A DNA stretch of 64,000 nt from a virus. Position numbers and translations under genes: made by a program. The notes under the pieces were generated by a model. The model had not been told where the DNA came from. It did no database searches and saw only the letters and a program-made list of their open reading frames with translations. Position 1 is the first letter of the stretch. Every line of letters starts with the position of its first letter. Location: the IMG/VR virus record IMGVR_UViG_3300034073_001700, positions 56,143-120,142 of that record. The stretch is one strand, 5' to 3'. This document shows, piece by piece, positions 1-64,000 of this stretch.

Positions 1-440
1 TTTCTTGTACCAATAACTTTTCCTTAGAGGCAGCAGCCGAACTTGACTATAAAATAATTTTTTCTTACAAAGATTACAAGTTTGGATATTTTTTAGATAA
101 AAGCGTAGAAGGTCAGGAAAAGCCTGGGGATACTTTTGATTTATCTGGTAAAAAGATAACATTGGCAATATCTCCAATCATAAGAGAGACCCAGGAAGAA
201 ATAGACAGCGAGTTTCCAAAAGATGTAATTGTTCACCTATACGGTGGCAAGTCATATAAAGATAGACCAAGATTTGCAAAAGATACAGCATATTTTACGT
301 ATGACAGGTTTGTTACTTTTATAAAAGAATTAGAAGAAAGTGGTATTAAAGAAATTCTTCTAAACGGAATACCTGAATCTGAAAGAAATAATTTAATTAG
401 TTACGTTAAGAGGTATATAGAAGAACATGGAAATAATTAA
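1..440 (+). CDS. 5'-truncated hypothetical protein, possibly a luciferase-like (LLM) oxidoreductase C-terminus
   Basis: The frame of ORF 162..440 is open back to base 3 (SCTNNFSLEAAAELDYK...), so the gene starts before the window. The family call is a weak resemblance only. Confidence 0.45.
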   Translation, partial: SCTNNFSLEAAAELDYKIIFSYKDYKFGYFLDKSVEGQEKPGDTFDLSGKKITLAISPIIRETQEEIDSEFPKDVIVHLYGGKSYKDRPRFAKDTAYFTYDRFVTFIKELEESGIKEILLNGIPESERNNLISYVKRYIEEHGNN

Positions 441-984
441 ATTTGAAAATGTTTTTACTAAAGAGCAACTAAAAACAATTAAAGAAGTAATTAGTTCTTC
501 TGAAATAGACCAAATAAATACAGAATTAGGAAGATTACAATATAAGTCACCTTTGGATTTTCCATTTGATTTATTAAATGAAATTAATTATTTAATTTTT
601 AAAAATTTTAACAACTTAGCATTAGGCCCTGTTTCGGTAGTAGAATATAGTGCAAAATATGGTAAGCCAAATTTGCCAGTACATTACGATCATGATTCAA
701 GTGACCTGGTATTTAATTTTCAACTGGAATCAAACACATCTTGGGATATTGGCATAGATAAAACTGTTTATAGTTTAAAAGATAATGAGGCTATCCTATT
801 TAATCCAAATAAATACACTCATTGGAGACCGCATAAAACCTTTAAGGATGGTGAATATGTTAAGATGATATTCTTTAGGTTTCATAATCCAACAGAAATA
901 TCAGATTATTCTCACCTTGATTTGAGTCAAGAGAATGAAATTTTTAAAGAAGTTCGTGAATTTAGGGATAGCCTGGGCACTTGA
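427..984 (+). CDS. 2OG-Fe(II) oxygenase-like protein
   Basis: HYD (HxD) motif, distal HWR, DSBH-like pattern. Confidence 0.65.
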   Translation: MEIIKFENVFTKEQLKTIKEVISSSEIDQINTELGRLQYKSPLDFPFDLLNEINYLIFKNFNNLALGPVSVVEYSAKYGKPNLPVHYDHDSSDLVFNFQLESNTSWDIGIDKTVYSLKDNEAILFNPNKYTHWRPHKTFKDGEYVKMIFFRFHNPTEISDYSHLDLSQENEIFKEVREFRDSLGT

Positions 985-1010
985 CAAATACCCCCACTCT
1001 GTTCTATAAT
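981..1010 (+). promoter_or_regulatory. consensus sigma70/SigA promoter
   Basis: TTGACA (981-986), 18-nt spacer, TATAAT (1005-1010). Confidence 0.85.
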
Positions 1011-1048
1011 TAATACTGTAAGCACACAACCTAACAGAAAGATATAAC

Positions 1049-1210
1049 ATGAGCAGATCATTTGCAGAGGCAGTTAAGTATAACGATACATATTCATCAA
1101 TGTTTGGACAAGATACAGTAATGGATCAGCCTACATGGGGAATTTTTCAAGATGCCCCCAGATTTCATGATGATTGGAACGAAGATCTATTTGAAGATGG
1201 TGAGGAATAA
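1049..1210 (+). CDS. small acidic hypothetical protein (53 aa), absent from the ORF track
   Basis: ATG 1049 MSRSFAEAVKYNDTY...EDGEE* directly after the promoter; ends 2 nt before the next ATG. Confidence 0.65.
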   Translation: MSRSFAEAVKYNDTYSSMFGQDTVMDQPTWGIFQDAPRFHDDWNEDLFEDGEE

Positions 1211-1212
1211 TA

Positions 1213-2427
1213 ATGAAAAAGTTAATCGCTATTGTTTTTGCAGTTTCTTTAATTGCTCCCTCGCCTGCTCAGGCTGATGATTTTTCTGACAAGACAAAGT
1301 TACAACAAGAGGCAGAGACTTTATACAGAACATCTCTTGAGCAAATTAATCAACAATACTCTAAAAATGTTTTAGATATTAAAAATAATTATGACCTAAA
1401 TTTACAAAAAATCAAAAACACTGCTGGTGTTAAAGAAACACAATCTATTTCTGACTATAACAATGCATTGTTAAAGTGGAAAGAAGTAGATCAGGTCAAG
1501 TTAAATAATTTTAGACCATATTCATGGCCTCTTGATGCAGGGAAATCATTTACATACACAATCAATAGTCCGTTTGTTGCGGGTGGGGTTTTGTCAGATA
1601 CCTTATCTTATCAAGATGATCCTCATGCTTTTAAAAATATCTTTAATGTAGTAAATTTTGATTCATGCTATGCAAATAATACATGGGCATGTCCACAAAA
1701 CAATATCTATCAACTCAAAGAAAGAGTTGATCGTAGACCAACATGGGATTTTGAAGGTATATCAAAAGGTGCAGTTTTTCATAAAACAACAGTCGCTTCT
1801 ACCATAGTTGCGTTTAATAACTCTTTATTAATTTCAGTAAAAGATGATGGATCGGCGGTACCTTTTTCAGAGTTTAGTTCTATTAGAAATAATGCAAAAA
1901 CATCTTACCTTAATATGCTATCTGCTCAGTCTGAACACCAAGCATTGATTGCATCAGTAAATACCGAATATGCTAATCAAATGTCAAATGCTGAAAAGTC
2001 TAAAAATTCTTTAATTGCAAAAGCAGAGTCGGACAGATCTGGCACATTATCTTCTATTAGTTGGGTTGATAATGCTAACAAGACACTGATTTCACATTTT
2101 CCAGACAAAGTTAAGTCTGAATTGATGAAAGATGGATACTTTAAACCATTAAAGCCATTTTATTATACTTCAAAAACTGGAAGGTATATTGTAAGTGCTA
2201 CAATGATTGATAACTATACTGTAGTTGCTACGGCTGGTCCAGAATACAAAAGATATAAGTATGTTTATACAAAAAAAGAACAGGCTGATCATATCAAAAG
2301 TTCTAAAAATTTGCTAAAGAAGCAAACAAAACCATATTACGATACAATTAATCAGGCAAAATCTATGGGATGGAAGGTAGAGTGTAAGGATAAAACCCCT
2401 TGCAAAATTAAATATATCAAAAACTAA
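1213..2427 (+). CDS. secreted hypothetical protein
   Basis: Signal peptide MKKLIAIVFAVSLIAPSPAQA; GAGGA RBS. Confidence 0.75.
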   Translation: MKKLIAIVFAVSLIAPSPAQADDFSDKTKLQQEAETLYRTSLEQINQQYSKNVLDIKNNYDLNLQKIKNTAGVKETQSISDYNNALLKWKEVDQVKLNNFRPYSWPLDAGKSFTYTINSPFVAGGVLSDTLSYQDDPHAFKNIFNVVNFDSCYANNTWACPQNNIYQLKERVDRRPTWDFEGISKGAVFHKTTVASTIVAFNNSLLISVKDDGSAVPFSEFSSIRNNAKTSYLNMLSAQSEHQALIASVNTEYANQMSNAEKSKNSLIAKAESDRSGTLSSISWVDNANKTLISHFPDKVKSELMKDGYFKPLKPFYYTSKTGRYIVSATMIDNYTVVATAGPEYKRYKYVYTKKEQADHIKSSKNLLKKQTKPYYDTINQAKSMGWKVECKDKTPCKIKYIKN

Positions 2428-2434
2428 GGTTTAA

Positions 2435-2508
2435 GGAGCAGTAGCCAAGTTGGTCAAGGCCCCGAACTCATAATTCGGTTATCGTAGGTTCGAGTCCTAC
2501 CTGCTCTA
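2435..2508 (+). tRNA. tRNA with CAT anticodon (elongator Met or Ile2)
   Basis: Acceptor GGAGCAG/CTGCTCT; anticodon arm CCGAA-CTCATAA-TTCGG; T-loop TTCGAGT; no initiator hallmarks; CCA not encoded. Confidence 0.92.
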
Positions 2509-2528
2509 CAGTGATACAATAGAATAAT

Positions 2529-2601
2529 TGATCTGTAGTTCAGTTGGTAGAACACTCGACTGTTAATCGAGATGTCGCAGGATCGAGACCTGCCAGATCA
2601 G
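2529..2601 (+). tRNA. tRNA-Asn(GTT)
   Basis: Acceptor TGATCTG/CAGATCA; anticodon arm CTCGA-CTGTTAA-TCGAG; atypical T-loop ATCGAGA. Confidence 0.9.
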
Positions 2602-2605
2602 CGAA

Positions 2606-2679
2606 GGTCCGTTAGTTCAGTTGGTTAGAACGCTACCCTGTCACGGTAGAGGTCGTGAGTTCAAGTCTCATACGGATCG
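2606..2679 (+). tRNA. tRNA-Asp(GTC)
   Basis: Acceptor GGTCCGT/ACGGATC; anticodon arm CTACC-CTGTCAC-GGTAG; T-loop TTCAAGT. Confidence 0.93.
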
Positions 2680-2681
2680 CA

Positions 2682-2754
2682 GAGAAGGTAGGTGCTGTAT
2701 GTGTGCCAGGGAAAAGGGAAACACATGTATAGCAAGTTGCAACCCTACCTTCTC
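2682..2754 (+). ncRNA. unidentified 73-nt structured RNA between tRNA-Asp and tRNA-Glu
   Basis: Perfect 11-bp closing stem GAGAAGGTAGG/CCTACCTTCTC plus an inner stem TGCTGTATGTGT/ACACATGTATAGCA. Confidence 0.5.
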
Positions 2755-2762
2755 CCTATTTT

Positions 2763-2834
2763 GGCACTATCGTCTATCGGCTAGGACATCGCCCTTTCAC
2801 GGCGGAAAGACGGGTTCGATTCCCGTTAGTGCTA
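2763..2834 (+). tRNA. tRNA-Glu(TTC)
   Basis: Acceptor GGCACTA/TAGTGCT; anticodon arm TCGCC-CTTTCAC-GGCGG; T-loop TTCGATT. Confidence 0.93.
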
Positions 2835-2847
2835 CACTTTAAAGTTA

Positions 2848-2856
2848 TGGTATTAT
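2848..2856 (+). promoter_or_regulatory. extended -10 promoter, leaderless
   Basis: TGGTATTAT-N6-ATG(2863), no SD. Confidence 0.65.
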
Positions 2857-2862
2857 ATAGAG

Positions 2863-3546
2863 ATGGAAAAAATATATTTAGATGAAGACAAAAAGGTTTG
2901 GATTATTGAAAACTTCCTTACCGAAGAAGAACTAAAATGGTTTAAAGAGCAAACCGACGATGAAAATGGGTGGTACCCAACAATGAGGTCTCCATATAGA
3001 AATATATTAAATAAATTTTTAAATATCGTTCCAAGATATGACGACACTGGTAACATTATATTCCCAGATGAAAACTCTCAAGTATTACAACTAGAAATTT
3101 TTACTAAACCTGGCGGAATTTGGGATAGACTTGAATCTGTATTGCCACCAGTATATGGAAGACATGCTACATTACAATCTTTTAAGTATATGACAGATGA
3201 AGAAATAAAGGAAGCAGTAAACGATACATTATTAAGAGAATATAAGATTAAAGTTGAAGATATAGACTTTGCTATGTACTGGCATCAAGATCCAGATGAA
3301 GAGCAGAACATAATTTGTTCTTTTAGTCTTTACCTAAACGACGACTTTGAAGGTGGAGAATTGGAATTTGCAGAAGTTCCAATCAAACTAAAGCCAAAGG
3401 CTGGGACCTTGGCCGTAATACCTGGCGGACATAAGTATCGACATAGGGTAAATAAGGTGTTAGGCCCTAATTCACGTCATACCCTATATGGAAACTCTTT
3501 TATAGATGCTTCTAAGATACCTCAAAGCACAAAAGATGACTGCTAA
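2863..3546 (+). CDS. prolyl 4-hydroxylase-like 2OG-Fe(II) oxygenase
   Basis: IIENFLTEEE, WHQD, LYLNDDFEGGELEF, HRV...R motifs. Confidence 0.85.
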   Translation: MEKIYLDEDKKVWIIENFLTEEELKWFKEQTDDENGWYPTMRSPYRNILNKFLNIVPRYDDTGNIIFPDENSQVLQLEIFTKPGGIWDRLESVLPPVYGRHATLQSFKYMTDEEIKEAVNDTLLREYKIKVEDIDFAMYWHQDPDEEQNIICSFSLYLNDDFEGGELEFAEVPIKLKPKAGTLAVIPGGHKYRHRVNKVLGPNSRHTLYGNSFIDASKIPQSTKDDC

Positions 3547-3588
3547 AAGAGTGTTATAATAATCCCATAACCCCACAGGAGGTAATTG

Positions 3589-4404
3589 ATGAAATCAATT
3601 TACGATATCGAATTGGAATCAGCCGAAGGCGTTCCACACTTTATGCAACAGTTTAAGGGCAAAGCGATCATGCTTATCAACACAACAGTTGGTTGTGGAA
3701 ATGCTGGTCAAATGCAACCCATTCAATGGATACAGGAAGACCTTGCGGGAGAAGATTTCTCCGTTGTTGCAATCCCAACAAATGATTTCTGTGGCCCAAG
3801 CATTACAAAAGGCAAGTGGTCTAAAGGAATTGAAAAAGGTTTAGACTCAAAGAACTACGGAGAAGATGTATACGGAGTTACATTCCCATTCTCACAAATG
3901 ATTACATCTAATCCAGCAGAGATTCCATTAGAGGCTCCATGGCTTGGAAAAGGCCCAGGACTTAACGGAAATGGAGAGCCTTTTGGAGAAAGACACGAAC
4001 TTTATTTAGAAGTTTCAGAACAAATTAAAGCAATACAGTTAAAGAAAATAGAACTTGGTATTGTAGAAAGGACAGATTACGAATCACGTTATTTAAATGA
4101 ACACAACGGTGGCTTGTATATGAACTGTAACTTTGAAAAATATTTAATTGATAAGGACGGATATGTTGTTAAGCACTATCCTTGCACAACATTAAATTAT
4201 GATGTTGAAAAGACACTCAAAGAAGACCTTTTAGAAAAGGGAATTTTTGCAAAAATGGGTCCAGATAGATCCCCTTCTATTTTTGACGAAGAAAACAGAG
4301 TTATCCGTGACCACATTCAGCGTCTTATGAATGGAGAAAAATCAATTATTAATCCTAGTAATACGCTAACAGAAAAGTCTAAAGAACCACTGACAATCTC
4401 ATAA
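3589..4404 (+). CDS. divergent glutathione-peroxidase-family (BtuE-like) protein
   Basis: SIYDI, NTTVGCG, PTNDF, YGVTFP, NFEKYLIDKDG; GGAGG RBS; TGTTATAAT at 3552-3560. Confidence 0.8.
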   Translation: MKSIYDIELESAEGVPHFMQQFKGKAIMLINTTVGCGNAGQMQPIQWIQEDLAGEDFSVVAIPTNDFCGPSITKGKWSKGIEKGLDSKNYGEDVYGVTFPFSQMITSNPAEIPLEAPWLGKGPGLNGNGEPFGERHELYLEVSEQIKAIQLKKIELGIVERTDYESRYLNEHNGGLYMNCNFEKYLIDKDGYVVKHYPCTTLNYDVEKTLKEDLLEKGIFAKMGPDRSPSIFDEENRVIRDHIQRLMNGEKSIINPSNTLTEKSKEPLTIS

Positions 4405-4415
4405 AAATATAAACT

Positions 4416-4458
4416 ATTTTCTCCTATGGTATACTTAATATATAGCATAGGAGAAAAT
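4416..4458 (+). promoter_or_regulatory. 13-bp inverted repeat enclosing an extended -10 and covering the gpx RBS
   Basis: ATTTTCTCCTATG(4416-4428)/CATAGGAGAAAAT(4446-4458); TGGTATACT at 4427-4435. Confidence 0.7.
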
Positions 4459-4462
4459 TTTT

Positions 4463-4894
4463 ATGAGCATATATGATTTATCATTTACTGATAACAATAA
4501 AAATGTTATACAGTTAAAGAATTTTGAAGGAAAAAATATATTAATAGTCAACACTGCAAGTCATTGTGGAAATACCCCACAGTATGCAGATTTACAAAAA
4601 ATACAAAGTGATTCGTTGGTTGTTATTGGCTTTCCTTGCAACCAGTTTGGTAATCAGGAGCCAGGAACCAATGATGAAATTAAGGCTTTTTGTACAACTA
4701 ATTACGGTGTAACCTTCCCAGTGTCTGAAAAGGTAGAGGTTAATGGTCCTAACGCTCACCCTATATATAAGTACTGCAAAGAGGCTACTGGAGTAAGTAA
4801 TATTGGATGGAACTTTGAGAAGTTTTTAATATCTGCTGATGGGTCCATCTCTCATTATCCTACATCTTGCCCAGTATCTGATATAATAAAATAA
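4463..4894 (+). CDS. gpx: glutathione/thioredoxin peroxidase (Gpx family, Cys type)
   Basis: NTASHCG, GFPCNQFGNQEPG, WNFEKFLI. Confidence 0.93.
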   Translation: MSIYDLSFTDNNKNVIQLKNFEGKNILIVNTASHCGNTPQYADLQKIQSDSLVVIGFPCNQFGNQEPGTNDEIKAFCTTNYGVTFPVSEKVEVNGPNAHPIYKYCKEATGVSNIGWNFEKFLISADGSISHYPTSCPVSDIIK

Positions 4895-4915
4895 CTACTA
4901 GTAGAAAGAAGCATA

Positions 4916-7000
4916 ATGTCAGAAGCAAAATGCCCATTCACAGGCAATAGCCTAACAAACGAAGGAACATATAATAAGGATTGGTGGCCAAACCAGTTAG
5001 ATTTGTCTCCTTTAAGAAAAAATTCAGAAAAATCTGATCCTATGGGAGAAGACTTTGACTACGCTAAAGAGTTTAATAGTTTAGATCTTGATACTCTTAA
5101 GGCTGATATTGAGGAAGTTATGACTACCTCGCAAGATTGGTGGCCTGCCGATTACGGTAACTACGGCCCACTATTCATTCGTATGGCATGGCACTCTGCA
5201 GGTACATACAGAACAACTGATGGTCGTGGTGGCGCAGGAGAAGGCCTACATAGATTTGCTCCACAAAATTCATGGCCAGATAATGGTAATTTAGATAAGG
5301 CTCGAAGACTTCTTTGGCCTATTAAGAAGAAGTATGGAAAGAAGATTTCATGGGCAGACCTCATGATTCTTGCTGGTAACGTTGCTTTAGAAAACATGGG
5401 CTTTAAGACTTTCGGTTTTGGTGGAGGTCGTGAAGATGTTTGGGAAGCAGATGATACTTACTGGGGTAGTGAAAAGGAATGGCTTGCAGACAATCGCTAT
5501 AGCGGAGATCGTGAGTTAGAGAATCCTCTTGCTGCAGTTCAGATGGGTTTGATTTATGTAAACCCTGAGGGTCCAAATGGTAATCCAGATCCACTTCTAT
5601 CTGCTCGTGATATTCGTGAGACATTTGCTCGTATGGCAATGAACGATGAAGAGACTGTAGCACTTATTGCTGGAGGACATGCATTTGGTAAAGCACATGG
5701 TGCTGGAGATCCTAAGCATGTTGGTCCAGAACCAGAAGGTGCACCAATTGAAGAACAAGGTCTTGGATGGAAAAATTCATTTGGAAAGGGTAATGCAGAA
5801 GATACTATTACAAGTGGTATCGAAGGTGCATGGACTCCAACTCCAACAAAGTGGGATAACACCTACCTTAAACTATTATTTAAGTATGACTGGAAGCAGG
5901 TAAAGAGTCCTGCTGGTGCTACACAATGGATTCCCACAGATGAGTCTGCTGCTAATTTAGTTCCAGACGCACACGTTGAGGGTAAATTCCATGCTCCAGT
6001 TATGACAACTGCAGACTTAGCACTTAAGTTTGATCCAGAATATGAAAAGATTTCAAGACGATTCCTTGAAGACTTTGACTATTTCTCTGATCAATTTGCT
6101 CGTGCCTGGTTTAAGTTGACGCATAGAGATATGGGTCCAATTGCAAGGTATCTTGGTAAAGAGGTTCCTGTAGAAGAACTAATTTGGCAGGACCCAGTTC
6201 CTGTATCAATTACAAAGGATATTGATGTAGAGAGTATTAAGAATAGAATTAAATCTTCTGATATTCCTATGTATCATTTTGTCTATACGGCATGGGCTTC
6301 TGCGTCTACCTTCCGCAAAACAGATAAGCGTGGTGGTGCAAATGGCGCTCGTATACTACTTGAGCCACAGCGTAGTTGGGAAGTAAATGATAACTCAATA
6401 ATTTCTAGCGCTGTTGATTTCCTTAGCACGGTTCAAAAAGAACATATGATTTCTATGGCAGATTTAATTGTTCTTGCTGGATGTGCAGCAATCGAAAAGG
6501 CTTCTGGAGAAAGAGTTAAGGTTCCATTTACTCCTGGTCGTGGAGATGCAACTCAAGAGCAGACCGATGTTGAGTCTTTCAAAGTTCTTGAACCTATCGC
6601 AGATGGCTTTAGAAATTATTTAGGAAAAGGCACTACAGTTCCTTCAGAAATTTTGTTGGTAGAGAAGGCTAATATGCTAAATCTAACCCCAGTAGAGATG
6701 GTTGTTCTTCTTGCTGGAATGAGAACATTAGTGATTGATACACTAAATAATGGCTATCTGATTAGTCTTTTGTCTGGACAAATTTCTTGGAAGCAAACAT
6801 CTATTGATAATTTCCAAGGATATGTCAACGGAGAACTAGTTGGTAATGCAACTCGTGTTGATCTGATTACTGGATCAAACTCAGAACTCCGTGCTATTGC
6901 AGAGGTATATGCTTCTGACGATGCAAATGATAAGTTTGTGTCTGACTTTGCTAAAGCATGGAATAAGGTAATGATGCTTGATAGGTTTGATGTCAAGTAA
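4916..7000 (+). CDS. katG: catalase-peroxidase
   Basis: [71 protein letters not shown]. Confidence 0.97.
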
Positions 7001-7012
7001 TAAGTAGGGGTT

Positions 7013-7084
7013 GCCTCCTTAACTCAGGGGTAGAGTACCCGCCTTGTAAGCGGGTTGTCGTAGGTTCAAATCCTACAGGAGGCT
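7013..7084 (+). tRNA. tRNA-Thr(TGT)
   Basis: Acceptor GCCTCCT/AGGAGGC; anticodon arm CCCGC-CTTGTAA-GCGGG; T-loop TTCAAAT. Confidence 0.93.
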
Positions 7085-7100
7085 CTGATATAATTTAATT

Positions 7101-7283
7101 ATGGATTTAGAAAAAGAAATTAAAAATATATTATTTAATATAGGAAAAGATATACAGATCCATAAACTTATTGATGGCAACATGATTATTGAAATAGATT
7201 ATGACAAATACGTATCTGAAATTAAAAATCTAATAGATAATTATTTACTGGAAGATGGATTCCAGAATAAAGAATCATTGTAA
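7101..7283 (+). CDS. hypothetical protein (leaderless)
   Basis: TGATATAAT(7086-7094)-N6-ATG. Confidence 0.6.
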   Translation: MDLEKEIKNILFNIGKDIQIHKLIDGNMIIEIDYDKYVSEIKNLIDNYLLEDGFQNKESL

Positions 7284-7987
7284 TATATTTCTTTATCAAA
7301 CATAAAATGATTATAAATATAATCTTTTTCCTCTTGACTTAGTTTATTAAATAAAGATTCGGAGGCATAGTTTTTAAATGTTAGACTATCTGTTTCTCCT
7401 AAATTTATCTTTATATCTACGCCTAAGTCTGAAGATATTTTGTTGACTAGATCATAATAGTTCATATTTTTTAAATCTTTGTGCCTAAGCATCAAGTTAG
7501 TTCTTTTAATTCTTTTATATACTAATTCTTTATTTATTATAAAGTTATCTTTATGCTTCACCCTTGACTCATATATAGTATTGCCTATGCTTGGCTCTAA
7601 AATAAAGTTTTGTGATTGAAAATCTTTTAAGTAAGTAAACTCAGACAAAGCCTTATATATTTGATATTTCTCTATTTCTAGACTAGCGCCATTATGTTTT
7701 AGTATAAAGTTATTATTTTTATCTATTAGCCCAACTTCATCTGAAATCATATGTGCGAGGGCACTTATAAAAAATTCTACTGGATCTCTAAATATTGTAA
7801 TAACATATGTTTCATCATCTATATCTTTATACCAGCCACCATGCTTATGAATATTAGAAGGTAAACTAATAGTCTTAATATTGTTTTGTTCTAGTGTATT
7901 TTGTATTGGTTCTAGAATATATTTTGATAAGAACCTTCCGCCTGTTTTAGGTATGTGTAAAAAATATATCTTATTATACTTTTTCAC
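7241..7987 (-). CDS. sulfotransferase-family protein
   Basis: 5'-PSB-like FLHIPKTGG and FRDPV motifs. Confidence 0.7.
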   Translation of the reverse strand: MKKYNKIYFLHIPKTGGRFLSKYILEPIQNTLEQNNIKTISLPSNIHKHGGWYKDIDDETYVITIFRDPVEFFISALAHMISDEVGLIDKNNNFILKHNGASLEIEKYQIYKALSEFTYLKDFQSQNFILEPSIGNTIYESRVKHKDNFIINKELVYKRIKRTNLMLRHKDLKNMNYYDLVNKISSDLGVDIKINLGETDSLTFKNYASESLFNKLSQEEKDYIYNHFMFDKEIYYNDSLFWNPSSSK

Positions 7988-8127
7988 TATTTGGTCTTTT
8001 TGTTATACTCGCCGTATTTGCCTAACACTGCTTTAACCGTACCGTCTTTTCTTAGACGAACAACCATTCCATCTTTGATTTGAATTGGGTTAAACTTATC
8101 GTGTCTTTTATATTTGCCAGAAGACAT
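7987..8127 (-). CDS. small basic hypothetical protein (46 aa), absent from the ORF track
   Basis: MSSGKYKRHDKFNPIQIKDGMVVRLRKDGTVKAVLGKYGEYNKKTK*; fills the gap between its neighbours. Confidence 0.65.
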   Translation of the reverse strand: MSSGKYKRHDKFNPIQIKDGMVVRLRKDGTVKAVLGKYGEYNKKTK

Positions 8128-8926
8128 TACCGCTACCACGAACTTTCTTGCTTTGTTTTTCTATTGTATTAAAAGTATCAGAAAACAATGCCTTATCTTT
8201 TTCTGCATTCACGATACGACGTGACCAAGAATAGCCAGCATCCCCACCCCATGCTAACCACATTATGTACCCATTAGACGGATTTGATTGATTAGCCCAA
8301 TCCTTCCCCTTTTTATCAACTTCATGACGAGAAAAATAAGAGTACATTCTTTTAACAGTACTAAGAGAAAGTGATTCTCCTCTTGCTAACTGTCCTGCAC
8401 GAGTCCATCCTACTGATGTACCCGCACCTTTTGCCTTACCTTGTTCTTTAAATCTAATTGCTTTTCTTGCTGCAGCACGTGCTCCTGCTGGTGGAGAATA
8501 TCCGTCTGCTTTTGAAACAGAATCAGTTTCATAAACCACATCATCAGAATCTTCCCAAAGATCATCGGCCTTTTCTGCTGGAACACAATTAGGAACTGGT
8601 TTGCCATTTTCTCCTGGCTTCATTCCTCTTTGTACATATCCGTCCCAGCATGGTGCTTGTTTTTCAACACTACCACAACAATCTGATTTCATATCTCCAG
8701 ACTGGCACTGTGGACATTGGTCACAGGTTACATCTAATTCTTTACACATTGGACATCCACATCCCTCATATGCCTTGCCTACGTTGCCCTCAGAGCGGTT
8801 TATGGCATAGATCTGGGCTGCTGCCTGCTCTTTGGTTTCATGGCATCCCATAACCTCTCCTGTGTCCTTTAAAGCGGGGTATCCAGAACAACCCGATGAC
8901 CCCTTAGCACCTACATGATATGGCAT
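8108..8926 (-). CDS. modular Cys-rich phage protein, possibly head-associated
   Basis: GCH..K..A motif, Cys cluster, CWDGY...PNCVP motif, C-terminal RMYSYFSRHE...AWGGDAG domain; leaderless promoter. Confidence 0.7.
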   Translation of the reverse strand: MPYHVGAKGSSGCSGYPALKDTGEVMGCHETKEQAAAQIYAINRSEGNVGKAYEGCGCPMCKELDVTCDQCPQCQSGDMKSDCCGSVEKQAPCWDGYVQRGMKPGENGKPVPNCVPAEKADDLWEDSDDVVYETDSVSKADGYSPPAGARAAARKAIRFKEQGKAKGAGTSVGWTRAGQLARGESLSLSTVKRMYSYFSRHEVDKKGKDWANQSNPSNGYIMWLAWGGDAGYSWSRRIVNAEKDKALFSDTFNTIEKQSKKVRGSGNVFWQI

Positions 8927-8963
8927 AGAAATAGTATAGCATATATTATGGTAAAATGACTAT
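8927..8963. promoter_or_regulatory. back-to-back leaderless extended -10 promoters
   Basis: Minus strand TGCTATACT(8941-8933)-N6-ATG 8926; plus strand TGGTAAAAT(8949-8957)-N6-ATG 8964. Confidence 0.75.
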
Positions 8964-9143
8964 ATGAGTGAACAATTAACCCCAGAGCAGCATGCAGAAA
9001 TTATAGTTCATCAGATTATTCAGGCAACTAAAAATAAAATTATCAATATACTAGAGCCTCAATTTGATAAGATTTCTGGCGGACACCATCATTTTGATAA
9101 GGGTCTTGCTGACGCAATATTAGCAGATATTAGAAACGCATAA
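8964..9143 (+). CDS. hypothetical protein (59 aa), absent from the ORF track
   Basis: MSEQLTPEQHAEII...DIRNA*, with a leaderless promoter. Confidence 0.65.
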   Translation: MSEQLTPEQHAEIIVHQIIQATKNKIINILEPQFDKISGGHHHFDKGLADAILADIRNA

Positions 9144-9148
9144 TAAAA

Positions 9149-9175
9149 GAGCAGTTTGTCGTCATACTCAGGACG
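9149..9175 (-). ncRNA. compact H-type pseudoknot motif, copy 1 (3' of hsp20)
   Basis: CGTC-CT-GAGTA-T-GACG-ACAAAC-TGCTC followed by TTTTATT; preceded by hairpin 9176-9199. Confidence 0.65.
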
Positions 9176-9202
9176 GAGTTAAGTATCGATACCTAACTCA
9201 GT

Positions 9203-9622
9203 TTATTTAATTTTGATTGCTTTTGGCTTTTTTTCTTCTGGGATGTTTCTTTCCACAATAACGCTAAGAATACCGTCTGCCATTTCAGCACGATCAACCT
9301 CCATATACTCTCCTAGAGCAAAGGTGCGTGTGAACTTGCGAGTTGCGATACCCTTATGAAGTACATTTTCTGTACCCTCTTCGGTTTTCTCACCCTTGAC
9401 GATTAATCTTCCATTATCCACAGAAACCTCGACTTCGTCTTTGCTGAATCCAGCAACTGCAAAGCGATAAGCATAAGTGTCCTCATCAAGTTTTACCACA
9501 TCATATGGTGGATAGGATTGACGAGTTGCCTCACGATGGATATTTGAAAGACGGTCCAACTCACGGTTGAAACCAATAAAAATTGGATCGTTAAACAGAT
9601 CCAATGCAAATGAACTTACCAT
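9203..9622 (-). CDS. small heat shock protein (Hsp20/IbpA family)
   Basis: YPPYD, AVAGF, LHKGIATRKFTRTF, A.MADGILSV, IPEEKKPKAIKIK. Confidence 0.95.
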   Translation of the reverse strand: MVSSFALDLFNDPIFIGFNRELDRLSNIHREATRQSYPPYDVVKLDEDTYAYRFAVAGFSKDEVEVSVDNGRLIVKGEKTEEGTENVLHKGIATRKFTRTFALGEYMEVDRAEMADGILSVIVERNIPEEKKPKAIKIK

Positions 9623-9628
9623 TATTTC

Positions 9629-9675
9629 CTCCTTGTTAAGCGAGTCATTTTAAGTACCCCCCTTTGGGCAGGTAC
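9629..9675 (-). promoter_or_regulatory. ROSE-like RNA thermometer candidate in the hsp20 5' UTR
   Basis: Hairpin GTACCTGCCC-AAA-GGGGGGTAC, then CTC(G)CTT-AAC-AAGGAG pairing over the SD with a UCGCU motif; promoter TGCTATAAT at 9690-9682. Confidence 0.6.
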
Positions 9676-9682
9676 ATTTATA

Positions 9683-10492
9683 TTATAGCATATTATACAT
9701 AGATTCAGCAATATGTAATTGTCGGTGTAATCCCCAATGTCCTGGTGGCCAGTAGTCATAGTCTGCTGCATAGTTGAAAAATTTTTCATTAGCAAATTCC
9801 GAATGGCATGTTAGATGTGTTAAATCTATCTGATCTAAAAAAGACTTACTTTCAAAATATCCATCGCTAAATTGTTCTAGATTAAGCCTATCTATGCCAC
9901 TATAATCATATGCTGTCCATATAAATTTTATATTATTGATTTCGCAATATTGAATTAATATTTTTATAAATAAAATATTATAAAAAATTGCAAACTCTGG
10001 GGGGATTACATTTTCTATATCATGTGGTCCTTTAGAATATTTTAAAAGTTTGTGATCAGCAAGTATACCCTTCCCCATTCCATTAATATCAGAACTGAGA
10101 CCTGCCTTTAAATTAATTAATGGAGTTTCTAACCTTGGTAATGAAAAAACTGCAAATATATATTTGGGATGATAGAATTCTTTAAAAAATTGAAATGCTT
10201 TTATTACTTGAGCCTGAGCACCGTCTCCACCTTTTGCTAGATTAGCATAATCTTTATCCATTTTTTGTGACAATAAGTATGGCCAGGTTAAATGTATTGG
10301 CAATGCGTGGCCTTCTGTTTGAGAACATCCCAATACCAATATTTCCTGATTTTCAAATTCATTACACCTGTATCCATAAGAATTAAAGTTGTATTCTATT
10401 TCAACAGAGTCTGCTTCTTTTTTAAGAACACTATCACCCATATCTCTTAAGGATCTATTCAGAATTTTATTAAGAAGATTTGGGTTGGTCAT
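9683..10492 (-). CDS. SGNH/GDSL-like hydrolase or acyltransferase
   Basis: LGCSQTEG, NLAKGG, C-terminal D...GHWG...H. Confidence 0.6.
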   Translation of the reverse strand: MTNPNLLNKILNRSLRDMGDSVLKKEADSVEIEYNFNSYGYRCNEFENQEILVLGCSQTEGHALPIHLTWPYLLSQKMDKDYANLAKGGDGAQAQVIKAFQFFKEFYHPKYIFAVFSLPRLETPLINLKAGLSSDINGMGKGILADHKLLKYSKGPHDIENVIPPEFAIFYNILFIKILIQYCEINNIKFIWTAYDYSGIDRLNLEQFSDGYFESKSFLDQIDLTHLTCHSEFANEKFFNYAADYDYWPPGHWGLHRQLHIAESMYNML

Positions 10493-10496
10493 ATTA

Positions 10497-11918
10497 CTAT
10501 TTTATCACTTTAGTATTATAGGTTTCTTGCCATTTTAATATATCATTTTCATCATTTAACAACGGCTGTCCTTTAATATTTAAACTAGTATTTAGCAATA
10601 TTGGCACCCCTGTCATTGCATACCAATTAGAAAGAACATCATATAGCCCAGGGTGTTGATCTTTATTTACTGTCTGTACCCTTGAAGTACCGTCTTGATG
10701 AACAACAGATGGAATTAGTTCTGGCTTTAAACATTTTGGAGTATATTGCATATATGGGGAGGCATAGTTCATATCAAACCATTTGCCTGCATGCTCTTCC
10801 ATAATAACTGGAGCAAAAGGTCTAAACAATTCTCTTTTTTTAATTAAATTAACTTTATCCTTAATATTTGGATCTCTTGGATCTGCAAGAATAGATCTAT
10901 TTCCAAGCGCTCTTGGGCCATACTCTGCTCTTCCTGTTGCGACTGCAACAATTTTATCTCTAATTAAGCCAGTGATAATTTCTTTTACTGGATATTCCCC
11001 GCCCAAATCATATCCTAAGTATGGATGTTGCCAATTAACATGCTTGCCATATGCTGCTGTTGCTGCACCCAAAGATGAACCAGCGTCACCAGGATTAGGC
11101 ATAATCCAAACATCATCAAACATTCTCCAAAGCATTGTGTTGGCTGCACAGTTAAGGGCACAACCACCCATAAAAACAAGGTTGCGTTTACCTGTAAGTT
11201 TCTGCGCCATGGCCATAAAATTAACTAATCTTTCTTCGTATACCCTTTGAACAGCAGCAGCAATATCAAACTGTTCTCTATGCCCTATATGTTCATTCCA
11301 GTCTATGATTCCTTTATGAAAATTATATTTTTGTGTATTTATATCTGGAAAATATTCTTTTACTTTAAGATAATATCTTGTCCAATCTCCATAGGCTGCC
11401 ATCCCCATCATAATATATTCTTCTTGATTTGGCATAAGTCCTACCAACTGAGTGAAAGCAGAATAAAATAAGCCGAAACTAAATGGGTAATTCTTTTTGT
11501 ATACTTGCTTTATTGAAGAGCCCTCTCCAACCCAAATAGTAGAAGTATTGTATTCTCCAATAGCATCGAGAACCACTATAACAGCATCATTAAATTTACT
11601 TGTATAGTAGCCAGCACAAGCGTGAGAATAGTGGTGGCTAAAGTATTTTACTGGTAAGTCCATAGGAATATTTGGTTTCCAATCTGCCGCTCCACCTCTT
11701 AACATTATTCTAGATCTTTTAAGCCAAGGCTTTTCATAATATGCTATGACATTAGGTGTCCCATAGTTTAATGCATCTAGTATAATTTCTTTATTATTGT
11801 ACCAATCATTTTTTTCCTTACTATATCTTTCTGCATGACCAGCAAAAAGTATTTCTCCATCTTTAATTAAAGATACAGATGCGTCGTGCGAAGTTTCATT
11901 TATTCCAAGAATTATCAT
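10497..11918 (-). CDS. carbamoyltransferase (NodU/CmcH family)
   Basis: HDAS, HHYSHA, DAIGE, MGMAAYG, GGCALNC, PGDAG, EYGPRALGNRS, FRPFAP, LLNTSLN. Confidence 0.95.
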   Translation of the reverse strand: MIILGINETSHDASVSLIKDGEILFAGHAERYSKEKNDWYNNKEIILDALNYGTPNVIAYYEKPWLKRSRIMLRGGAADWKPNIPMDLPVKYFSHHYSHACAGYYTSKFNDAVIVVLDAIGEYNTSTIWVGEGSSIKQVYKKNYPFSFGLFYSAFTQLVGLMPNQEEYIMMGMAAYGDWTRYYLKVKEYFPDINTQKYNFHKGIIDWNEHIGHREQFDIAAAVQRVYEERLVNFMAMAQKLTGKRNLVFMGGCALNCAANTMLWRMFDDVWIMPNPGDAGSSLGAATAAYGKHVNWQHPYLGYDLGGEYPVKEIITGLIRDKIVAVATGRAEYGPRALGNRSILADPRDPNIKDKVNLIKKRELFRPFAPVIMEEHAGKWFDMNYASPYMQYTPKCLKPELIPSVVHQDGTSRVQTVNKDQHPGLYDVLSNWYAMTGVPILLNTSLNIKGQPLLNDENDILKWQETYNTKVIK

Positions 11919-11930
11919 AATAACTACACC

Positions 11931-12017
11931 CTAATATATAAAGGTGCCCTTATCCCTTTTTCTGAAAAATTTTTTAATTTTATGATAAGTTATATAAATA
12001 TAATATTTAAATTTCAT
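11931..12017 (-). CDS. small basic peptide (28 aa) upstream of the carbamoyltransferase
   Basis: AAGGAG RBS; MKFKYYIYITYHKIKKFFRKRDKGTFIY*. Confidence 0.55.
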   Translation of the reverse strand: MKFKYYIYITYHKIKKFFRKRDKGTFIY

Positions 12018-12029
12018 ATTATCTCCTTA

Positions 12030-12062
12030 AAATAAAACAGGGATGTTCATAAGAGCATCCCC
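12030..12062. terminator. hairpin / probable intrinsic terminator
   Basis: GGGATGTTC-ATAA-GAGCATCCC with T-rich tails on both strands; TGATAAAAT (-10-like) adjacent on the minus strand. Confidence 0.55.
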
Positions 12063-12079
12063 ATTTTATCATAATGACA

Positions 12080-12376
12080 CTAGGCCATTTGTGCAGGCTT
12101 TCCGCCTCCGCCAGACTTCTTCTTAGAAGCCTTTTTTTCTGCAGACTTTTTTGCTAACTTTTTAAGTTCTAAATCAGCAAGATTTGCCACCAAACCAAAC
12201 GCAGGGTCCTTTGGATTTACTGCCCTTATTGCTGGTCCTACTACTGCAATTAAACCTGCAATTAGTAAGCCGTCTATTCCAAGATCGCTATTGGCCTGAT
12301 ATGATTGTGCTACAGCAACACCGAACGATGCAATGTAGGTCTCTAGCACCTTCTTTTGCTTATCTTTAAGTTTCAT
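12080..12376 (-). CDS. holin-like membrane protein
   Basis: Hydrophobic segments, GPAIRAVNPKDPAFG, basic tail. Confidence 0.55.
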   Translation of the reverse strand: MKLKDKQKKVLETYIASFGVAVAQSYQANSDLGIDGLLIAGLIAVVGPAIRAVNPKDPAFGLVANLADLELKKLAKKSAEKKASKKKSGGGGKPAQMA

Positions 12377-12385
12377 TTTGTCCTC

Positions 12386-12553
12386 CTAGGATATGAACTT
12401 TGCTATGGCTACCCAAACTGGTTGAGCCAGCCATATACCCATTATACCAGCCACTCCAGCAAATACCTTAGGTGCTGGGAGCGGTAGTTTTAAGGATAAG
12501 CATATAAGGCCAAATCCTAGTCCAACAAGTAATGATATTAGTATATCTTTCAT
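12386..12553 (-). CDS. XapX/DUF1427-like small membrane protein (55 aa), absent from the ORF track
   Basis: MKDILISLLVGLGFGLICLSLKLPLPAPKVFAGVAGIMGIWLA. Confidence 0.7.
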   Translation of the reverse strand: MKDILISLLVGLGFGLICLSLKLPLPAPKVFAGVAGIMGIWLAQPVWVAIAKFIS

Positions 12554-12747
12554 TATTTTCCTTTCAAATTATCAGGATGATCCATTGGGGTTGGAATTGT
12601 TATCAAAGCCCCACATCTTGCACACTCACCGTCCAATAAATATAGTCCAATCTCATAGTCTGCAGGATCAATCTTTACAGCAACCTTTAAAAGGTCACAG
12701 TTGCATTCTGGACATACACAGGTCGGAATTCCTCTTGCGTCAATCAT
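12553..12747 (-). CDS. Zn-finger hypothetical protein
   Basis: CxCPEC...CARC. Confidence 0.7.
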   Translation of the reverse strand: MIDARGIPTCVCPECNCDLLKVAVKIDPADYEIGLYLLDGECARCGALITIPTPMDHPDNLKGK

Positions 12748-13108
12748 TTGGAATATCTTCTGGAAACATCTTTTCTAATTTTTCAAAGGCTGATCTAAAT
12801 CTTAATATAGATAGGTCGTTTGGGTAATTTAAGTCAAATTCAATTTCATGTTTATATTCAATCAATGCTTTGTGCAGGTCTTCTATATACTTAAAAGCAT
12901 CTTCTCTTGTTTGTGTTAGAAATGCTATAAGGTGTTCTTTTTCTACTAAGGCATCGCCATTAAATCCATCTCTTAACATTTCAACATCATCAATGGTTTT
13001 CTTTAAAAGCATAACTAGTTCTAAGTTTTTATTTTTTATTCGTACAAAGGCAATAGAAACCAATGATACTAAGCAAGCCACGAAAACAAATATACCAAAC
13101 TCAAGCAT
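12740..13108 (-). CDS. membrane-anchored hypothetical protein
   Basis: N-terminal TM after ATG 13108 (start revised from 13174). Confidence 0.65.
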   Translation of the reverse strand: MLEFGIFVFVACLVSLVSIAFVRIKNKNLELVMLLKKTIDDVEMLRDGFNGDALVEKEHLIAFLTQTREDAFKYIEDLHKALIEYKHEIEFDLNYPNDLSILRFRSAFEKLEKMFPEDIPND

Positions 13109-13598
13109 GGCGACTCTCATGTGTTGGCCAATAATATTTGCAGGGCTCTTTACGATCAGGGCAACATGGAACATTGTTGATACTTGTTACTGCATACTGA
13201 AATGGTGCATACAATATTGGATCTTTTTTGAATAAGTTGGCACGATGAGTAGTCACAATACGAAGCAACTTATTTTCATCTTGAAAATAGTCAGGCATAC
13301 TATTGCCCCAGTCATCCCAACACAAATCTTTTAAATTGTTTAGGTTTGCCTCATTGTTCTCAGTCTTGATGCCACGAGACTTGGCTTCAGCAATCATGGC
13401 TTGTACATAGTTCCAAAGACCACGCTCAAAACCTTTCCACATAAGTACTGCTGGATGATTACGCCAACCACCTGTAGGCGATTTGCCAGACAAAACATTT
13501 AGTATCTGGTAGCATTCTAAAATTTGTTTGTTGAGGCGCTTACTATCTAAAATAGCAGCAGACACACGATAATCTGACTGTGGCAGAAATGTTTGCAT
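13101..13598 (-). CDS. pyrimidine-dimer DNA glycosylase (DenV-like, MSMEG_6728 family)
   Basis: MQTFLP, LDSKRLNKQILE, GWRNHPAVLMW, HRANLFKKDP, YYWP. Confidence 0.88.
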   Translation of the reverse strand: MQTFLPQSDYRVSAAILDSKRLNKQILECYQILNVLSGKSPTGGWRNHPAVLMWKGFERGLWNYVQAMIAEAKSRGIKTENNEANLNNLKDLCWDDWGNSMPDYFQDENKLLRIVTTHRANLFKKDPILYAPFQYAVTSINNVPCCPDRKEPCKYYWPTHESRHA

Positions 13599-13610
13599 TA
13601 CGACACCCTT

Positions 13611-13895
13611 CTATATCCAGTACTTAAGTATAGCAGTTATGGCTAAAATTGTCCAGAGTATATTAAACCAAATTAGTGTGGGTATTGTTTTTACAGTAGA
13701 AGACCATATTAGCATTAGGCTTGAAGCGAGGGCAAAAATATAAAGCCACCACCATTGCTTATTAAATAATAGTCCTGGGATAATTATTACTGCCTTGGTC
13801 ACAAAAGCAAAAAATTCAACAATATTAGGTTTATTCCAGTAGGATTTATTGCCCATGGTTTTTAATGCATAAAGCCAATCTAATTTAAAATTCAT
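13611..13895 (-). CDS. small membrane protein
   Basis: Three hydrophobic segments. Confidence 0.65.
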   Translation of the reverse strand: MNFKLDWLYALKTMGNKSYWNKPNIVEFFAFVTKAVIIIPGLLFNKQWWWLYIFALASSLMLIWSSTVKTIPTLIWFNILWTILAITAILKYWI

Positions 13896-15435
13896 TTAAT
13901 TGCTCCAAAAATTTTCTATGCCCAATACATTCAAATTTTTTATAGTCTTGAACACTTGTAAAATAATCATAGTTATCACAAGCATCTTTATATTTTTGAG
14001 AATAGTTTATATATTTTTCAGCAAGACTCTTATTTATTTTATTAATTCCTAAACCAACAACGAGCCAACTATCAAATGACCAATATGTTCCACTATCATG
14101 TTTGTTTGGAAATCTCTCCTGCCACAAATCTATCTTATTTTTTAAACTGTCTGGCGCATTGTTATAAGAAAATTTTGACCAAAACTCTGTATCTTTTCTG
14201 TCTCCCATATAATGAAAATAAACAAACTCTGCTATATCATTATTCATTTTGACTACATCTTTATTAAATTCTTTTCTTAAATTATCTGTGTTGCCAAACA
14301 ACCACTCTGGATTAGAGAATAATCTTTTTAACATATTTATGCTCGCCCAAATAGAAGTAGCCTCTAATGGCTCTATAAAGTTTGATGCAAGACCTATTGC
14401 AACACAGTTATTAACCCAAGGAGTCTCATAACATCCAGCACTAAATTTAAATCCACCCTTATCTTTACGTGGATATGATGGCTCATACCCTAAATATTCT
14501 TCTATCTCTTGTACTGCTTCAGACTCTGATATCATAGATGAATCATATACATACCCGCATCCAAATCTAGACTGTAAAGGAATCTTCCACATCCAGCCAT
14601 ACTTCATTGCTATTGCCTCAGTATATGGGGGAATTTCTTCTGTCATCTCAATAAAAAATGGTAGTGCTGAATCTACTGGAAGGAAATCACTATAACTCTT
14701 CCACTCTGATTTAAATAGTTTGCCTATGATTAACCTATGAAATCCACTGCAATCAAATACAAAATCACATGGCTCCATACTTCCATCTTCAAATGAAACA
14801 CTTTGTATATTATCATTGTAGTCTAGTGATATATTATTAATTGTTTTTTCAATTATCTTTATACCACGATCTATACCTATTGACTTTAGCCTATCGGCAA
14901 ATTTAGAGGCGTTAAAATGTATGGAGTGGGACGCTAAATTATCATAATCTGAATTTAAATTTTTAGTATAGGAATTTTTATCAACGAAAGGAACCTTGTT
15001 ATCTTCTGAAATTTTTTCTATAAAGTCAACTGGTCCAAACTTATTGTTTTTTATAATGCTAGAAATTATAAGAGGATGGGTTAAAAGTCCAGCAGACCCC
15101 GCATCGAATCCTGCTGATGTAGATTGCTTTACCGAAAAGGCATGATAATAAAAATCACCATCGTTGTTCCAGTTAGTAAACTTAATTCCATTTTTAATAG
15201 TGGTATCACAGTGCTGTACTAGATCATGCAATGGTATATCTAAACTATTAAGAAAGTCTACTATTTGTGGGGTAGATCCTTCTCCTGCACCTAAAATGCC
15301 AATATCCTTAGACTCAACCAATGTAACATTAAGATCTGGATATATCTTGTTTATATATAGTGCGGTCAACCAACCAGCGCTACCGCCTCCAACTACCAAA
15401 ATATTTTTGATGCTAATCTTCTTTACCACCCTCAC
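13885..15435 (-). CDS. tryptophan-halogenase-like flavin-dependent halogenase
   Basis: GGGSAGW, GAGEGS, TIKNGIKF (catalytic Lys position), DCSGF, WMWKIP, FIEPLEATS; exact start uncertain. Confidence 0.88.
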   Translation of the reverse strand: MRVVKKISIKNILVVGGGSAGWLTALYINKIYPDLNVTLVESKDIGILGAGEGSTPQIVDFLNSLDIPLHDLVQHCDTTIKNGIKFTNWNNDGDFYYHAFSVKQSTSAGFDAGSAGLLTHPLIISSIIKNNKFGPVDFIEKISEDNKVPFVDKNSYTKNLNSDYDNLASHSIHFNASKFADRLKSIGIDRGIKIIEKTINNISLDYNDNIQSVSFEDGSMEPCDFVFDCSGFHRLIIGKLFKSEWKSYSDFLPVDSALPFFIEMTEEIPPYTEAIAMKYGWMWKIPLQSRFGCGYVYDSSMISESEAVQEIEEYLGYEPSYPRKDKGGFKFSAGCYETPWVNNCVAIGLASNFIEPLEATSIWASINMLKRLFSNPEWLFGNTDNLRKEFNKDVVKMNNDIAEFVYFHYMGDRKDTEFWSKFSYNNAPDSLKNKIDLWQERFPNKHDSGTYWSFDSWLVVGLGINKINKSLAEKYINYSQKYKDACDNYDYFTSVQDYKKFECIGHRKFLEQLNEF

Positions 15436-15655
15436 GAACTAGCAAAACTATTGCCCCATTATCCTCAAGAGCCTTTTTTACCCTTACCATATACTCTACA
15501 GCACGACGTTTGTCTGAGTCATGTAATGACATAAAGGATTTTTCCGATGCTTTAACAGTTAAAAAATGTTCATTGTCTATAATTTGTACCTGAAAACCAC
15601 TAGGACAAAAATGATCTAATGACCTAAAAGATTTACGCATACTATCTGTATACAT
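15413..15655 (-). CDS. hypothetical protein
   Basis: ORF tightly packed in the operon. Confidence 0.7.
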   Translation of the reverse strand: MYTDSMRKSFRSLDHFCPSGFQVQIIDNEHFLTVKASEKSFMSLHDSDKRRAVEYMVRVKKALEDNGAIVLLVREGGKED

Positions 15656-16215
15656 TATTTTTTTATTTCTACGTTCGGCATAATATCAATAAGTAGATGT
15701 ACCCTATCTATATTGCTATTATTTTTAACAAGATGATGTCTAGAATTATTTACTTCCCAACATTCTCCAGCCTTCATGTTAACTTCTTCATCTCCAACTC
15801 CAAAAAGAACTCCGTCTGAAGTTATAATTGGTATGTGATTTCTTCTAGAAAACATTAGGTAATCTCCAGAGTCATGATGTATGGGTATATCCTCGTTTGC
15901 TTTCAACTTAATTAACAAAACCATTCCCCTTACTCCGTCATGGATTCTTTCTAAATCTTTAACGATTGGCTCTACCAAATCTAACAGAGTTTGATCTTGA
16001 GACTTAGTTTCGACAATAAATTCTTCTCCGTCTTTCCAATAAAGGTTAGCCCTATTAATATAATAGGTAAAGGTTTGCTTATGTATCTTGGAGTTATCTT
16101 GTCTGGCAGTATCTATAAGCCATTCGTCAGAAAAATTTTCTACATACTTTCTGATTTTATCAACATTATATTCAGCAAGTTTTTTAAAATTAAAATTTTC
16201 TACTGTCTTTCTCAT
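15655..16215 (-). CDS. aspartyl/asparaginyl beta-hydroxylase-like 2OG oxygenase
   Basis: IPIHHD, RNHIPIIT, GECWEVNN..HH.V.N...DRVHLLID. Confidence 0.85.
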   Translation of the reverse strand: MRKTVENFNFKKLAEYNVDKIRKYVENFSDEWLIDTARQDNSKIHKQTFTYYINRANLYWKDGEEFIVETKSQDQTLLDLVEPIVKDLERIHDGVRGMVLLIKLKANEDIPIHHDSGDYLMFSRRNHIPIITSDGVLFGVGDEEVNMKAGECWEVNNSRHHLVKNNSNIDRVHLLIDIMPNVEIKK

Positions 16216-16796
16216 AGTACCTCCAATGACTTTTCAAACTCCAGGGGATATCCAAAATTATTAAAATCTTCAATGTATATATCCCTGGTCATTTGTATGG
16301 TTTGCTCCGTATAGTCTTCTTTATATGATTGTACCATATAATTACCTATGTTGTATTTACCCAAAGTCCATCCAAAATCACGCTCTAGTTCAACCAAATT
16401 TTCAAAATTATATAACTTAGTAACCTGAAGCATTTTTTGTTCAATAATATAAAAAGACTGAGACAGGTGTAGTAGTGGAGTTATCTGAGAAATTTTATTT
16501 TCCTGGATATTGGTAAGGTATTCTAGAAAAGATATATCAACCTGATTTGCTTTTTTATATTGACCAAAACAACTATAGGTTCTGGTGTATGGATTTCTAA
16601 CAACAGAAAAAGAAAATGTTTTATCATTAATGTCATTAACTTCTTTTAAATAAAAGTACGGGTCATGGTGTCTTGGCCAACCCCTTTTCCAATTATCTAA
16701 ATTATTTTCATTTAATATTTTAGATATAGACGATCCTGCAGTTTTTGGAATATGAACAAACAAAACTGAATCATATTCCTCATTTGCTATAATCAT
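16212..16796 (-). CDS. sulfotransferase family 2 protein
   Basis: FVHIPKTAGSSI, FSVVRNPYTR..S, Y..DF..FGY. Confidence 0.82.
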   Translation of the reverse strand: MIIANEEYDSVLFVHIPKTAGSSISKILNENNLDNWKRGWPRHHDPYFYLKEVNDINDKTFSFSVVRNPYTRTYSCFGQYKKANQVDISFLEYLTNIQENKISQITPLLHLSQSFYIIEQKMLQVTKLYNFENLVELERDFGWTLGKYNIGNYMVQSYKEDYTEQTIQMTRDIYIEDFNNFGYPLEFEKSLEVL

Positions 16797-16811
16797 TAAT
16801 GTACCAATCTA

Positions 16812-17093
16812 TTAGTCTAATGTTAAATTTTGCCAAGCATTTGCCCAGTCCTGTGCAGTTTTGTGGTCGTTAAATTCTTTAGAAATAGAACCAGCATCCA
16901 AATAAATACCGCCCCACACTCCATATTCTTTGCTTGATACACCAACAGCAAAACATGTTTTTGCTACTGGACAATTTAAACAAAGTAGATCTATTGCTGG
17001 CCTAAGAGCAGACTCTTCTTCGTACTTATCAAAAAATAAATTAGTATCATAATCTAAACAAGATGCCTGATCTTTCCATTTAAGTTTGTGCAT
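16812..17093 (-). CDS. whiB: WhiB-family transcription factor
   Basis: W..QASC, FF, CLNCPV...C, GVWGG. Confidence 0.93.
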   Translation of the reverse strand: MHKLKWKDQASCLDYDTNLFFDKYEEESALRPAIDLLCLNCPVAKTCFAVGVSSKEYGVWGGIYLDAGSISKEFNDHKTAQDWANAWQNLTLD

Positions 17094-17304
17094 GTCCTAT
17101 TACAAACCTTTCTGGAATATCCCAGCCATTTCTATTGGGGACAAATCGTCTCGACATATACCAATTATTTTTAAAATATACGCCATACTTAGAAGTTTTT
17201 GCTTTATCAGATCTGTATCGATTTACTACAGACCATCCATCCCAATACAAATCTTTATTATTGGAAACAATAGACTCCATTTGTTCTAAATTATCTATAA
17301 TCAT
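17080..17304 (-). CDS. hypothetical protein
   Basis: WDGW motif; start revised to ATG 17304 after an AGGAG RBS. Confidence 0.65.
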   Translation of the reverse strand: MIIDNLEQMESIVSNNKDLYWDGWSVVNRYRSDKAKTSKYGVYFKNNWYMSRRFVPNRNGWDIPERFVIGHAQT

Positions 17305-17311
17305 TTTTCTC

Positions 17312-17662
17312 CTAGTATTTAAAAATTCCAAATTCAACATTATTAAGTTGTGCTTCTGATACTAACTTTGAATTTCCTTCTTTTGGATTTGCCAGATAAA
17401 CAAAGTAATTGATATCTGACATGTTTTCTAAAATCCAAGAAGGAGCAACCTTATACATTTTTATTTTTTTGCCACGAGACCTCATTCCCTTTTCAGAAAC
17501 ATTTGTAAATTCCATAACCATAGAGTTTACTTTGGCAGGACCAGCGCTATAAATATAAAAATAATTATCGTCTACTGGCATACCCGAAAGGGCTACGCCC
17601 ATGGCACGAAGGAAAACCTGGTAGTCATCAAAACTACTAGTACCCTGTACTCCCACTATCAT
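17312..17662 (-). CDS. SLOG/DUF2493-like protein
   Basis: IVGVQGTSSFDDY N-terminus resembles the SLOG fold. Confidence 0.5.
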   Translation of the reverse strand: MIVGVQGTSSFDDYQVFLRAMGVALSGMPVDDNYFYIYSAGPAKVNSMVMEFTNVSEKGMRSRGKKIKMYKVAPSWILENMSDINYFVYLANPKEGNSKLVSEAQLNNVEFGIFKY

Positions 17663-18065
17663 TGAAGTTGTTCCCTTCTTGTAGACGATCCATTATGAAG
17701 ATCATTTTATCTAATTGTACCTTATTCATAGCCATTGTGTCAACTGTTCTGGTTGTTTCTTTATCAACATCACCGTGAACCATATCAGCAGTATAAAAAA
17801 CATTGTCTTTAACCCAATACGCCTGATTGTCCACAATAATCACACGTATCTTTGTTCGCTCTTCGTGCTTACGAGACTGAGTTTCTTTTTTAGTCTCTGT
17901 AGTTTGATTTTGACTATTAATTGCTTGCTTTATAATATGTTTGCTACTTTGAGTTTTAACAAATTGTTTTGTAGAAAACTCATTAAAAATATTAAATTTA
18001 TTTTGTAGTATATTAATAAAATAGATTAATGCAAATGCAAAGGCAAACCCAATATAATATTTCAT
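17637..18065 (-). CDS. membrane-anchored hypothetical protein
   Basis: N-terminal TM; TATAAT upstream. Confidence 0.7.
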   Translation of the reverse strand: MKYYIGFAFAFALIYFINILQNKFNIFNEFSTKQFVKTQSSKHIIKQAINSQNQTTETKKETQSRKHEERTKIRVIIVDNQAYWVKDNVFYTADMVHGDVDKETTRTVDTMAMNKVQLDKMIFIMDRLQEGNNFNDSGSTGY

Positions 18066-18089
18066 ATTATCACCAATACAATTATACTA

Positions 18090-18401
18090 CTATCTTAAAA
18101 CATGTCTTTTGATTTCTTTTAATGTGTGCTTTAAGTCCTCGTCTAAGGTCTCTACAATTTCTTTGTTAAAAGCCTTTTCTGTAAGCCTTACAATTGGATT
18201 CTCATCCATTACATTCATTCTGAGTATACCAATTTCCCAAAGTTTCATGACATGTTCGTTGAACATATTGTCAACCTCCCTGGCCAATAGGGGGCTGACA
18301 TCCTTTAGTTTATTGGTAAAACTATAAAGCATCTCCCCAGTTTCGGAATCTATCCCTGCTGGCTCCACTGCTCCGCTTAAAATTAAATCTTCTATATCCA
18401 T
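18090..18401 (-). CDS. hypothetical protein, paralog of 18403..18627
   Basis: Shared L.L.G..E...ID.ETGE..Y..T.KLK...P.L motif. Confidence 0.75.
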   Translation of the reverse strand: MDIEDLILSGAVEPAGIDSETGEMLYSFTNKLKDVSPLLAREVDNMFNEHVMKLWEIGILRMNVMDENPIVRLTEKAFNKEIVETLDEDLKHTLKEIKRHVLR

Positions 18402-18402
18402 A

Positions 18403-18627
18403 TTAATCTCTTATCCTCCATGTCATTGATTTTGGACCACGCTTATCTAAAATAAAAAGGTGGTGCTTAAATTGATCCTCTAACTCTTGATAAAGTTCTG
18501 GGGCTAATTCTTTAAGTTTATCTGTAATATTATAGTAGGTTTCTCCAGTTTCAAGGTCTATGTCTGAAATTTCTAGACCACCTTGTAAAACTAAATGCTC
18601 TACTAAAGCATTAGTTTTTGGATTCAT
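18403..18627 (-). CDS. hypothetical protein, paralog of 18090..18401
   Basis: Same shared motif. Confidence 0.75.
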   Translation of the reverse strand: MNPKTNALVEHLVLQGGLEISDIDLETGETYYNITDKLKELAPELYQELEDQFKHHLFILDKRGPKSMTWRIRD

Positions 18628-19035
18628 CTACTTTCCTGACTTCTGTCTTTGTGCTGCCAATAAAGAAAAGTCTTTTACCTTAGTTTCTCCCAAGTAGGCC
18701 CAGGCATAGCCGTCTTCAATCATATGATCGTTTACAGAAACCGTATCTCCATCCACATACAGCCAACCAAGTATACGTCCATACTTTTCTGAAGAGTCTG
18801 GTTTTTCTGTTTTTATTATTACATCTTTGGCTTCTTTAAGTTTTGACTTTAGATATTCTTTAGACTCAATACCCAGGGTTTTTTCAAACTTATCTTTTGT
18901 TCTAGACTCTGGAGTATCTATTCCAGCCAAACGAACTCGTTGAGAAAATGATACATTAAATCCAAGGTCTATCTCTACATCTATTGTGTCACCATCTACG
19001 ATGTTAGTAATTTTTTTAACCCTATAGGTATACAT
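18628..19035 (-). CDS. thermonuclease (SNase family)
   Basis: VDGDTID, RVRLAGIDTPE, KYGRILG. Confidence 0.92.
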   Translation of the reverse strand: MYTYRVKKITNIVDGDTIDVEIDLGFNVSFSQRVRLAGIDTPESRTKDKFEKTLGIESKEYLKSKLKEAKDVIIKTEKPDSSEKYGRILGWLYVDGDTVSVNDHMIEDGYAWAYLGETKVKDFSLLAAQRQKSGK

Positions 19036-19292
19036 TAGTTTTCACTTCCTACAAGTTTGTTTTCAATAAGCCTATCTCTTTCGTCAACGATATCTATGGC
19101 AAACTTCATCATCTTGTCATACCCCACGGCATTATCCATGATCTTATTATAATGATGGCCACAAAATAGTAACGACATATTCTCCTGACCAGTAACCTTT
19201 ACGTATGCCTGAGCACCACATCTGTCACATCTATCGGTAGCATCGAGCAAATAAACTTTTTCTTCTGGCTTAGACTTTAGCATACTAAACAT
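19035..19292 (-). CDS. small Cys/His actinobacterial-type hypothetical protein
   Basis: DRCDRCGAQAYV...LLFCGHH; start 19292 or 19283. Confidence 0.7.
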   Translation of the reverse strand: MFSMLKSKPEEKVYLLDATDRCDRCGAQAYVKVTGQENMSLLFCGHHYNKIMDNAVGYDKMMKFAIDIVDERDRLIENKLVGSEN

Positions 19293-19293
19293 A

Positions 19294-19479
19294 TTATACC
19301 CTTCTATTGTCAGTTGTATAGAATCCAGAGCCATTGAATGTGACTCCTACATTAGAGTATACACGAACCAGGGGGTTTTGGCAAGTTTCACATAAATACC
19401 CTGGATCATTTTCTGACATGCCTCTAACCTTTGTATATCTTACGGCACATGCCATACAGTCATATTCGTATGCTGCCAT
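19294..19479 (-). CDS. FmdB-family zinc-ribbon protein
   Basis: YEYDCMAC...CETC...F.GSGFYTTD; ATG 19479 overlaps the upstream TAA. Confidence 0.85.
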   Translation of the reverse strand: MAAYEYDCMACAVRYTKVRGMSENDPGYLCETCQNPLVRVYSNVGVTFNGSGFYTTDNRRV

Positions 19480-19589
19480 TATTTCTTCTTTGTCTTGGCC
19501 TTTACATACCAAACAGGAAGTTTAAGTTCATCCCCAGACCATTCGTATCCCAGAGCCTTTACCACAAACTTAATAATCTTTATTCTCAT
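19479..19589 (-). CDS. small hypothetical protein (36 aa), absent from the ORF track
   Basis: MRIKIIKFVVKALGYEWSGDELKLPVWYVKAKTKKK*; start and stop overlap both neighbours. Confidence 0.6.
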   Translation of the reverse strand: MRIKIIKFVVKALGYEWSGDELKLPVWYVKAKTKKK

Positions 19590-19756
19590 TTTGCTTTTCT
19601 CTCCCACTTTGTTCCTTCTTGTATAATACCATCTTTGTCACGATCTACCGCATTAGGATTAAATCCTTGAGAAATTTTTTTGTTTAGCCTATCTTCTTTA
19701 ATTGTAATAATAGAAATAATTAATGCCAAACCAATATAAACAAGTAATGCTTCCAT
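19586..19756 (-). CDS. small membrane protein (56 aa) with a DxDxDG motif, absent from the ORF track
   Basis: TM then NPNAVDRDKDGIIQEGTKWER; overlapping start and stop. Confidence 0.65.
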   Translation of the reverse strand: MEALLVYIGLALIISIITIKEDRLNKKISQGFNPNAVDRDKDGIIQEGTKWERKAK

Positions 19757-19974
19757 TACCCAACCTTCTTTCCAAATCTAGCCCACACTCTTTCATGAAG
19801 GTAGAAGAAAGTCATTTCTAGTGTTAGGTATGAAAGTCCATAAAGACCTACATATTCCCACTCTGCTTCTCCAGTGTAATACTTTAGAACGAAATAAATT
19901 ATTCCAGAAACAAAAGTAAAATGCACAAATGGCCAACTAATTGTTTTTAATAAAGATCGTTTTGATGATTCCAT
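19756..19974 (-). CDS. DUF2061-like membrane protein
   Basis: ESSKRSLLKTISW...YLHERVW; AAGGAG RBS. Confidence 0.75.
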   Translation of the reverse strand: MESSKRSLLKTISWPFVHFTFVSGIIYFVLKYYTGEAEWEYVGLYGLSYLTLEMTFFYLHERVWARFGKKVG

Positions 19975-20015
19975 TTTATTCTCCTTTGTGAATCTATACA
20001 ATTATAGCATTTATT

Positions 20016-20042
20016 GGGCAGTTTTAGTCATGCCCAGGACTA
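20016..20042 (-). ncRNA. compact H-type pseudoknot motif, copy 2 (3' of the S8 peptidase)
   Basis: TAGTC-CT-GGGCA-T-GACTA-AAAC-TGCCC. Confidence 0.65.
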
Positions 20043-20046
20043 TAGT

Positions 20047-20877
20047 TTATCGAATAAATGGATATGTTAGAAAGTTTGTAAACCCAGAAATAAACTGAGA
20101 AAACAGGCTTGTTTGTCCAACATATTTTGTTGCTGCAACAACATTTGCCACAGATGTTCCTGATATGGTGGCAGTTGTTCCATTGTCCCTTACAATTGAC
20201 ATATCTCCAACAGCGACAGCATCTAGTCCAGGACCTCGATTTGTTACCGCAGAAAGCATATCTGCTTTAGCAGTCAAGGCACCGACACCCACTGCACCGT
20301 CTACGCAGGCTGGAAATCCAACTTTATTAGTCGATCTATTATTTCCTGTTGATACAAATGTAGGAATATTTTGTGCTTGTAGATTTGTTATAGCATTTGA
20401 TACAAGCAAATCAGTTGGACAATTTGTAAAATTAACTCTTGACTGACTTACTGAAAGAGCATCAATACTATACTTAGATGCGTTTTTAGATACCCAATCC
20501 ATGGCCTCTGACAGGCTTTTGCCAGAGTTCAAAGAGCCTCCAGATTTAGAAACATCTGAAATTCTGATAAATACAATTTTAATATTTGGATCAGTCTTCA
20601 CTGATGCTGCTACCATTGAGTGTCCATGGTAAATTGCATTAAGCATAGAAGAAGGCCATACAGGTGAATTTGCAGAACCTTTGCCCTCCATAAACTTTTC
20701 ACCATTTAAACATGATCTATTTTGTGTAAAGCATACCTCATGAATAATAGAAGGATGCTTGTCTGAATTAATTGCAGAGTCAATAATTGCTACGACTCTT
20801 TCATCTGATGCTTTTGCAACCTGCATAGGTGCAAAAATTGTTACTGCTGATATTACTGCTATTAGTATTTTTTTCAT
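20047..20877 (-). CDS. secreted subtilisin-like (S8) serine peptidase
   Basis: Signal peptide; IIDSA (Asp), HGH (His), STGN (oxyanion), GTSVA (Ser). Confidence 0.85.
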   Translation of the reverse strand: MKKILIAVISAVTIFAPMQVAKASDERVVAIIDSAINSDKHPSIIHEVCFTQNRSCLNGEKFMEGKGSANSPVWPSSMLNAIYHGHSMVAASVKTDPNIKIVFIRISDVSKSGGSLNSGKSLSEAMDWVSKNASKYSIDALSVSQSRVNFTNCPTDLLVSNAITNLQAQNIPTFVSTGNNRSTNKVGFPACVDGAVGVGALTAKADMLSAVTNRGPGLDAVAVGDMSIVRDNGTTATISGTSVANVVAATKYVGQTSLFSQFISGFTNFLTYPFIR

Positions 20878-20923
20878 TTTTCTCTTTCTGTTTGTTTGTT
20901 GTTCTTACACTATAAGTATAGCA

Positions 20924-21457
20924 TTAGATGCTAAGTATGTCAATAGGACCCTTACAAGACATAGAGTGATTGATTGCAGCATTTACTGCAAGTACCGCTC
21001 TTTTCCTTGCGTCCTTTTGTTTTTGTGTAGAATACAAAGATCCAAGGGCTAGGTCTCCACCAGAACCCATGGCAAGATAATCTTGTTCATACTGTGTTAA
21101 TGACATATCTCCTGCGTTATGCTCATATATCTTTCCACGAACACAAATAATCATTCCAAAATCTGATGATGTAGATGTATCTACCCACCAATTTTCATAA
21201 AATGTTCTTAGGGCTTTTAGAAATTTACTATACATAAATTTATCAATACTGCCCCTACCTTCAAATGTTGGTGGAACAAATAAATGTTTTATTCTGTCGC
21301 CATCCATAGACCCAGCATATCCAAATAGGTAGCCTTCTTTTTTCCATATCTTAGGACTAGAGCAAACATTAATTGTATTATCATCAGAGACACCACGATC
21401 TCCAGCCATCCAAAGTTTATTATTTACTTTGTCACGGACTACCGCTATGCAAGTCAT
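20924..21457 (-). CDS. Ntn-hydrolase (HslV/proteasome beta-like) peptidase
   Basis: N-terminal MTCIA, D...KI, GYAG, AMGSG. Confidence 0.8.
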   Translation of the reverse strand: MTCIAVVRDKVNNKLWMAGDRGVSDDNTINVCSSPKIWKKEGYLFGYAGSMDGDRIKHLFVPPTFEGRGSIDKFMYSKFLKALRTFYENWWVDTSTSSDFGMIICVRGKIYEHNAGDMSLTQYEQDYLAMGSGGDLALGSLYSTQKQKDARKRAVLAVNAAINHSMSCKGPIDILSI

Positions 21458-21473
21458 TCAAAGCCTTTCTATG

Positions 21474-22097
21474 CTATTGAATTAGTGTACCAGAGCCTCC
21501 GCCACCTGTCAACTTGGCTGGCATGTTTTGTCCACATGTTGGACATTTCTTTATTTCAGTCTTATTAGATTCTACTTTATTTTCAGATGCTGCTGCACCT
21601 TTGAATTTTGGACGACCAAATCCTACAATAGATACCTGCACACCCTTTTTATTTTTCTTATATGCACGAAGTTGTTTACAAACTTCTCCACCATTTCTTT
21701 GGCTACCGCCTTTACGATTAGTTGTATTTCCTTCTATGCACCATACAGTTCCATCTTCATTATCTTTAATAACAATACCTACATGTGAGATGCGATCTAC
21801 ACCATCTGCTGGGAAATCAAAGTAAGCAATGTCCCCTGGTTCTGGATCACAAATTTGTGCATCATACCAACGACCAGCCTTTTTAAATGCTGCTGCGCCT
21901 GATGGAGTATAAACTGTATTAGGAACTTTTACGCCAGCCTTATCTGCACACCACATAACGAAAGATCCACACCATGGTTGAAAGTTAGCCTTTGTAAAGG
22001 CACCATACTTTGTTTCATTATCTTTTGGACCTTCAATTGTTCCAAGTTCTTCTTTAGCAATTTCAATAAGTTTTGCTGCTGTTCCTAATTCTGCCAT
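21474..22097 (-). CDS. CHAP-domain endolysin/amidase
   Basis: PWCGSFVMW, PGDIAYF, SHVGIV, IEGNT. Confidence 0.88.
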   Translation of the reverse strand: MAELGTAAKLIEIAKEELGTIEGPKDNETKYGAFTKANFQPWCGSFVMWCADKAGVKVPNTVYTPSGAAAFKKAGRWYDAQICDPEPGDIAYFDFPADGVDRISHVGIVIKDNEDGTVWCIEGNTTNRKGGSQRNGGEVCKQLRAYKKNKKGVQVSIVGFGRPKFKGAAASENKVESNKTEIKKCPTCGQNMPAKLTGGGGSGTLIQ

Positions 22098-22099
22098 GA

Positions 22100-22324
22100 T
22101 TACTCGTCACCTTTACTTTTACCAGCGAAATATCCGCCAATGATTCCAATTAAACCTACAAGAGCATTTTGAACTAAAGCAATAGCATCAGGGTTTGTAC
22201 CTACAGCCTCGCCAGTCGCAAACTGAGCAGAAAGCATGGCGGTATATTCACCAATTACAACAAGACCAATAAAACCTAAAATACCTAAAGTTATATATAC
22301 CATTAATCTATCTTTTATCTTCAT
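22100..22324 (-). CDS. two-TM membrane protein (holin candidate)
   Basis: Two hydrophobic helices, adjacent to the endolysin. Confidence 0.65.
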   Translation of the reverse strand: MKIKDRLMVYITLGILGFIGLVVIGEYTAMLSAQFATGEAVGTNPDAIALVQNALVGLIGIIGGYFAGKSKGDE

Positions 22325-22701
22325 TAGTCTTTATCCCAATCTTCATCAACTTCTGTTTCTTCTGGCATTTCGCCTTCTGATTTTCCTTCAAGAACTGGCT
22401 TTTCTTCTTCAACAACTACATCATCACTTACTTCAACTGGTGCTGATTCTTCTGATCCAGAATTAGTTTTACCAATTAATATACCAGCAAGCGTTCCAGT
22501 AATAAAGGTAGCAATAGAATTTAAAAGATTAAAAAACATTTTATCATTTTCTGCTTGAGCGCCTATTGGTTGCTCTACAAATATTAAGGCGTATAGATTT
22601 CCAGCAACAATTAAAAATACCATAGCCCCAAGCATTATAGCCAATATAAATTTTAGTCTTGAATCTAACTCTGCTGATGTATATCTAGACTTTGTACTCA
22701 C
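22324..22701 (-). CDS. two-TM membrane protein with acidic tail (holin candidate)
   Basis: Two TM helices; in the lysis cluster. Confidence 0.65.
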   Translation of the reverse strand: MSTKSRYTSAELDSRLKFILAIMLGAMVFLIVAGNLYALIFVEQPIGAQAENDKMFFNLLNSIATFITGTLAGILIGKTNSGSEESAPVEVSDDVVVEEEKPVLEGKSEGEMPEETEVDEDWDKD

Positions 22702-23040
22702 TTAGTTTCCTTTCGATAAGTCATCAACCATTTGGTTAATCTCATCTACATTATCTGGTGCTGGCGCACTCTTTGGTTCTTCAATTATATCAGAAGTTGT
22801 TTCTTCTTGTGGTTCATCTAACATTTCTGGCATTTCTGATATTTCCTCTTTGCCTTCGGTTGGATCATATCCAAGCAGATCTTCTGTGCAGTAACTTGTA
22901 CATAGTGGTTTTGTACATCCAGGAGTGCCCCAATTTTCTGGGTCTTGGCATTCATACCTATACTTGCCTTCAAAAACACCACATGCGGTTAATCCAATAA
23001 CCAACAGAAGGGCAGAAAATATAGATGCTATAGTCTTCAT
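22702..23040 (-). CDS. lipoprotein
   Basis: Lipobox LTAC; RYECQDPENW...C..P.C; start 23040 lies 7 nt after TATAAT. Confidence 0.75.
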   Translation of the reverse strand: MKTIASIFSALLLVIGLTACGVFEGKYRYECQDPENWGTPGCTKPLCTSYCTEDLLGYDPTEGKEEISEMPEMLDEPQEETTSDIIEEPKSAPAPDNVDEINQMVDDLSKGN

Positions 23041-23053
23041 TATTGACATTATA

Positions 23054-23323
23054 CTATTCTTTTTCCTCTCTGAGCGGTATTGTTATAAGCCATAATACTG
23101 TGGCTGCTACTGTTGCTATACCCACAATTTGTTGGGCAGTACCAGTCAAGGTAAGCCATGCAATGAAGAATCCAAGCAATGTCCACACCTGTGCGATGCT
23201 CTCCTTAATAGCCTTACCAAACCACCTCAGAAGCCCGTTTACGCCCTTTAAAAGCCATTCTATACCCTTCCTTAAAGCATTGACCACTTTTATTTTAGAT
23301 AAAATAGTCTTAAGTTTTGTCAT
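23054..23323 (-). CDS. membrane protein (leaderless)
   Basis: Two TM helices; GGGTATAAT-N6-ATG. Confidence 0.7.
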   Translation of the reverse strand: MTKLKTILSKIKVVNALRKGIEWLLKGVNGLLRWFGKAIKESIAQVWTLLGFFIAWLTLTGTAQQIVGIATVAATVLWLITIPLREEKE

Positions 23324-23330
23324 GATTGTA

Positions 23331-25463
23331 TTATACCCTCCTTGTTAACGCAGAAGCCACAGAAGAAATTATATTAGAAACAAGAATAACTGGAACAATT
23401 ACCTCTTGTGCCTTTTCTTTTTGATCATCTGTCATATCTTTACCCCATTGAGTAGGGTCAGATAATTCTTCTAAATCTATACTGCTAAATACCGCCAAAG
23501 GATCCTCTAAAAATAACTCAGCAGCAGCCTCAGTAATAGCGTCTGCAATTGTATATGGCATAGGGGCATCAGCGTTTTCCTCTGCCTTTTCAGCAAATGT
23601 TACGATGGCAGCAGCGACTGCAGGATTATCTTGTGCTTCTTCTGCAAGGATTGCTATATCATCTGTCTTTACTCCAAGATCTTTAGCCAACTCAACCTTA
23701 GCCTCTGGGGCGAGGGTAGTCAAAGATTGACCAACAGCAGACATTTGTTCTGGTGTTAATTTAACAATAATATTATCTTTGCTAGTTAGGTTAGCAATAA
23801 CGCTAGTTAAGTCAATGGTGGTATTATTAGGTGGTGATGGTTTTGGAGAAGGTGCTACAGGAGATTTCTCTGGTTGAGGACTTGGAGTGGGAAGAGGATC
23901 TATATCCGTTTGCTGAGGTGTTGGCTCTGGCTGAGGCTCTGGAGATATCTCAGGCTCAGGGTCTGGAGTTACGGATGATTCATCACCTGTTTGATCGGTT
24001 GGCTGAGGATTGGGGAAATCTGGTTCTGTTTGCTCAGGCGATGGCTCAGGATTTGGGGTAGGCTCTGGTGAAGGCTCTATGGAAGGTTCTGGCTCTATCT
24101 CTGGGGTTGGCTCTGGAGTTGGCTGTGTACTTTCTTCTGGTGTGGGGGTTGGCTCTGGCTCTGGCGTTGGTTGTGGCTGGTTTGCTATAGCCTGTGCAAT
24201 TGCTGCAGCCACCCTTTGACTTTCTTCAAATTGCCACTGTTTGTTATACTCAGTTTGAGCATTTAGTATTGCTTGCTGCATGTCTGGTATTGAAACCTCA
24301 TATTCATTTTGATCTTGTGTGAGGTTTTCTGATGCTATTGTTAGGTTTTCTTGAGCCTGTGTTAGGTTTGATTCTTCCTCAGAAAGAGTTTGTTGGTATG
24401 CTAATAATATAGAGTTCTGCTCATTGTAATAAGATAGTTTATTATTATAAATCTGAACCATAGAGTTATAGTCTTGCTGTGCTTGGGCTTGATCTGATAC
24501 CGCTTGATTATACGCATCAATTTGCGCCTGTGTTGCTCCTTCTCCATAAGAAAATGTGTTTAGATTGCAACTAAATCCTACTCCCCAGCCTCCAGTATAA
24601 TCGCATCCTGCTCCAGTCCAGCCACCAGGAATTGCCCATCCAAGATGATATGATCCTGGGCCTCCTCCGTTATACCACCATATCTCTACATCTAAAGTTT
24701 TATCTACGCTAACATCATATACTGGTGAATATGGACTCCATGTTGCTCCCTGCTCCTGCCAGTTATTAATAGCAAGTTGTCCATCAACATACATTCTAAA
24801 GCCATCGTCTGTATATCCTGCAAAGTAGGTGGTTGTCCAGTGATCTGGTACTGTTATTTTTCCAGTAAATCTAACTATAAAATCTTCATATCTTCCACAT
24901 ACTGGAAGGTTCATTGAATTTGAATTCCATACTCCAGTACATATTATTCCATTTGTAATGGCCTCTCCGTTATACCCTCTTGCTAAATAATAAACAGTAT
25001 ATTGTAGACCTGCATTTCCAGCGTTTTGAATTACTATCTGTGCTGTTTGTAGATTTATATTAGCGATATCAAGTTGATCTTGTGCATCATTCTTATCTTG
25101 TAATGCTTGATCTTTATCTTCTAATGCAGTAGCCACAGTAACTGTTTGGCCATCTACAGCAGATAGAGCAAGAGTTTTAGCCTCTAATGCTAAGGACTCC
25201 TGCTCTACCGCCGTATCATATTCTTGCTCAGATTCTTCTAAGTTATATTTTGACTGTACTGCATAGTTATACTTATCTATTGCGATATCTAGTAATTCTT
25301 GAGTTTTTGCCTTGTCATTTAGTTTATTGATATCTGATTGTAATTCTTGGATGTCTTCATACGCTTGTATCAATGGGTCAGGCTCTGCTTGAGATGCTGT
25401 TGAAAATGTCCACCCTAGCGCAAATATAACTGAAAGAATGATTCTAAATAAATTATTCTTAAT
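23331..25463 (-). CDS. large exported protein: coiled coil, PA14-like domain, Pro/Glu/Thr-rich stalk, C-terminal membrane anchor
   Basis: Signal peptide (..ASQA), TDDGFRMYVDG/WYNGGG PA14 motifs, PEPTP repeats; probable ATT start at 25463 (track gives TTG 25493). Confidence 0.8.
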   Translation of the reverse strand: MKNNLFRIILSVIFALGWTFSTASQAEPDPLIQAYEDIQELQSDINKLNDKAKTQELLDIAIDKYNYAVQSKYNLEESEQEYDTAVEQESLALEAKTLALSAVDGQTVTVATALEDKDQALQDKNDAQDQLDIANINLQTAQIVIQNAGNAGLQYTVYYLARGYNGEAITNGIICTGVWNSNSMNLPVCGRYEDFIVRFTGKITVPDHWTTTYFAGYTDDGFRMYVDGQLAINNWQEQGATWSPYSPVYDVSVDKTLDVEIWWYNGGGPGSYHLGWAIPGGWTGAGCDYTGGWGVGFSCNLNTFSYGEGATQAQIDAYNQAVSDQAQAQQDYNSMVQIYNNKLSYYNEQNSILLAYQQTLSEEESNLTQAQENLTIASENLTQDQNEYEVSIPDMQQAILNAQTEYNKQWQFEESQRVAAAIAQAIANQPQPTPEPEPTPTPEESTQPTPEPTPEIEPEPSIEPSPEPTPNPEPSPEQTEPDFPNPQPTDQTGDESSVTPDPEPEISPEPQPEPTPQQTDIDPLPTPSPQPEKSPVAPSPKPSPPNNTTIDLTSVIANLTSKDNIIVKLTPEQMSAVGQSLTTLAPEAKVELAKDLGVKTDDIAILAEEAQDNPAVAAAIVTFAEKAEENADAPMPYTIADAITEAAAELFLEDPLAVFSSIDLEELSDPTQWGKDMTDDQKEKAQEVIVPVILVSNIISSVASALTRRV
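23830..24180 (-). repeat. low-complexity PEP(T/S)P coding repeats
   Basis: Recurring ggctctgg/ggttgg units. Confidence 0.8.
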
Positions 25464-25513
25464 TTCCTTTCTCCAATGTATGTCTCCATACAAGGCAATT
25501 ATAACATTTAATT

Positions 25514-25546
25514 AAAAGAAAAAGGCGGGAGCAAATGCATCCCGCC
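25514..25546 (-). terminator. intrinsic terminator
   Basis: GGCGGGATGC-ATTT-GCTCCCGCC followed by TTTTTCTTTT. Confidence 0.85.
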
Positions 25547-25563
25547 CTAATCTTAAGTTTAGA

Positions 25564-26736
25564 TTACTTAATCAAAGCAACCTTGGCTTTTGGATTCTTT
25601 TTATTCCACTTCTTAGCCAACTTGTTAAATGCAACCTTAACTGCAGCAAGAGCAGCAGCATTGTCTGCCTTTACCTTATCAAGTTCTGCAGCATTAGCAG
25701 CAGCAAGATCAGCAAGTGCTTTATCAGCAGCGACCTTAGCAGTTACTGCATCAGCCTTAAGTGTTACTACTTCTGACTTTAGAGAAAGAATCTCTGTGTC
25801 AGATGCCAACTTAGCATCGGCAGCAGCCTTATCAGCAGCAGCCTTTGCATCAGCAAGAGCCTTGTCTGCAGCAACCTTATCAGCAGCACGTGCTGCCTTT
25901 TCTGCATCAAGTGCAGCGTTTGCAGCAGCCAACTCTGTCAAAAGATCACGAACTGCAATCTCAGCAAATGGAGATAGTGTACGTGCTGTTAGTCCAGTTA
26001 CATCTGCAGAAGAAGCCTCTCCTGCTGTAGTTGGAGCAAATGTTACAAGTGAACGAGTTCCAGTTGTTGGAAGTGTCAACTTAAACTTTGCCTGACCAAA
26101 GTCAGATAGTGTTGCACCAGTTGTTGCTGTTGCGGAATCAAGTGTTCCAAGACCAGCAAATACTGTAGCGGTTAGAGACTTACCAGAAATCTTGTTTCCG
26201 AATACGTCTGTTGCAGTTACAACAATGTCCTGCTTAGTTCCTGCAGCACCATTTGCTGGAGCAGAAACGGAAAGGTTGTTAATCAAACCTGCAGTACCTT
26301 GTACATAATATGTTAGTGTTGTTCCTTGATTGGTAACAACAACGGTACCAACAGCAGTCGTTTTAGTATATACATAGAACGTTGCGGTTGTACCTGTGCC
26401 AGTAGCAATTGTGATGCTGGATGATCCAGAACTTGCTGATACTGGTGCAGCAACTGTATGTAGTGCTGTTACGATAGTTGCGTTTGTTGCAGTTACAGTT
26501 ACGGCTGTTCCCGTATCAACTGTTGCAACAAAACGTAGTGCGTCAGTAGCATCGATAGTGTTATCGGCTGGTACTGGTAGCGCAGCAGGTGTTGCAGAAG
26601 ATGAAGCAGTTGTATTAGCAACTGAGTTCAAATCTACAGCAACTGTCATGACAGCAGCACTTGCAGGTGTTGCGACAAGTGTGCCCATAGTCATGGCTGC
26701 AACCACGGCTAGAGCGATTTTCTTAAATGAATTCAT
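25564..26736 (-). CDS. secreted Ala/Thr-rich Ig-like surface protein with an AADKA coiled-coil tail
   Basis: Signal peptide MNSFKKIALAVVAAMTMGTLVATPASA; beta-rich body; repeats. Confidence 0.8.
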   Translation of the reverse strand: MNSFKKIALAVVAAMTMGTLVATPASAAVMTVAVDLNSVANTTASSSATPAALPVPADNTIDATDALRFVATVDTGTAVTVTATNATIVTALHTVAAPVSASSGSSSITIATGTGTTATFYVYTKTTAVGTVVVTNQGTTLTYYVQGTAGLINNLSVSAPANGAAGTKQDIVVTATDVFGNKISGKSLTATVFAGLGTLDSATATTGATLSDFGQAKFKLTLPTTGTRSLVTFAPTTAGEASSADVTGLTARTLSPFAEIAVRDLLTELAAANAALDAEKAARAADKVAADKALADAKAAADKAAADAKLASDTEILSLKSEVVTLKADAVTAKVAADKALADLAAANAAELDKVKADNAAALAAVKVAFNKLAKKWNKKNPKAKVALIK

Positions 26737-26758
26737 TTTTCTCCTTTTATATTCATTC

Positions 26759-28537
26759 TTATATTGTTTTAAGTCTATCCAAATAGTCTTTTATATCTTC
26801 TATTTGACTAGGTTTATATTGTATCACGTTCTCAGGGAGCGTGTCAACTCTGCGGGGCTGGCCACGAAAAGTATGAACTTCTACTTCAAGGTTTTGATCT
26901 CTGGGTGTATAAGAAATGGCACCAAAAATAGAACCACAAACAGCATCAGCCAAGTCCTTAGATTTTTTACGGGGGTGGTCAACCTTATCATTTTTCATAA
27001 TCTTAAGTTCAGTTAACTCTTCAAACAAAAGTTCTATAGCAGGCATAGCAAGTCGTTCTTCATACACAAGCATGGCCATATCTTCATAATGCTTCTTTGC
27101 TACTGAGACTGTCTCTGTTCTCATTCCTACTGCCTGTAATTCATTTTGAATATCAAATGATTGCCAACGGTCAAATGTAACTAATCCTATATTAAACCCA
27201 AGCCTTCTTAGATTTTGTATCCACTGTTTTACTTCAGATAGATTAACTGGCCCCTCTACCTTTGGCTCCCACCAAGCAACAGCATCTACAACAACAATTG
27301 GGGATATTTGTTCATAGTCTTTAATTACTTGAACATTAACCCATTTCTCAACATGGGCGATTGCGACAGCACACTTGTCATGCTTTTGTGCAAGGTCAGC
27401 ATGAACATAATAAATTTTTTCTGGGTCTGGCTTAAAGTTTTCCTCAAACCTTCTAAAGGCATCAAGAGGATTTCTAATAGTCATACATGCCCTTACTTTA
27501 TTAGCCTGCTTAAAAAATGCATCAGAAGCATAAGTAGGAACACAGGCAAAACGCATCATTGCATCTCCAAGGTCAGTCATAAAAGCAATTTTAAAATCAT
27601 CTATTTGACGAGTAGGATTTACTTCCCATGTTGGGCGCTTAAGTGCAAACACTCCAGGGTATTTATATGATTTTATGTGATCTTCATCCCAAGCAATCTC
27701 AAACCAGTTATCCTTATCATCTTCTGGTAATAATGGATTAATAATAAATCTATGTGTTTTACCTATAACTTCCTTATCTGCAATTACTGATTCATACCGC
27801 TCAGAAATAAAGTCTCCGTTATATCTTGGGAACGAAAGAAGAACTACCTTGCCAAGATCAGGAAAGCGGGAGTCAACTGACCCACGGAATGCTTTATAGA
27901 TATTGTCAGCAGTCTTTCCTTGTTCATTGCCTGTTGCTACCTCTGATGCAAAACCAGAAATCTCGTCAAGAACTGCTAGTAAAAGATTAAGACCCTCATG
28001 AGATTCTCTTTCTGAGTGTCCAGAATAAACTGTAATTGATTTGTCAAAACTAATAGAGTCTACCTTTGCTTCATACTTGCCAGCAAACCAAGGTGATCTT
28101 TCTATCTTTGATTTAAAGCCTTTAAAGAAAACATTCTTAGCCTGCTGTGCGTTAATAGCAACATTAATAAGATCTATTGCATCTCCACTTGGTTTTCCGA
28201 AATATCTTGCAGGGTCTTTAAGACATAATAACTTATAGACAATATAAGAACAGGCAACAGTAGAAGTAAAGTCCTTCCCACTGCCCTTCCCAAGTTGAAG
28301 AATAATTTCGTTCTTTGTGTATTTTTCATAATATCTTGCTCCTTCCTCTTCTCCCATAATAGACTGAAGATCTTCTTTACGATATATCTGACTCATCGCT
28401 TCAACAATGTCATATTGAATATCAGATAGTGATGGCTGCCCCAAATAATCTGGAGATTCGACAAATGTTTTAGCGTCTACTGGGGTTTCTTCAAAATTAT
28501 TATCGGCAAGCGCTTCAAGAAAATCATCAAACATCAT
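26759..28537 (-). CDS. terL: terminase large subunit
   Basis: Walker A LGKGSGKD, Walker B LAVLDE, nuclease HADLA..HD and DHP..SKDLADA. Confidence 0.92.
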   Translation of the reverse strand: MMFDDFLEALADNNFEETPVDAKTFVESPDYLGQPSLSDIQYDIVEAMSQIYRKEDLQSIMGEEEGARYYEKYTKNEIILQLGKGSGKDFTSTVACSYIVYKLLCLKDPARYFGKPSGDAIDLINVAINAQQAKNVFFKGFKSKIERSPWFAGKYEAKVDSISFDKSITVYSGHSERESHEGLNLLLAVLDEISGFASEVATGNEQGKTADNIYKAFRGSVDSRFPDLGKVVLLSFPRYNGDFISERYESVIADKEVIGKTHRFIINPLLPEDDKDNWFEIAWDEDHIKSYKYPGVFALKRPTWEVNPTRQIDDFKIAFMTDLGDAMMRFACVPTYASDAFFKQANKVRACMTIRNPLDAFRRFEENFKPDPEKIYYVHADLAQKHDKCAVAIAHVEKWVNVQVIKDYEQISPIVVVDAVAWWEPKVEGPVNLSEVKQWIQNLRRLGFNIGLVTFDRWQSFDIQNELQAVGMRTETVSVAKKHYEDMAMLVYEERLAMPAIELLFEELTELKIMKNDKVDHPRKKSKDLADAVCGSIFGAISYTPRDQNLEVEVHTFRGQPRRVDTLPENVIQYKPSQIEDIKDYLDRLKTI

Positions 28538-29060
28538 GGACAATTGTAATCACTTCATCTCTTTTGGCAACATCAGATAGCCTACGCATAATCTCATCAC
28601 GAATCTGAGGATACTCTGAAGCAATATCTTTAAGGATTCCCATGAGAATTTCTTGCTTCTTTTCTATTTGTAGCATTTCCTCTGCTAACTCTTTATTTTC
28701 TAATAGTCCTGCCTTTTGTAGCATATCAATTCTTTTAGATTCAATATCCATAACAAGTTTTATAGCCTGTGTTTTTGCTCCAAGATTATTGGTTAGTGAT
28801 GCCTCGTCTATAACCTCATATGATTTTGCAATTAACTTATTGTAATGAGTATCTGCAACAGCAAGGGCTTCTTTTGCACGTGCACGAATTGCATCATTAG
28901 CAGAAGCCATAACCTTCCACTCATTAATATGCTGAACTACACGTGTCCTTGGAATAGCAAGATCTTTAGATATTTTTGTAGCATCATTGCCCTTAAGATA
29001 CTCTCCAACAACTGTATTTATTTCGTCTAAATGTTTAACTAAATCTTCTTCAGTCGACAT
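28527..29060 (-). CDS. HTH/coiled-coil protein, probable terminase small subunit
   Basis: N-terminal HTH-like segment, directly upstream of terL; GGAGG RBS before ATG 29060. Confidence 0.6.
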   Translation of the reverse strand: MSTEEDLVKHLDEINTVVGEYLKGNDATKISKDLAIPRTRVVQHINEWKVMASANDAIRARAKEALAVADTHYNKLIAKSYEVIDEASLTNNLGAKTQAIKLVMDIESKRIDMLQKAGLLENKELAEEMLQIEKKQEILMGILKDIASEYPQIRDEIMRRLSDVAKRDEVITIVHDV

Positions 29061-29412
29061 GGCCATACGCCTCCTGTCTTTGTAATTCTTTTGCTTTTGC
29101 AATCTTTAGCAAGACAAGGTATCCTATCAAATCATCTATATCATTATCACCTATGTACTCTGTGCCACGCATTATCCTGCTTAATTTATCATCAATCCGA
29201 ACATGTAGTTGTTCTCTTGGATCCGCTTTACTAAAAATACGAACAGGCTCTAATGCTGAGTTACCATATGCAATATTTTTTTTAATTAGCATATGTGCTA
29301 TTTCATGACAAGATTGATAAATTTCTTTACCAGCAGATGTTCCTACGGTTAATAGGTATAAGTCCTCACACTTAAAACGTTTCATATCTGGAAAAACTGG
29401 ATCTAGGCTCAT
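29050..29412 (-). CDS. DUF1599-like (nucleotide-modification-associated) protein
   Basis: KKNIAYGNS, RIDDKLSRI, DLIGYLVL. Confidence 0.7.
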   Translation of the reverse strand: MSLDPVFPDMKRFKCEDLYLLTVGTSAGKEIYQSCHEIAHMLIKKNIAYGNSALEPVRIFSKADPREQLHVRIDDKLSRIMRGTEYIGDNDIDDLIGYLVLLKIAKAKELQRQEAYGHVD

Positions 29413-29564
29413 CGCTTTGACTTCCTCAACCCAAACTTAGCAAGATACACATATATAGTCTCCACACTTACCCCACATTCTTTTGCTATAGCCTCTGGAG
29501 ATTTTTTATCAATATGATATCTCTTTTTAAGCCATAGTTCATTTGTATATAGTTTAGCACCCAT
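29409..29564 (-). CDS. small HTH DNA-binding protein (51 aa), absent from the ORF track
   Basis: WLKKRY...SPEAIAKECGVSVETIYVYLAKFGL. Confidence 0.8.
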   Translation of the reverse strand: MGAKLYTNELWLKKRYHIDKKSPEAIAKECGVSVETIYVYLAKFGLRKSKR

Positions 29565-29565
29565 G

Positions 29566-30147
29566 TTATTTTTTGTCAACTCCAATTGCTTTATCCCAGT
29601 TGTTAATTGCCCAATGACCTATACCGCAGGCATCCGCAGCATCATAATCGTCTATCTCTTTGTCATAAATAACATTTAACAATTTAATTGTTCGTTGTTT
29701 CCTAAACTCTCTTTCATATGACTTATACCAAGAAGCAGACTTTCCTGGATTAGAAGATCTTATTTTTAGTTGTTCTTCTTTGGTTAATTTTTTATTTCCT
29801 AAATAACTTTGCCAGGTAATTGGAGATACCTTTCCTATAACATTAATGCCAGTCATTCCAGCCCCGCCAAGAATTGCACCCTGAACAAGTGCTAAGTCTG
29901 CTGCCGTTTTGGGGGAATTCATAAATACAGTATGCTCAATTACTATAGCCTGCATGCAATTATAATAGGTAAACAGGGCTTTAGATTTTTTACATGCATC
30001 AATTATCTTTTCGTATACATCATTTCCCTCAAAGTTAATTTTTCCATACTTGGCCAATTTGCCATGGGAGTAGATGGCAAATGCTAAACTATTTGTGCTG
30101 GCATCTATTGCACAAATGTTATAAGGAATTTCACTTTGTTGTGTCAT
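29566..30147 (-). CDS. RuvC-like Holliday junction resolvase
   Basis: AIDAST, IVIE, D.ADACGIG. Confidence 0.82.
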   Translation of the reverse strand: MTQQSEIPYNICAIDASTNSLAFAIYSHGKLAKYGKINFEGNDVYEKIIDACKKSKALFTYYNCMQAIVIEHTVFMNSPKTAADLALVQGAILGGAGMTGINVIGKVSPITWQSYLGNKKLTKEEQLKIRSSNPGKSASWYKSYEREFRKQRTIKLLNVIYDKEIDDYDAADACGIGHWAINNWDKAIGVDKK

Positions 30148-30418
30148 TCATTTGTCCCTTAATTTGTTTTAGTGCTTTTTTAACATCACTAGGATTTATA
30201 TTACATTTATTGCAAAGTGGGTCATCATTGTAGATGGATAATCTTGACCCACATTTTTTACATGTTCTATTTTTCCCTTTTCTTTTCTGCCTTCTAGCCT
30301 GAATATATCTCTGGGCTATTTTTTCTTTGGTAGCATCTTCTCTACATTTCTCAGAGCAATATATTTGATAAGAAATATCTGAAGTAAAATCTTTATCGCA
30401 CCATTTACAATTTTTCAT
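30131..30418 (-). CDS. Zn-finger protein
   Basis: CKWC..YCSEKC..CKKC..CNKC. Confidence 0.75.
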   Translation of the reverse strand: MKNCKWCDKDFTSDISYQIYCSEKCREDATKEKIAQRYIQARRQKRKGKNRTCKKCGSRLSIYNDDPLCNKCNINPSDVKKALKQIKGQMNDTTK

Positions 30419-31265
30419 CTTCTAGCAACTCCAGAGGTTTAAGTTTAATTACCCCTGTCCCTGCTTCGGCACATGCCTTCTGTATTGGACAAACCTTGCA
30501 TATCTTAGAATTAGACCTATATGGTTTTTGTGGCAGTTCTTGCCTCTTCCAACTTTGATATGTTTCTTTCATCCAATCAAATGCCTGGTCTACCCACCGA
30601 CGGAAATGATCGTTCATTATAACTGGTAGTGTAAGTAACTCATGATTATTTTTATTTTCATAAATCATGACACCTTTATCCACATTCCATACTCGCATAT
30701 AAATTAGCAATTGCATAAGATGTCCCATCTTTGCTTTTCTGCTATTCTTTTTATATTCGAATCCTTCGTTGCTGATAGTTTTTATTTCTCCAACTACCCT
30801 TTCACCATCTACATTAAGCATTACGTCTCCGTAACCATCGAATGGTGGATCATCCAACTTTACCCTAAACTCCATAGCGGGATGAGTTTGTTTATTATAC
30901 TTACGTGGTAATGGATCCATCTGCATGTCTTTATCTAACAGTCCAGATGCTTCTATTGCCTCCTGAATTCTTTCATGGCCCAAAGTTCCATTAGTTCTGT
31001 TTGCCACTCCGAATGCAGTAGAATCATCGTAATGTACTGCACCATCAAATGCGAGGTACCAATATCTAGGACACTCTCCTGCTCCATATGTTATTGCTGA
31101 TGCAGAGAAATTGCTTTTTTTGCTAAACCTAGGCTTAGTTTTAGTTAGATATCCAGACTCTATCTTTGATATAATTCCATCCACAAACGAGGTGTCGTCA
31201 GAACTATGAGCATATTTTGTTTTAGTAGATTCTTGAACCATTACTTCTTTTAATAAATTTTTCAT
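30405..31265 (-). CDS. Cas4-like PD-(D/E)xK exonuclease
   Basis: CPRYW, GT..H, D..GEIKT, QLLIY, CKVCP...C. Confidence 0.85.
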   Translation of the reverse strand: MKNLLKEVMVQESTKTKYAHSSDDTSFVDGIISKIESGYLTKTKPRFSKKSNFSASAITYGAGECPRYWYLAFDGAVHYDDSTAFGVANRTNGTLGHERIQEAIEASGLLDKDMQMDPLPRKYNKQTHPAMEFRVKLDDPPFDGYGDVMLNVDGERVVGEIKTISNEGFEYKKNSRKAKMGHLMQLLIYMRVWNVDKGVMIYENKNNHELLTLPVIMNDHFRRWVDQAFDWMKETYQSWKRQELPQKPYRSNSKICKVCPIQKACAEAGTGVIKLKPLELLEDEKL

Positions 31266-31299
31266 TGTTTTCCTTTTGTTTGTATAATTATATCAGATA

Positions 31300-31605
31300 T
31301 CAGCGAGTGATATATTTGAGAGCAGACACAAGATTATTAATTGCCTCTGCTGCTGTATAATAAATATTCTTTTTACTACGGTCTGACTTATCCACATTAG
31401 CCATCCATGTAGCCTTTAAAGCCATTTTTGCTGCAATGGCTTGAAGCCTAACTATCTCTACCGTAGCAACATTCATAGGAATATCTGGCTTTACGATAAG
31501 TTTGGCTATAAAGGTTAATGCCTTAGTTAACTCTTCATCTTCCATAAAATCTGCAATTTCGGATAGCCCATTGATCATTTCAAGTGTTGTATTATTTTGT
31601 TCCAT
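31300..31605 (-). CDS. hypothetical protein
   Basis: ORF in the replication operon. Confidence 0.75.
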   Translation of the reverse strand: MEQNNTTLEMINGLSEIADFMEDEELTKALTFIAKLIVKPDIPMNVATVEIVRLQAIAAKMALKATWMANVDKSDRSKKNIYYTAAEAINNLVSALKYITR

Positions 31606-31882
31606 TATTCACCATCTGTTCTAGTAGTTCTAACTCTATTATAGCAAGTCTGGTCTTCTTACTTCCCTCGCCAAGTACGACTACAATGGCTGGATCGTTG
31701 CCATTTCGTATAGCATCTGTAGTGGCCTTAGCCCACACATCATGATTAAGAGTAAAAGATTTTGAGTTCTCTTTAAAATCTACAGTAAAGTTTTCCCAAG
31801 TAGCATCGCCCTTCTTGGTATTTCTACCAGAATTCTTATGTTGCTTTGCACCCAATCTTTTGCTCTCATTTTTTTCACTCAT
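31592..31882 (-). CDS. small PD-(D/E)xK nuclease/resolvase-like protein
   Basis: E...NSG...KGDA...VDFKE. Confidence 0.65.
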   Translation of the reverse strand: MSEKNESKRLGAKQHKNSGRNTKKGDATWENFTVDFKENSKSFTLNHDVWAKATTDAIRNGNDPAIVVVLGEGSKKTRLAIIELELLEQMVNNGTK

Positions 31883-32051
31883 ATTTTTTTACCTTTTTGT
31901 ATCCTACCTTAAATAATTGAACTTCTGATAAGTGCTTTTCTGAACACATCCAAGATGCCATCCCAGTTAATGCATAAATCCTAATAGTCTTTACTTCTTT
32001 TTTACAAGTCTTGCAAGGAAATTTTCCTTCGTAGATTGTATACTTATCCAC
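31875..32051 (-). CDS. small Zn-binding protein (58 aa), absent from the ORF track
   Basis: GTG start; CKTC...WMCSEKHLS; overlaps both neighbours. Confidence 0.65.
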   Translation of the reverse strand: MDKYTIYEGKFPCKTCKKEVKTIRIYALTGMASWMCSEKHLSEVQLFKVGYKKVKKYE

Positions 32052-33057
32052 TGATTTTATTCTTAATCATGTCTTGTAGATCAAGATCCTCTCTTACTTT
32101 ATTAACAAATCCTTCTCTACCCTGAACCTTTGAGCCATCTGGAAGCAAATACCAAGCACCAGTGCGCTCAACTATACCCATTAATTCAGCAGTATCAACA
32201 AGATCAGCGACCCCATCAATGCCCAGGTTATCGCCTCTAAAATAGAAATCATATTCACCAGACTGAAAAGAAGGACTGGTTTTACTAAACTGGAGTTCCC
32301 ATCTAATTTTTCTACCAATTTTTTCTTCAATAGCCTTGTCACCAACATATATTTTTCCTTTCAATGCCTGATTGTCTGATTCAGATGAAAATAACTTAAC
32401 AACTGTAGATGAGTAAAACTTTGTAGCCTGACCACCAGTTGGTTGTTGGCTAGTATACATTGCATTAATATTATTACGAGACTGAGAAATAAGTATTAAT
32501 AGTGTAGGCTTAATTTTGTTATTTGCATAGTTAAGCATTTTCCAAGCATTGCTAAAGTCCCTAGACTCAGCACCTATCTGTTTTGTATTTTCTAATTGTT
32601 TAAGTTCGCTTGAATCTTTTTCAAAATAAATTGCAGGTAACAAAGAAGTGATTGAGTCAACAACTATAATATCTACACCCGCCTCAATTAAATTTACTCC
32701 TACATCAACCATTTCATTTATTGTTCTTGCCTGAGATACGATTAACTTTGATGTATCTACCCCCAACTTTTCTGCCCAGTCTTTGTCATATGACATCTCT
32801 GCATCAATCCAAGCACAGATCTTTCCTTCTTTTTGGGCAATCGCTATTGTCTGAAGGCACAAAGATGATTTAGCACTCGACTTACTTCCCCATATAAGAA
32901 CCTGCCTACCATATGGCAGACCGCCATTTAGGGCACGATTAAGTCCAAAACTTGGTGTTGCAGCGTATTCTGTCTTGGGAACTTCGTCACCCACTAAAAT
33001 ATTTTTTCTTAATTTTGGATTTAGTTGTGCTAATACATCTTCAAGGCTAACTGACAT
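32044..33057 (-). CDS. recA: RecA/UvsX-like recombinase
   Basis: LNRALNGGLPYGR, GSKSSAKS, WIDAE, IVVDS, GG.ATKFYSS, GAWY. Confidence 0.9.
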   Translation of the reverse strand: MSVSLEDVLAQLNPKLRKNILVGDEVPKTEYAATPSFGLNRALNGGLPYGRQVLIWGSKSSAKSSLCLQTIAIAQKEGKICAWIDAEMSYDKDWAEKLGVDTSKLIVSQARTINEMVDVGVNLIEAGVDIIVVDSITSLLPAIYFEKDSSELKQLENTKQIGAESRDFSNAWKMLNYANNKIKPTLLILISQSRNNINAMYTSQQPTGGQATKFYSSTVVKLFSSESDNQALKGKIYVGDKAIEEKIGRKIRWELQFSKTSPSFQSGEYDFYFRGDNLGIDGVADLVDTAELMGIVERTGAWYLLPDGSKVQGREGFVNKVREDLDLQDMIKNKISG

Positions 33058-36000
33058 TTATATCCTCCAATATTACTGTGCCGTCTTTGGTTTTACCTAA
33101 TTCAAATTTATATGCATTTCCTTCTTCAATTTTCATATATGCCTTAGCAAATGCAGTAGGAAATACTGTTACTGGATGAAGTTCTCTAGAGGTGTCTGCT
33201 AGAGTCAGAGAAGCCATCTTCTTTCCTGCTTTCGTTATCCTAGGTTTAAAGGATACCACAAATAACTCATCATCTTTATAGGGCAACATTCTATAATTTA
33301 AAAATTTAATTAAGGCAGAGTCAGATCCTTTTATTTCGTCCACAGGAACAGCACTAACAATTCTATTGTCAGAACAGAGTGCAATATAACTTCGTCCAGC
33401 CTCAATTGTTGTTTGCTCTTCATCAAACACCCCTATACTTCCAGTCTTGTCTAATATCTCTACACGAGACCAGCCTTTGCCTCGTTTAATTCCTTTAACC
33501 ATACCCATAAGAATAAAGGAACCCTTTTCTTCAAAATCTTCTACTGGATTTATAAATGCATGATAGTGTGACGGAACAGTTTGAGTAAACTCTGGTAATC
33601 CTAAATACTCATATAGATTATCTCTAATCTCATTATCATTTCTTGGATTATCTGGAAATGTTGCAGCGCCTATAAGTCTTAATGCTTCTAAGGCTCTGCT
33701 ATTTACTCCGTTACCCTTTGTGAATGTAAACTCTTTAAGTTGTTCAAAAGACTTAAAAGGTCGTGCCGATATATATCGTTCTGCAATCTTATCAGAGATA
33801 AACTTGATCCCCGACAATCCAAACCGAATACCTTTACCCTCAATCTTAAAATCAATATCCGAATCATTAACATGAGGTAGTTTAATGCTAATCCCCATTC
33901 TCTTCGCTTCAATAAGATATTCAGTTCGTGCATCTTTGTCCTTTTCGTTTTTAAGCAATGAGTACATAAACTCAATTGGATAATAATACTTTAGCCATGC
34001 CGTCCAATACGAGAGCGTAGAGTAAGCAACCGCATGAGACTTGTTGAACGAATAGCCCGCATGCGCCTCAAAGTCATGCCATAAATCACGAGCCTGATTA
34101 GGACTAATAAACCTAGAAGCACCTTTAACAAACTTTTCCTGGAACGCATCAAATTCTCTTGCATCTTTCTTTTTACCAATAATCTTACGAACCTTATCGG
34201 CTTCAGACCAAGACATACCTCCCAATTCAACGCAAGCCTGCATAACCTGCTCTTGGTATAGGATACACCCATATGTCTCATCTGTAAAAGGCTTCATGAC
34301 CTGATGAAGATAATTTACTGCCTGCCTTCCATGCTTGCGCTCAATATAGTCCTTACCAATGGTGTTCATGGCACCTGGACGAACTAGAGCATTAGAGGCA
34401 GAAAGTTCTGCTAGACTTTTTACCCCCATTTTTACCAGAAGATTTGTGTATGGGGTTGCTTCACACTGAAAAACACCCTTAGTATATCCTTCAGAAAGCA
34501 TTTGATAAACTTTTTGATCAGTCATGTCAAGACTGAGTAAATCTATATCTGTACCATCACGTTCTTTAATAATCTTTAAGGTATCATTAATAACACTAAG
34601 AGTTTTAAGTCCTAGGGCATCTATCTTGATAAGCCCAATTTTTTCAGCCTCTTCCATGTCCACCGCCACAACAGGTATGCGGTCATCGGAACCAGGAGAA
34701 GAGCGTGTCTCCAACGGTGCGTACCTAAAAATAGGATTTTTACTAGTGACAACACCAGCAGCGTGTATGCCAGTACCTCTAATACGACCACGTAATTGTT
34801 CTCCATATTGTTCTACCTCTGGATATTTCTCTCTAAACCATGCAGTTGTTTTTGAAGTACAGTATTCGTCCCAAGTGTCAACTAACTTAAGAACCTTATT
34901 AACATCTGCCAATGGAATATTTAAAGCACGAGCAACATCTCGCACTACGCCTTTATCTTTAAATTCTAAGAATGTTGCAATAGAGGCAACATGCTTGTAT
35001 TGTCTTATTAAATAATCTTTTACTTCATCACGACGTGTATCTTGAATGTCTGTATCTATATCTGGAAAGTCATTACGCTCTGGATTAATAAATCGGAAAA
35101 ACAAAAGACCGTTCTCTATTGGATCAATATCTGTAATTCCAAGGGTGTAGCAAAGCAAGGATCCAGCAGACGATCCACGGCCTGGGCCTACCATAATCCC
35201 CTCTTTCTTAGCCCAAGAGATCATGCTCTGAACAACAAGAAAGTATGGACTAAACTTTTTATCTTTGATAACTTTTAGTTCTTCTTCAAGCCTATCCATA
35301 TATTCTTTGTTGTCTGCAAGACCTTTATCTTTTAGTCCTTGATAGGCAAGATCCGATAATTGCTTATCTGGATTTTTATATTGAACAGGTAATAGATTTA
35401 GGTTATCTTTAATATCATAATCCTCTATTTTATTAGCAAGGTCTATGGTGTTTTCATATATATCTGTTCTAAAGATTGCCTGCTTTTCCATTGCAGCCTG
35501 AATCTCTTCATATGATAAAAGATGAATATCAAATTTATTAAAAGACATTTGCCTATCTGCACCATACAAATAATCTAAGCGCTTCATTAAATCGCCTTGC
35601 TTTTTGGACTTCTCATATGTAGCATCTTTTTGAATCTTATTAGAATAAGTATTTAGAATTAATTTTAATTCTTGTATTTCTTTTTGTGATGAATCAACAT
35701 GGTGGCAGTCTGGAGTAACTATAGGCTTAATCTTAAACTCGTCTGCTAGTTGTAATATGGTACTATTTATTGATTCATTATTGTGTGGCATTACCTCAAG
35801 GTAATAGTCATCGCCAAACTCTTCTTTAAACCATTTAATGTATTTCTTTGCCATGCCAAGTTCGCCAAGTTCAATTGACTTAGCAACAATTCCACTTGGG
35901 CAAGCAGATGAAACAATAATTCCTTCTTTATACTTTGAGAGAACTTCAAAATCTATTCTTGGTTTTTTGTAATAACCCTCTGTCCACGCTATCTCATTTA

Positions 36001-36325
36001 ATTTATTTAAGTTTTCTAGGCCTACCTTGTTCTTGGCAAGAAGGATAATATGATTATAAACCATATCTAGTGGAGTAGTTCGATCTTCTTTATCTCGTCG
36101 ATCAAATCTATCCTCACACATATATCCTTCTACGCCAAGAATAGGCTTGATTCCATTAGACTTAGCAACACGATACATATCTCTGTGGCCAGAAAGGGAG
36201 CCATGGTCAGTAATCGCTATTGCAGGCATACCCAACTTAGTAGCACGATCAACATATTCAGACGGCAACCCAATACCGTCGAATAGTGAAAAGTGAGTAT
36301 GTAAATGTAATGGAACGTAATTCAT
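33047..36325 (-). CDS. dnaE: DNA polymerase III alpha subunit
   Basis: HLHTHFSLFDG PHP domain, GRGSSAGS, PDIDTD, HAAG, KIDALGL, FNKSH. Confidence 0.96.
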   Translation of the reverse strand: MNYVPLHLHTHFSLFDGIGLPSEYVDRATKLGMPAIAITDHGSLSGHRDMYRVAKSNGIKPILGVEGYMCEDRFDRRDKEDRTTPLDMVYNHIILLAKNKVGLENLNKLNEIAWTEGYYKKPRIDFEVLSKYKEGIIVSSACPSGIVAKSIELGELGMAKKYIKWFKEEFGDDYYLEVMPHNNESINSTILQLADEFKIKPIVTPDCHHVDSSQKEIQELKLILNTYSNKIQKDATYEKSKKQGDLMKRLDYLYGADRQMSFNKFDIHLLSYEEIQAAMEKQAIFRTDIYENTIDLANKIEDYDIKDNLNLLPVQYKNPDKQLSDLAYQGLKDKGLADNKEYMDRLEEELKVIKDKKFSPYFLVVQSMISWAKKEGIMVGPGRGSSAGSLLCYTLGITDIDPIENGLLFFRFINPERNDFPDIDTDIQDTRRDEVKDYLIRQYKHVASIATFLEFKDKGVVRDVARALNIPLADVNKVLKLVDTWDEYCTSKTTAWFREKYPEVEQYGEQLRGRIRGTGIHAAGVVTSKNPIFRYAPLETRSSPGSDDRIPVVAVDMEEAEKIGLIKIDALGLKTLSVINDTLKIIKERDGTDIDLLSLDMTDQKVYQMLSEGYTKGVFQCEATPYTNLLVKMGVKSLAELSASNALVRPGAMNTIGKDYIERKHGRQAVNYLHQVMKPFTDETYGCILYQEQVMQACVELGGMSWSEADKVRKIIGKKKDAREFDAFQEKFVKGASRFISPNQARDLWHDFEAHAGYSFNKSHAVAYSTLSYWTAWLKYYYPIEFMYSLLKNEKDKDARTEYLIEAKRMGISIKLPHVNDSDIDFKIEGKGIRFGLSGIKFISDKIAERYISARPFKSFEQLKEFTFTKGNGVNSRALEALRLIGAATFPDNPRNDNEIRDNLYEYLGLPEFTQTVPSHYHAFINPVEDFEEKGSFILMGMVKGIKRGKGWSRVEILDKTGSIGVFDEEQTTIEAGRSYIALCSDNRIVSAVPVDEIKGSDSALIKFLNYRMLPYKDDELFVVSFKPRITKAGKKMASLTLADTSRELHPVTVFPTAFAKAYMKIEEGNAYKFELGKTKDGTVILEDINVS

Positions 36326-36328
36326 CTA

Positions 36329-36991
36329 CTACCAGTCGATATTCGTCGCTGATGTTGTAGATGGAGAATCAAAGCCAAGATAGAAAGCCTCTTGCTCTGC
36401 ATATGGGACACGTCGCAATGCCTTATCTAAAGCATATGGCTCAATGCCTTCCCAATTAAATGGCTCCTTATCTGGAGCAGATGGGATAAGAGTATATGAT
36501 GTTTCTGTTCCCTGTCCATTTCGCTTCAACTTCCACTGAAGATTAGAAATGCTTCCTGTCTCAAGTGCATATTCACGAATGGTATTAAATGATGATTGCT
36601 TGCTAATACCCATTGACCAGATTGCAACATATGGCTTGTCCTCAATTCCGTCATCGACAAGAACGTTGCAATAGAAACGAAGACGGCCACGCCATCCACT
36701 GTTTCCCTTTGGATCTTTGCGGTACATCTCTTCAGCCCAGTCACGGCCCTCTGTATCCATTGTGTCTACAGCCTTACGCTTGTAGTCCTTTGGATTTGTG
36801 TGTTCCTTAACAACGAAGGCAAGTCCACGCTTTTCGCTATAGTTTGCAGAGTCTTCGTCCAACTCTTCAATAAATCTAATCTTTACTGCTTGTCCATCAG
36901 CCAACTTTAGCCAACGAACCTTTGGACCGCTTTCGTCTGTCTTTTTATCTAGTAAAGCATTTATGTTTTTTAGTCCTACTATTTTATTCAT
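36329..36991 (-). CDS. single-stranded DNA-binding protein (gp32-like)
   Basis: KIRF, KLKRNGQGTETSY, acidic tail ending DW; own promoter TGCTACAAT and AAGGAG RBS. Confidence 0.7.
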   Translation of the reverse strand: MNKIVGLKNINALLDKKTDESGPKVRWLKLADGQAVKIRFIEELDEDSANYSEKRGLAFVVKEHTNPKDYKRKAVDTMDTEGRDWAEEMYRKDPKGNSGWRGRLRFYCNVLVDDGIEDKPYVAIWSMGISKQSSFNTIREYALETGSISNLQWKLKRNGQGTETSYTLIPSAPDKEPFNWEGIEPYALDKALRRVPYAEQEAFYLGFDSPSTTSATNIDW

Positions 36992-37007
36992 TATTTCTCC
37001 TTGTTTT

Positions 37008-37952
37008 CTATTGTAGCATAGACAGTATTGATCTGTCAAACTGTAAGTCCAGTTCTTTTATTGACTTATCATCCATATCGCCTATATCTTTATATTTTTT
37101 ATCTATATTTATTACAGTAACCTGAGAGCCTAATCTTTCAACTATTTTATCTTTCATGTTACCGCCTGCTTCATCGTTATCAGCAATAATCATTATATCA
37201 CTGAAGTACTTTTGAAGCAAACCTATTTGTTTTGATGACACATTAGCGCCAAGGGTAGCGACTGCGGGTAGTCCAACTTGATCAAGTCTTATGGCATCAA
37301 ATGATGACTCTACAACATAAACACGACTTGCATTCTTAACACGATTTAAATTAAATAATAACTTTGACTTTGGAAGCCCTGGCGTATTTTTAAATTCTTT
37401 ACCCTCGATTGATCTTGCCACAAATCCAACGCAGAATCCTTCGTGATTGTGAACAGGGACAATAACCATATCTTGATTTTCAGAATATCCTAATTTAAAT
37501 TTTTCTATAGAACTTTTATTTATATTTCTTTTATTAAAATATTCTATGGCTCTTTGGTTTATGGTTGCCTGAGAATATAGTTTATTTACTATATTAACAT
37601 CAAACTCAGGCCACTCTTCTTTTTCAACTAACTTAGAAGTAATATCCGACACAATGTTTGTTTCTACTTCTTTACTTTTAATAAATCTAACAGACTCAAA
37701 ATACGTTCTATTAGAACAATGCATTACTAACTCTATTAAGTCTGCAGTATGGCTACAAGAAAAACAAAAGAACAAACCGCTATATTTATTTATTTCACCA
37801 GCAGGGGTTCTATGATTGGCATGGAATGGACAAAATACAATATACTCAGACTCTGCTTCTTTTTCTATATTTAAGCCAGATCCTGCGAGTACTCTTTTAA
37901 TTTGGCTGGCTGTATATGAATTGCCCTCGTTCCGTCTACTCCTAGTGTCCAT
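37008..37952 (-). CDS. dnaG: DNA primase
   Basis: CPFH..CFSC zinc finger; Toprim VVESSFD and DNDEAG. Confidence 0.9.
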   Translation of the reverse strand: MDTRSRRNEGNSYTASQIKRVLAGSGLNIEKEAESEYIVFCPFHANHRTPAGEINKYSGLFFCFSCSHTADLIELVMHCSNRTYFESVRFIKSKEVETNIVSDITSKLVEKEEWPEFDVNIVNKLYSQATINQRAIEYFNKRNINKSSIEKFKLGYSENQDMVIVPVHNHEGFCVGFVARSIEGKEFKNTPGLPKSKLLFNLNRVKNASRVYVVESSFDAIRLDQVGLPAVATLGANVSSKQIGLLQKYFSDIMIIADNDEAGGNMKDKIVERLGSQVTVINIDKKYKDIGDMDDKSIKELDLQFDRSILSMLQ

Positions 37953-38197
37953 TCGCTTTTCTTTCTCCCTATATATATTCCGTATATGCTTAGTATAAAG
38001 TTGTATGTATTATTTTTATCATTATATTCTATTGTAAATTGTGGATCAATGTCAAATCTTGGAACATACCCAGATAGGCGCATTTCAGATACAAGCAGTC
38101 TGATATATTCCTGCTGTAACCTGTATATGGCAGAGTCATCATTAATAACCCCGTCCAAACCAAACCTTTTTATAGGCTTGTGATGATATGCTTCCAT
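37871..38197 (-). CDS. hypothetical protein
   Basis: TATAAT-N7-ATG. Confidence 0.7.
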   Translation of the reverse strand: MEAYHHKPIKRFGLDGVINDDSAIYRLQQEYIRLLVSEMRLSGYVPRFDIDPQFTIEYNDKNNTYNFILSIYGIYIGRKKSEWTLGVDGTRAIHIQPAKLKEYSQDLA

Positions 38198-38205
38198 ACC
38201 GCATA

Positions 38206-39432
38206 TTATACTGTCTTATCTTCATAATCCTTATACCTATAGTATCCCTTGTCAAAATCAGCCTGAACCAAGAATTCTCCCATAAAACCGTTACGATTCT
38301 TTCTAAAAACGCACTCAATAATATCACTATTGGCCCCTCGACCAAGTGCCAATACCCAGTCAGCATCGTAGGCTATCTGCCTCGACCATGCGGTTTGACC
38401 AAGGGTTGGCACGGTCTCTAATTTAGTCACATCGTCAGGGGTAGCAGAAGAAATAGCAATAATAGGAACCTCTTCCGCAATAGCCATTAACTTTAATTCA
38501 CGAGATAGATTCTTCATACGAATAGTTTCATTATCAGACTTACTGTTTGGACTCATCAGTTGTAAATAATCAACAATAACAAAGTCTGGTTTATATTGAT
38601 CAATCTTTCCACGCAATACTAATGGAGTAATGTCTCCGCCAGTATCGTTTGAAATAATGTGGAACTCTGGCTTTCCTTGAACACTTTTAGTGTGCCAAGA
38701 TTTAAGCATATCCATTTCAACTTGACCAGCACTAAGTTTGCGGTGAGACCATACCCCTTCACCCATAATGGCAAACACACGGTTGCGAACTTCTACCTCA
38801 GACATTTCAAGACTTATGATCATTGGACTACGACCCTGTTTCCAGGCCTGTACAGCGAAATAGAGAGACAACCAAGACTTTCCTATGCCTGGGTATGCAA
38901 GGAATACTCCTAACTGCCCTGGCATGATTCCAGAGGGTAGGTAGTTATCAAAGCCTGGAAGTCCAGTCTTTATTCCTAATGCACCAGCCTCTTGTTGCTT
39001 CTTTAGGTTTTCAAAGTATGCAACAGCAGAGTCAAGATCTGTTACATCGATATCACGAATTGCTGCTGTATTTTTTCTCAGTTCTGCAGTCTTGCTAATT
39101 AAGGTTTCAAGAGCCTCCACACCAAGACCGCCCTGGACATCGGTAGCAGCAGATCGCAAAATATCCTTAAGGCTATTAACAAGATACTCCGCCTGTAACT
39201 CCTCAAGGTGATGTTTGGTTGAACCAACGCTGTCAGAAATCTCAAAATCTCTAAACTTTTCAACAACTAACTCTACTGGCGGAACCATAGAATTATGCTC
39301 GTAATATTTTCTAATGAATTGCCAAACATCTAAGTGTGTTTTTAGTATGCCTTCGACATTTGCCTGAAGCATAACATGGGCTTGCTTATCCTTAAGAACG
39401 GCTGAGATTAATTTTGATTCTGAATTATTCAC
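38206..39432 (-). CDS. dnaB: DnaB-like replicative helicase
   Basis: AYPGIGKS, SLEM, VDYLQLM, IAYDAD, KNRNG. Confidence 0.93.
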   Translation of the reverse strand: MNNSESKLISAVLKDKQAHVMLQANVEGILKTHLDVWQFIRKYYEHNSMVPPVELVVEKFRDFEISDSVGSTKHHLEELQAEYLVNSLKDILRSAATDVQGGLGVEALETLISKTAELRKNTAAIRDIDVTDLDSAVAYFENLKKQQEAGALGIKTGLPGFDNYLPSGIMPGQLGVFLAYPGIGKSWLSLYFAVQAWKQGRSPMIISLEMSEVEVRNRVFAIMGEGVWSHRKLSAGQVEMDMLKSWHTKSVQGKPEFHIISNDTGGDITPLVLRGKIDQYKPDFVIVDYLQLMSPNSKSDNETIRMKNLSRELKLMAIAEEVPIIAISSATPDDVTKLETVPTLGQTAWSRQIAYDADWVLALGRGANSDIIECVFRKNRNGFMGEFLVQADFDKGYYRYKDYEDKTV

Positions 39433-39733
39433 CTAGCCACTCCTTTGCTTTCAACCGTCTCTGCTGTCTTTCCCTTAAATCTTTTTCTTGTCTTTCTTTT
39501 GCCTCTAGTATAGCATTTGCAAAATAAACAAAATGCTTCCAATCTGGCGACTCTGCAACTTCAAAATAATATTCAACTAGTTCATAACATTTTTCAATGC
39601 CGTATGACTCTATAAGAGCGTCTGCCTTACTTTGCTCTACCCATTTGTTATATGTTGGATTTTGCCCTAGTTTAAACTTATAGTGTTTGTCAAACCTACT
39701 TAACAGAGCAAATCGCTGCTGTTTTTCTGCCAC
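39425..39733 (-). CDS. hypothetical protein
   Basis: ORF overlapping the helicase start. Confidence 0.7.
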   Translation of the reverse strand: MAEKQQRFALLSRFDKHYKFKLGQNPTYNKWVEQSKADALIESYGIEKCYELVEYYFEVAESPDWKHFVYFANAILEAKERQEKDLRERQQRRLKAKEWLGE

Positions 39734-39734
39734 A

Positions 39735-39941
39735 CTATTCGCTTTCTTCTAGTTCCGTTTTGGCTTCTGTGATTTTACTGGTTAGTTTTTCTTCAACAAA
39801 CTTGTATACACGCTCAAATGCTTGATCTGTATTTTCTCCATCACGCTTTGAGTCTGTTACCCCTAAGTCTAATCTAAGTGATTGGAAATTTCCAAGATTA
39901 AGTGTATATCCAAGTGATACAGATACTTTTGTATCTTCCAT
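39735..39941 (-). CDS. hypothetical protein
   Basis: GYTLNLGNFQSLRLD motif; start revised. Confidence 0.7.
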   Translation of the reverse strand: MEDTKVSVSLGYTLNLGNFQSLRLDLGVTDSKRDGENTDQAFERVYKFVEEKLTSKITEAKTELEESE

Positions 39942-39955
39942 TTCATACCCTTCTA

Positions 39956-40498
39956 CTAAATTGATTCCGACCAAATTGGTATAAATCTACCATCTTCAGT
40001 TCTCGTATATGTAAGTATACCATCTCCCATTCGTCTGGTCAACTCAGCCTTGCTGGGAGTAATATCATTTGTTATTAAATTATCTTTTCTTGGTCTACCA
40101 ATATGGTATGTTGCCAGTATATCACGAATGTCTCTGACTTGCGACTCTGAATAATAACTTCTTACCTGCCATCCCCTTGCCCCACCCTTTTGAGATCCAG
40201 TTGGAAATGGTATAATGCCACGCTTCATAAGTGATGGCATATATTTTTTATGACGGTTAACAAGATCTGCAGTTTCGCCAACTGTATACGCCCTTTCTCT
40301 TTTAGATTTAAAATCAGATACTAAACAACTTTCAAGTCTATCTTTTGTAATATTATAAACAGACATAATACCATTAGATCTATTTAGATGATGAACTCTT
40401 ACTAAGTCCCCGTTTAAAAACCAAACCTTTTTGTTACCAGGAATTACAGGGGCGAGATTGTACTCTTCGCTCGTTCTATTTCCTTTACGAGTAGCCAT
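39956..40498 (-). CDS. MerR-like HTH DNA-binding protein
   Basis: YTVGETADLVNRH...GIIP...RSYYSESQV. Confidence 0.7.
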   Translation of the reverse strand: MATRKGNRTSEEYNLAPVIPGNKKVWFLNGDLVRVHHLNRSNGIMSVYNITKDRLESCLVSDFKSKRERAYTVGETADLVNRHKKYMPSLMKRGIIPFPTGSQKGGARGWQVRSYYSESQVRDIRDILATYHIGRPRKDNLITNDITPSKAELTRRMGDGILTYTRTEDGRFIPIWSESI

Positions 40499-40635
40499 CT
40501 ACCTTCCTCCGAATCTGAGGGTGGATGTAAAAACCTCCTTGAGCCACAAATCAAACAATATAACTCTAGATGAGAAACTGAGTTGTAAACTCTGTCTACT
40601 AGCATATTTCGAGAACATTTTTTGCATTTTATCAT
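40444..40635 (-). CDS. Zn-ribbon protein
   Basis: CKKC...CLICG. Confidence 0.7.
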   Translation of the reverse strand: MIKCKKCSRNMLVDRVYNSVSHLELYCLICGSRRFLHPPSDSEEGRWLLVKEIERAKSTISPL

Positions 40636-41081
40636 TAAAGCGGTATGCCGATGACCAAGATATTAACTGCTACTGATAGATTACCAGTTTCATTAAATCT
40701 TACTAGCCCTTCGACTCTTGATGTTCCAACGCTTTTTAAAACTACTGAAACATTTTCACCTGCAGGTGTTTGACCTATGTTTTCTGGTGTAGCAATTGCA
40801 ATTGGTCTAAACTTAAATTCTGCTGGGTAAACATACTCAAAGGGTTCTTCGTCTCCAATATTTTTTGAAGAATTAGTAACAACCATCTTATAGGCACCAA
40901 TTATTCGGGCCTCAGACGCTTTCACAGACTGTCTGTCTGCACCTGGTACATCTATTGTGACATACTTAGATGATGAAGGAGATATTTGCTGGGCCATATC
41001 ATTAATTGCATTAGCCATAGCAAACATATAATTCACATCTAGAGGCTGCCCTCTTTCTGGTAGTGGTACTCTCGCCATCAT
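40635..41081 (-). CDS. virion/tail-associated protein (putative)
   Basis: End of the tail module; GGAGG RBS; TGGTATAAT. Confidence 0.55.
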   Translation of the reverse strand: MMARVPLPERGQPLDVNYMFAMANAINDMAQQISPSSSKYVTIDVPGADRQSVKASEARIIGAYKMVVTNSSKNIGDEEPFEYVYPAEFKFRPIAIATPENIGQTPAGENVSVVLKSVGTSRVEGLVRFNETGNLSVAVNILVIGIPL

Positions 41082-41094
41082 TCCTCCTGTATAA

Positions 41095-41520
41095 TTATAC
41101 CAAACTTAAACTTCCAGTATAAATAGTATTAGAATCTTTTCTTTCTTTAAAGATTCCTCCTATTTGTATGGCTATGTATATGGTATTTGTTCCTTGATTT
41201 ATAATAGAATAGTTATTTGATGATGAAGATCCGTGATATGTATAATCTTCTTGATCATCATATTTTACAAAAATATCGTAAGAAGATATATCCTGAACGC
41301 TGTCCCAAGCCAACATAATTATAGACTCTACCTTTTGAATTACTGCGTTTACTGTTGGCAATTCTTTTCCTATAACCCTATATATTGGAGACCAGTGTGA
41401 GTATCTATTTTTATCCTGCGAGGCAATTCTATAACGAACTAAATATTCTCTATTTTTGCCTGCTGGAGGAAGTGAAGATTTTGTGATAATTACTTTTTTA
41501 ATTCCCTGATCAGACATCAT
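41095..41520 (-). CDS. minor tail protein (FN3-like)
   Basis: Beta-rich, YLVRYR...SHWSP; position in the tail module. Confidence 0.55.
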   Translation of the reverse strand: MMSDQGIKKVIITKSSLPPAGKNREYLVRYRIASQDKNRYSHWSPIYRVIGKELPTVNAVIQKVESIIMLAWDSVQDISSYDIFVKYDDQEDYTYHGSSSSNNYSIINQGTNTIYIAIQIGGIFKERKDSNTIYTGSLSLV

Positions 41521-42661
41521 TAACTCCCATGGCAAACCTAAACTCTATGTAACTGGTGCTGTTAGAAGACTTAATAATAGTTTCAGCATCATTATTTTTA
41601 ATAACTGTATAGCCAACAAGACCATAAAGGGGGTTGACAGATGTTACATTTTCAAGTCTAATTGCATCAAAACAAATATAAAAATCGTCTGATAAATTAT
41701 CATCTTTAATAATAGACGTATACACCTTCACGGTATTTACTGCTGACCAGTCAAAACCAGATGTGCTCTTTCTAAGTTCCTGTAACTCTTTAGTTATAAC
41801 TATATATCTATTTGATTCAAAATCATAATTATCAAGTATTACCTCAAGCCTAGCCCATTGGCCTGACTCATATGTATCACTATCAGAAAACTCTATTAAA
41901 ATATAAACCTTGTCTGGATTTATTGGAGATATGTCAGCCTTATTTTTATTGACTACAGAAAATGCCAACTTCATTTGATCGGTTGGGGCATTCTTACTTA
42001 GCGACATACTGGTTCCAGTTATTCCAACATAATTACTTCCAGGGTTTGCCTTTAATCTAGTTATACCATTTATAACTTCTGTAGAAATATTTGACATCGC
42101 CCCATTGGTAATAATTATATTATTTAAAAACCTACACCGTTCATATCTTGCAACTCGTTCTGGGTTGGTAAAAATTCTATTATTTGCGTTTGTTTGAAAT
42201 GCCATTATGTCATTTTCTTCGCTATCCTTAACATATATCTCACCACTAGAACCGCCAGTATCAAGTGGGGCGTATTTAGATTCTAGAACTGTTTGATTAT
42301 TATATTGCCAGTTCTCTGCCTCTGAAAATGAAAATAAAGTCTTGCTATCATATGCCCCAGCAGTTGGATTTGCTCCTGCCGAATAAACTCCTATTTCACT
42401 AATCTCATATCTTTCTTCGGTTGGTAATTCTGCCGTAAGCACTACTTTGGCTGTACCGTCGTCATCTTTAACAAAGCCTCGTGAAGTTATTGGAACTCTA
42501 AACATTTCAAAATCTAATGTCTTTTTTTCAGAGTAGTCTGCAAACTCTTGATCAGGTGCCAGTGGTGTTGGCCCACATCCTACAGCAATGAATGAAGCAT
42601 ATGCTGGTGACTGTCCGACCAGGTATTTGGCAATTATCGTTTTCCCACTGTTAGTTATCAT
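41510..42661 (-). CDS. minor tail protein
   Basis: MITNSGK..IAKYL, ELP..ERYEISEIG; position. Confidence 0.7.
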   Translation of the reverse strand: MITNSGKTIIAKYLVGQSPAYASFIAVGCGPTPLAPDQEFADYSEKKTLDFEMFRVPITSRGFVKDDDGTAKVVLTAELPTEERYEISEIGVYSAGANPTAGAYDSKTLFSFSEAENWQYNNQTVLESKYAPLDTGGSSGEIYVKDSEENDIMAFQTNANNRIFTNPERVARYERCRFLNNIIITNGAMSNISTEVINGITRLKANPGSNYVGITGTSMSLSKNAPTDQMKLAFSVVNKNKADISPINPDKVYILIEFSDSDTYESGQWARLEVILDNYDFESNRYIVITKELQELRKSTSGFDWSAVNTVKVYTSIIKDDNLSDDFYICFDAIRLENVTSVNPLYGLVGYTVIKNNDAETIIKSSNSTSYIEFRFAMGVNDV

Positions 42662-42663
42662 AT

Positions 42664-43185
42664 TTATTCCACCTCGTATATTGTATCACTAAGAACAATC
42701 CCCTGCTGAAGTATTTGTACCTCTACCTGCTCTTCTTTACCCATGTTAATAACATTGATAATAATGCTTCCGTCTACTGGATCACAGTATACTGTCTTAC
42801 AGTTTGGGATTTCTTCTCCATCAATAATAACATAACCAGTACCACAGTCTGGAACCTTGTCCCCAAGTTTTATTGGAAAGTTTCTAAAATACGATTCGGA
42901 GGTTTTTTGAAGGGCTAGTATATTCTGAGGGTTATATTGAAAGAATATAGAACTTAAATTTTTAATTGGCTTATAAATAACATCCTGACCATTAATTAAA
43001 TCATTTCTAGAAATATTAATAAGTTCATGGCCACCAATATCTTCAAAAACCAGGTCTGTCATTATTTCTATTGGAACAGACTCATTTGGCATTAATATTA
43101 GATCTGGTGTTGCTATCCTGATAGCAGGCATAGTTGATGACTGCCTTAGCGGTTCTGGTAATTGTGGGGTTGAACTAACCGACAT
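42664..43185 (-). CDS. minor tail protein (putative)
   Basis: Position in the tail operon. Confidence 0.55.
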   Translation of the reverse strand: MSVSSTPQLPEPLRQSSTMPAIRIATPDLILMPNESVPIEIMTDLVFEDIGGHELINISRNDLINGQDVIYKPIKNLSSIFFQYNPQNILALQKTSESYFRNFPIKLGDKVPDCGTGYVIIDGEEIPNCKTVYCDPVDGSIIINVINMGKEEQVEVQILQQGIVLSDTIYEVE

Positions 43186-46100
43186 TACAACACCTCGCTT
43201 AAATAAAGAGTCATACTAGGACCACTTATATCTTTGGAATAATCAATATAATATACAACATATCTGGTATTTTCTACCTTTTCAATATCATCTTTTACAT
43301 ACTTAATAGAAACCAGATCGCCTAACTGTATTGTAGGATTGTTAAATATTTTTACCCCTACCGCTTTTCTTGGCTTGCTGATTTTACCGATTAACCATTT
43401 CATTAAACTGTTTGCGTCATCTTGTGTCTGTACGTATGTTGTGTTTATAGAAAAATCTTTTCTACCATACGTCATTCTACTTAACTTAATGTCCTCATAG
43501 TCTTTCTTTATCTTGAATGGTGAGACAATCACATTAGAACCCTCTATGACTGGATCAGACAAAGAACTATTCTTAATAAAATAATCATCAACAGTTAATT
43601 CATTAGTAGACTGTTGCGTAAATGTAACTCCCTGTATTCTTAAATAGTTTCCAGTTGTTTCGTCTAAACTTAAGGCTGTATCTGTAGCATTGAATATTAA
43701 AAATTCTGCGCCATACGATCCTGCCCTAAAGCCAGAAACTGTATAGCCTTTTATTCTGTTAAATGTTGGAGATAGTTTTGCGTATAAGGCTGGGTATGCT
43801 TTATCATATTTAATGTTAAAGGTTGCAGCCTCTCTCATGATAGTGCCAAACTCTTCAAAATAAATATTATATTTGGGTGGCTCCGAACTACTAATTCCAG
43901 ACAAATAGGTTCCCTGAACTACACCGCTCATTGCATATTTACGGAAAGATTCTGTTGCATCTATTTCATCGTCAAAGATTGAGTTAACTGGAGTGTTCAA
44001 GGCAAACTGTGTATTTTGGCTATAGTTGTTGGCAAGTGCATATATGTTTTCAAACATAACTCTTGAAGATCCTCTTACAAACAAGGCCATATTGTTGTAT
44101 GCTGGCAGTGGGTCTTGATCTACTACTGTAGTAAGCAGAGCACCATTCATATAAAGATGAAATCTTCTAGCACTACCTATATCCTCATACTCAATTCCGA
44201 TATCGTATACAGTTGGATTTTGCTCTGCAACCATCCTATATTGTCCAGTAAACTTGCCATCATCTACAATGATATTTCCTAGACCCTCCCATATTTTTAC
44301 TGGAATTGCATCTGAGGAGGCAGAGTCTTTTTTAATTTTATAAAACATAACATTATGAACATTTTGTTTTTCTAGCATTGTAATATTGGCGCTGCCCAAT
44401 GTACTAAGTTCAAGATAGTATCCATTGTTAGTTTCTGGGTTAATCATTACAGCCAATCCGCCACCGCCACCAGATATAGTAATATCTTTATCTGGGGTTA
44501 GTCCTGGAACAACAAAATAATTTGTACTTCCATTTGCTGTCTGACCTCTACTAAATCCATTTTCAATTCTTCCAATAATTCTCATCCGTGTACCAAAATG
44601 TTTATATCTATTGTCTAATGACTTATAAAGATATGACACAAAGTCTCTTGGCTTATCTGTTGCAGAAAAAGATGGACCCTGCATAACCAAAGCAGAAGAC
44701 TGTATAGTTCCAGGTTTTGTTTGCTTAAAATTGTTTACGTCAGACTCTGCATTATATGTAGATGACATAAAGTTTCTAATAACTCCAGTTCGTGTAGTTT
44801 TTTTGGCAAGTTCATTATTTGATCCTGCCAAACCAACAACAGTTGATGGGGCTTCTTGATTGTTCTCAAACAAATATTTTGATTGCATCATACATCCACG
44901 CATGTTGTTGTTATCTACCCAATATTCAGACAGACCAGCACTATGTAATGCTATAGAGGTACCGAACTGTGCTCTACCATGAACTGCTACTGGACCGTTT
45001 TTTAATTTTAAAAATCCATTAACTTCTTCATAATTTGGCTCAGAGTATATTCTTACTAATCCTGTTGGATATATTTTTCCATTAAACGGCAGGCTTGAAA
45101 AATAATATTGATACTCTTGATTGCTGCTAATCCATACATTACCTACACCAGATACATTAAACTGTACTGCATCATATTTAATAATTTCTCCATTGGAATA
45201 AAAGTATCCATTATATCTTGCTATCCAATAAATACCCTCGCCGAAATCAATAACATTATTAATTACTTCTCTGTTAACAACTTCTGGAAGTGTTGCTGTA
45301 AGATCAGAGTTAAGGGGTATTGCAGATAAAGTATAACTAGACTGTGTTGATGTTTCTCCGTTAATAGACTTTGTATTTTCAGTTCCAGTTACCTCCCATA
45401 GAAGCACAGGCTTATATATCCAAGACCTATCCATGTCTATTAGACTTGCCTGCTTTATTGTTCCAACAGATCTTTGAATGTATTTTTCCGAATAATTTAT
45501 TTTGCCGTCATTATAAACTTTATTTTCTTGAGAAGATATTTCAATAATATTAGGCATTACATCAGACTCAGATTCTTTTTCATTGCCAGATATTACAAGA
45601 TCCGTAGCCCTTTGATCTTCTGTAGGCATCATATAGTCTTTACTCATCATGACAAAGTTATTGTACTCATCAAAAAACATTGCTGTTTGTGAAGAAATAG
45701 CAAGGTCTTGTAATACTTCTGCAACGCTAGTGTCTGGCTCTACATGAAAGAATGGAATAATTAATTCTGTTTCACCCTCTACTCTTTTAAATACATAATT
45801 AGAAAATCCAATAGAGTCTAATAGCATTGATACTGCAGAACTTAGAGAAACGCTAGTCATTAGTGTTTGTGGCGCTGTTATATTTTCAAAGTAAAAGAAC
45901 ATATCTCTTAACTCTAAAGCAACTGTTTGCTCTGTATTGTTTATATCTGGAAACGAGTCCGAATACAAAGTTTTAAGTGGAACATAGTAATCCCAACCAT
46001 CTACATTAAAAATAATGTCATAAAATTTAAACTGAATGTGTTTATCAATTAAATTTTTAATAATACTGTTTTCATTATTATTATTGAATGCGTCATCGTA

Positions 46101-47438
46101 ATCAAATATTGTTAAGGACCCTGTTGAGGCTAGTAATTGTCCAACTGGCATTCCGCTTACCCCAAGATCTGATGCATTTTTCTTTAATGAAAAATCACGT
46201 ACCTTATCCGATATATCTGCACATAATCTTGGCGATATCTCAATTAAGTCAAATGTACAGTTTGGCTTATTCATAGTATCTACAACAAGCCTAATTCCTT
46301 TTATTTTTTCAAACTCTCTATACTTGTAAGAATTATTAATACCAGTAAATTTAGCAGGGTTTGTCATATCTTTAACAAAGTTAGTTAGTCTGTCTACCTC
46401 TGCTTCTTCTAAATACCAGCCGTAATCTGGGGTAAAGGTTCTGTAATCATTGATCTCATCTAGCCATATGTAAAAGGTACCAATGTCATTTTCGTTTTCA
46501 GTAATCAAATAGGAATATCCGTTCAATGCTTTTTCTGGAAGCAGGGTGTCAGAGGCGTACTGTTCTGCAAATATAAATATATCTCTGTATTGTTTAGGAA
46601 CCTTTAGCCCATATGATATTTCAACGTATCCATCAGGACCTATGATAGGAGTACCGTCGCTTCTTGTAGAAGACTGTGTAAATGAAACAATGTCTGACCA
46701 AGAGTTATTTTTAAGAGCCTGTATCTTCCACCTTACTGGAGTAGCCTTTTTTGAATCTCCGTAAAACGGATCTGAAATTGATTGAGAAGCAGAAGAGAAA
46801 GTTCCTAAATCTTTGTTTCCCACGTGAGTTTGCATTTTAACAATAATTCGATTAGCGGCAACTTCTTCATTGTAAACTATAAATGGCGCTGTATCTTCTA
46901 TTGCATTCTCTCCGTTTTTAGGAATAGAAATTCCATACTCAATTCCTTCCTCAGTTCTAAATGAGGTCCAGTATTTAAAATAATCTTTTTTATCTGGCAT
47001 ATAGTATCTTGGTCTATTAGCCATATTAATATTTGGATGATGTAAATAGTTGCCTGGAAGATATCTTGCTTTATTAATTCCAGATCTTGGTCTAAACATC
47101 TTAAAACAATCTTCTAAAGAATAAAGCATTTTTAATTTTTCTTTATTTTGTTTTAGGGTTACTGGCAGCCCGTCATCATCGAATCCTCCATCTATCACTA
47201 CATCAGAGTCTGTTGCGTTAAAATAAAAAGGAATAAGGGTATCTTTATTTTCCAACGGGTCGAAGGTTGATGGTATTATTTTGTAAAGAGAATCATTTTG
47301 AGTTGGTCTATATCTATAGTTTCCAATCTTAAATATATTAGTTGGAGAGTTTAAATTCCATTCTGCTATAACGGCTGTCTTGGTTTTTACTACAGATGCG
47401 GACTCTAAATGTTTTTTAAGATCTTCGTCTTGAAACAT
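43185..47438 (-). CDS. large minor tail / tail-tip hub protein
   Basis: ~1400 aa downstream of the TMP; FFDEYNNFV and P.IQLGD motifs; start revised to 47438. Confidence 0.8.
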   Translation of the reverse strand: MFQDEDLKKHLESASVVKTKTAVIAEWNLNSPTNIFKIGNYRYRPTQNDSLYKIIPSTFDPLENKDTLIPFYFNATDSDVVIDGGFDDDGLPVTLKQNKEKLKMLYSLEDCFKMFRPRSGINKARYLPGNYLHHPNINMANRPRYYMPDKKDYFKYWTSFRTEEGIEYGISIPKNGENAIEDTAPFIVYNEEVAANRIIVKMQTHVGNKDLGTFSSASQSISDPFYGDSKKATPVRWKIQALKNNSWSDIVSFTQSSTRSDGTPIIGPDGYVEISYGLKVPKQYRDIFIFAEQYASDTLLPEKALNGYSYLITENENDIGTFYIWLDEINDYRTFTPDYGWYLEEAEVDRLTNFVKDMTNPAKFTGINNSYKYREFEKIKGIRLVVDTMNKPNCTFDLIEISPRLCADISDKVRDFSLKKNASDLGVSGMPVGQLLASTGSLTIFDYDDAFNNNNENSIIKNLIDKHIQFKFYDIIFNVDGWDYYVPLKTLYSDSFPDINNTEQTVALELRDMFFYFENITAPQTLMTSVSLSSAVSMLLDSIGFSNYVFKRVEGETELIIPFFHVEPDTSVAEVLQDLAISSQTAMFFDEYNNFVMMSKDYMMPTEDQRATDLVISGNEKESESDVMPNIIEISSQENKVYNDGKINYSEKYIQRSVGTIKQASLIDMDRSWIYKPVLLWEVTGTENTKSINGETSTQSSYTLSAIPLNSDLTATLPEVVNREVINNVIDFGEGIYWIARYNGYFYSNGEIIKYDAVQFNVSGVGNVWISSNQEYQYYFSSLPFNGKIYPTGLVRIYSEPNYEEVNGFLKLKNGPVAVHGRAQFGTSIALHSAGLSEYWVDNNNMRGCMMQSKYLFENNQEAPSTVVGLAGSNNELAKKTTRTGVIRNFMSSTYNAESDVNNFKQTKPGTIQSSALVMQGPSFSATDKPRDFVSYLYKSLDNRYKHFGTRMRIIGRIENGFSRGQTANGSTNYFVVPGLTPDKDITISGGGGGLAVMINPETNNGYYLELSTLGSANITMLEKQNVHNVMFYKIKKDSASSDAIPVKIWEGLGNIIVDDGKFTGQYRMVAEQNPTVYDIGIEYEDIGSARRFHLYMNGALLTTVVDQDPLPAYNNMALFVRGSSRVMFENIYALANNYSQNTQFALNTPVNSIFDDEIDATESFRKYAMSGVVQGTYLSGISSSEPPKYNIYFEEFGTIMREAATFNIKYDKAYPALYAKLSPTFNRIKGYTVSGFRAGSYGAEFLIFNATDTALSLDETTGNYLRIQGVTFTQQSTNELTVDDYFIKNSSLSDPVIEGSNVIVSPFKIKKDYEDIKLSRMTYGRKDFSINTTYVQTQDDANSLMKWLIGKISKPRKAVGVKIFNNPTIQLGDLVSIKYVKDDIEKVENTRYVVYYIDYSKDISGPSMTLYLSEVL

Positions 47439-48073
47439 TATGCCTCTTCCAAACTTATAGATATGTCCCAAAAATCGAATGTACTTCCACCACGCCTATT
47501 AACAGAATAAGAAAAGTCAGCAAAAAATACTTCTACCAATTGATTATATTGTGGTAGATGTGCATAGGCAGAATCGTCTTTTCCAAATACTGAATATTTA
47601 TCATATGCTAGATAACACCAGAATGAGCCCTGATGGTTTTCATACCAATCTAATACTTCTACGCCTCCCGCTCCACCATCACTTGTATACTGCTGTGTTG
47701 GATCCGTAAACTGCGGTTTTCCGTTAGAGTCAAAATCACCAGACAAAGGAAAGGCTCTTGATGGCAAATTGTTGTACGAAAGAGATATTTGTAATTTATC
47801 TGCAATATGGTAAGACCTCATTCGTCCATTAATCATTCTTTCTCTTTTTTCAATTCTATTAATGCCAAACTCTATTGGAGATCTATTGTCATCAGATAAT
47901 ACTAAGAACTGATCTATATTTGCTGGATCTGTTTCAGAACCAGGGTTAGCATTAATCTCAAGTCCGTTAGGTATATACAAACCATTTTCTAGTTTGCCAG
48001 GATTTTCTGCCCATAGCATTGCCTGAGGTCTTTGATATTTTTTACGACCAATCATATATGTGCTAGTTGCCAT
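47438..48073 (-). CDS. distal tail protein-like
   Basis: Immediately after the TMP; RMINGRMRSY...WDISISLEE. Confidence 0.65.
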   Translation of the reverse strand: MATSTYMIGRKKYQRPQAMLWAENPGKLENGLYIPNGLEINANPGSETDPANIDQFLVLSDDNRSPIEFGINRIEKRERMINGRMRSYHIADKLQISLSYNNLPSRAFPLSGDFDSNGKPQFTDPTQQYTSDGGAGGVEVLDWYENHQGSFWCYLAYDKYSVFGKDDSAYAHLPQYNQLVEVFFADFSYSVNRRGGSTFDFWDISISLEEA

Positions 48074-51000
48074 TATATTCTTACACCTCTCAATCCTTGT
48101 GAATTAACTCTTTGAATGTGTGTCATTACTGCCCTTGCGATATCATCTGGGTTGGCATCAGACTTAACATTTACGTTAATACTATAATTATACACTGAAT
48201 CACCAACTGCTTCGCCACTATTAATAGCCTTCATTTTATCTAGACCGTAAGATTGAACAGCATATTTATTCATTACAAATTCTCCAGGAGTAAGCATTGC
48301 TGGTATCTTGTCAGATCCCCTTGCAAATCCTCCTGCTGCTAAATATTTAGGCTTAATAAATCCACCCTTAGATTCAAATAGCATTCCATACTTTCCACCG
48401 CCACCACCGAATGTGGGCTTAGAAGCATTTGAGGCTACGGTTGCTGCAGCCATAGCAGCAAGTTTTGTGCGTTCATCAACGACATTTGGTCCTGTTGTTG
48501 GATTTTTTAAAACATCAGTTAATTCATCTATATGTTCTTTAAGTATAAAATTAATTCCTGTTCCAGCATCTGTTGATTTTCTCAACTCTGTAAGAGAGTC
48601 AATTTGATCCCTAACTTGGTCAGCAGTAAATTCGGTTCCTCCAGGACTTGTAAGAACAACATTGGAGCCTCCACCGCCTCCGCCTCCGCCTCCGCCACCT
48701 GGGCTTCCTCCTGGGCCTTCAACTGTACTGCCAACAACGTAGTTTACGGTTACAGTAACGCTTTTATCTTTTATAGAATCATATAAATCTTTAATTCTCT
48801 TCCAAGTTTCTTCAGCAGTCATTGTGTCTTTATTAAATAGAGCAAGTGCATCAGCAATATCTTTTCTTAGTTTTTCATCCATCAGAGTTTGTTGAGCAAG
48901 CATTTGCTCCCACTGCTCTCTAGTCATTCCAGCAATTTCTCTGTTACGATCATTAGCCTCAATAATATTTCCAAGTTTAATTAATTGATATTCTAAAGCA
49001 AGATTTTTAACAGTTTCAATATCAAGTTGTTGCTGTAATGGGAAAATCTTATCTTGTTCAATCTGGTATATTCTTTCTTCGTGTTCTCTAATCTTAAGTA
49101 ATTTATCTTCTCGTTTTTCTTCAATAGTATAGATAGCATCCTTGGCCTCTTGAATACTTTTTTCAAGTGCTAATCTTGTAGGGTCATTTTCTAGTGCATA
49201 AATTTCTCTTGATATCTGCCAACGGCGCTCCTCAATTTGTTCTCTAGTCATACCTTGAGCATTTGTCAAAGCATCGATAGCATTTTCTCTTGCTTGTCCA
49301 AGAACATCGGATTGGCTCGTAGCAAAGTCTTCTGCACTTGATGCCCTCATATCTTGTGCTGCTCGTGCTGCTGCAGCGATATCTCCTTGTGTCAAGGCAT
49401 CTGCAAGATCTAACTGTTGTTCTTGCTGCCTAATAATAGACTCATTAACCTTTTGAACTTCTTCCAATGCTTTTGCTTGGTCTTCATATGTATCATTAAT
49501 TTTCTTTGCCTGGTAATCCATGACCTCAAGATCGTTGGACAATATATTGGACTCATCTTGAAGCGTCTTAATTGGACGCTCATACTGCATCTCTATTTCA
49601 CGTTCCCAATCGCTTATCTGTTCTTTAAGATCTTCTAAGACATACTTTAGTTTTCCAGTTACCTTCTTGCCGTCAACTGTTAAATCGAACTCGGCAACAT
49701 CCATATTTTCAATAGATCTTTCAATCTGTTCAATTTCTGAACGAATCATAGAAATCTGATGTTCATAAATTGCTAGTTGTGCATTTAATTCTGCAAGTGT
49801 TTCATTACTTTCAGCGCTCAATCTTTCTAATTGCTTAAAGTTTTTACTGTTAAACTGGCTTACTCCTGTCTCGTCACCAAATCCAGAGGCTTGAGACTTT
49901 AGTGTATACTGATCCATCGTCCTATATGCATCAAAAACCTTCATCGCTGCATCGTATGCTTTTTGGAATCTTTCAAGAGGAGTCATCAAATTCTTTTCTA
50001 AATCCTTGGCAACTTCTGCATTATTTATAAAATCAAACAATTGCTTAAATCCATCTTCTGCCTTTAAGGTTCCAGCATTTATTGCTTCCATAATTGCAAC
50101 CATGGATATTAAATCTTCTGGATCTTGTATTGCATCATATATAGATGTGATGCTTAAGGAAACCTGATTACCTTGGTCATCTATAGTTTTTAATTGGCTT
50201 AAGAAATTGATAAGGTCTGGAGCCTTTTGAAGTGCCGAAATTCTTGTTTCGCTTTGCTGGGTTTTATCTGTTATACTTTTGATTTGTTCTCTTAATAATG
50301 CTTGTTTTTGTAATGCAGCATTTGTCTGTAACTCTTTCTTAGTTATTTCTCCAGTGGCAATAGCAGTTACATATGCCTGATTTTCCATAGCCTTTTCTAT
50401 TTCTAAATTAGACAAACCTAATCCCTTTAGTGTTTTATATGCCACCTCTTGTTCTTTTAGACTCTTTAATAAATCTTTTTGTGCTAACTGGAATTCTCCA
50501 ACTACCGCCTTGTCAAATGCTTGGCGCATTGTATTACCTTTTTCTGTTAATACAAAGTCACCCTTCTTAAACTTAACAGTTCGTGTTTGCATTTTGCCAG
50601 TTTCATAATCAAACTCTTTGTATTTTCTTTTTCCAGCCTTAGTAGCGGTTGCACCAAATTTCTTTTGTTCTTGAGGATCAAGTCCAGTAATGTAGTTAAT
50701 GAAGTCTCTGCTTAGGCCTTGCTTCATCATCTGCTGCTCAATACCCACAAACTTATCGGCTACTGATTTATCTCCAGATGCAGCAATTGCCTTTTGTAAT
50801 TCTTTAAAGCCTCCTGCTGCATTTATGGCCGCATTTCTAACATTTTTTAATCTAGCGAGTATATCAGCAAAAGGATTCTTTTTAGAGCCATCGTTTGGTG
50901 TATTAACAGATGAAGCAGCATTACTTTCAATATCCTGCCTTACTCTTTGCATTGTCCTGTCGGCAGCCAAATATTGTCTTACTGACTCTCTTCCAGCCTC

Positions 51001-54000
51001 AGTTCGATAATAATCTGCTACGGTTGAAGCGCCACCAGCAGCGTCTATTCGTTGTGCTATTTCTGAATCAATTGCATCATCCGTAATAAATTTGTGCAAT
51101 GTTACATATTCTTGTATTACTGTTTTTTTAGTTTCATCGTCAAGATTTTCAAATTCTGACCATCTTTCCAATATACCCTCTAAACTTACACCCCCCAACT
51201 CTTCAACTTCTGTTAATGCCTTAAGTGTAAATGGACCTTTGTGGTCTTCTACTGCCTGCAAAGAATCGGCCAAATCATTTAATCTTTCTGTTGCATCCTC
51301 GCCCTCAAAAAATGCTTTTAGATCTACTTCTTTACCATCCATTTTTTGCAGCAATGCAATTGATGACATTAACTTATCTGCTTGTTCTGGATTTTCTTTT
51401 GACATCTTAACAAGCATTTTAATATTTTTCTTGCCAACCTTGGGATCCATTCCACTAAAGAAATTAACTATCTCCATAAACTTTCCTGGATCTTGGTACT
51501 TAAGTGCTGCGTTTAATGTTTTCTGAAGTCCCTTTTCATCCTCAGCAAACATTGTCATCAATGAGGTAGCAGCCATAGGGCTTAATTGTCCAGAAGCAAC
51601 TACAGTATCTATTATAACTTCTAACTCTTTGCTGTCAAGGTTGGCAGCCTGCTTTAAAAATGCTTCTGTCATGGGATCATCTGCCCATTTTGTTTTTACT
51701 TGACTCTTCAAAGAATCAAAAAATGCATCCTCTATTGCACCTCTTTGTTGTGCTACCTTAAATGATGCCAACTGATCTTTCATAATATCTTTATTTACCA
51801 ATCTTAATTCTTTTGACTGTGACTCTTGATCAGATTTTAATTTTGCAATTTTTTCATCTAACTCTGCCTGTTTTGCTTTATCAGTTGTTGAGGCTTTTTG
51901 TTTTTCTAATATCGCAATTTCTTTTTCATATTGCAAATTCAATGAGTCTATCTGTGCCTGATTGAACTCTAAGTTTTGTGCACCGTAAGCAGCAGCGCCT
52001 GAAGCCATGGCTTCTCCAGCAGTTTGAGTAAACATTTCTGCTGCAGAGTATTGTAAAAATCCTGGAGCCAGCCTATCTCCCAGAGAAGTTCCTTGTAGTA
52101 AGCCTCCCAGTGCTGTCATAGGACCAATTCCTGGAATAACTATTTTTGAAGCCTGAGAAATAAGATTTTCAGCACTAGTGTTATAACTTGATAAGTTATT
52201 TGCTAGTCCGCCACTTATCTGCTCTGAAACATCCCTTTGAGCATTAACTAGATTTACTCTTACCTCAAGAGGATTTTTTAGTAGATCCTCACCACTTGGT
52301 CCTATTAAGTCTAATAACTCAGCACTAATTTTTGCACCTAATGCAGTATTCCTTAAATTTAAACCTATCGCTTCCGCAACACTATGAGCCTGTTCTGCAG
52401 ACAAAATACCATCTGATACATATCCTGCTAGTTGGATAGACATTTGTTGAGCAGAAACCTCTGCTCCATTTCTAACAATGTTTTCTTTTATTCCTTCAAA
52501 TACTTCTTTGCCAACTTCGCTCTCTAAAAATGTAGTTCCAAATGGCTGCTTTCCTCTTTCAAAACCAGTAACAAATCTATCTGACGCTTGCTGATTTCTT
52601 CTTTTTGACATTATTTCTGATGCGCCAACCTTATTTGTTATTTCCCCAATTCTAGCCATTCTTGCTGTGGTAGATGTTGTAGCATCAACTAGTTTAGATG
52701 TTGCCTCTGCCTGATCCCTACTCTTTTTATTTAAGTAAATAAGCGTTCCCCCAAGGGCTAAGGCTGCTGCTCCTGCTGCTACATAAGGATTCATAAGCAT
52801 AGGAGCCATACCAGCGACTGCTGATGCTCCCATTAATCCCATGCCCATACCCGTATTTCCAGAAAACATTGCTGCCATACCAGCAGTTCCAAGAGCCATT
52901 GACATACCGCCAGAGAATCTACCAACTCTTTCCTGACTTGCCATTCTTCTATCCTGTGCTGCCTTTTTTTCACTTTGCTTTTTTGCTTTTAATTCTCTAT
53001 CCTGACCTTCTTTAACAGCAGCATCATAGTTTGTCATATATGCATAATTTAATTTATCACGTCTTACTTGTTCAGCAAATGCTTTTTTAGAAGCCTCTGC
53101 TGATTTCTTTTGAACATTTGCCTGTTCTCTTTGTCTGTAGGCCTCAGTTCTTGCTGCTTTTTCTGATGCAGCAGTTTGTGTTTCTTTAATTCTAAGTTCT
53201 TTCTTTGCCAACTTTTTTAAAATTTTATCAATTTCACTTTGGCTATATCCCTTACTGCGTAGGTCAGCAGCAATATTTCCTTGACGAACTGTAGGATTTT
53301 TTACTGTTGTATCTCCTGGAGTTCCTGTTATTCTGCCTGGTAGTAATGGAACTGGACGAACTCCTCCACCTCTAGGATAATATGTGTATTTCTTTTCATC
53401 TCCCAGGATGGTGTCTTTTGGACTACCGCCAAGACGCTGCGCTCCTGAAGGTGCTGACTGACCTCCACGAACAATAGAAACCTCTCCTGTCTTATTATTA
53501 ACACGAATCTCACCAGGTGCTACCAAAACCTTTCCTGACTGTGCTGCAGAAAGATCCATCAATCTTCCTGGCTTTATTGTGCTACCTGGATCAAGTACAG
53601 CCTGGAGCGCCTGCATGTGTGTAACAGAACTCTTAGACAAAAATCGCTTTGGAATCTTATTGCCTCTTGCAGATGCTTCTAATGCCAATTGATCTAACTG
53701 GGCAGACCTCGCTACTAATGCTCTTTCTGTTGCATTTATTGGATGCCTTCCTTTAGACATAAACTCTGCTGCTTTTTGATATTCATTTATCTGTGCTACA
53801 TTTAAAAATGGATTACCCTTCTTTCCAGCAGCAAGTAATTCCATTTGTTTTTTATTCCAATTTACAATTTCCAATGGGCTCTTTTGTCTTCTCATATAGT
53901 CATTTACGATTCTGGCATCATACATTCCAAAGCCAGTCTTCATAGACTGTGATCCCTGACGCTCTCCTAATTGATGTCCTTGTAGGTGAGATAACTCTGG

Positions 54001-57000
54001 TCTTAATAAATATCTAATATCGGCATCGGCATATCCTGCCCGACTTAATAGTTGACCCGCTCTTGTCTTAACAGAGTCTCCTCTTCTTGCCAAGAAGGAC
54101 TTCCTTTCTTCATCAGCAATTGCCCTTACAGTCTTGGACAATAAAGAACTTCCGCCACCAGCACCCTTGTTAGATGTCTGTAAATCAAAAGCAAATGCTG
54201 ATGCGTTTAGTGCTCTTGACTTACTTAAATCTCCTCCGCCAACAAATCTACCACTTGCATCTGGTCTTAGTCCCATTCTATAAAGACCACGTTCAAGGAT
54301 ATGTTCTTTAGTTCTTGCATGTTTTATTTGATTGTCTGGATCTCTAGAGAATTTATCCATATCTGCTTTAGAAACATAAAGAGTTTGATCTCCAACTTTA
54401 ACTGGAACCATATCCTTTAGTACTTGTGCAAATTGACTTTGTCTAGCAGATTGGAATGATCCTTGACCTTTCCATGCTTTCTCAATTTGTGCTGCCCTAT
54501 CTGGATTGGTTGACTTTAATCTTTCTAAATCTCTTGCAAACTCATTATCAAAATCATTAACCAGTTGTGAAGATATTCTAGACATTTGACTTTCTGCAAC
54601 CATATACTTGGATAACGCCCTTTGCATACTTCTTTCATTTTGAGAAGGATCGAGACCAACCTCATACTTAGGTACTTTTTGTCCAGCAGCAACATGAACA
54701 GAATGTAGTTTTTGCCAATCTACTTTTTTGCCAGCGTCTAATCTAGCATACATATTTTCATAAACTTGTTTTTCTACAGGATTCAAATTCCAACTATCGA
54801 TAAGTTTTCTAAGTTTAGGAAGGGATTTGTCTATTTCTTTAACAATCATTTGCTCATATTGCTTAGGAGTCATCTTTGCTGCTAAAGCAGATGTTTCCTG
54901 TGCAAAGAACTTCTTAGCGCCACCCTTTACTCCAAGAAGATTAATCATACCCATCTCTCCCATTCCAGGAAGAACTGTTTGATAATCTCTAAATCCAGAG
55001 GCTCTTGCAAATACTCCAGCAGTGCCAGGATCTGCTAAAACCTTACCAAATACATTTGAAGGAGATAAATCTTTATCCGCTCTCAAGGTAGATGCCACTA
55101 ACTGAGTAGTCATTTCTTTTTGAGTAAACTTACCAGTAGATTCTGCAATTCTATTATCATATGGGGATTCGAGAACAATAATCTTTCTCTTACGGGCAGG
55201 ATCTGTTGGATCCATCATTGTCTTAATGGTTTGCTTTGGAGATACTAAACCATGAACCTTTCTTGCTATCTCTGTAGCACGAACCTCAGCCAATGCTGTC
55301 TTTTCATCCATTGTTGGTTTAACTACTACCATCTTGCCGTCTGGCTTTCTGTATACCCCGCCAACTCCAGGTATTGGGAAACTACGACCAGAGAATGGTT
55401 GTACCAAGGTTCCAAAATCTGTAGGCTTCATCTTTCCAAATCTGCCAGACTTAACTGCTTTATCTATTTGATCTGCGACTAATCTTTGTGACTGTGTCTC
55501 TGCAAAACTCTTAGGACCCTTTAGATCTATTGGACCAGTTTGTTTTGTTGGATGAGCATTTCCCCAAGGTAATCGTCCTGTGCTAAATCCAGGAACTTTA
55601 TCTTGGAACATTGCAGTAATTAGGCCACGATACTTCTGTGAAGTTTTTGCTGGTATGATTGCTTCACCTGGAGAAACCATTGCAGGTACAACATCTCCAG
55701 CCCCCTTAGGTCCTGGAACACTTATAACGCCATCGGCATACTTTTTAACTGGTGGCAATCCCTTAACTGCTGTTCTTGCTCCTGCTGCACCACCCATAAA
55801 CAAACCTGGATTTTGAGCAGCCAGCGCTCTCATCTGTGTGCTTAATGCTCCATAGGATGCAGAAAGTTGCTGAATTGCAACCTTTTCAACATTAAATACT
55901 TCGGTTAATCTAGTGTGAGTATTATGAAGTGCTTGAGATGCTGCTTGGTTTTCTAATTCTTGTTGTGTAACATAATCAAAACCGCCACCAAGTATTTTAT
56001 TTTGTCCATTAAGTTTTGCTATTCCCCCACGCAATACTGCAAATAGTTTAATTAAGTTTGCTACGCCGTTAGCAACTAGACCAAATGTCATAAGGGCAAT
56101 AGGGCCAATGCCAGCAAGTACTGCGGTTACTACAGCAAATACCTTTTTTGTACCGTCACTTAGTCCATTAAATTTTTCTAATAAACTGGAGAAGAATTTT
56201 ACTACTGGAGTTAAAGCCTCTAGGAATGCCTTTCCTAATGGCATAATATCTTGCTTGAATTGTTCCATTGCTGCCTGGAATTTAAACCCAGTTGCTTCTT
56301 CAATTTTTTTCATTTCTCGTTCAGACATAACTGCTAATTCTTCAATAGATGCGCCAGCCAAATCGAATGCTCTTGACGCCTGAGATCCGTCCCTGACAAC
56401 ATTCTGGAATAGTGTTGATAAACGAGCAAACTGGAATTTACCAAACAACTGCTCAATTGCACGTGCACGAGTAAGAGGATCTAGTTCATCTAAGGCTCTT
56501 GCGAATCCTACAACAACACCCTTAATGTCTCCCTGATTAGCCTCAACAATTCCGTTTATGTTAACGCCCATATCAGCAAGCATCTTGCTTGCTTTTTCTG
56601 TTGGGTTGATAAGAGAGGCAAGGCCTGACTTAAGTGCGTTTGCACCCTGTGATGCATTAATACCGCCTTCCTTCATTGCTGTTAAAAAGAATGCAAGGTC
56701 TTCAACGGTACCACCCAACTGCTTAACTACTGGAGCGGCCTTAGGAATTGCAATCGTTAAATCTTCAATAGAAAGCAAAGTTTGGTTTTCAACAGCATTA
56801 AGAAAGTTAATCTTTTCTGCAAGTTGATCTGATGATAAGCCAAAAGCAGTCTGCAAAGAAATAGTTGTTTCCAGTGCCTGCTGTTGCTCTACCTGCCCAA
56901 GCACTGCTAACTTGCTTGCTGTTTTGATTTGCTGCTCTAAATCTCTACCCTGAAAGCCTGCTGCAGCAGCATCTGCAGCCATAGCCATTGTGTCCTTAAC

Positions 57001-57795
57001 TGCAACACCAAACTTAACATATTCGTTTGCTATTGTTCTTACATTTTCTACAGCAGCATTAGTCTCTGCTTCATTTGTAAATGCGTCACCATAAACACGT
57101 CTAAACTTTATTATTTCTTTTTCTAATTCTCTAAATGACTTTGCTGCATAGCCACCCAACATGGCCAATGGTATTGTTAAACCAACCATCAACTGACGAC
57201 CAGCCCACTGCGTGTTCTTACCAAAGTTTAAAAGTTGTGTTGAACCTTGTCTTAATAATTGATTTAAGAATTGTTGTCTTTGTGCTGCATATTGAATTCT
57301 AGTTCCAAGTTCTGTAAATTGACCATTAGCCATCATCAGCGTTCTTGGCATAATTCGCATTGCATTAACAAAGCCACCCTGAGCCTTGGCCATTTGTATG
57401 TATTGTGACTGTAGTGCTTTTACTCTATCTCTACGTGCACGGTTAATTATCTCACGCTCTTGTGCAAACATCCTAGATAAAGTTCTAGTATTAGCCGTAG
57501 CGGCAGCAGCAGAATATCTAAAATATTCTTTAAGACTTAATTTATTTTTTTCTAAAGCAGTTGTAAAAGCAAGTGTACTAGTTGCAACTGCTTTTTGACT
57601 TACAGCAAACTTTCCATTTGCAGCGATGCTTTGTGCTAGGGCAGCATTAAGGCCCTTCTGAGCATTGGCAGCAGCAAGATTACCTTCGGCTAAAGTTTGA
57701 TGGAATTTACTTAAACCTGCCTGAAGTCGTCTTAACTGACCAAGTGCACCAGCCGTGTCAAAATCTATGCCTATACGAGCATTAACATCTGACAC
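48073..57795 (-). CDS. tape measure protein (TP901-type core) with internal enzymatic cassette(s)
   Basis: 3240 aa, helical and Ala-rich, TM segments, follows the tail chaperones; kinase-like motifs at aa ~810-925. Confidence 0.92.
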   Translation of the reverse strand: MSDVNARIGIDFDTAGALGQLRRLQAGLSKFHQTLAEGNLAAANAQKGLNAALAQSIAANGKFAVSQKAVATSTLAFTTALEKNKLSLKEYFRYSAAAATANTRTLSRMFAQEREIINRARRDRVKALQSQYIQMAKAQGGFVNAMRIMPRTLMMANGQFTELGTRIQYAAQRQQFLNQLLRQGSTQLLNFGKNTQWAGRQLMVGLTIPLAMLGGYAAKSFRELEKEIIKFRRVYGDAFTNEAETNAAVENVRTIANEYVKFGVAVKDTMAMAADAAAAGFQGRDLEQQIKTASKLAVLGQVEQQQALETTISLQTAFGLSSDQLAEKINFLNAVENQTLLSIEDLTIAIPKAAPVVKQLGGTVEDLAFFLTAMKEGGINASQGANALKSGLASLINPTEKASKMLADMGVNINGIVEANQGDIKGVVVGFARALDELDPLTRARAIEQLFGKFQFARLSTLFQNVVRDGSQASRAFDLAGASIEELAVMSEREMKKIEEATGFKFQAAMEQFKQDIMPLGKAFLEALTPVVKFFSSLLEKFNGLSDGTKKVFAVVTAVLAGIGPIALMTFGLVANGVANLIKLFAVLRGGIAKLNGQNKILGGGFDYVTQQELENQAASQALHNTHTRLTEVFNVEKVAIQQLSASYGALSTQMRALAAQNPGLFMGGAAGARTAVKGLPPVKKYADGVISVPGPKGAGDVVPAMVSPGEAIIPAKTSQKYRGLITAMFQDKVPGFSTGRLPWGNAHPTKQTGPIDLKGPKSFAETQSQRLVADQIDKAVKSGRFGKMKPTDFGTLVQPFSGRSFPIPGVGGVYRKPDGKMVVVKPTMDEKTALAEVRATEIARKVHGLVSPKQTIKTMMDPTDPARKRKIIVLESPYDNRIAESTGKFTQKEMTTQLVASTLRADKDLSPSNVFGKVLADPGTAGVFARASGFRDYQTVLPGMGEMGMINLLGVKGGAKKFFAQETSALAAKMTPKQYEQMIVKEIDKSLPKLRKLIDSWNLNPVEKQVYENMYARLDAGKKVDWQKLHSVHVAAGQKVPKYEVGLDPSQNERSMQRALSKYMVAESQMSRISSQLVNDFDNEFARDLERLKSTNPDRAAQIEKAWKGQGSFQSARQSQFAQVLKDMVPVKVGDQTLYVSKADMDKFSRDPDNQIKHARTKEHILERGLYRMGLRPDASGRFVGGGDLSKSRALNASAFAFDLQTSNKGAGGGSSLLSKTVRAIADEERKSFLARRGDSVKTRAGQLLSRAGYADADIRYLLRPELSHLQGHQLGERQGSQSMKTGFGMYDARIVNDYMRRQKSPLEIVNWNKKQMELLAAGKKGNPFLNVAQINEYQKAAEFMSKGRHPINATERALVARSAQLDQLALEASARGNKIPKRFLSKSSVTHMQALQAVLDPGSTIKPGRLMDLSAAQSGKVLVAPGEIRVNNKTGEVSIVRGGQSAPSGAQRLGGSPKDTILGDEKKYTYYPRGGGVRPVPLLPGRITGTPGDTTVKNPTVRQGNIAADLRSKGYSQSEIDKILKKLAKKELRIKETQTAASEKAARTEAYRQREQANVQKKSAEASKKAFAEQVRRDKLNYAYMTNYDAAVKEGQDRELKAKKQSEKKAAQDRRMASQERVGRFSGGMSMALGTAGMAAMFSGNTGMGMGLMGASAVAGMAPMLMNPYVAAGAAALALGGTLIYLNKKSRDQAEATSKLVDATTSTTARMARIGEITNKVGASEIMSKRRNQQASDRFVTGFERGKQPFGTTFLESEVGKEVFEGIKENIVRNGAEVSAQQMSIQLAGYVSDGILSAEQAHSVAEAIGLNLRNTALGAKISAELLDLIGPSGEDLLKNPLEVRVNLVNAQRDVSEQISGGLANNLSSYNTSAENLISQASKIVIPGIGPMTALGGLLQGTSLGDRLAPGFLQYSAAEMFTQTAGEAMASGAAAYGAQNLEFNQAQIDSLNLQYEKEIAILEKQKASTTDKAKQAELDEKIAKLKSDQESQSKELRLVNKDIMKDQLASFKVAQQRGAIEDAFFDSLKSQVKTKWADDPMTEAFLKQAANLDSKELEVIIDTVVASGQLSPMAATSLMTMFAEDEKGLQKTLNAALKYQDPGKFMEIVNFFSGMDPKVGKKNIKMLVKMSKENPEQADKLMSSIALLQKMDGKEVDLKAFFEGEDATERLNDLADSLQAVEDHKGPFTLKALTEVEELGGVSLEGILERWSEFENLDDETKKTVIQEYVTLHKFITDDAIDSEIAQRIDAAGGASTVADYYRTEAGRESVRQYLAADRTMQRVRQDIESNAASSVNTPNDGSKKNPFADILARLKNVRNAAINAAGGFKELQKAIAASGDKSVADKFVGIEQQMMKQGLSRDFINYITGLDPQEQKKFGATATKAGKRKYKEFDYETGKMQTRTVKFKKGDFVLTEKGNTMRQAFDKAVVGEFQLAQKDLLKSLKEQEVAYKTLKGLGLSNLEIEKAMENQAYVTAIATGEITKKELQTNAALQKQALLREQIKSITDKTQQSETRISALQKAPDLINFLSQLKTIDDQGNQVSLSITSIYDAIQDPEDLISMVAIMEAINAGTLKAEDGFKQLFDFINNAEVAKDLEKNLMTPLERFQKAYDAAMKVFDAYRTMDQYTLKSQASGFGDETGVSQFNSKNFKQLERLSAESNETLAELNAQLAIYEHQISMIRSEIEQIERSIENMDVAEFDLTVDGKKVTGKLKYVLEDLKEQISDWEREIEMQYERPIKTLQDESNILSNDLEVMDYQAKKINDTYEDQAKALEEVQKVNESIIRQQEQQLDLADALTQGDIAAAARAAQDMRASSAEDFATSQSDVLGQARENAIDALTNAQGMTREQIEERRWQISREIYALENDPTRLALEKSIQEAKDAIYTIEEKREDKLLKIREHEERIYQIEQDKIFPLQQQLDIETVKNLALEYQLIKLGNIIEANDRNREIAGMTREQWEQMLAQQTLMDEKLRKDIADALALFNKDTMTAEETWKRIKDLYDSIKDKSVTVTVNYVVGSTVEGPGGSPGGGGGGGGGGGSNVVLTSPGGTEFTADQVRDQIDSLTELRKSTDAGTGINFILKEHIDELTDVLKNPTTGPNVVDERTKLAAMAAATVASNASKPTFGGGGGKYGMLFESKGGFIKPKYLAAGGFARGSDKIPAMLTPGEFVMNKYAVQSYGLDKMKAINSGEAVGDSVYNYSINVNVKSDANPDDIARAVMTHIQRVNSQGLRGVRI

Positions 57796-57818
57796 TTTTC
57801 ATAACACCTCTTTATCTT

Positions 57819-58151
57819 TTATTTTTTACCGACTGTATTTAGAATATCTGCGGTATCTACACCTTGAAGATTTACTCCAGATGCTACGTCGATTATCTTA
57901 TATACAGTTGGAAGATCGATATTATTTTCTAGTTCCTCACGATCATCGGCAAGTTCTGGCTTGTATTGTTTAAGTGCAATCTGTACACAATCTAGCAATA
58001 CGTCCATTGATTTATCATTATCGTCGGCGACTGATGTTAAGTCCGCAAACCTTTTCATGAAAGGTCTTAGAAGCGAGATTTTTAGTGGTACCGCCTTTAG
58101 TACTGATCCGTCAATTAGTTTAATTTCTGATGGCTGAGTTTTGTCTGCCAT
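57819..58151 (-). CDS. tail assembly chaperone (short, G-like)
   Basis: Between major tail and TMP; paralog of the N-half of 58196..58888; TGGTATAAT plus AAGGAGG. Confidence 0.75.
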   Translation of the reverse strand: MADKTQPSEIKLIDGSVLKAVPLKISLLRPFMKRFADLTSVADDNDKSMDVLLDCVQIALKQYKPELADDREELENNIDLPTVYKIIDVASGVNLQGVDTADILNTVGKK

Positions 58152-58195
58152 TATTCCTCCTTAAGGTAAGTGAAATAATTATACCACAAAGGACT

Positions 58196-58888
58196 TTATT
58201 TTTTTGTTAAATCTTCGTAGTCCAAACCCATGCCAATTCCAAAGCCAGCCTTTTGAGCATTATATCCTTGTAGGGAAGTGATGTCATTAGGGTCTTTTGT
58301 TTTGCCCTTACTGAATACCCTCGACTTCATCTCTTCCCAAGCGTTATTATTATTTTTACCAGTTTGCTTGTCAAGATCTACCCCCTGCATAGCAGCAAGA
58401 AATTTTTTGCTATCATAATCAAGATCTCTTTTTACCTTTAGGGTTGCCATAATTTCTGGCATAGATAAAGAAGACTCTAATTCATCATAGTCTCTCCATA
58501 TGCCAAGCAGAAATAGTTCTGATTCTAGTTTAGCCAAATCTAACGTATCCCATGTGGATCCGCTTTCTATTGCTTGATCCTTTACTGGCTCTTCAGAGTT
58601 TTTATTTATTTTTATACCTGCAGCAATATATAACAATTTGTATATACTTGGTAAATCAATTTTATCTTCCATCTCTTCTATTGTTTTTATTGATGGATAA
58701 TATTGTTGCATGCTAATTAGTGCACATTTTGATAATGCTGACATTGCCTCGTCGTCGTCTCTAGCATTTTTAACTTCTTCAAAAACAACCATAAAATCTC
58801 TTAAGTATTTTACTTTTAATGGCGTAAGAAAAACACTTGTGCCATCAATTAAAATAATATTATCTGTATCATATATTTTTGTTGCCAT
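58196..58888 (-). CDS. tail assembly chaperone (long, GT-like)
   Basis: G-like N-half plus W..YDELE..LSMPE C-half; leaderless TGCTATAAT-N6-ATG 58888. Confidence 0.75.
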   Translation of the reverse strand: MATKIYDTDNIILIDGTSVFLTPLKVKYLRDFMVVFEEVKNARDDDEAMSALSKCALISMQQYYPSIKTIEEMEDKIDLPSIYKLLYIAAGIKINKNSEEPVKDQAIESGSTWDTLDLAKLESELFLLGIWRDYDELESSLSMPEIMATLKVKRDLDYDSKKFLAAMQGVDLDKQTGKNNNNAWEEMKSRVFSKGKTKDPNDITSLQGYNAQKAGFGIGMGLDYEDLTKK

Positions 58889-58903
58889 TACTTTATTATA
58901 GCA

Positions 58904-58947
58904 AACAGAAAAGCCCAGCCTTTTCAAATATGACTGGGCTATCTGTT
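58904..58947 (-). terminator. terminator after the major tail gene
   Basis: AACAGATAGCCCAG...CTGGGCTTTTCTGTT inverted repeat with T-tract. Confidence 0.7.
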
Positions 58948-58958
58948 ATTAAGTTGTA

Positions 58959-59591
58959 TTATGCTGGAACTACTGCTGGGATTGTACGATCTACAATCTT
59001 GCCATATGACGCATCATCATTTGGAAGTAGGCGGAATGAAACTTCAAACATTGTAGCCTCATCACGCTTTGCGCCAACTGTTACGCTCTCAATAGAGAGT
59101 GCACGGTAAGCGACATAGACTCTTTCAATCTGATCAGATGCAGCGCAATCACCAGTTCCTGGACCAACGGCAACCAAACCACGCTCGACAGGGCATTCAC
59201 CGATGTCGCCTGCAGAAAGATTTAATGTTGGATTATTAGATACTGTTTCTAGATCGTCGTCTTTAGATGCAAGAGCAAATAGAAGATTTTCTAGTGTTGA
59301 CTCTGCAAATGTAGTATTTAGGTTAACCTGCATACCCTGCTTGTAGAGTTTAGCAACGTCAAGAACCTGGTCAACCTGTACTTCACCGAAGTCAGGCTGG
59401 AATTGGATTTCAAGACCGTTCATTGTATAACCAACATTACGGAAACTTGCGTCATTTGTCAAGGTTTCCTTGAATGAGACGTTGTCTACGTAGGCTGGTA
59501 AATCACCATCAGCGAGAACGCCATCTTCGTATGTGAAGAGTGCGGCTGCACCAACGATAATGTTATTGCTTGTACCACGAGTATAAGCCAT
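58959..59591 (-). CDS. major tail protein
   Basis: NIIVGAA, VGYT..GLE, VDQ..D; size and position. Confidence 0.85.
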   Translation of the reverse strand: MAYTRGTSNNIIVGAAALFTYEDGVLADGDLPAYVDNVSFKETLTNDASFRNVGYTMNGLEIQFQPDFGEVQVDQVLDVAKLYKQGMQVNLNTTFAESTLENLLFALASKDDDLETVSNNPTLNLSAGDIGECPVERGLVAVGPGTGDCAASDQIERVYVAYRALSIESVTVGAKRDEATMFEVSFRLLPNDDASYGKIVDRTIPAVVPA

Positions 59592-59657
59592 TTATTTCAC
59601 CTCTTTTTTTGTTTAGAATAAAAAGGCGTGTTTCCTCATTTCTAAGTATACAGCCTT

Positions 59658-60224
59658 TTATGAATTTACTGAGTCTATAATGTCCTGCATTTGATGGTAG
59701 TCGTAGTCGATGATGATCTTATTTCCCGCATAAGTTCGGGCTGTTCCAAAGTCGACTATATCACGTGCCTCTTCTAAATGATATATTTTAAAGTCATGGA
59801 AGTAGAACTTACACAACATGCCACCAATACCACCTGCATCACTTTTGGCTTTGGCCCATGCATTTAAGTCTTGAGCAGTTTCGTCTCCACGATCTAAGTA
59901 TCTCATTACTATTTCTTGTATTTGTATCATTGTTGGTACTGGATTGCTTGCCTGTGCATAAAAATAATACAAAACCTGCTCACACTTAATGTGCGGGAAT
60001 GGCCCCCTACGCATTCTAAACATTCTGTCCCAAACAGCCATGACTCCAGTTTCTGGAAATGATGTTTGAAGTGCCTCAAGACTGGAAGGGCCTGTTGGGA
60101 AAAATGGAAATATTAATGCTGGGCTTCCTGTATTTTCTGGATCTACAATAGGCTTAAGTTTTTCTTGTAAGTATGTATTAATCCATAGCACTGGTGTATT
60201 TAATACTGATGTAGATTCTGTCAT
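59658..60224 (-). CDS. tail terminator / neck protein (putative)
   Basis: Directly upstream of the major tail gene. Confidence 0.55.
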   Translation of the reverse strand: MTESTSVLNTPVLWINTYLQEKLKPIVDPENTGSPALIFPFFPTGPSSLEALQTSFPETGVMAVWDRMFRMRRGPFPHIKCEQVLYYFYAQASNPVPTMIQIQEIVMRYLDRGDETAQDLNAWAKAKSDAGGIGGMLCKFYFHDFKIYHLEEARDIVDFGTARTYAGNKIIIDYDYHQMQDIIDSVNS

Positions 60225-60892
60225 GTCATTGCTCCCGCCCTAACAACCCACTGATATCCTGTTTTTATTCCAGCATATCTTCCACTACGTTTTCCGTATG
60301 CTAGGTTTTTCTTGAATACTACTGGATTATTAAAATATTGTTTTAAACCGCTTGCCGTTAAAAATGACTGTCTAAAGTATATGCTAAAAAATTCATTAAT
60401 TGCTTTTGTAAATTGTCCTTCAGTATTTCCACCTGGATTATTTACGGTAACCTGATTAGGTGTGAATACCTCTACTCCATCTACCTCAAATGCTAAAACC
60501 TTTGACCTCTTGGGCTTAATGGTAACAGCAGCACCTCTTTCCATAATAGAAGCCTTATCATAAAATGGTACATTCGATCCGTTTTTAATACTTGTAGACT
60601 GTTTAAATTTAGATGTAAATACAATTCCAATTTTGCTAACTGTAAAGTCAATATCAAATAATCTTGCCTTAGGGCTTCCTGTTTGATGCCATTCATATAT
60701 ATGATGCAATGTTTCTGGATTAATTCTAGCGTTAGCATCTATATACTGAGAAGCAAGTTCTGCTATTTTTGGAGCGAGGGCAAAGTACATAGCGGTTTTG
60801 CCTTGTTGAGTTCCATCCAAAAAACCAAACGAGTATTTCATAATATTATCCATATCACGTTTAAATCTCTTAGATTCGATTCTTACTCTCAT
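60221..60892 (-). CDS. neck / tail-completion protein (putative)
   Basis: Position; LHHIYEW, ME.G..VTIKPK. Confidence 0.55.
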   Translation of the reverse strand: MRVRIESKRFKRDMDNIMKYSFGFLDGTQQGKTAMYFALAPKIAELASQYIDANARINPETLHHIYEWHQTGSPKARLFDIDFTVSKIGIVFTSKFKQSTSIKNGSNVPFYDKASIMERGAAVTIKPKRSKVLAFEVDGVEVFTPNQVTVNNPGGNTEGQFTKAINEFFSIYFRQSFLTASGLKQYFNNPVVFKKNLAYGKRSGRYAGIKTGYQWVVRAGAMT

Positions 60893-61338
60893 ACATCTAC
60901 CGCCTGATTTTCAGACCTACGAAGAATAAGTTTGTAGTATTCCACATCTCCAAATGGACCAGCAAAAGGGTCTTGGGTTGCTATTTCAAAAATAGTAGAC
61001 TTTCCTGCACGTGGACCTGATGTTTCTAAATAAATTTCATTACAGTTTTTATCTTTTATATTTGTGATAATAACATTTGTAATTGAATTACGAGCCTCTA
61101 AACTAGATATTCTAATGTCGGTTTTGCATCTGCCGAGAAGTAACTTGTCTTGTGTTATATTAATATTTGGAGTTACTTCTTCTTTCCATGCAGTTCCTGC
61201 TGAAGTAAAAGAACATGCAATGGTTCTGTCTAATATCCAAGTCTTTTTAACTTCTCCGTAAATTCCTTGCTCAACTATTGGGTGATATACATCTGCTTGC
61301 ATAGGAAATGCGAAGTCTGGAGTTTCGCATATAACCAT
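60889..61338 (-). CDS. head-to-tail stopper (putative)
   Basis: Position and size. Confidence 0.55.
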   Translation of the reverse strand: MVICETPDFAFPMQADVYHPIVEQGIYGEVKKTWILDRTIACSFTSAGTAWKEEVTPNINITQDKLLLGRCKTDIRISSLEARNSITNVIITNIKDKNCNEIYLETSGPRAGKSTIFEIATQDPFAGPFGDVEYYKLILRRSENQAVDV

Positions 61339-62216
61339 TACAATACTCCAACAAACTCAATCGGCTTGCGATATTTATCAAGTATCTTATCTACAATTAA
61401 ATTGCCAGTACCTTCAAATACTGCTTTATCAAATTGAATTCTAAATTGATCCGTATTGTATGCGCCAATATAACGCTTGTAATAATCTAATTTCCCACAA
61501 TCTATATCATGAATTAAAAGTTCTGTTGCTCTTACGATATCAGTTGGAACCTTGCTATATCCAACTTCTAAAACAACTGTATAGTCCCATCCTTTAGGAA
61601 ATCCTCGTGCTGAATAGTCTAACTCTGCAATATCTGTAGGAGATGCTGGTAACAAAATACGAGCAGATTCATCTCTATTAATTGCATCATTAAAAGTCAT
61701 TGTAATTGCAGATCCATCTGGAATAATCTCAAAGTGGGTTGGAGAATTTTCTAAATTATCTACATCATATAATAAAACGTTGTTTTCATAAACCTTCAAA
61801 ACCTTTTTAGCATCAACCCATATAGGCAAGTAATCTACGCCTTGTCCTGTTGTTTGAACTACTCTTTTCTTATAATAAAACTCTACATCACAAATAGAGT
61901 CTATAATGGCTCTTGCCAATTCTTCATTAGACGCATAAGCATTAATTTCTGTTGCTGTTGTTCCGTGCTGATTTGGGTCTACGTATGGCCTTACGACATC
62001 AACATAATGTTCGTCGCCATCTATATTAATTTGATATTGTGTATCATATTTTGAAGAAAGATTAATTGTTACTTTTGAATCTATGCCAGAAGTTACGCTT
62101 CCTTCTGTAATTGAAAAGTCCGCCATATCGACAATGGTATAGTCGTACTCTGTGGATGGTAATCCAACAGTTAGATCTACACTAAGACTATATGGCGGGA
62201 CTCTCAATATTTGCAT
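61338..62216 (-). CDS. head-to-tail adaptor
   Basis: GY..VP.DI..AT, TGNLIVDKIL..Y. Confidence 0.7.
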   Translation of the reverse strand: MQILRVPPYSLSVDLTVGLPSTEYDYTIVDMADFSITEGSVTSGIDSKVTINLSSKYDTQYQINIDGDEHYVDVVRPYVDPNQHGTTATEINAYASNEELARAIIDSICDVEFYYKKRVVQTTGQGVDYLPIWVDAKKVLKVYENNVLLYDVDNLENSPTHFEIIPDGSAITMTFNDAINRDESARILLPASPTDIAELDYSARGFPKGWDYTVVLEVGYSKVPTDIVRATELLIHDIDCGKLDYYKRYIGAYNTDQFRIQFDKAVFEGTGNLIVDKILDKYRKPIEFVGVL

Positions 62217-62702
62217 TTAGCGACCAAACTCCTTGGCTACTTCTTCTGGTGTAGCAAGTCTTGTATGATTGCGTGTAAGCCATTTCTCTGCTTGTTCTGG
62301 TGTCACAATGTTATATCCACGATATACCTTGCCAACTCCAGACCAACTTACATTCTTTGTAGAATGAATGGCAACTGTTTTCTTTGACTCTTGTTTGACA
62401 GCAGCAACAGCCTCTTTTGGCTTGTTCTCTACTTGAGTAACACCGATAACACCGTTAGCGACAGATCCTACAGCCTGCGCTGTTCCTGATCCTCTTGCTA
62501 AATCTTGTGTGGTAATTGAGTTATTATCTGCAGGCTCTTCTGCTGCAGAAATTTTAAACTTTTCCCAAGCGGTTGGTTCCTGAGCAACTGGCTCAGATAC
62601 TGCTGGCTCTGCATTTGCCTCTGGCATAGGAGCCTCAACAACTGATTCAGCAACGATTGGTGCCTCTACTGGTGTTTCATTATTTAAATTATTTTCTTCC
62701 AT
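62217..62702 (-). CDS. hypothetical virion-region protein
   Basis: Acidic N-terminus, C-terminal RLATPEEV; TGTTATAAT plus GGAGG. Confidence 0.7.
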   Translation of the reverse strand: MEENNLNNETPVEAPIVAESVVEAPMPEANAEPAVSEPVAQEPTAWEKFKISAAEEPADNNSITTQDLARGSGTAQAVGSVANGVIGVTQVENKPKEAVAAVKQESKKTVAIHSTKNVSWSGVGKVYRGYNIVTPEQAEKWLTRNHTRLATPEEVAKEFGR

Positions 62703-62748
62703 TATTTAACCTCCTATGTGAACTATTATAACAGAATACTAAAGATTA

Positions 62749-62781
62749 AGAGGGGGAGGAGATCTAGCCCCTGCCCCCTCT
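62749..62781 (-). terminator. terminator-like hairpin after the major capsid gene
   Basis: AGAGGGGGCAGG...CCTCCCCCTCT. Confidence 0.65.
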
Positions 62782-62801
62782 CAAAGGTTACTGATTACAG
62801 A

Positions 62802-63929
62802 TTATGCATCTGAAGCAGCGTCTGCCCATGCAATAGCGTCTTCTTCTTCCCATTGAATACCGAAGCGGACGAATACAGTGTATTCAATTGTGTCCTTCTT
62901 CGCAACGTATTCACGGTTGACGACGATATCACGCTGGAAGCCCCATACACGGTTCTGAGGGAATGTCAAATCGACATATCCATCTGGATAGTAAGGAACT
63001 TCTTGGACATCGATACCTAGAACACGTGTTGTACGTGCTCCACCGAATGTCTGGCCTTGACCATCAAGGTAGGCCTGTGTGTTTGCGTAGGTATTACCAT
63101 TCTTACCAAGTGCCTCAGCGATTGCATCAGACAATGTACCATTATTCTTAACGATACCTGCGAATGCATCTGTACCTGCGTAGAACTTAAGATTGTTCTT
63201 AAGTGCACGGTACTTACGTGGCATAGCAAGGATGATCTCCTGCATCTTTTCTGGAGTCCATGCATTGTCAGCAACGGTAATCGCTGCTTCATGTGAATCT
63301 CCATTGTCCTTGTGCTTCTTGATGAAGCCAGGCATAATTGAAAGGAATGGTGCTGTTGAACCATCACCATTAATTGCTAGATCTTCAATGTCATTAGCGA
63401 ATGCATTTGTCATCAAGCGTACGAGATGATCTTCTAATGCAGCCCCCTCGACATTGTCTTCTAGTGCTTCAGCAGAAACTTCCCAATCCAAACGGATTTT
63501 CTTTGTGGTAAGTTCTACCTTTGAGAACTGAGCACCAGTGTTGGTGTAGTCTCCGATTGCTTGTGCAGCAGCACGGATAACACGCTCTCCAACATTGATC
63601 TTCTCAAGTTCCATGGTGTTTGCTCGCATTGTCACACGACGACCATCTTGGGCGAGAATTGTTGCATCCCATACGTAGTCAATAAAACGACGTGCCTGTT
63701 CAGGGCGTAGGATTCCGCTTGCAGCATCACCCGAAGGATTAACGGCATTTGGACCAGTGGTAACACCAAAATTGGCATTAGGGATGTTTCCAAGTGTATC
63801 TGCACCTGGATCTGTTACACCACCAATACCACCTGAAGCGAATGCACCTTGACCTTGATAAAGACCAGGGGCTGTTCCGCCTAGTTCGCCAGATTCTCCT
63901 GGCTGGTTTTTCTTAATCTCTTCCGACAT
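62802..63929 (-). CDS. major capsid protein (HK97 fold)
   Basis: GILRPEQARRFIDY, E.LEDNVEG, FANDIEDLAINGD; GGAGG RBS. Confidence 0.9.
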   Translation of the reverse strand: MSEEIKKNQPGESGELGGTAPGLYQGQGAFASGGIGGVTDPGADTLGNIPNANFGVTTGPNAVNPSGDAASGILRPEQARRFIDYVWDATILAQDGRRVTMRANTMELEKINVGERVIRAAAQAIGDYTNTGAQFSKVELTTKKIRLDWEVSAEALEDNVEGAALEDHLVRLMTNAFANDIEDLAINGDGSTAPFLSIMPGFIKKHKDNGDSHEAAITVADNAWTPEKMQEIILAMPRKYRALKNNLKFYAGTDAFAGIVKNNGTLSDAIAEALGKNGNTYANTQAYLDGQGQTFGGARTTRVLGIDVQEVPYYPDGYVDLTFPQNRVWGFQRDIVVNREYVAKKDTIEYTVFVRFGIQWEEEDAIAWADAASDA

Positions 63930-63952
63930 ATTGTCACCTCCTAAGTGATTAC

Positions 63953-64000
63953 TTAATTAAATAAGTCGGCTGTTTTGAGGAAACGTCCGCCCCATAGGGA
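63953..64000 (-). CDS. 3' end of the upstream head gene (probable scaffold/prohead protease)
   Basis: ...SLWGGRFLKTADLFN* directly before the capsid gene. Confidence 0.55.
   Translation of the reverse strand, partial: SLWGGRFLKTADLFN

Follow-up and report, generated by a model that had tools for sequence, protein, structure and literature searches.

Catalase-peroxidase genes in viruses of Nanopelagicales are already published. The Lake Mendota 20-year series of Zhou et al. (10.1101/2024.02.06.579183) describes katG assigned to Planktophila and Nanopelagicus viruses as abundant and persistent, and reads it as a means of H2O2 decomposition. An estuary study reports viral katG genes together with transcripts (PMC13390420), and a review (PMC12713726) tabulates viral katG under 'Not validated'. 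We found no published description of a private compact KatG clade, of katG within a tRNA array, or of Gpx partners, including one GPx-fold family whose active site is altered.

Here we analyze a locus that combines these features, in a 64,000-nucleotide stretch of virus DNA (positions 56,143 to 120,142 of IMG/VR record IMGVR_UViG_3300034073_001700), hereafter the window. The locus is probably a genuine, long-resident auxiliary module of a complete, tRNA-rich actinobacterial phage of ~120 kb, and would keep peroxide low during infection.

Organization of the cluster

The features of the cluster and its context, in window coordinates, are as follows.

2435..2835, + strand: tRNA array Met(cat), Asn(gtt), Asp(gtc), Glu(ttc), bordering the cluster upstream (ARAGORN)
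2763-2835, + strand: tRNA-Glu (ARAGORN)
2863..3546, + strand: 2OG-Fe(II) oxygenase, 227 aa, which opens the 2OG / Gpx-like / Gpx trio (PF13640, phrog_61)
3552..3560, + strand: extended -10 promoter-like motif TGTTATAAT, ending 25 nt 5' of the Gpx-like start
3586..4404, + strand: Gpx-like protein, 272 aa (PF00255, fold search, family alignment)
4427..4435, + strand: extended -10 motif TGGTATACT, ending 27 nt 5' of the Gpx start
4463..4894, + strand: Gpx, a short canonical Cys-type glutathione-peroxidase-family protein, 143 aa (PF00255)
4879..4887, + strand: extended -10 motif TGATATAAT, within the Gpx 3' end and ending 28 nt 5' of the katG start
4916..7000, + strand: katG, catalase-peroxidase, 694 aa, compact, with C-terminal-domain loops deleted (NF011635, TIGR00198)
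7013..7085, + strand: tRNA-Thr(tgt), the downstream border of the cluster (ARAGORN)
9203..9622, - strand: Hsp20, context gene (PF00011, E 7e-20)
13101-13598: pyrimidine-dimer glycosylase, context gene
16812..17093, - strand: WhiB-like regulator, context gene and host marker (PF02467, E 7.8e-12)

The first-pass annotation had placed two Gpx-family genes and a 694-aa KatG between tRNA-Glu and tRNA-Thr, with Hsp20 and a UV glycosylase alongside; the open reading frames, ARAGORN and the family scores bear out this arrangement, and both context genes were found. The interval also holds a fourth gene that had been left out, the 2OG-Fe(II) oxygenase (PF13640, E 1.9e-8; phrog_61, E 3.2e-15), and the start given at that time, 3552, is the first base of the extended -10 motif ahead of the Gpx-like gene. 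The Gpx-like reading frame opens with TTG at 3586, directly followed by ATG; since its homologues open with MKSIYD, the start is likely at 3589.

The window contains 30 copies of the motif TGNTATAMT, where 9.65 +/- 3.07 would be expected, and no shuffle out of 100 had as many. The motif stands ahead of all three peroxidase-type genes at the distances listed above. The cluster does share its promoter style with other genes of the phage, as had been proposed. A sigma-70 two-hexamer scan gave 36 sites where 37.7 were expected, which is not above chance.

The tRNA setting recurs in relatives. Of 80 viral loci, 59 have a tRNA on the same strand no more than 400 nt upstream of katG, and 10 have tRNA-Thr within 400 nt downstream; in the closest relatives (L002-L005, L024) the Asn-Asp-Glu array is directly 5' of katG. 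Homologues of the 2OG oxygenase, Hsp20 and WhiB occur near katG in 48, 43 and 31 of the 80 loci, respectively. Joints from 2835 to 4879/4882 in runs X5 and X20 show that tRNA-Glu leads directly to katG in some relatives, with the breakpoint at TGATATAAT. A further joint, 2835 to 7013, is backed on one side by only 30 letters in X2 and X3; it agrees with locus L026, in which tRNA-Glu is next to tRNA-Thr.

Residence in the phage genome

The record is 120,142 bp long and 100% complete, with direct terminal repeats (an exact 115-bp end repeat) and a GC content of 36.9%. Genes for portal, protease, terminase, capsid, tail, DnaE, DnaB and primase are located on both sides of the cluster, and katG is a gene inside a bona fide complete virus genome.

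A host fragment misassembled into the phage, or a cellular island mis-called as a virus contig, could in principle give the same picture, given that katG is otherwise a cellular gene, that the flanking tRNAs are frequent assembly breakpoints (Logan contigs break at 2461-2806 and 7000-7065), and that some near-identical KatG proteins bear bacterial MAG names. The results in hand contradict this reading, which we regard as having almost no chance of being correct. Besides the completeness of a genome with a terminal repeat, backbone and cluster have equal depth in two other samples, so the proposed read-coverage check for chimerism gave no sign of misassembly: contigs of X2 and X3 match 1-2461, 2806-5124, 6133-7000 and 7065-8074 with 0 differences at flat depth (~250-264 in X2, except for 203.5 over 7065-8074; ~599-671 in X3). 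A contig of X5, from a second study, spans 3180-5008 with 10 differences. The codon composition of katG is that of the phage: its GC3, 0.263, falls within the interquartile range of the phage ORFs (0.219-0.277, median 0.250), whereas cellular katG genes have a median of 0.783. Furthermore, 149 viral contigs from many data sets carry a relative, and phage genes such as Hsp20, WhiB, terminase and SNase adjoin katG in the relatives. As for the MAG names on near-identical proteins, they span unrelated phyla, and the contigs concerned are phage-sized.

Phylogeny and recurrence of viral KatG

Among IMG/VR pattern matches, 149 of 151 encode a relative, and the best 120 matches in a set of 5.8 billion proteins are 79-100% identical, on contigs of up to ~118 kb. 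Deposited phage records contain only 7 KatG matches among 50,697, all below 60% identity. The description of katG as an unusual phage cargo is thus apt for deposited phages but not for uncultured ones, given the 149 IMG/VR contigs and the naming of katG, in a lake time series, as one of the most abundant viral AMGs.

The 81 viral KatG rows form one clade with an SH-like value of 100 (FastTree, 191 rows), and in a quick IQ-TREE analysis an SH-aLRT of 99 separates 23 viral representatives from the 40 cellular rows closest to them. Identity to the window KatG is 72.7-88.9% for viral and 57.6-66.5% for cellular sequences. In 401 evenly drawn Actinomycetota genomes, a tally that counts one unpublished genome (G273, count only), KatG occurs in 118, with a best full-length identity of 67% (G200, G190). 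The phylogenetic comparison suggested earlier sets the viral KatGs apart from all cellular KatGs sampled, that is, up to 600 candidate rows and the 401 genomes, without named Nanopelagicales KatGs; given this limited cellular sampling, a closer cellular KatG could exist. Trees and identities speak for a single old acquisition of katG by the phage lineage.

We rejected KatG similarity as a guide to the host, as the best named cellular matches, among those listed, are scattered across many phyla at 58-67%. Two partial matches of higher identity, G122 (77%) and G384 (71%), are N-terminal fragments at contig ends; their contigs, of 56% and 50% GC, carry nothing else that resembles a phage gene. 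G200 (locus GC 35.7%, genome 1.6 Mb) has an ordinary 733-aa cellular KatG with no tRNA within 18 kb. A DNA comparison with five small actinobacterial genomes returned similarity in katG and tRNAs only, at 66-81%.

The compact catalase-peroxidase

The phage KatG exceeds the curated cut-offs of both NF011635 (1113.5 bits, with 981 required) and TIGR00198 (997 bits, with 770.25 required). Its residues 2-693 align with residues 3-727 of the Burkholderia pseudomallei enzyme (5l05) over the full length (E 1e-281), and PF00141 is matched in two stretches, as two fused class-I peroxidase domains. The intactness of the distal R/W/H, the Met-Tyr-Trp adduct residues and the proximal His, which the first-pass annotation had asserted, is confirmed by residue alignment. 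All twelve residues checked are present, namely distal R89/W92/H93, adduct Y214/M242, proximal H255/W306/D367, D122/N123, R404 and S300, and they are invariant in 81/81 viral sequences; R89, W92, H93, H255, W306, D367, Y214, M242 and R404 are also invariant in the 110/110 cellular rows. The roles of the distal, proximal, adduct and switch-Arg residues we take to be those of the KatG literature.

When katG is paired with each of 80 viral homologues, dN/dS does not exceed 0.186 and its median is 0.134. These values, rough because dS is near saturation in many pairs (median pS 0.58), indicate that katG is under purifying selection.

The viral KatG clade has been trimmed stepwise in the haem-less C-terminal domain. 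Eight residues are gone near residue 511 and 14 after residue 608, and the crown viral group has lost a further 19. In the viral clade the C-terminal domain has lost ~30-50 residues; the N-terminal catalytic domain is spared. An AF2 model from a 26-row alignment is poor for the N-terminal domain (mean pLDDT 67.4), and reaches a pLDDT of ~75-95 in the shortened C-terminal domain.

The two Gpx-family proteins

The 143-aa Gpx matches PF00255 with E 4.7e-38 and 129.5 bits (cut-off 27), and is below the NCBIfam equivalog cut-offs (137 vs 270). The tetrad Cys35, Q61/Q65, Trp116 and Asn117 is invariant, together with Cys77, in 18/18 aligned family members. Cys77, within 'KAFCTT', lines up with the 'AQFCQL' Cys of yeast Hyr1 (3cmi), and a Cys at this position is presumably the resolving Cys of a thioredoxin-dependent 2-Cys GPx. 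Judged from its sequence, the protein has the residue pattern of this subclass.

The 272-aa Gpx-like protein matches PF00255 in its N-terminal part only (E 9.1e-9, 35.3 bits, cut-off 27), and its PDB sequence matches come in two pieces. It carries an insert of ~60 aa at about residues 108-170 and ends in a helix. The AF2 model (pLDDT 82.3, pTM 0.84) has GPx chains as all of its best Foldseek matches (E to 1e-10, target TM 0.6-0.8), and the protein is predicted to adopt the GPx fold. Its active site is altered to Cys37 / Asp67 / Cys69 / Asn182. Cys37 and Asn182 are the tetrad residues that remain; in 20/20 aligned family members an invariant Asp67 takes the place of Gln, and Cys, Ala or Gly that of Trp. 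Cys69 is new and invariant, and the family has 275 homologues. Since the Cys/Gln/Trp/Asn tetrad is incomplete, we file the protein as GPx-fold, not as a glutathione peroxidase.

Host, habitat and haem supply

DnaE of the phage, compared across 99-100% of its length, is 52-55% identical to that of Streptomyces phages; for the major capsid protein the figure is 40-42%, and for phages such as BillNye and Ankus the two values are about 55% and 41%. Together with WhiB, this kinship supports an actinobacterial host. The acI host invoked by the first-pass annotation is upheld as far as the phylum-level evidence of WhiB, DnaE and capsid goes; acI itself is no more than a possible host. The accompanying argument, that acI bacteria are H2O2-sensitive and hence need catalase, has been revised by its own authors, who attribute the catalase effect on acI to haem, and portray acI as a haem auxotroph less sensitive to H2O2 than they had first believed (10.1101/2021.01.11.426183).

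The supposed sunlit-water setting finds no backing in the run labels, as the five main runs, which contain 0.69-0.98 of the sampled words, are labelled as subsurface (3), soil (1) and marine (1) metagenomes, not as lake surface. Runs labelled freshwater (X6-X19) hold small shares only (0.09-0.19). What stands of the earlier protection proposal is its core, in that the genes are owned by the phage and a peroxide-scavenging role appears to be their most economical reading; for its appeal to grazer oxidative bursts the analysis yielded no support. In one RNA library (X20), contigs of relatives, 90-95% alike, cover katG at a depth of 2.6-5, for which DNA carry-over is possible, and the Gpx genes have no cover.

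Pfam scans of 108 ORFs of the phage genome revealed no haem-synthesis gene, including ahbD, so the haem for KatG would have to come from the host. The PHROG label 'ferrochelatase' on ORF 427-984 was discarded, as both the closest named clusters of this ORF and its matches by predicted structure belong to the 2OG-Fe(II) oxygenases. ORF 1213-2427, followed up for a haem link, gave nothing. Nanopelagicales are described as lacking haem synthesis (PMC7527133; 10.1101/2021.01.11.426183); if they are the host, the phage KatG may be haem-limited.

These circumstances bear on whether KatG is kept for a different role, such as a peroxidase or oxidase acting on another substrate, haem binding in a haem-starved host, or a largely apo, inactive existence. 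The absence of haem synthesis from Nanopelagicales and from the scanned phage ORFs would fit such a role, as would the residues lost from the C-terminal domain and the low or absent catalase activity of one acI KatG, a finding that PMC7527133 credits to Kim et al. We nevertheless consider it very unlikely. A peroxidase-only or haem-storage role would not need the catalase-specific residues, those of the Met-Tyr-Trp adduct and the switch Arg, to be invariant in 81/81 viral sequences. Moreover, purifying selection acts across the whole gene, the deletions spare the catalytic domain, and the shortened C-terminal domain is still modelled.

Proposed role of the module

In the reading that we prefer, a peroxide-lowering auxiliary module, the phage would make a cytoplasmic KatG during infection that removes H2O2. 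The residue pattern of the 143-aa Gpx, set beside the biochemistry of thioredoxin-dependent 2-Cys GPxs, suggests that this protein, with Cys35 as the peroxidatic residue, would reduce H2O2 and organic hydroperoxides using host thioredoxin, a reductant that would suit a host without glutathione. The 272-aa protein may be a phage-specific thiol protein on a GPx fold, with redox chemistry that is probably related but not identical. We propose that low peroxide in the infected cell would allow replication and the many iron and flavin enzymes of the phage to keep working.

The last point can be taken further, in that KatG and Gpx might chiefly guard the oxygen-using enzymes of the phage itself rather than shield the host from peroxide in its surroundings. 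According to the Imlay laboratory, H2O2 attacks mononuclear Fe(II) enzymes, and uncoupled oxygenases and flavoenzymes produce it. The genome encodes at least 12 proteins of the Fe(II)/2-oxoglutarate-oxygenase type, in addition to a flavin halogenase and a luciferase-like monooxygenase; nine PF13640 matches (one of 24.6 bits, below the cut-off of 27), TauD and an Asp/Arg hydroxylase are included, and ORF 427-984 has a predicted fold similar to 2OG oxygenases. Such an oxygenase is also the first gene of the peroxidase cluster. In related viruses, at least one 2OG-like gene flanks katG in 63/80 loci (180 merged matches), one ends within 1.5 kb upstream on the same strand in 22/80, and in locus L013 three 2OG oxygenases precede katG; this association is drawn from katG-bearing loci alone, and the cellular control of 0/80 is biased because the queries were phage proteins. 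The association may, however, only mirror a common home in an accessory tRNA-rich region. We consider oxygenase guarding as the chief function to be unlikely, although it is compatible with the general peroxide-lowering role. A more specific scenario has a similarly low standing with us: one actinophage lineage might have taken katG once, in the distant past, and streamlined it in a tRNA array, often with thiol peroxidases, one of them a GPx-fold family rebuilt to a Cys-Asp-Cys-Asn site, mainly to shield an unusually large set of iron and flavin oxygenases in a haem-auxotrophic host and not as a defence against lake peroxide.

Although these findings do not overturn current views, the complete genome and 80 related loci offer material for testing the viral katG claim, with an intact compact enzyme for expression, natural length variants that descend stepwise from 730 to 678 aa, and loci that either have or lack the 2OG / Gpx-like / Gpx trio. 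Should the hosts prove to be haem auxotrophs, the source of haem for the phage KatG becomes a concrete question. The altered GPx-fold family, with its 275 homologues, is a small and tractable target.

Comparison with known systems

The phage KatG shares its two-domain architecture and its catalytic, adduct and proximal residues with the enzymes of B. pseudomallei (5l05) and Mycobacterium tuberculosis (2cca). These cellular KatGs have 728-740 aa, whereas the phage enzyme has 694 aa with C-terminal-domain loops deleted, and its gene has a low-GC codon usage unlike that of cellular catalase-peroxidase HPI genes.

Both 6vpd and yeast Hyr1/Gpx3 (3cmi) align over the length of the 143-aa Gpx (E 1e-37), with the Cys, Gln, Trp and Asn residues and the 'FC' Cys in common; the known thioredoxin-dependent Cys-GPx group also includes poplar Gpx5 (2p5q). 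The solved enzymes have 158-192 aa, longer than the 143 aa of the phage protein. The 272-aa protein would have the same fold as GPX7/GPX8 (2p31, 3kij, 3cyn) and Staphylococcus aureus Gpx (9kzm), but differs from them in its altered site, the ~60-aa insert and the C-terminal extension.

The closest cultured relatives are tRNA-rich Streptomyces phages, among them BillNye, Ankus, Circinus, Wakanda and Jay2Jay, which are similar in genome size (~121-134 kb). At the DNA level, positions 1-25000 of the window matched the phage collection only in a 55-base tRNA-gene stretch, and none of these Streptomyces phages is among its 7 KatG matches.

The viral katG of Zhou et al. resides on virus genomes, as it does here, a likeness by description that does not imply membership of the same clade. 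Their report, in the text available, ties katG to viral ahbD for haem, whereas the phage described here has no ahbD match in the ORFs scanned. The anatomy of the locus (phylogeny, residues, tRNA embedding and Gpx partners) is absent from that text, and the words 'gpx' and 'peroxidase' occur 0 times in its main text.

Organization of the peroxidase gene cluster

The cluster at 2435-7085 is a real and conserved peroxide-defence module of the phage and is probably functional. Its features are as follows.

Features of the peroxidase cluster (window coordinates)
from 2435, upstream part of 2435-7085, plus strand: tRNA-Met, -Asn, -Asp and -Glu (tRNA search)
2863-3546, plus strand: 2OG-Fe(II) oxygenase, 227 aa (Pfam)
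3586-4404, plus strand: Gpx-like protein, 272 aa (family confirmed by Pfam/NCBIfam)
4463-4894, plus strand: Gpx, 143 aa (family confirmed by Pfam/NCBIfam)
4916-7000, plus strand: KatG, 694 aa (family confirmed by Pfam/NCBIfam)
downstream edge of 2435-7085, plus strand: tRNA-Thr

The gene identities proposed in the first-pass annotation are borne out by the ORFs, tRNAs, Pfam and NCBIfam, but the oxygenase at 2863-3546 had been left out. KatG lies above both curated NCBIfam cut-offs (1113.5 and 997 bits). The extended -10 motif TGNTATAMT is present in 30 copies in the window, compared with 9.65 ± 3.07 expected, and 17 of the 30 precede a same-strand ORF start by no more than 80 nt. Since a copy of the motif lies upstream of Gpx-like, Gpx and KatG, its end 25, 27 and 28 nt from the respective start codon, each of the three looks like a separate promoter-plus-gene module.

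Assignment of the cluster to the phage genome

The window corresponds to bases 56143-120142 of an IMG/VR record (120,142 bp, overall GC 36.9%) for which the assigned class is direct terminal repeats and the stated completeness 100%; an exact 115-bp repeat is found at both ends of the record. The genome encodes structural proteins (portal, prohead protease, terminase, capsid and tail proteins) together with replication and nucleotide genes (DnaE, DnaB, primase, a UvsX-like recombinase and a class II ribonucleotide reductase).

The first-pass annotation had allowed that the cluster might be a misassembled host fragment and had suggested a coverage check for chimerism. Logan contigs of two other samples from what is probably the source study (runs X2 and X3) match the window at 1-2461, 2806-5124, 6133-7000 and 7065-8074 with 0 differences, and their depth is equal over backbone and cluster, being ~250-264 in X2 (203.5 on 7065-8074) and ~599-671 in X3. 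A contig of X5, a run from another study, spans 3180-5008 with 10 differences to the window. Contig breaks are confined to the tRNAs and to the central, conserved part of katG, regions where relatives have common sequence. The GC3 of katG, 0.263, is within the phage interquartile range of 0.219-0.277, the median of its cellular relatives being 0.783. Given the complete, terminally repeated record, the identity and flat depth of the contigs and the phage-like GC3, the cluster therefore belongs to the phage, and misassembly is very unlikely.

DnaE and the capsid protein are ~55% and ~41% identical, respectively, to those of Streptomyces phages (121-134 kb), and a WhiB gene is located at 16812-17093. 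From this kinship and the WhiB gene, the predicted host is an actinobacterium, an assignment that is well supported at this level but not for the genus.

The minus strand at 7241-16796 encodes accessory enzymes, including two sulfotransferase-like proteins, a pyrimidine-dimer glycosylase, an Asp/Arg hydroxylase, a Nol-type carbamoyltransferase (10497-11918) and a tryptophan-halogenase-like flavoenzyme (13885-15435). Relatives of hsp20 (9203-9680) reach a depth of ~490-800 in an aquatic RNA library, with neighbour genes at zero or nearly so, which hints at strong transcription of the phage hsp20. At 48073-57795 on the minus strand, one ORF of 3,240 aa adjoins a 1,428-aa minor-tail-like protein.

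The viral KatG clade and its tRNA setting

Among 50,697 deposited phage records, 7 KatG matches were found, all less than 60% identical; several of these are Salmonella strain contigs by name or fragments of 1.6-3.4 kb. A KatG relative is encoded by 149 of 151 candidate stretches from IMG/VR, and the 80 retained KatGs are 72.7-88.9% identical to that of the window (BLAST). For the best 120 matches in a set of 5.8 billion proteins, identity ranges from 79 to 100% and the contigs reach ~118 kb. The closest cellular KatGs among the matches listed are 57.6-66.5% identical. KatG is present in 118 of 401 evenly sampled Actinomycetota genomes (a tally that counts one unpublished genome, G273), and its full-length identity never exceeds 67%.

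In a FastTree phylogeny of 191 sequences, a branch with SH-like support of 100 sets the 81 viral rows apart. The split between viral and cellular sequences was recovered by an IQ-TREE quick search with 23 viral representatives (no pair ≥88% identical) and those 40 cellular rows that are closest in path length (SH-aLRT 99, joint branch ~0.28 changes per site). Nearest to the viral clade in the trees are one actinobacterial genome and some Bacteroidota, as candidate sister groups. Because the cellular samples comprise the matches listed and the 401 genomes, a closer cellular KatG may exist.

Close homologues of the phage KatG and Gpx (P0059, P0254, P0041, P0276 and P0325; 76-85% identical) bear MAG names of unrelated groups, namely 'Candidatus Elulimicrobium humile', Bacteroidota, Alphaproteobacteria and Aphanizomenon flos-aquae WA102. 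The contigs that carry them are phage-sized (longest for P0059 and P0254, 36,934 bases each) and probably represent phage DNA that was binned with bacterial genomes. Beside its intact katG, the Actinomycetota genome G003 carries a second KatG-like stretch (C12:40576-42338) that is spread over several frames, contains in-frame TGA stops and looks like a decayed copy.

In 59 of the 80 viral loci, katG has a same-strand tRNA upstream at no more than 400 nt; in 25 loci one is located downstream, and in 20 katG has them on both sides. These counts make embedding in the tRNA array a trait of the viral clade. In the closest relatives (loci L002-L005 and L024, KatG 85-89% identical), tRNA-Asn, -Asp and -Glu are followed after ~43 nt by katG and then tRNA-Thr; these loci are devoid of the oxygenase, Gpx-like and Gpx trio. 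In contigs of X5 (DNA) and of the RNA library X20, 2835 is joined straight to 4879/4882, exactly at the -10 motif of katG. Among the 80 loci, the complete order of trio and katG is seen again only in L025 and L032 (KatG 76-77% identical), and 11 more contain a short Gpx downstream of katG, at ~1.8-2.4 kb. Either an insertion of the trio in the lineage of the window or its loss in the nearest relatives fits these arrangements. In L013 (12887-13345) and L030 (13070-13549), which represent another katG-bearing phage group, the first or second gene after katG encodes an HNH endonuclease whose N-terminal segment is WhiB-like.

Properties of the encoded proteins

The phage KatG aligns end to end with that of B. 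pseudomallei. The 12 residues checked, i.e. the distal Arg/Trp/His, Asp-Asn, the Met-Tyr-Trp adduct, the proximal His/Trp/Asp, the switch Arg and the Ser equivalent to Mtb S315, are invariant in all 81 viral sequences. When the katG of the window is paired with each of the 80 viral homologues in turn, the Nei-Gojobori dN/dS has a median of 0.134 and reaches at most 0.186, with synonymous sites near saturation.

The median length is 687 aa for viral KatGs and 731 aa for cellular ones, and in the alignment the stepwise loss is confined to the haem-less C-terminal domain. The basal branches L026 and L028 have 721-730 aa and L022 has 707 aa; window-type proteins (693-696 aa) have lost a 14-aa loop after residue 608, and the crown group (678-695 aa) 19 further residues. 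A shallow alignment gave an AF2 model in which the C-terminal domain is confident (pLDDT ~75-95) and the N-terminal loops are poor.

By its residues, the 143-aa protein is a canonical Gpx: Cys35, Gln, Trp116, Asn117 and Cys77 are invariant in 18/18 members, and Cys77 aligns with the Cys in the 'QFC' stretch of yeast Hyr1. We take this Cys35/Gln/Trp/Asn plus Cys77 pattern to be that of thioredoxin-dependent 2-Cys GPx enzymes, to which the protein putatively belongs.

The 272-aa protein has a GPx fold split by a ~60-aa insert, with an added C-terminal helix. In all 20 aligned members, Gln is replaced by an invariant Asp67 and Trp by Cys, Ala or Gly, while an added Cys69 is invariant next to the retained Cys37 and Asn182. 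The catalytic-tetrad test was negative; we therefore name it, on its residues, a GPx-fold protein and not a glutathione peroxidase. Of 605 candidates, 275 are homologues of this long form at E ≤ 0.001, mostly on phage-sized contigs (longest among those listed, 192,981 bases), and cellular organism names are absent from the 120 homologues listed.

At least 12 genes of the 2OG-Fe(II)-oxygenase type are present in the phage genome (nine PF13640 matches, TauD, an Asp/Arg hydroxylase and one by predicted fold only), at 9282-15446, 28523-29125 and 51146-53222 of the genome (G000:C1) and at 427-984, 2863-3546 and 15655-16215 of the window. Such genes also flank katG in 63 of the 80 viral loci. It is therefore conceivable, if rather improbable, that the peroxidases serve to protect the phage's own oxygenases, which would be compatible with a peroxide-defence module. 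The ORF at 427-984 had matched 'ferrochelatase' (phrog_2954); this label seems misleading, as both the closest annotated clusters of the ORF and the structures it matches are 2OG-Fe(II) oxygenases.

Comparison with earlier reports

The peroxide-defence module had been linked in the first-pass annotation to acI actinobacteria as H2O2-sensitive organisms in need of catalase. This premise has to be revised: in one study, the catalase requirement is traced to haem, the strains being haem auxotrophs, and acI is described as less H2O2-sensitive than initially reported, with a katG-bearing strain more tolerant than a katG-less one (10.1101/2021.01.11.426183). Another study divides Nanopelagicales KatGs into two groups, A and B, one of which occurs close to a tRNA and is considered a horizontal acquisition (PMC7527133).

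Our literature search found no related paper on phage-encoded glutathione peroxidase as an AMG, and on katG as a phage gene or AMG it returned unrelated matter only, beyond three sources. A Lake Mendota preprint counts katG as one of the most abundant viral AMGs and describes katG-containing viruses of Planktophila and Nanopelagicus, 'gpx' and 'peroxidase' being absent from the main text (10.1101/2024.02.06.579183). Viral katG genes and transcripts are reported in an estuary study (PMC13390420), and a table in a review gives viral katG as 'Not validated' (PMC12713726). Phage katG in freshwater actinobacterial viruses is thus already in print, and our additions are incremental: the clade structure, the compaction of the enzyme, the tRNA embedding and the Gpx partners.

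Follow-up and report, generated by a model that had tools for sequence, protein, structure and literature searches.

A predicted kinase-fold cassette in the hypervariable middle of a giant phage tape measure protein

The tape measure protein (TMP) encoded by a complete uncultured phage genome of ~120 kb contains a segment, aa ~741-1039, that is predicted to adopt an atypical protein-kinase-like (PKL) fold with its catalytic residues intact, and that is present in some related phages and absent from others. We read this segment as an optional cargo cassette, catalytically competent and acting at infection, a reading that we consider probable, if narrowly so; on the structural model, the virion may carry a ready-made kinase-fold module into the host. 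What was computed here, for a 64,000-nucleotide stretch of the genome (the window) and its relatives, is the identity of the TMP, the predicted fold, how well the active site is conserved, where the cassette begins and ends, and which relatives have it. Coordinates are collected in Table 1.

The tape measure gene and its kinase-like segment

By sequence and by position in the tail module, the ORF at 48073-57795 (-) is a tape measure protein. Eleven PHROG TMP families match its N-terminal ~650 aa (top phrog_10030, E 1.5e-98), this part also holds a PhageMin_Tail domain, and the gene is preceded by tail-chaperone-like and major-tail-like genes and followed by minor tail genes. The conserved parts of the protein are the N-terminal 740 aa and the distal part, and a hypervariable slot at aa ~740-1600 lies between two hydrophobic clusters, in the second of which aa 1670-1688 alone rise above the hydropathy threshold. 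The window TMP has two copies of a PAM(V/L)(S/T)PGE motif, which in the distant homologue P0264 is also found after the kinase.

The first-pass annotation had placed kinase motifs in a globular segment of the TMP at 54664-55587 (-), corresponding to aa 737-1044, and a script found all five at the residues named. They follow the canonical PKL order of Gly-rich loop, β3 Lys, αC Glu, D-x4-N loop (D909 and N914 are so spaced) and DFG-like Asp, the placement of the K/E/D/N/D residues being taken from the order of DSSP elements and not from a superposed active site. Counts taken over 265 proteins indicate that the Gly-rich loop is strongly conserved (G813 in 251/251, G812 in 220/251, Y815 in 245/251), as are K826 (Lys in 250/251, His in one), E837 (Glu in 253/255, Asp in two) and the catalytic loop (D907 in 256/263 with Asn in seven, D909 in 262/263, N914 in 262/262). 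The most distant homologues (27-36% identity) retain all catalytic residues save for one K-to-H substitution and one truncated row, so that the annotation's expectation of conserved Lys/Glu/Asp/Asn/Asp residues is borne out down to 27% identity. Identity over aligned residues in 264 homologues is 0.49-0.62 per 60-aa bin at aa 781-1020, compared with 0.23-0.43 in most of aa 1021-2760 (a single exception bin reaches 0.53). Since the segment is among the best-conserved parts of the TMP across these 264 homologues, the motif set is not a product of chance.

Table 1. Features of the tape measure gene, in order along the protein (all coordinates refer to the window).
Feature	aa	Position	Strand	Evidence or remark
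TMP gene	1-3,240	48073..57795	(-)	3,240 aa, GTG start; one uninterrupted frame
PhageMin_Tail domain (PF10145)	262-452	56440..57012	(-)	Pfam E 2.8e-26, 93.1 bits, cut-off 33.2
Hydrophobic cluster 1, probable membrane hairpin	550-588	56032..56148	(-)	Kyte-Doolittle 19-residue window up to 2.18
PAMVSPGE motif, copy 1 of two	704-711	55663..55686	(-)	Scripted motif check
Left fence peptide KVPGFSTG	733-740	55576..55599	(-)	Counterpart in L045
Kinase-fold core (predicted)	790-1040	54676..55428	(-)	AF2 model, structural matches, core HMM
Gly-rich loop PGVGGVY	809-815	55351..55371	(-)	Between model strands 1 and 2
VVVK; position is the codon of K826 (β3 Lys)	823-826	55318..55320	(-)	On model strand 103-109
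AEVRA; position is the codon of E837 (αC Glu)	836-840	55285..55287	(-)	In model helix 112-129
Catalytic loop DKDLSPSN	907-914	55054..55077	(-)	Directly after model helix 173-186
DFG-like LADPG (D922)	920-924	55024..55038	(-)	D922 262/262, G924 257/262
Right fence peptide KVPKYEVG	1040-1047	54655..54678	(-)	Downstream sequence aligns past the single fence of L045
Slot remainder	1048-1600	52996..54654	(-)	Folded in AF2 model; 36-49% of 264 homologues align, aa 1081-1620
Hydrophobic cluster 2, Gly/Ala/Met-rich	1627-1688	52732..52917	(-)	Read off translation
PAMLTPGE motif, C-terminal copy 2	3165-3172	48280..48303	(-)	Scripted motif check

Predicted fold and family assignment

The AF2 model of the cassette segment has a mean pLDDT of 78.8 with a core above 90, and means of 10-residue blocks range from 69 to 98, mostly above 80, over model residues 51-320. 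Three strands (77-81, 94-97 and 103-109), a helix (112-129), two more strands (137-142 and 152-159) and a second helix (173-186) precede a helical C-lobe, giving a predicted bilobal PKL fold with an N-lobe β-sheet and αC. Foldseek against the PDB returned kinases in all 47 rows among the matches listed, headed by YabT (E 3e-4, probability 1.0) and CtkA and with PI4KIIα at rank 12 (probability 0.99), and the best 50 of the 48,161 chains compared using VIA-align were all kinases or kinase-fold phosphotransferases; the predicted fold is thus a kinase fold, as the first-pass annotation had proposed. With VIA-align rows at most 1 Z unit apart counted as ties and a best Z of 7-8 being common for models that have no true match, the best match was CotH (Z 11.3, 218 aligned residues, rmsd 4.1), accompanied in the first list by MavQ (10.3), PI4KIIα (9.8), CtkA (9.4), Fam20 (8.9), ATM (8.7) and HipA (8.4), and in a second look, again with kinase folds throughout the best 50, by CtkA (10.8, 203 aligned), PI4KIIα (9.9) and LepB (9.2); Fam20C reached Z 9.3 and Vps34 8.5-8.9. 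Overall the similarity is middling (Z at most 11.3, rmsd 4-5 Å, 8-14% identity, Foldseek TM 0.2-0.36). In BFVD the best matches are phage proteins of large size and several domains, named as portal, ADP-ribosyltransferase or PI3/4-kinase-domain proteins. Atlas language-model neighbours, which serve as leads only, include HipA_2 in 20 of 30 hits, LepB_N, and a viral cluster with PI3_PI4_kinase in 16% of its members. From the model, its structural matches and residue conservation, the segment is a predicted globular member, within the TMP, of the atypical PKL-fold class that comprises CotH, CtkA, PI4KII, Fam20 and HipA.

Sequence searches placed the segment in none of the established families. 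For segments of 308 and 508 aa, a trace of DUF4795 was all that Pfam reported at E<=10, with no kinase family, and for 22 members of the homologue alignment it gave traces of AOC_like, YopE_N and RB18 (two members each) and again no kinase. The cassette segment matched 0 PHROG families, phmmer of the cassette against the PDB found 0 matches, a profile search of the PDB with the cassette alignment found two, both noise, and none of 50,697 deposited phage records matched aa 637-1144 in tblastn at E 1e-5. As no sequence-level link to any kinase emerged from these searches, the kinase assignment rests on the predicted model together with the motif order. Membership of the HipA family (PF07804 / PF20613) was rejected: hhalign against E. 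coli K-12 HipA gave a probability of 0.1 (E 0.42) in an irrelevant region, at a sensitivity limited by low alignment diversity (Neff 1.9) and a single-sequence template. A HipA toxin-antitoxin context was likewise rejected, with no HipB-type gene among the neighbours and the domain lying inside a 3,240-aa structural gene surrounded by tail genes. PI3K/PI4K (PF00454) matched neither the domain (E<=10) nor the 22 members (E<=1), and DKDLSPSN contains neither R nor H. The CotH kinase family (PF08757) had no Pfam match, although CotH is the best structural neighbour. The missing Pfam and PDB sequence matches and the failed HipA profile comparison argue for a kinase-fold protein that belongs to neither the HipA nor the PI3K family; as modelled, the cassette is a kinase-fold family without Pfam annotation. 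The D-x4-N...D order is common to the whole PKL superfamily and is therefore not diagnostic of HipA or PI3K.

Comparison with individual neighbours leads to the same picture. The Bacillus spore coat protein CotH (PDB 5jda) and Helicobacter pylori CtkA (PDB 3akk) share an atypical kinase fold with a helical C-lobe, but differ in biological context, at 8-14% identity and without a Pfam match, and their Z scores are tied with those of several atypical kinases. PI4KIIα (4hnd), Vps34, MavQ and LepB (PF00454, PF18640) match at Z 8.5-10.3 and have the D-x4-N spacing and the later Asp, whereas the DRH of the PI3K/PI4K DRHxxN is replaced by DKD-L-S in the cassette, which also lacks the PI3K helical solenoid. 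Legionella MavQ and LepB are effectors delivered by a type IV secretion system. The toxin kinases HipA and HipT resemble the model in fold (Z 7.9-8.4), and HipA_2 proteins are its commonest Atlas neighbours, yet the profile comparison fails, Pfam finds no HipA domain and no HipB-type antitoxin stands beside the cassette. The first-pass label 'HipA/PI3K-PI4K-like' hence holds as a fold class and fails as a family; its choice of HipA and PI3K as preferred kin has to be dropped, CotH, CtkA, MavQ, PI4KIIα and Fam20C being tied with or above both.

Presence, absence and borders of the cassette

Homologues of the cassette are numerous and are found in giant proteins. A search among 3,866 candidates identified 542 giant proteins at E<=1e-3, most of them derived from environmental metagenomes (JGI, ENA), and the cassette occurs in 163 clusters at 50% identity among 1.84 billion representatives, nearly all longer than 1,200 aa. 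Short homologues come from contigs of 2.2-3.2 kb (P0264, P0256, P0204), 7.5 kb (P0213) and 44 kb (P0253). A profile scan of species genomes from Bacteria and Archaea (185,579, one each), built on three peptide patterns and liable to overlook remote relatives, yielded a single locus among 94 pattern matches, in a GTDB metagenome-assembled genome (MAG) labelled Bifidobacterium. The nearest cultured relatives are Streptomyces phages (27-31% identity over the TMP N-terminus, 41% for the capsid). The 2,100-aa TMP of one of these, Gilson, the nearest cultured relative tested, aligns to aa 31-742 only of the window TMP and had no significant match to the kinase HMM (best domain 0.8 bits with filters off).

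Comparison of related TMPs, which the first-pass annotation had pointed to, showed that at the variable slot the cassette may be present, missing or displaced. Of 80 related TMP loci, 32 are hit by the core HMM, and the cassette is present in 33 of the 75 TMPs judged; absence refers to the ~1,500 aa that follow the N-terminal match, and a few of the 'none' calls could be wrong. Some homologues have the domain farther along, at aa 2188-2464 or 2859-3120. The N-terminal tree (75 rows, six loci having been left out as too short) contains a clade of 33 in which 31 TMPs have the cassette and two nested ones do not, a sister clade in which 0 of 38 have it and an outgroup with two of four, a distribution that needs at least four gains or losses. 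From the two nested relatives the cassette is cleanly excised between short repeated peptides. L045/L035 are 76% identical over aa 1-788 with homology resuming at aa 1040, and from L064, which shares 90% identity over 747 aa with L055, the cassette has been cleanly excised (junction peptides ...GYMAG|KIP... and ...KLMAG|FIP...). L115 and L116 have the cassette displaced to aa ~990-1340. The cassette is therefore a discrete and dispensable module of the TMP and, since close relatives do without it, any benefit it brings must be conditional.

The borders of the module are marked by short peptides, referred to here as fences, which nearly coincide with the segment limits of the first-pass annotation (aa 737-1044). 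L045, which has no kinase, has just one fence, KVPGFEEG, at which the two flanks meet. The expression (K)xP(G/K)(F/Y)xxG finds fences in the window, L037, L045 and L115 and has no match in L055, L064, L069, L116, L090 or L073, while the L055/L064 junction has a related ...MAG-x-IP in their place, so that the fence is best regarded as a family of short peptides and not as one fixed motif. Homology with kinase-less relatives restarts at aa ~1560-1654, mostly at 1595-1616, which leaves a large slot remainder beyond the right fence. This part (window aa 1041-1620) has an AF2 mean pLDDT of 76.9; VIA-align of the part as a whole found coiled-coil matches to its terminal helix only (Z at most 7.3), Foldseek had no match at E<=0.001, Pfam had none, and the Atlas no usable one. 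Seven residues past the cassette (Y1172, G1175, H1270, G1288, N1298, H1351 and P1352) are invariant in 18 sequences. Pfam recognised nothing in nine other slot sequences taken from relatives that lack the kinase; the L090 slot looks Ala/Glu/Lys-rich by eye, with its first ~400 aa shared by few of 28 relatives.

Proposed delivery and alternative roles

TMPs are usually viewed as rulers and conduits. As to activity and substrate, topology and delivery, and the gain for the phage, we infer the following course of events. TMP copies would be assembled into the tail with the cassette kept non-native or extended; at infection the TMP would be expelled and its hydrophobic segments would enter the host membrane as a conduit for DNA; the slot loop bearing the kinase would refold facing the cytoplasm and its ATP, and phosphorylate a host target (a protein, or perhaps a lipid of the membrane) at or near the entry site before phage gene expression. 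The first-pass annotation had suggested host takeover or anti-defence as the purpose. Several folded domains of ~30 kDa should not fit abreast in a siphovirus tail tube, hence unfolding and refolding must be assumed. ATP is lacking outside the cytoplasm, which we counted against the delivered kinase. [quoted passage not shown] In each case the N-terminal quarter of a giant siphophage TMP contains an enzyme that acts in the cytoplasm, so proposed in ours, but the polymerase has been shown to be active, in a Thermus host, whereas the kinase fold here is predicted. As far as the available text of that paper goes, the polymerase is the sole cytoplasm-acting enzyme demonstrated in a TMP (PMC10770324), and, with gp96 as the type case, the model would make the window TMP a further TMP with an enzyme domain. 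An active kinase would represent a second enzyme class in TMPs, present in hundreds of them of giant size and possibly host-modifying, and siphophages could then deliver post-translational or lipid-modifying effectors ahead of any gene expression. A literature search, with most subscription journals and supplements outside its coverage, found nothing relevant on a kinase inside a tape measure protein.

It is also conceivable, although we think it doubtful, that the TMP middle is a general payload slot whose fences let enzyme cassettes recombine in, out or elsewhere in the manner of polymorphic toxins, the kinase being a pre-transcriptional effector. Besides the present kinase, such cassettes would comprise a HAD phosphatase, seen beside a kinase in one distant homologue, and modules with no recognised fold; the kinase, acting on lipid or protein and tethered to the membrane, would modify the host at the entry pore within seconds of adsorption, as part of an effector system of uncultured phages that are abundant and probably infect actinobacteria. 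Alternatively, an active enzyme might work on a membrane lipid or envelope precursor at the entry site and aid the pore or DNA passage rather than takeover, which we judge rather unlikely. Phosphatidylinositol, a candidate substrate, occurs in actinobacterial membranes, and the Streptomyces phage relatives and the Bifidobacterium-labelled MAG both fit a putatively actinobacterial host. Position between two hydrophobic clusters would hold the cassette at the membrane, its catalytic loop has Ser in place of the Lys in the DLKPEN of Ser/Thr kinases, and lipid kinases are near in structure (MavQ, PI4KIIα, LepB and Vps34 at the Z scores given above); the Atlas neighbours include LepB_N and PI3_PI4 clusters. 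Protein kinases, however, score equally or higher (CotH 11.3, CtkA 10.8, Fam20C 9.3, HipA 8.4), and with differences of up to 1 Z unit treated as ties the fold does not discriminate between substrates.

That the kinase acts late in the producer cell, on TMP, tail or host proteins, and is a passenger in the virion or is removed, seems distinctly unlikely to us. The producer cytoplasm would guarantee the ATP and folded state that have to be assumed after ejection, and the fences and the recurring PAM(V/L)(S/T)PGE could be processing sites; a late kinase, on the other hand, needs no fusion within a structural protein, and the fusion is retained across the 163 clusters, nearly all giant, against the one locus in the species genomes. 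The cassette is moreover always within a TMP, between hydrophobic clusters, and the enzyme of the P23-45 precedent works after entry, according to the available text (PMC10770324). A kinase fold with other chemistry (AMPylation or glutamylation), or with none, as a structural spacer or binding module, would agree with the dispensability of the cassette in relatives and with a kinase activity that is as yet a prediction, and kinase-fold proteins with non-kinase chemistry do exist. We nevertheless hold it to be very improbable, as a full phosphotransfer set that is near-invariant down to 27% identity is unexpected for a spacer, and the kinase-less sister-clade slot is poorly conserved in its first ~400 aa and looks Ala/Glu/Lys-rich by eye, from which it appears that plain spacers in the slot look quite different.

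The delivered kinase that we favour can be set beside two further systems. T5 pb2 and mycobacteriophage TMPs carry cell-wall hydrolase modules, which are likewise enzymatic modules within a TMP used at entry, but their substrate is the peptidoglycan outside the membrane, and they do not require ATP. Polyvalent proteins, which occur in phages and conjugative elements, include predicted kinases in large multidomain proteins thought to enter with DNA and show cassette-like variability; their kinase domains are said to lack the whole C-terminal subdomain, unlike the window cassette with its helical C-lobe, and tape measure proteins have 0 occurrences in the available text (Iyer et al., J Bacteriol 2017, PMC5512222). 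The natural pairs of TMPs with and without the kinase, at 76-90% N-terminal identity, constitute ready-made comparisons.

Tape measure gene and its neighbourhood

The virus record is complete at 120,142 bp with direct terminal repeats, and the window, its right-hand 64 kb, is AT-rich (GC 0.32-0.44). A single open frame encodes a product of 3,240 aa, identified as a tape measure protein (TMP) by Pfam PhageMin_Tail (aa 262-452, E 2.8e-26); eleven PHROG TMP families match its first ~650 aa. The gene neighbourhood fits a siphovirus tail module, comprising a capsid-like gene, an Ig-domain/major-tail-like gene and two phrog_10504 genes upstream and minor tail genes downstream. The longer of the phrog_10504 genes has an extra phrog_10474 part, and the pair fits a duplicated tail-chaperone pair, a reading favoured over a frameshifted G/GT pair. 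The first-pass annotation had placed a HipA/PI3K-like kinase cassette inside the TMP. Each motif that it named was found at its residue, and the boundaries that it gave differ by only a few residues from those seen naturally in relatives.

Features of the TMP gene and its upstream neighbours
Feature	Nucleotides	Strand	TMP residues	Remark
TMP gene	57795 to 48073	(-)	1-3240	single open frame
Kinase cassette, first-pass span	54664-55587	(-)	737-1044	
Remainder of hypervariable slot	52996-54654	(-)	1048-1600	predicted fold, pLDDT ~77
PAM(V/L)(S/T)PGE, first copy	55663-55686	(-)	704-711	just before slot
PAM(V/L)(S/T)PGE, second copy	48280-48303	(-)	3165-3172	near C-terminus
Glycine run	48670-48699	(-)	3033-3042	>=10 residues
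phrog_10504 gene	57819-58151	(-)		PHROG match; pair directly upstream of TMP
phrog_10504 gene	58196-58927	(-)		PHROG match; pair directly upstream of TMP

Predicted kinase fold and active site

Searches of Pfam, PHROGs and the PDB with the kinase-fold segment, as a single sequence or as a profile, were empty, and profile comparison with E. coli HipA gave a probability of 0.1. Since sequence methods yielded nothing, an alignment (A1) of the window segment, relatives translated from IMG/VR loci and a few short homologues was built and used as input for folding. The predicted model has a mean pLDDT of 78.8 (block means 69-98, mostly >80, for model residues 51-320), and its succession of secondary-structure elements follows the order of a protein kinase. 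The N-lobe starts with a Gly-rich loop between two strands, then come a strand with VVVK (K826), a long helix with E837 and two further strands leading to the hinge, after which a helix ending at R905 precedes DKDLSPSN, LADPG and a helical C-lobe. Foldseek against the PDB returned kinases only among the matches listed, and all 50 entries listed by VIA-align against 48,161 representative chains have a kinase fold. The Z values of the latter, which are moderate and in several cases tied, were highest for CotH (11.3), MavQ (10.3), PI4KIIα (9.8), CtkA (9.4), Fam20 (8.9) and ATM (8.7), with Vps34 (8.5) and HipA (8.4) slightly lower; re-alignment of Foldseek's own list with VIA-align gave 10.8 for CtkA, 9.9 for PI4KIIα and 9.2 for LepB. 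For the predicted model these values establish a fold class, the atypical kinases, and no family. Language-model neighbours of the segment (HipA_2, a viral PI3_PI4 cluster and LepB_N) agree with the fold and serve as mere leads. Every structural and motif test run placed the segment in the kinase-like superfamily; sequence tests did not place it in the HipA, PI3K/PI4K or CotH families. The predicted structure thus bears out the kinase fold first proposed from motifs, and of the HipA/PI3K-PI4K-like label the fold class stands but the family membership does not.

The domain occurs in 542 giant proteins (1,782-5,670 aa; E<=1e-3) among 3,866 candidates. In a set of 1.84 billion representatives it forms 163 clusters at 50% identity, and these too are giant proteins with few exceptions. 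The Lys/Glu/Asp/Asn/Asp set singled out by the first-pass annotation proved near-invariant in an HMM alignment of 265 proteins, in which K826 is kept in 250/251, E837 in 253/255, D907 in 256/263, D909 in 262/263, and N914 and D922 each in 262/262; G813 (251/251), S877 (259/261) and Q898 (261/262) are similarly conserved. Even the most distant homologues, at 27-36% identity, have the full catalytic set, except for one K-to-H change and one truncated row. Judged from the aligned sequences, this conservation pattern is that of an enzyme under selection and not of a spacer.

Presence, absence and excision of the cassette

Using TMP aa 181-600 as a probe, we fetched 80 related loci (66-84% identity), and a profile of the kinase-fold core found the kinase in 32 of them; absence was scored over no more than the ~1,500 aa that follow the probe region. 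BLAST layouts indicate a TMP N-terminus conserved to ~aa 740 and homology that returns at ~aa 1600, with a hypervariable slot between. In a tree built from TMP aa 1-720 (75 rows; six loci too short to judge were left out), the kinase-bearing TMPs group into one clade of 33, two nested members of which have no cassette. The cassette is absent throughout a sister clade of 38, and is found in two of an outgroup of four, displaced to aa ~990-1340. The tree requires at least four gains or losses.

Both nested losses are clean, indicating that the cassette is a discrete unit bounded by short repeats and that the TMP is functional without it. One is that of the kinase-less L045/L035, on contigs of up to 117 kb, which aligns with the window at 76% identity over aa 1-788, and the alignment restarts at aa 1040; it has one edge repeat, or fence (KVPGFEEG), versus the window's pair of KVPGFSTG (aa 733-740) and KVPKYEVG (aa 1040-1047). 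Similarly, kinase-less L064 and kinase-bearing L055 are 90% identical over 747 aa, the junction ...GYMAG|SIPELSP... of the former corresponding to ...GYMAG|KIP...[kinase]...KLMAG|FIPELSP... in the latter. The fence peptide varies, with no single fixed motif. In the kinase-less sister clade (L071-L114) the slot holds 380-900 aa of other sequence, for which Pfam gave no match; the first ~400 aa of one such slot (L090), Ala/Glu/Lys-rich by eye, are common to few of 28 relatives.

The kinase-fold domain was absent from deposited phages by tblastn. The closest cultured phages are 120-130-kb Streptomyces phages (27-31% identity in the TMP N-terminus, 41% in the capsid), of which Gilson has a TMP of 2,100 aa without a kinase. 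One locus with the domain was found among 185,579 species genomes, an 85,019-bp GTDB MAG contig labelled as an uncultured Bifidobacterium, with a cassette of 53% identity; it is probably a phage contig binned into the MAG. It is reasonable to infer an actinobacterial host for the phage.

Putative role of the kinase and other TMP features

Siphophage TMPs are established to be expelled from the tail and to form a DNA conduit. In Thermus phage P23-45 a working virion RNA polymerase, responsible for transcribing pre-early genes, makes up the N-terminal part of the 5,002-aa TMP; its authors propose that it acts at the TMP pore (PMC10770324). By analogy, the kinase cassette is proposed to refold on the cytoplasmic membrane face, anchored by flanking hydrophobic segments, and there would phosphorylate its host target ahead of phage transcription. 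On the N-terminal side of the slot lies a hydrophobic hairpin (aa 550-588); on the C-terminal side is a hydrophobic stretch rich in Gly, Ala and Met (aa 1627-1688), of which only the end passes the hydropathy threshold.

Three other explanations can be set beside phosphorylation of a host protein at entry. The substrate may not be a protein: protein and lipid kinases are equally close to the model in fold, and the D-x4-N spacing of the catalytic loop is common to both. The kinase may instead act in the producer cell. Finally, the cassette might perform non-kinase chemistry, or none whatever, and this reading alone among the three has the data against it and is disfavoured. A kinase-fold cassette in the TMP is firmly confirmed as an observation, and its kinase function stays predicted.

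Predicted kinases were described in 2017 in DNA-accompanying 'polyvalent proteins', a family without a C-lobe, unlike the helical C-lobe of our model; tape measure proteins are nowhere mentioned in the accessible text of that paper (PMC5512222). A literature search of incomplete coverage turned up nothing relevant on kinases embedded in tape measure proteins, and we rate the predicted kinase as a new enzyme class among already known enzyme-bearing TMPs.

The remainder of the slot, also present in kinase-less L045, is confidently predicted to fold but gave no fold, Pfam or Atlas match; Y1172, G1175, H1270 (in ELSH), G1288, N1298 and H1351-P1352 are invariant in 18 sequences. The PAM(V/L)(S/T)PGE motif may serve for processing or docking. 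Among the homologues listed, the lowest identity (27%) belongs to P0264, a 652-aa protein from a metagenomic contig of 2,427 bp, in which the kinase-like domain is followed by PAMLTPGEFV and then by a phosphatase domain of the HAD type (PF03767, E 1.2e-6). This phosphatase has one copy of a ~20-residue peptide on either side and, judged from its sequence, resembles another fenced cassette beside the kinase. Near the C-terminal end of the window's TMP, the glycine run sits within a Gly/Ser/Pro-rich stretch.
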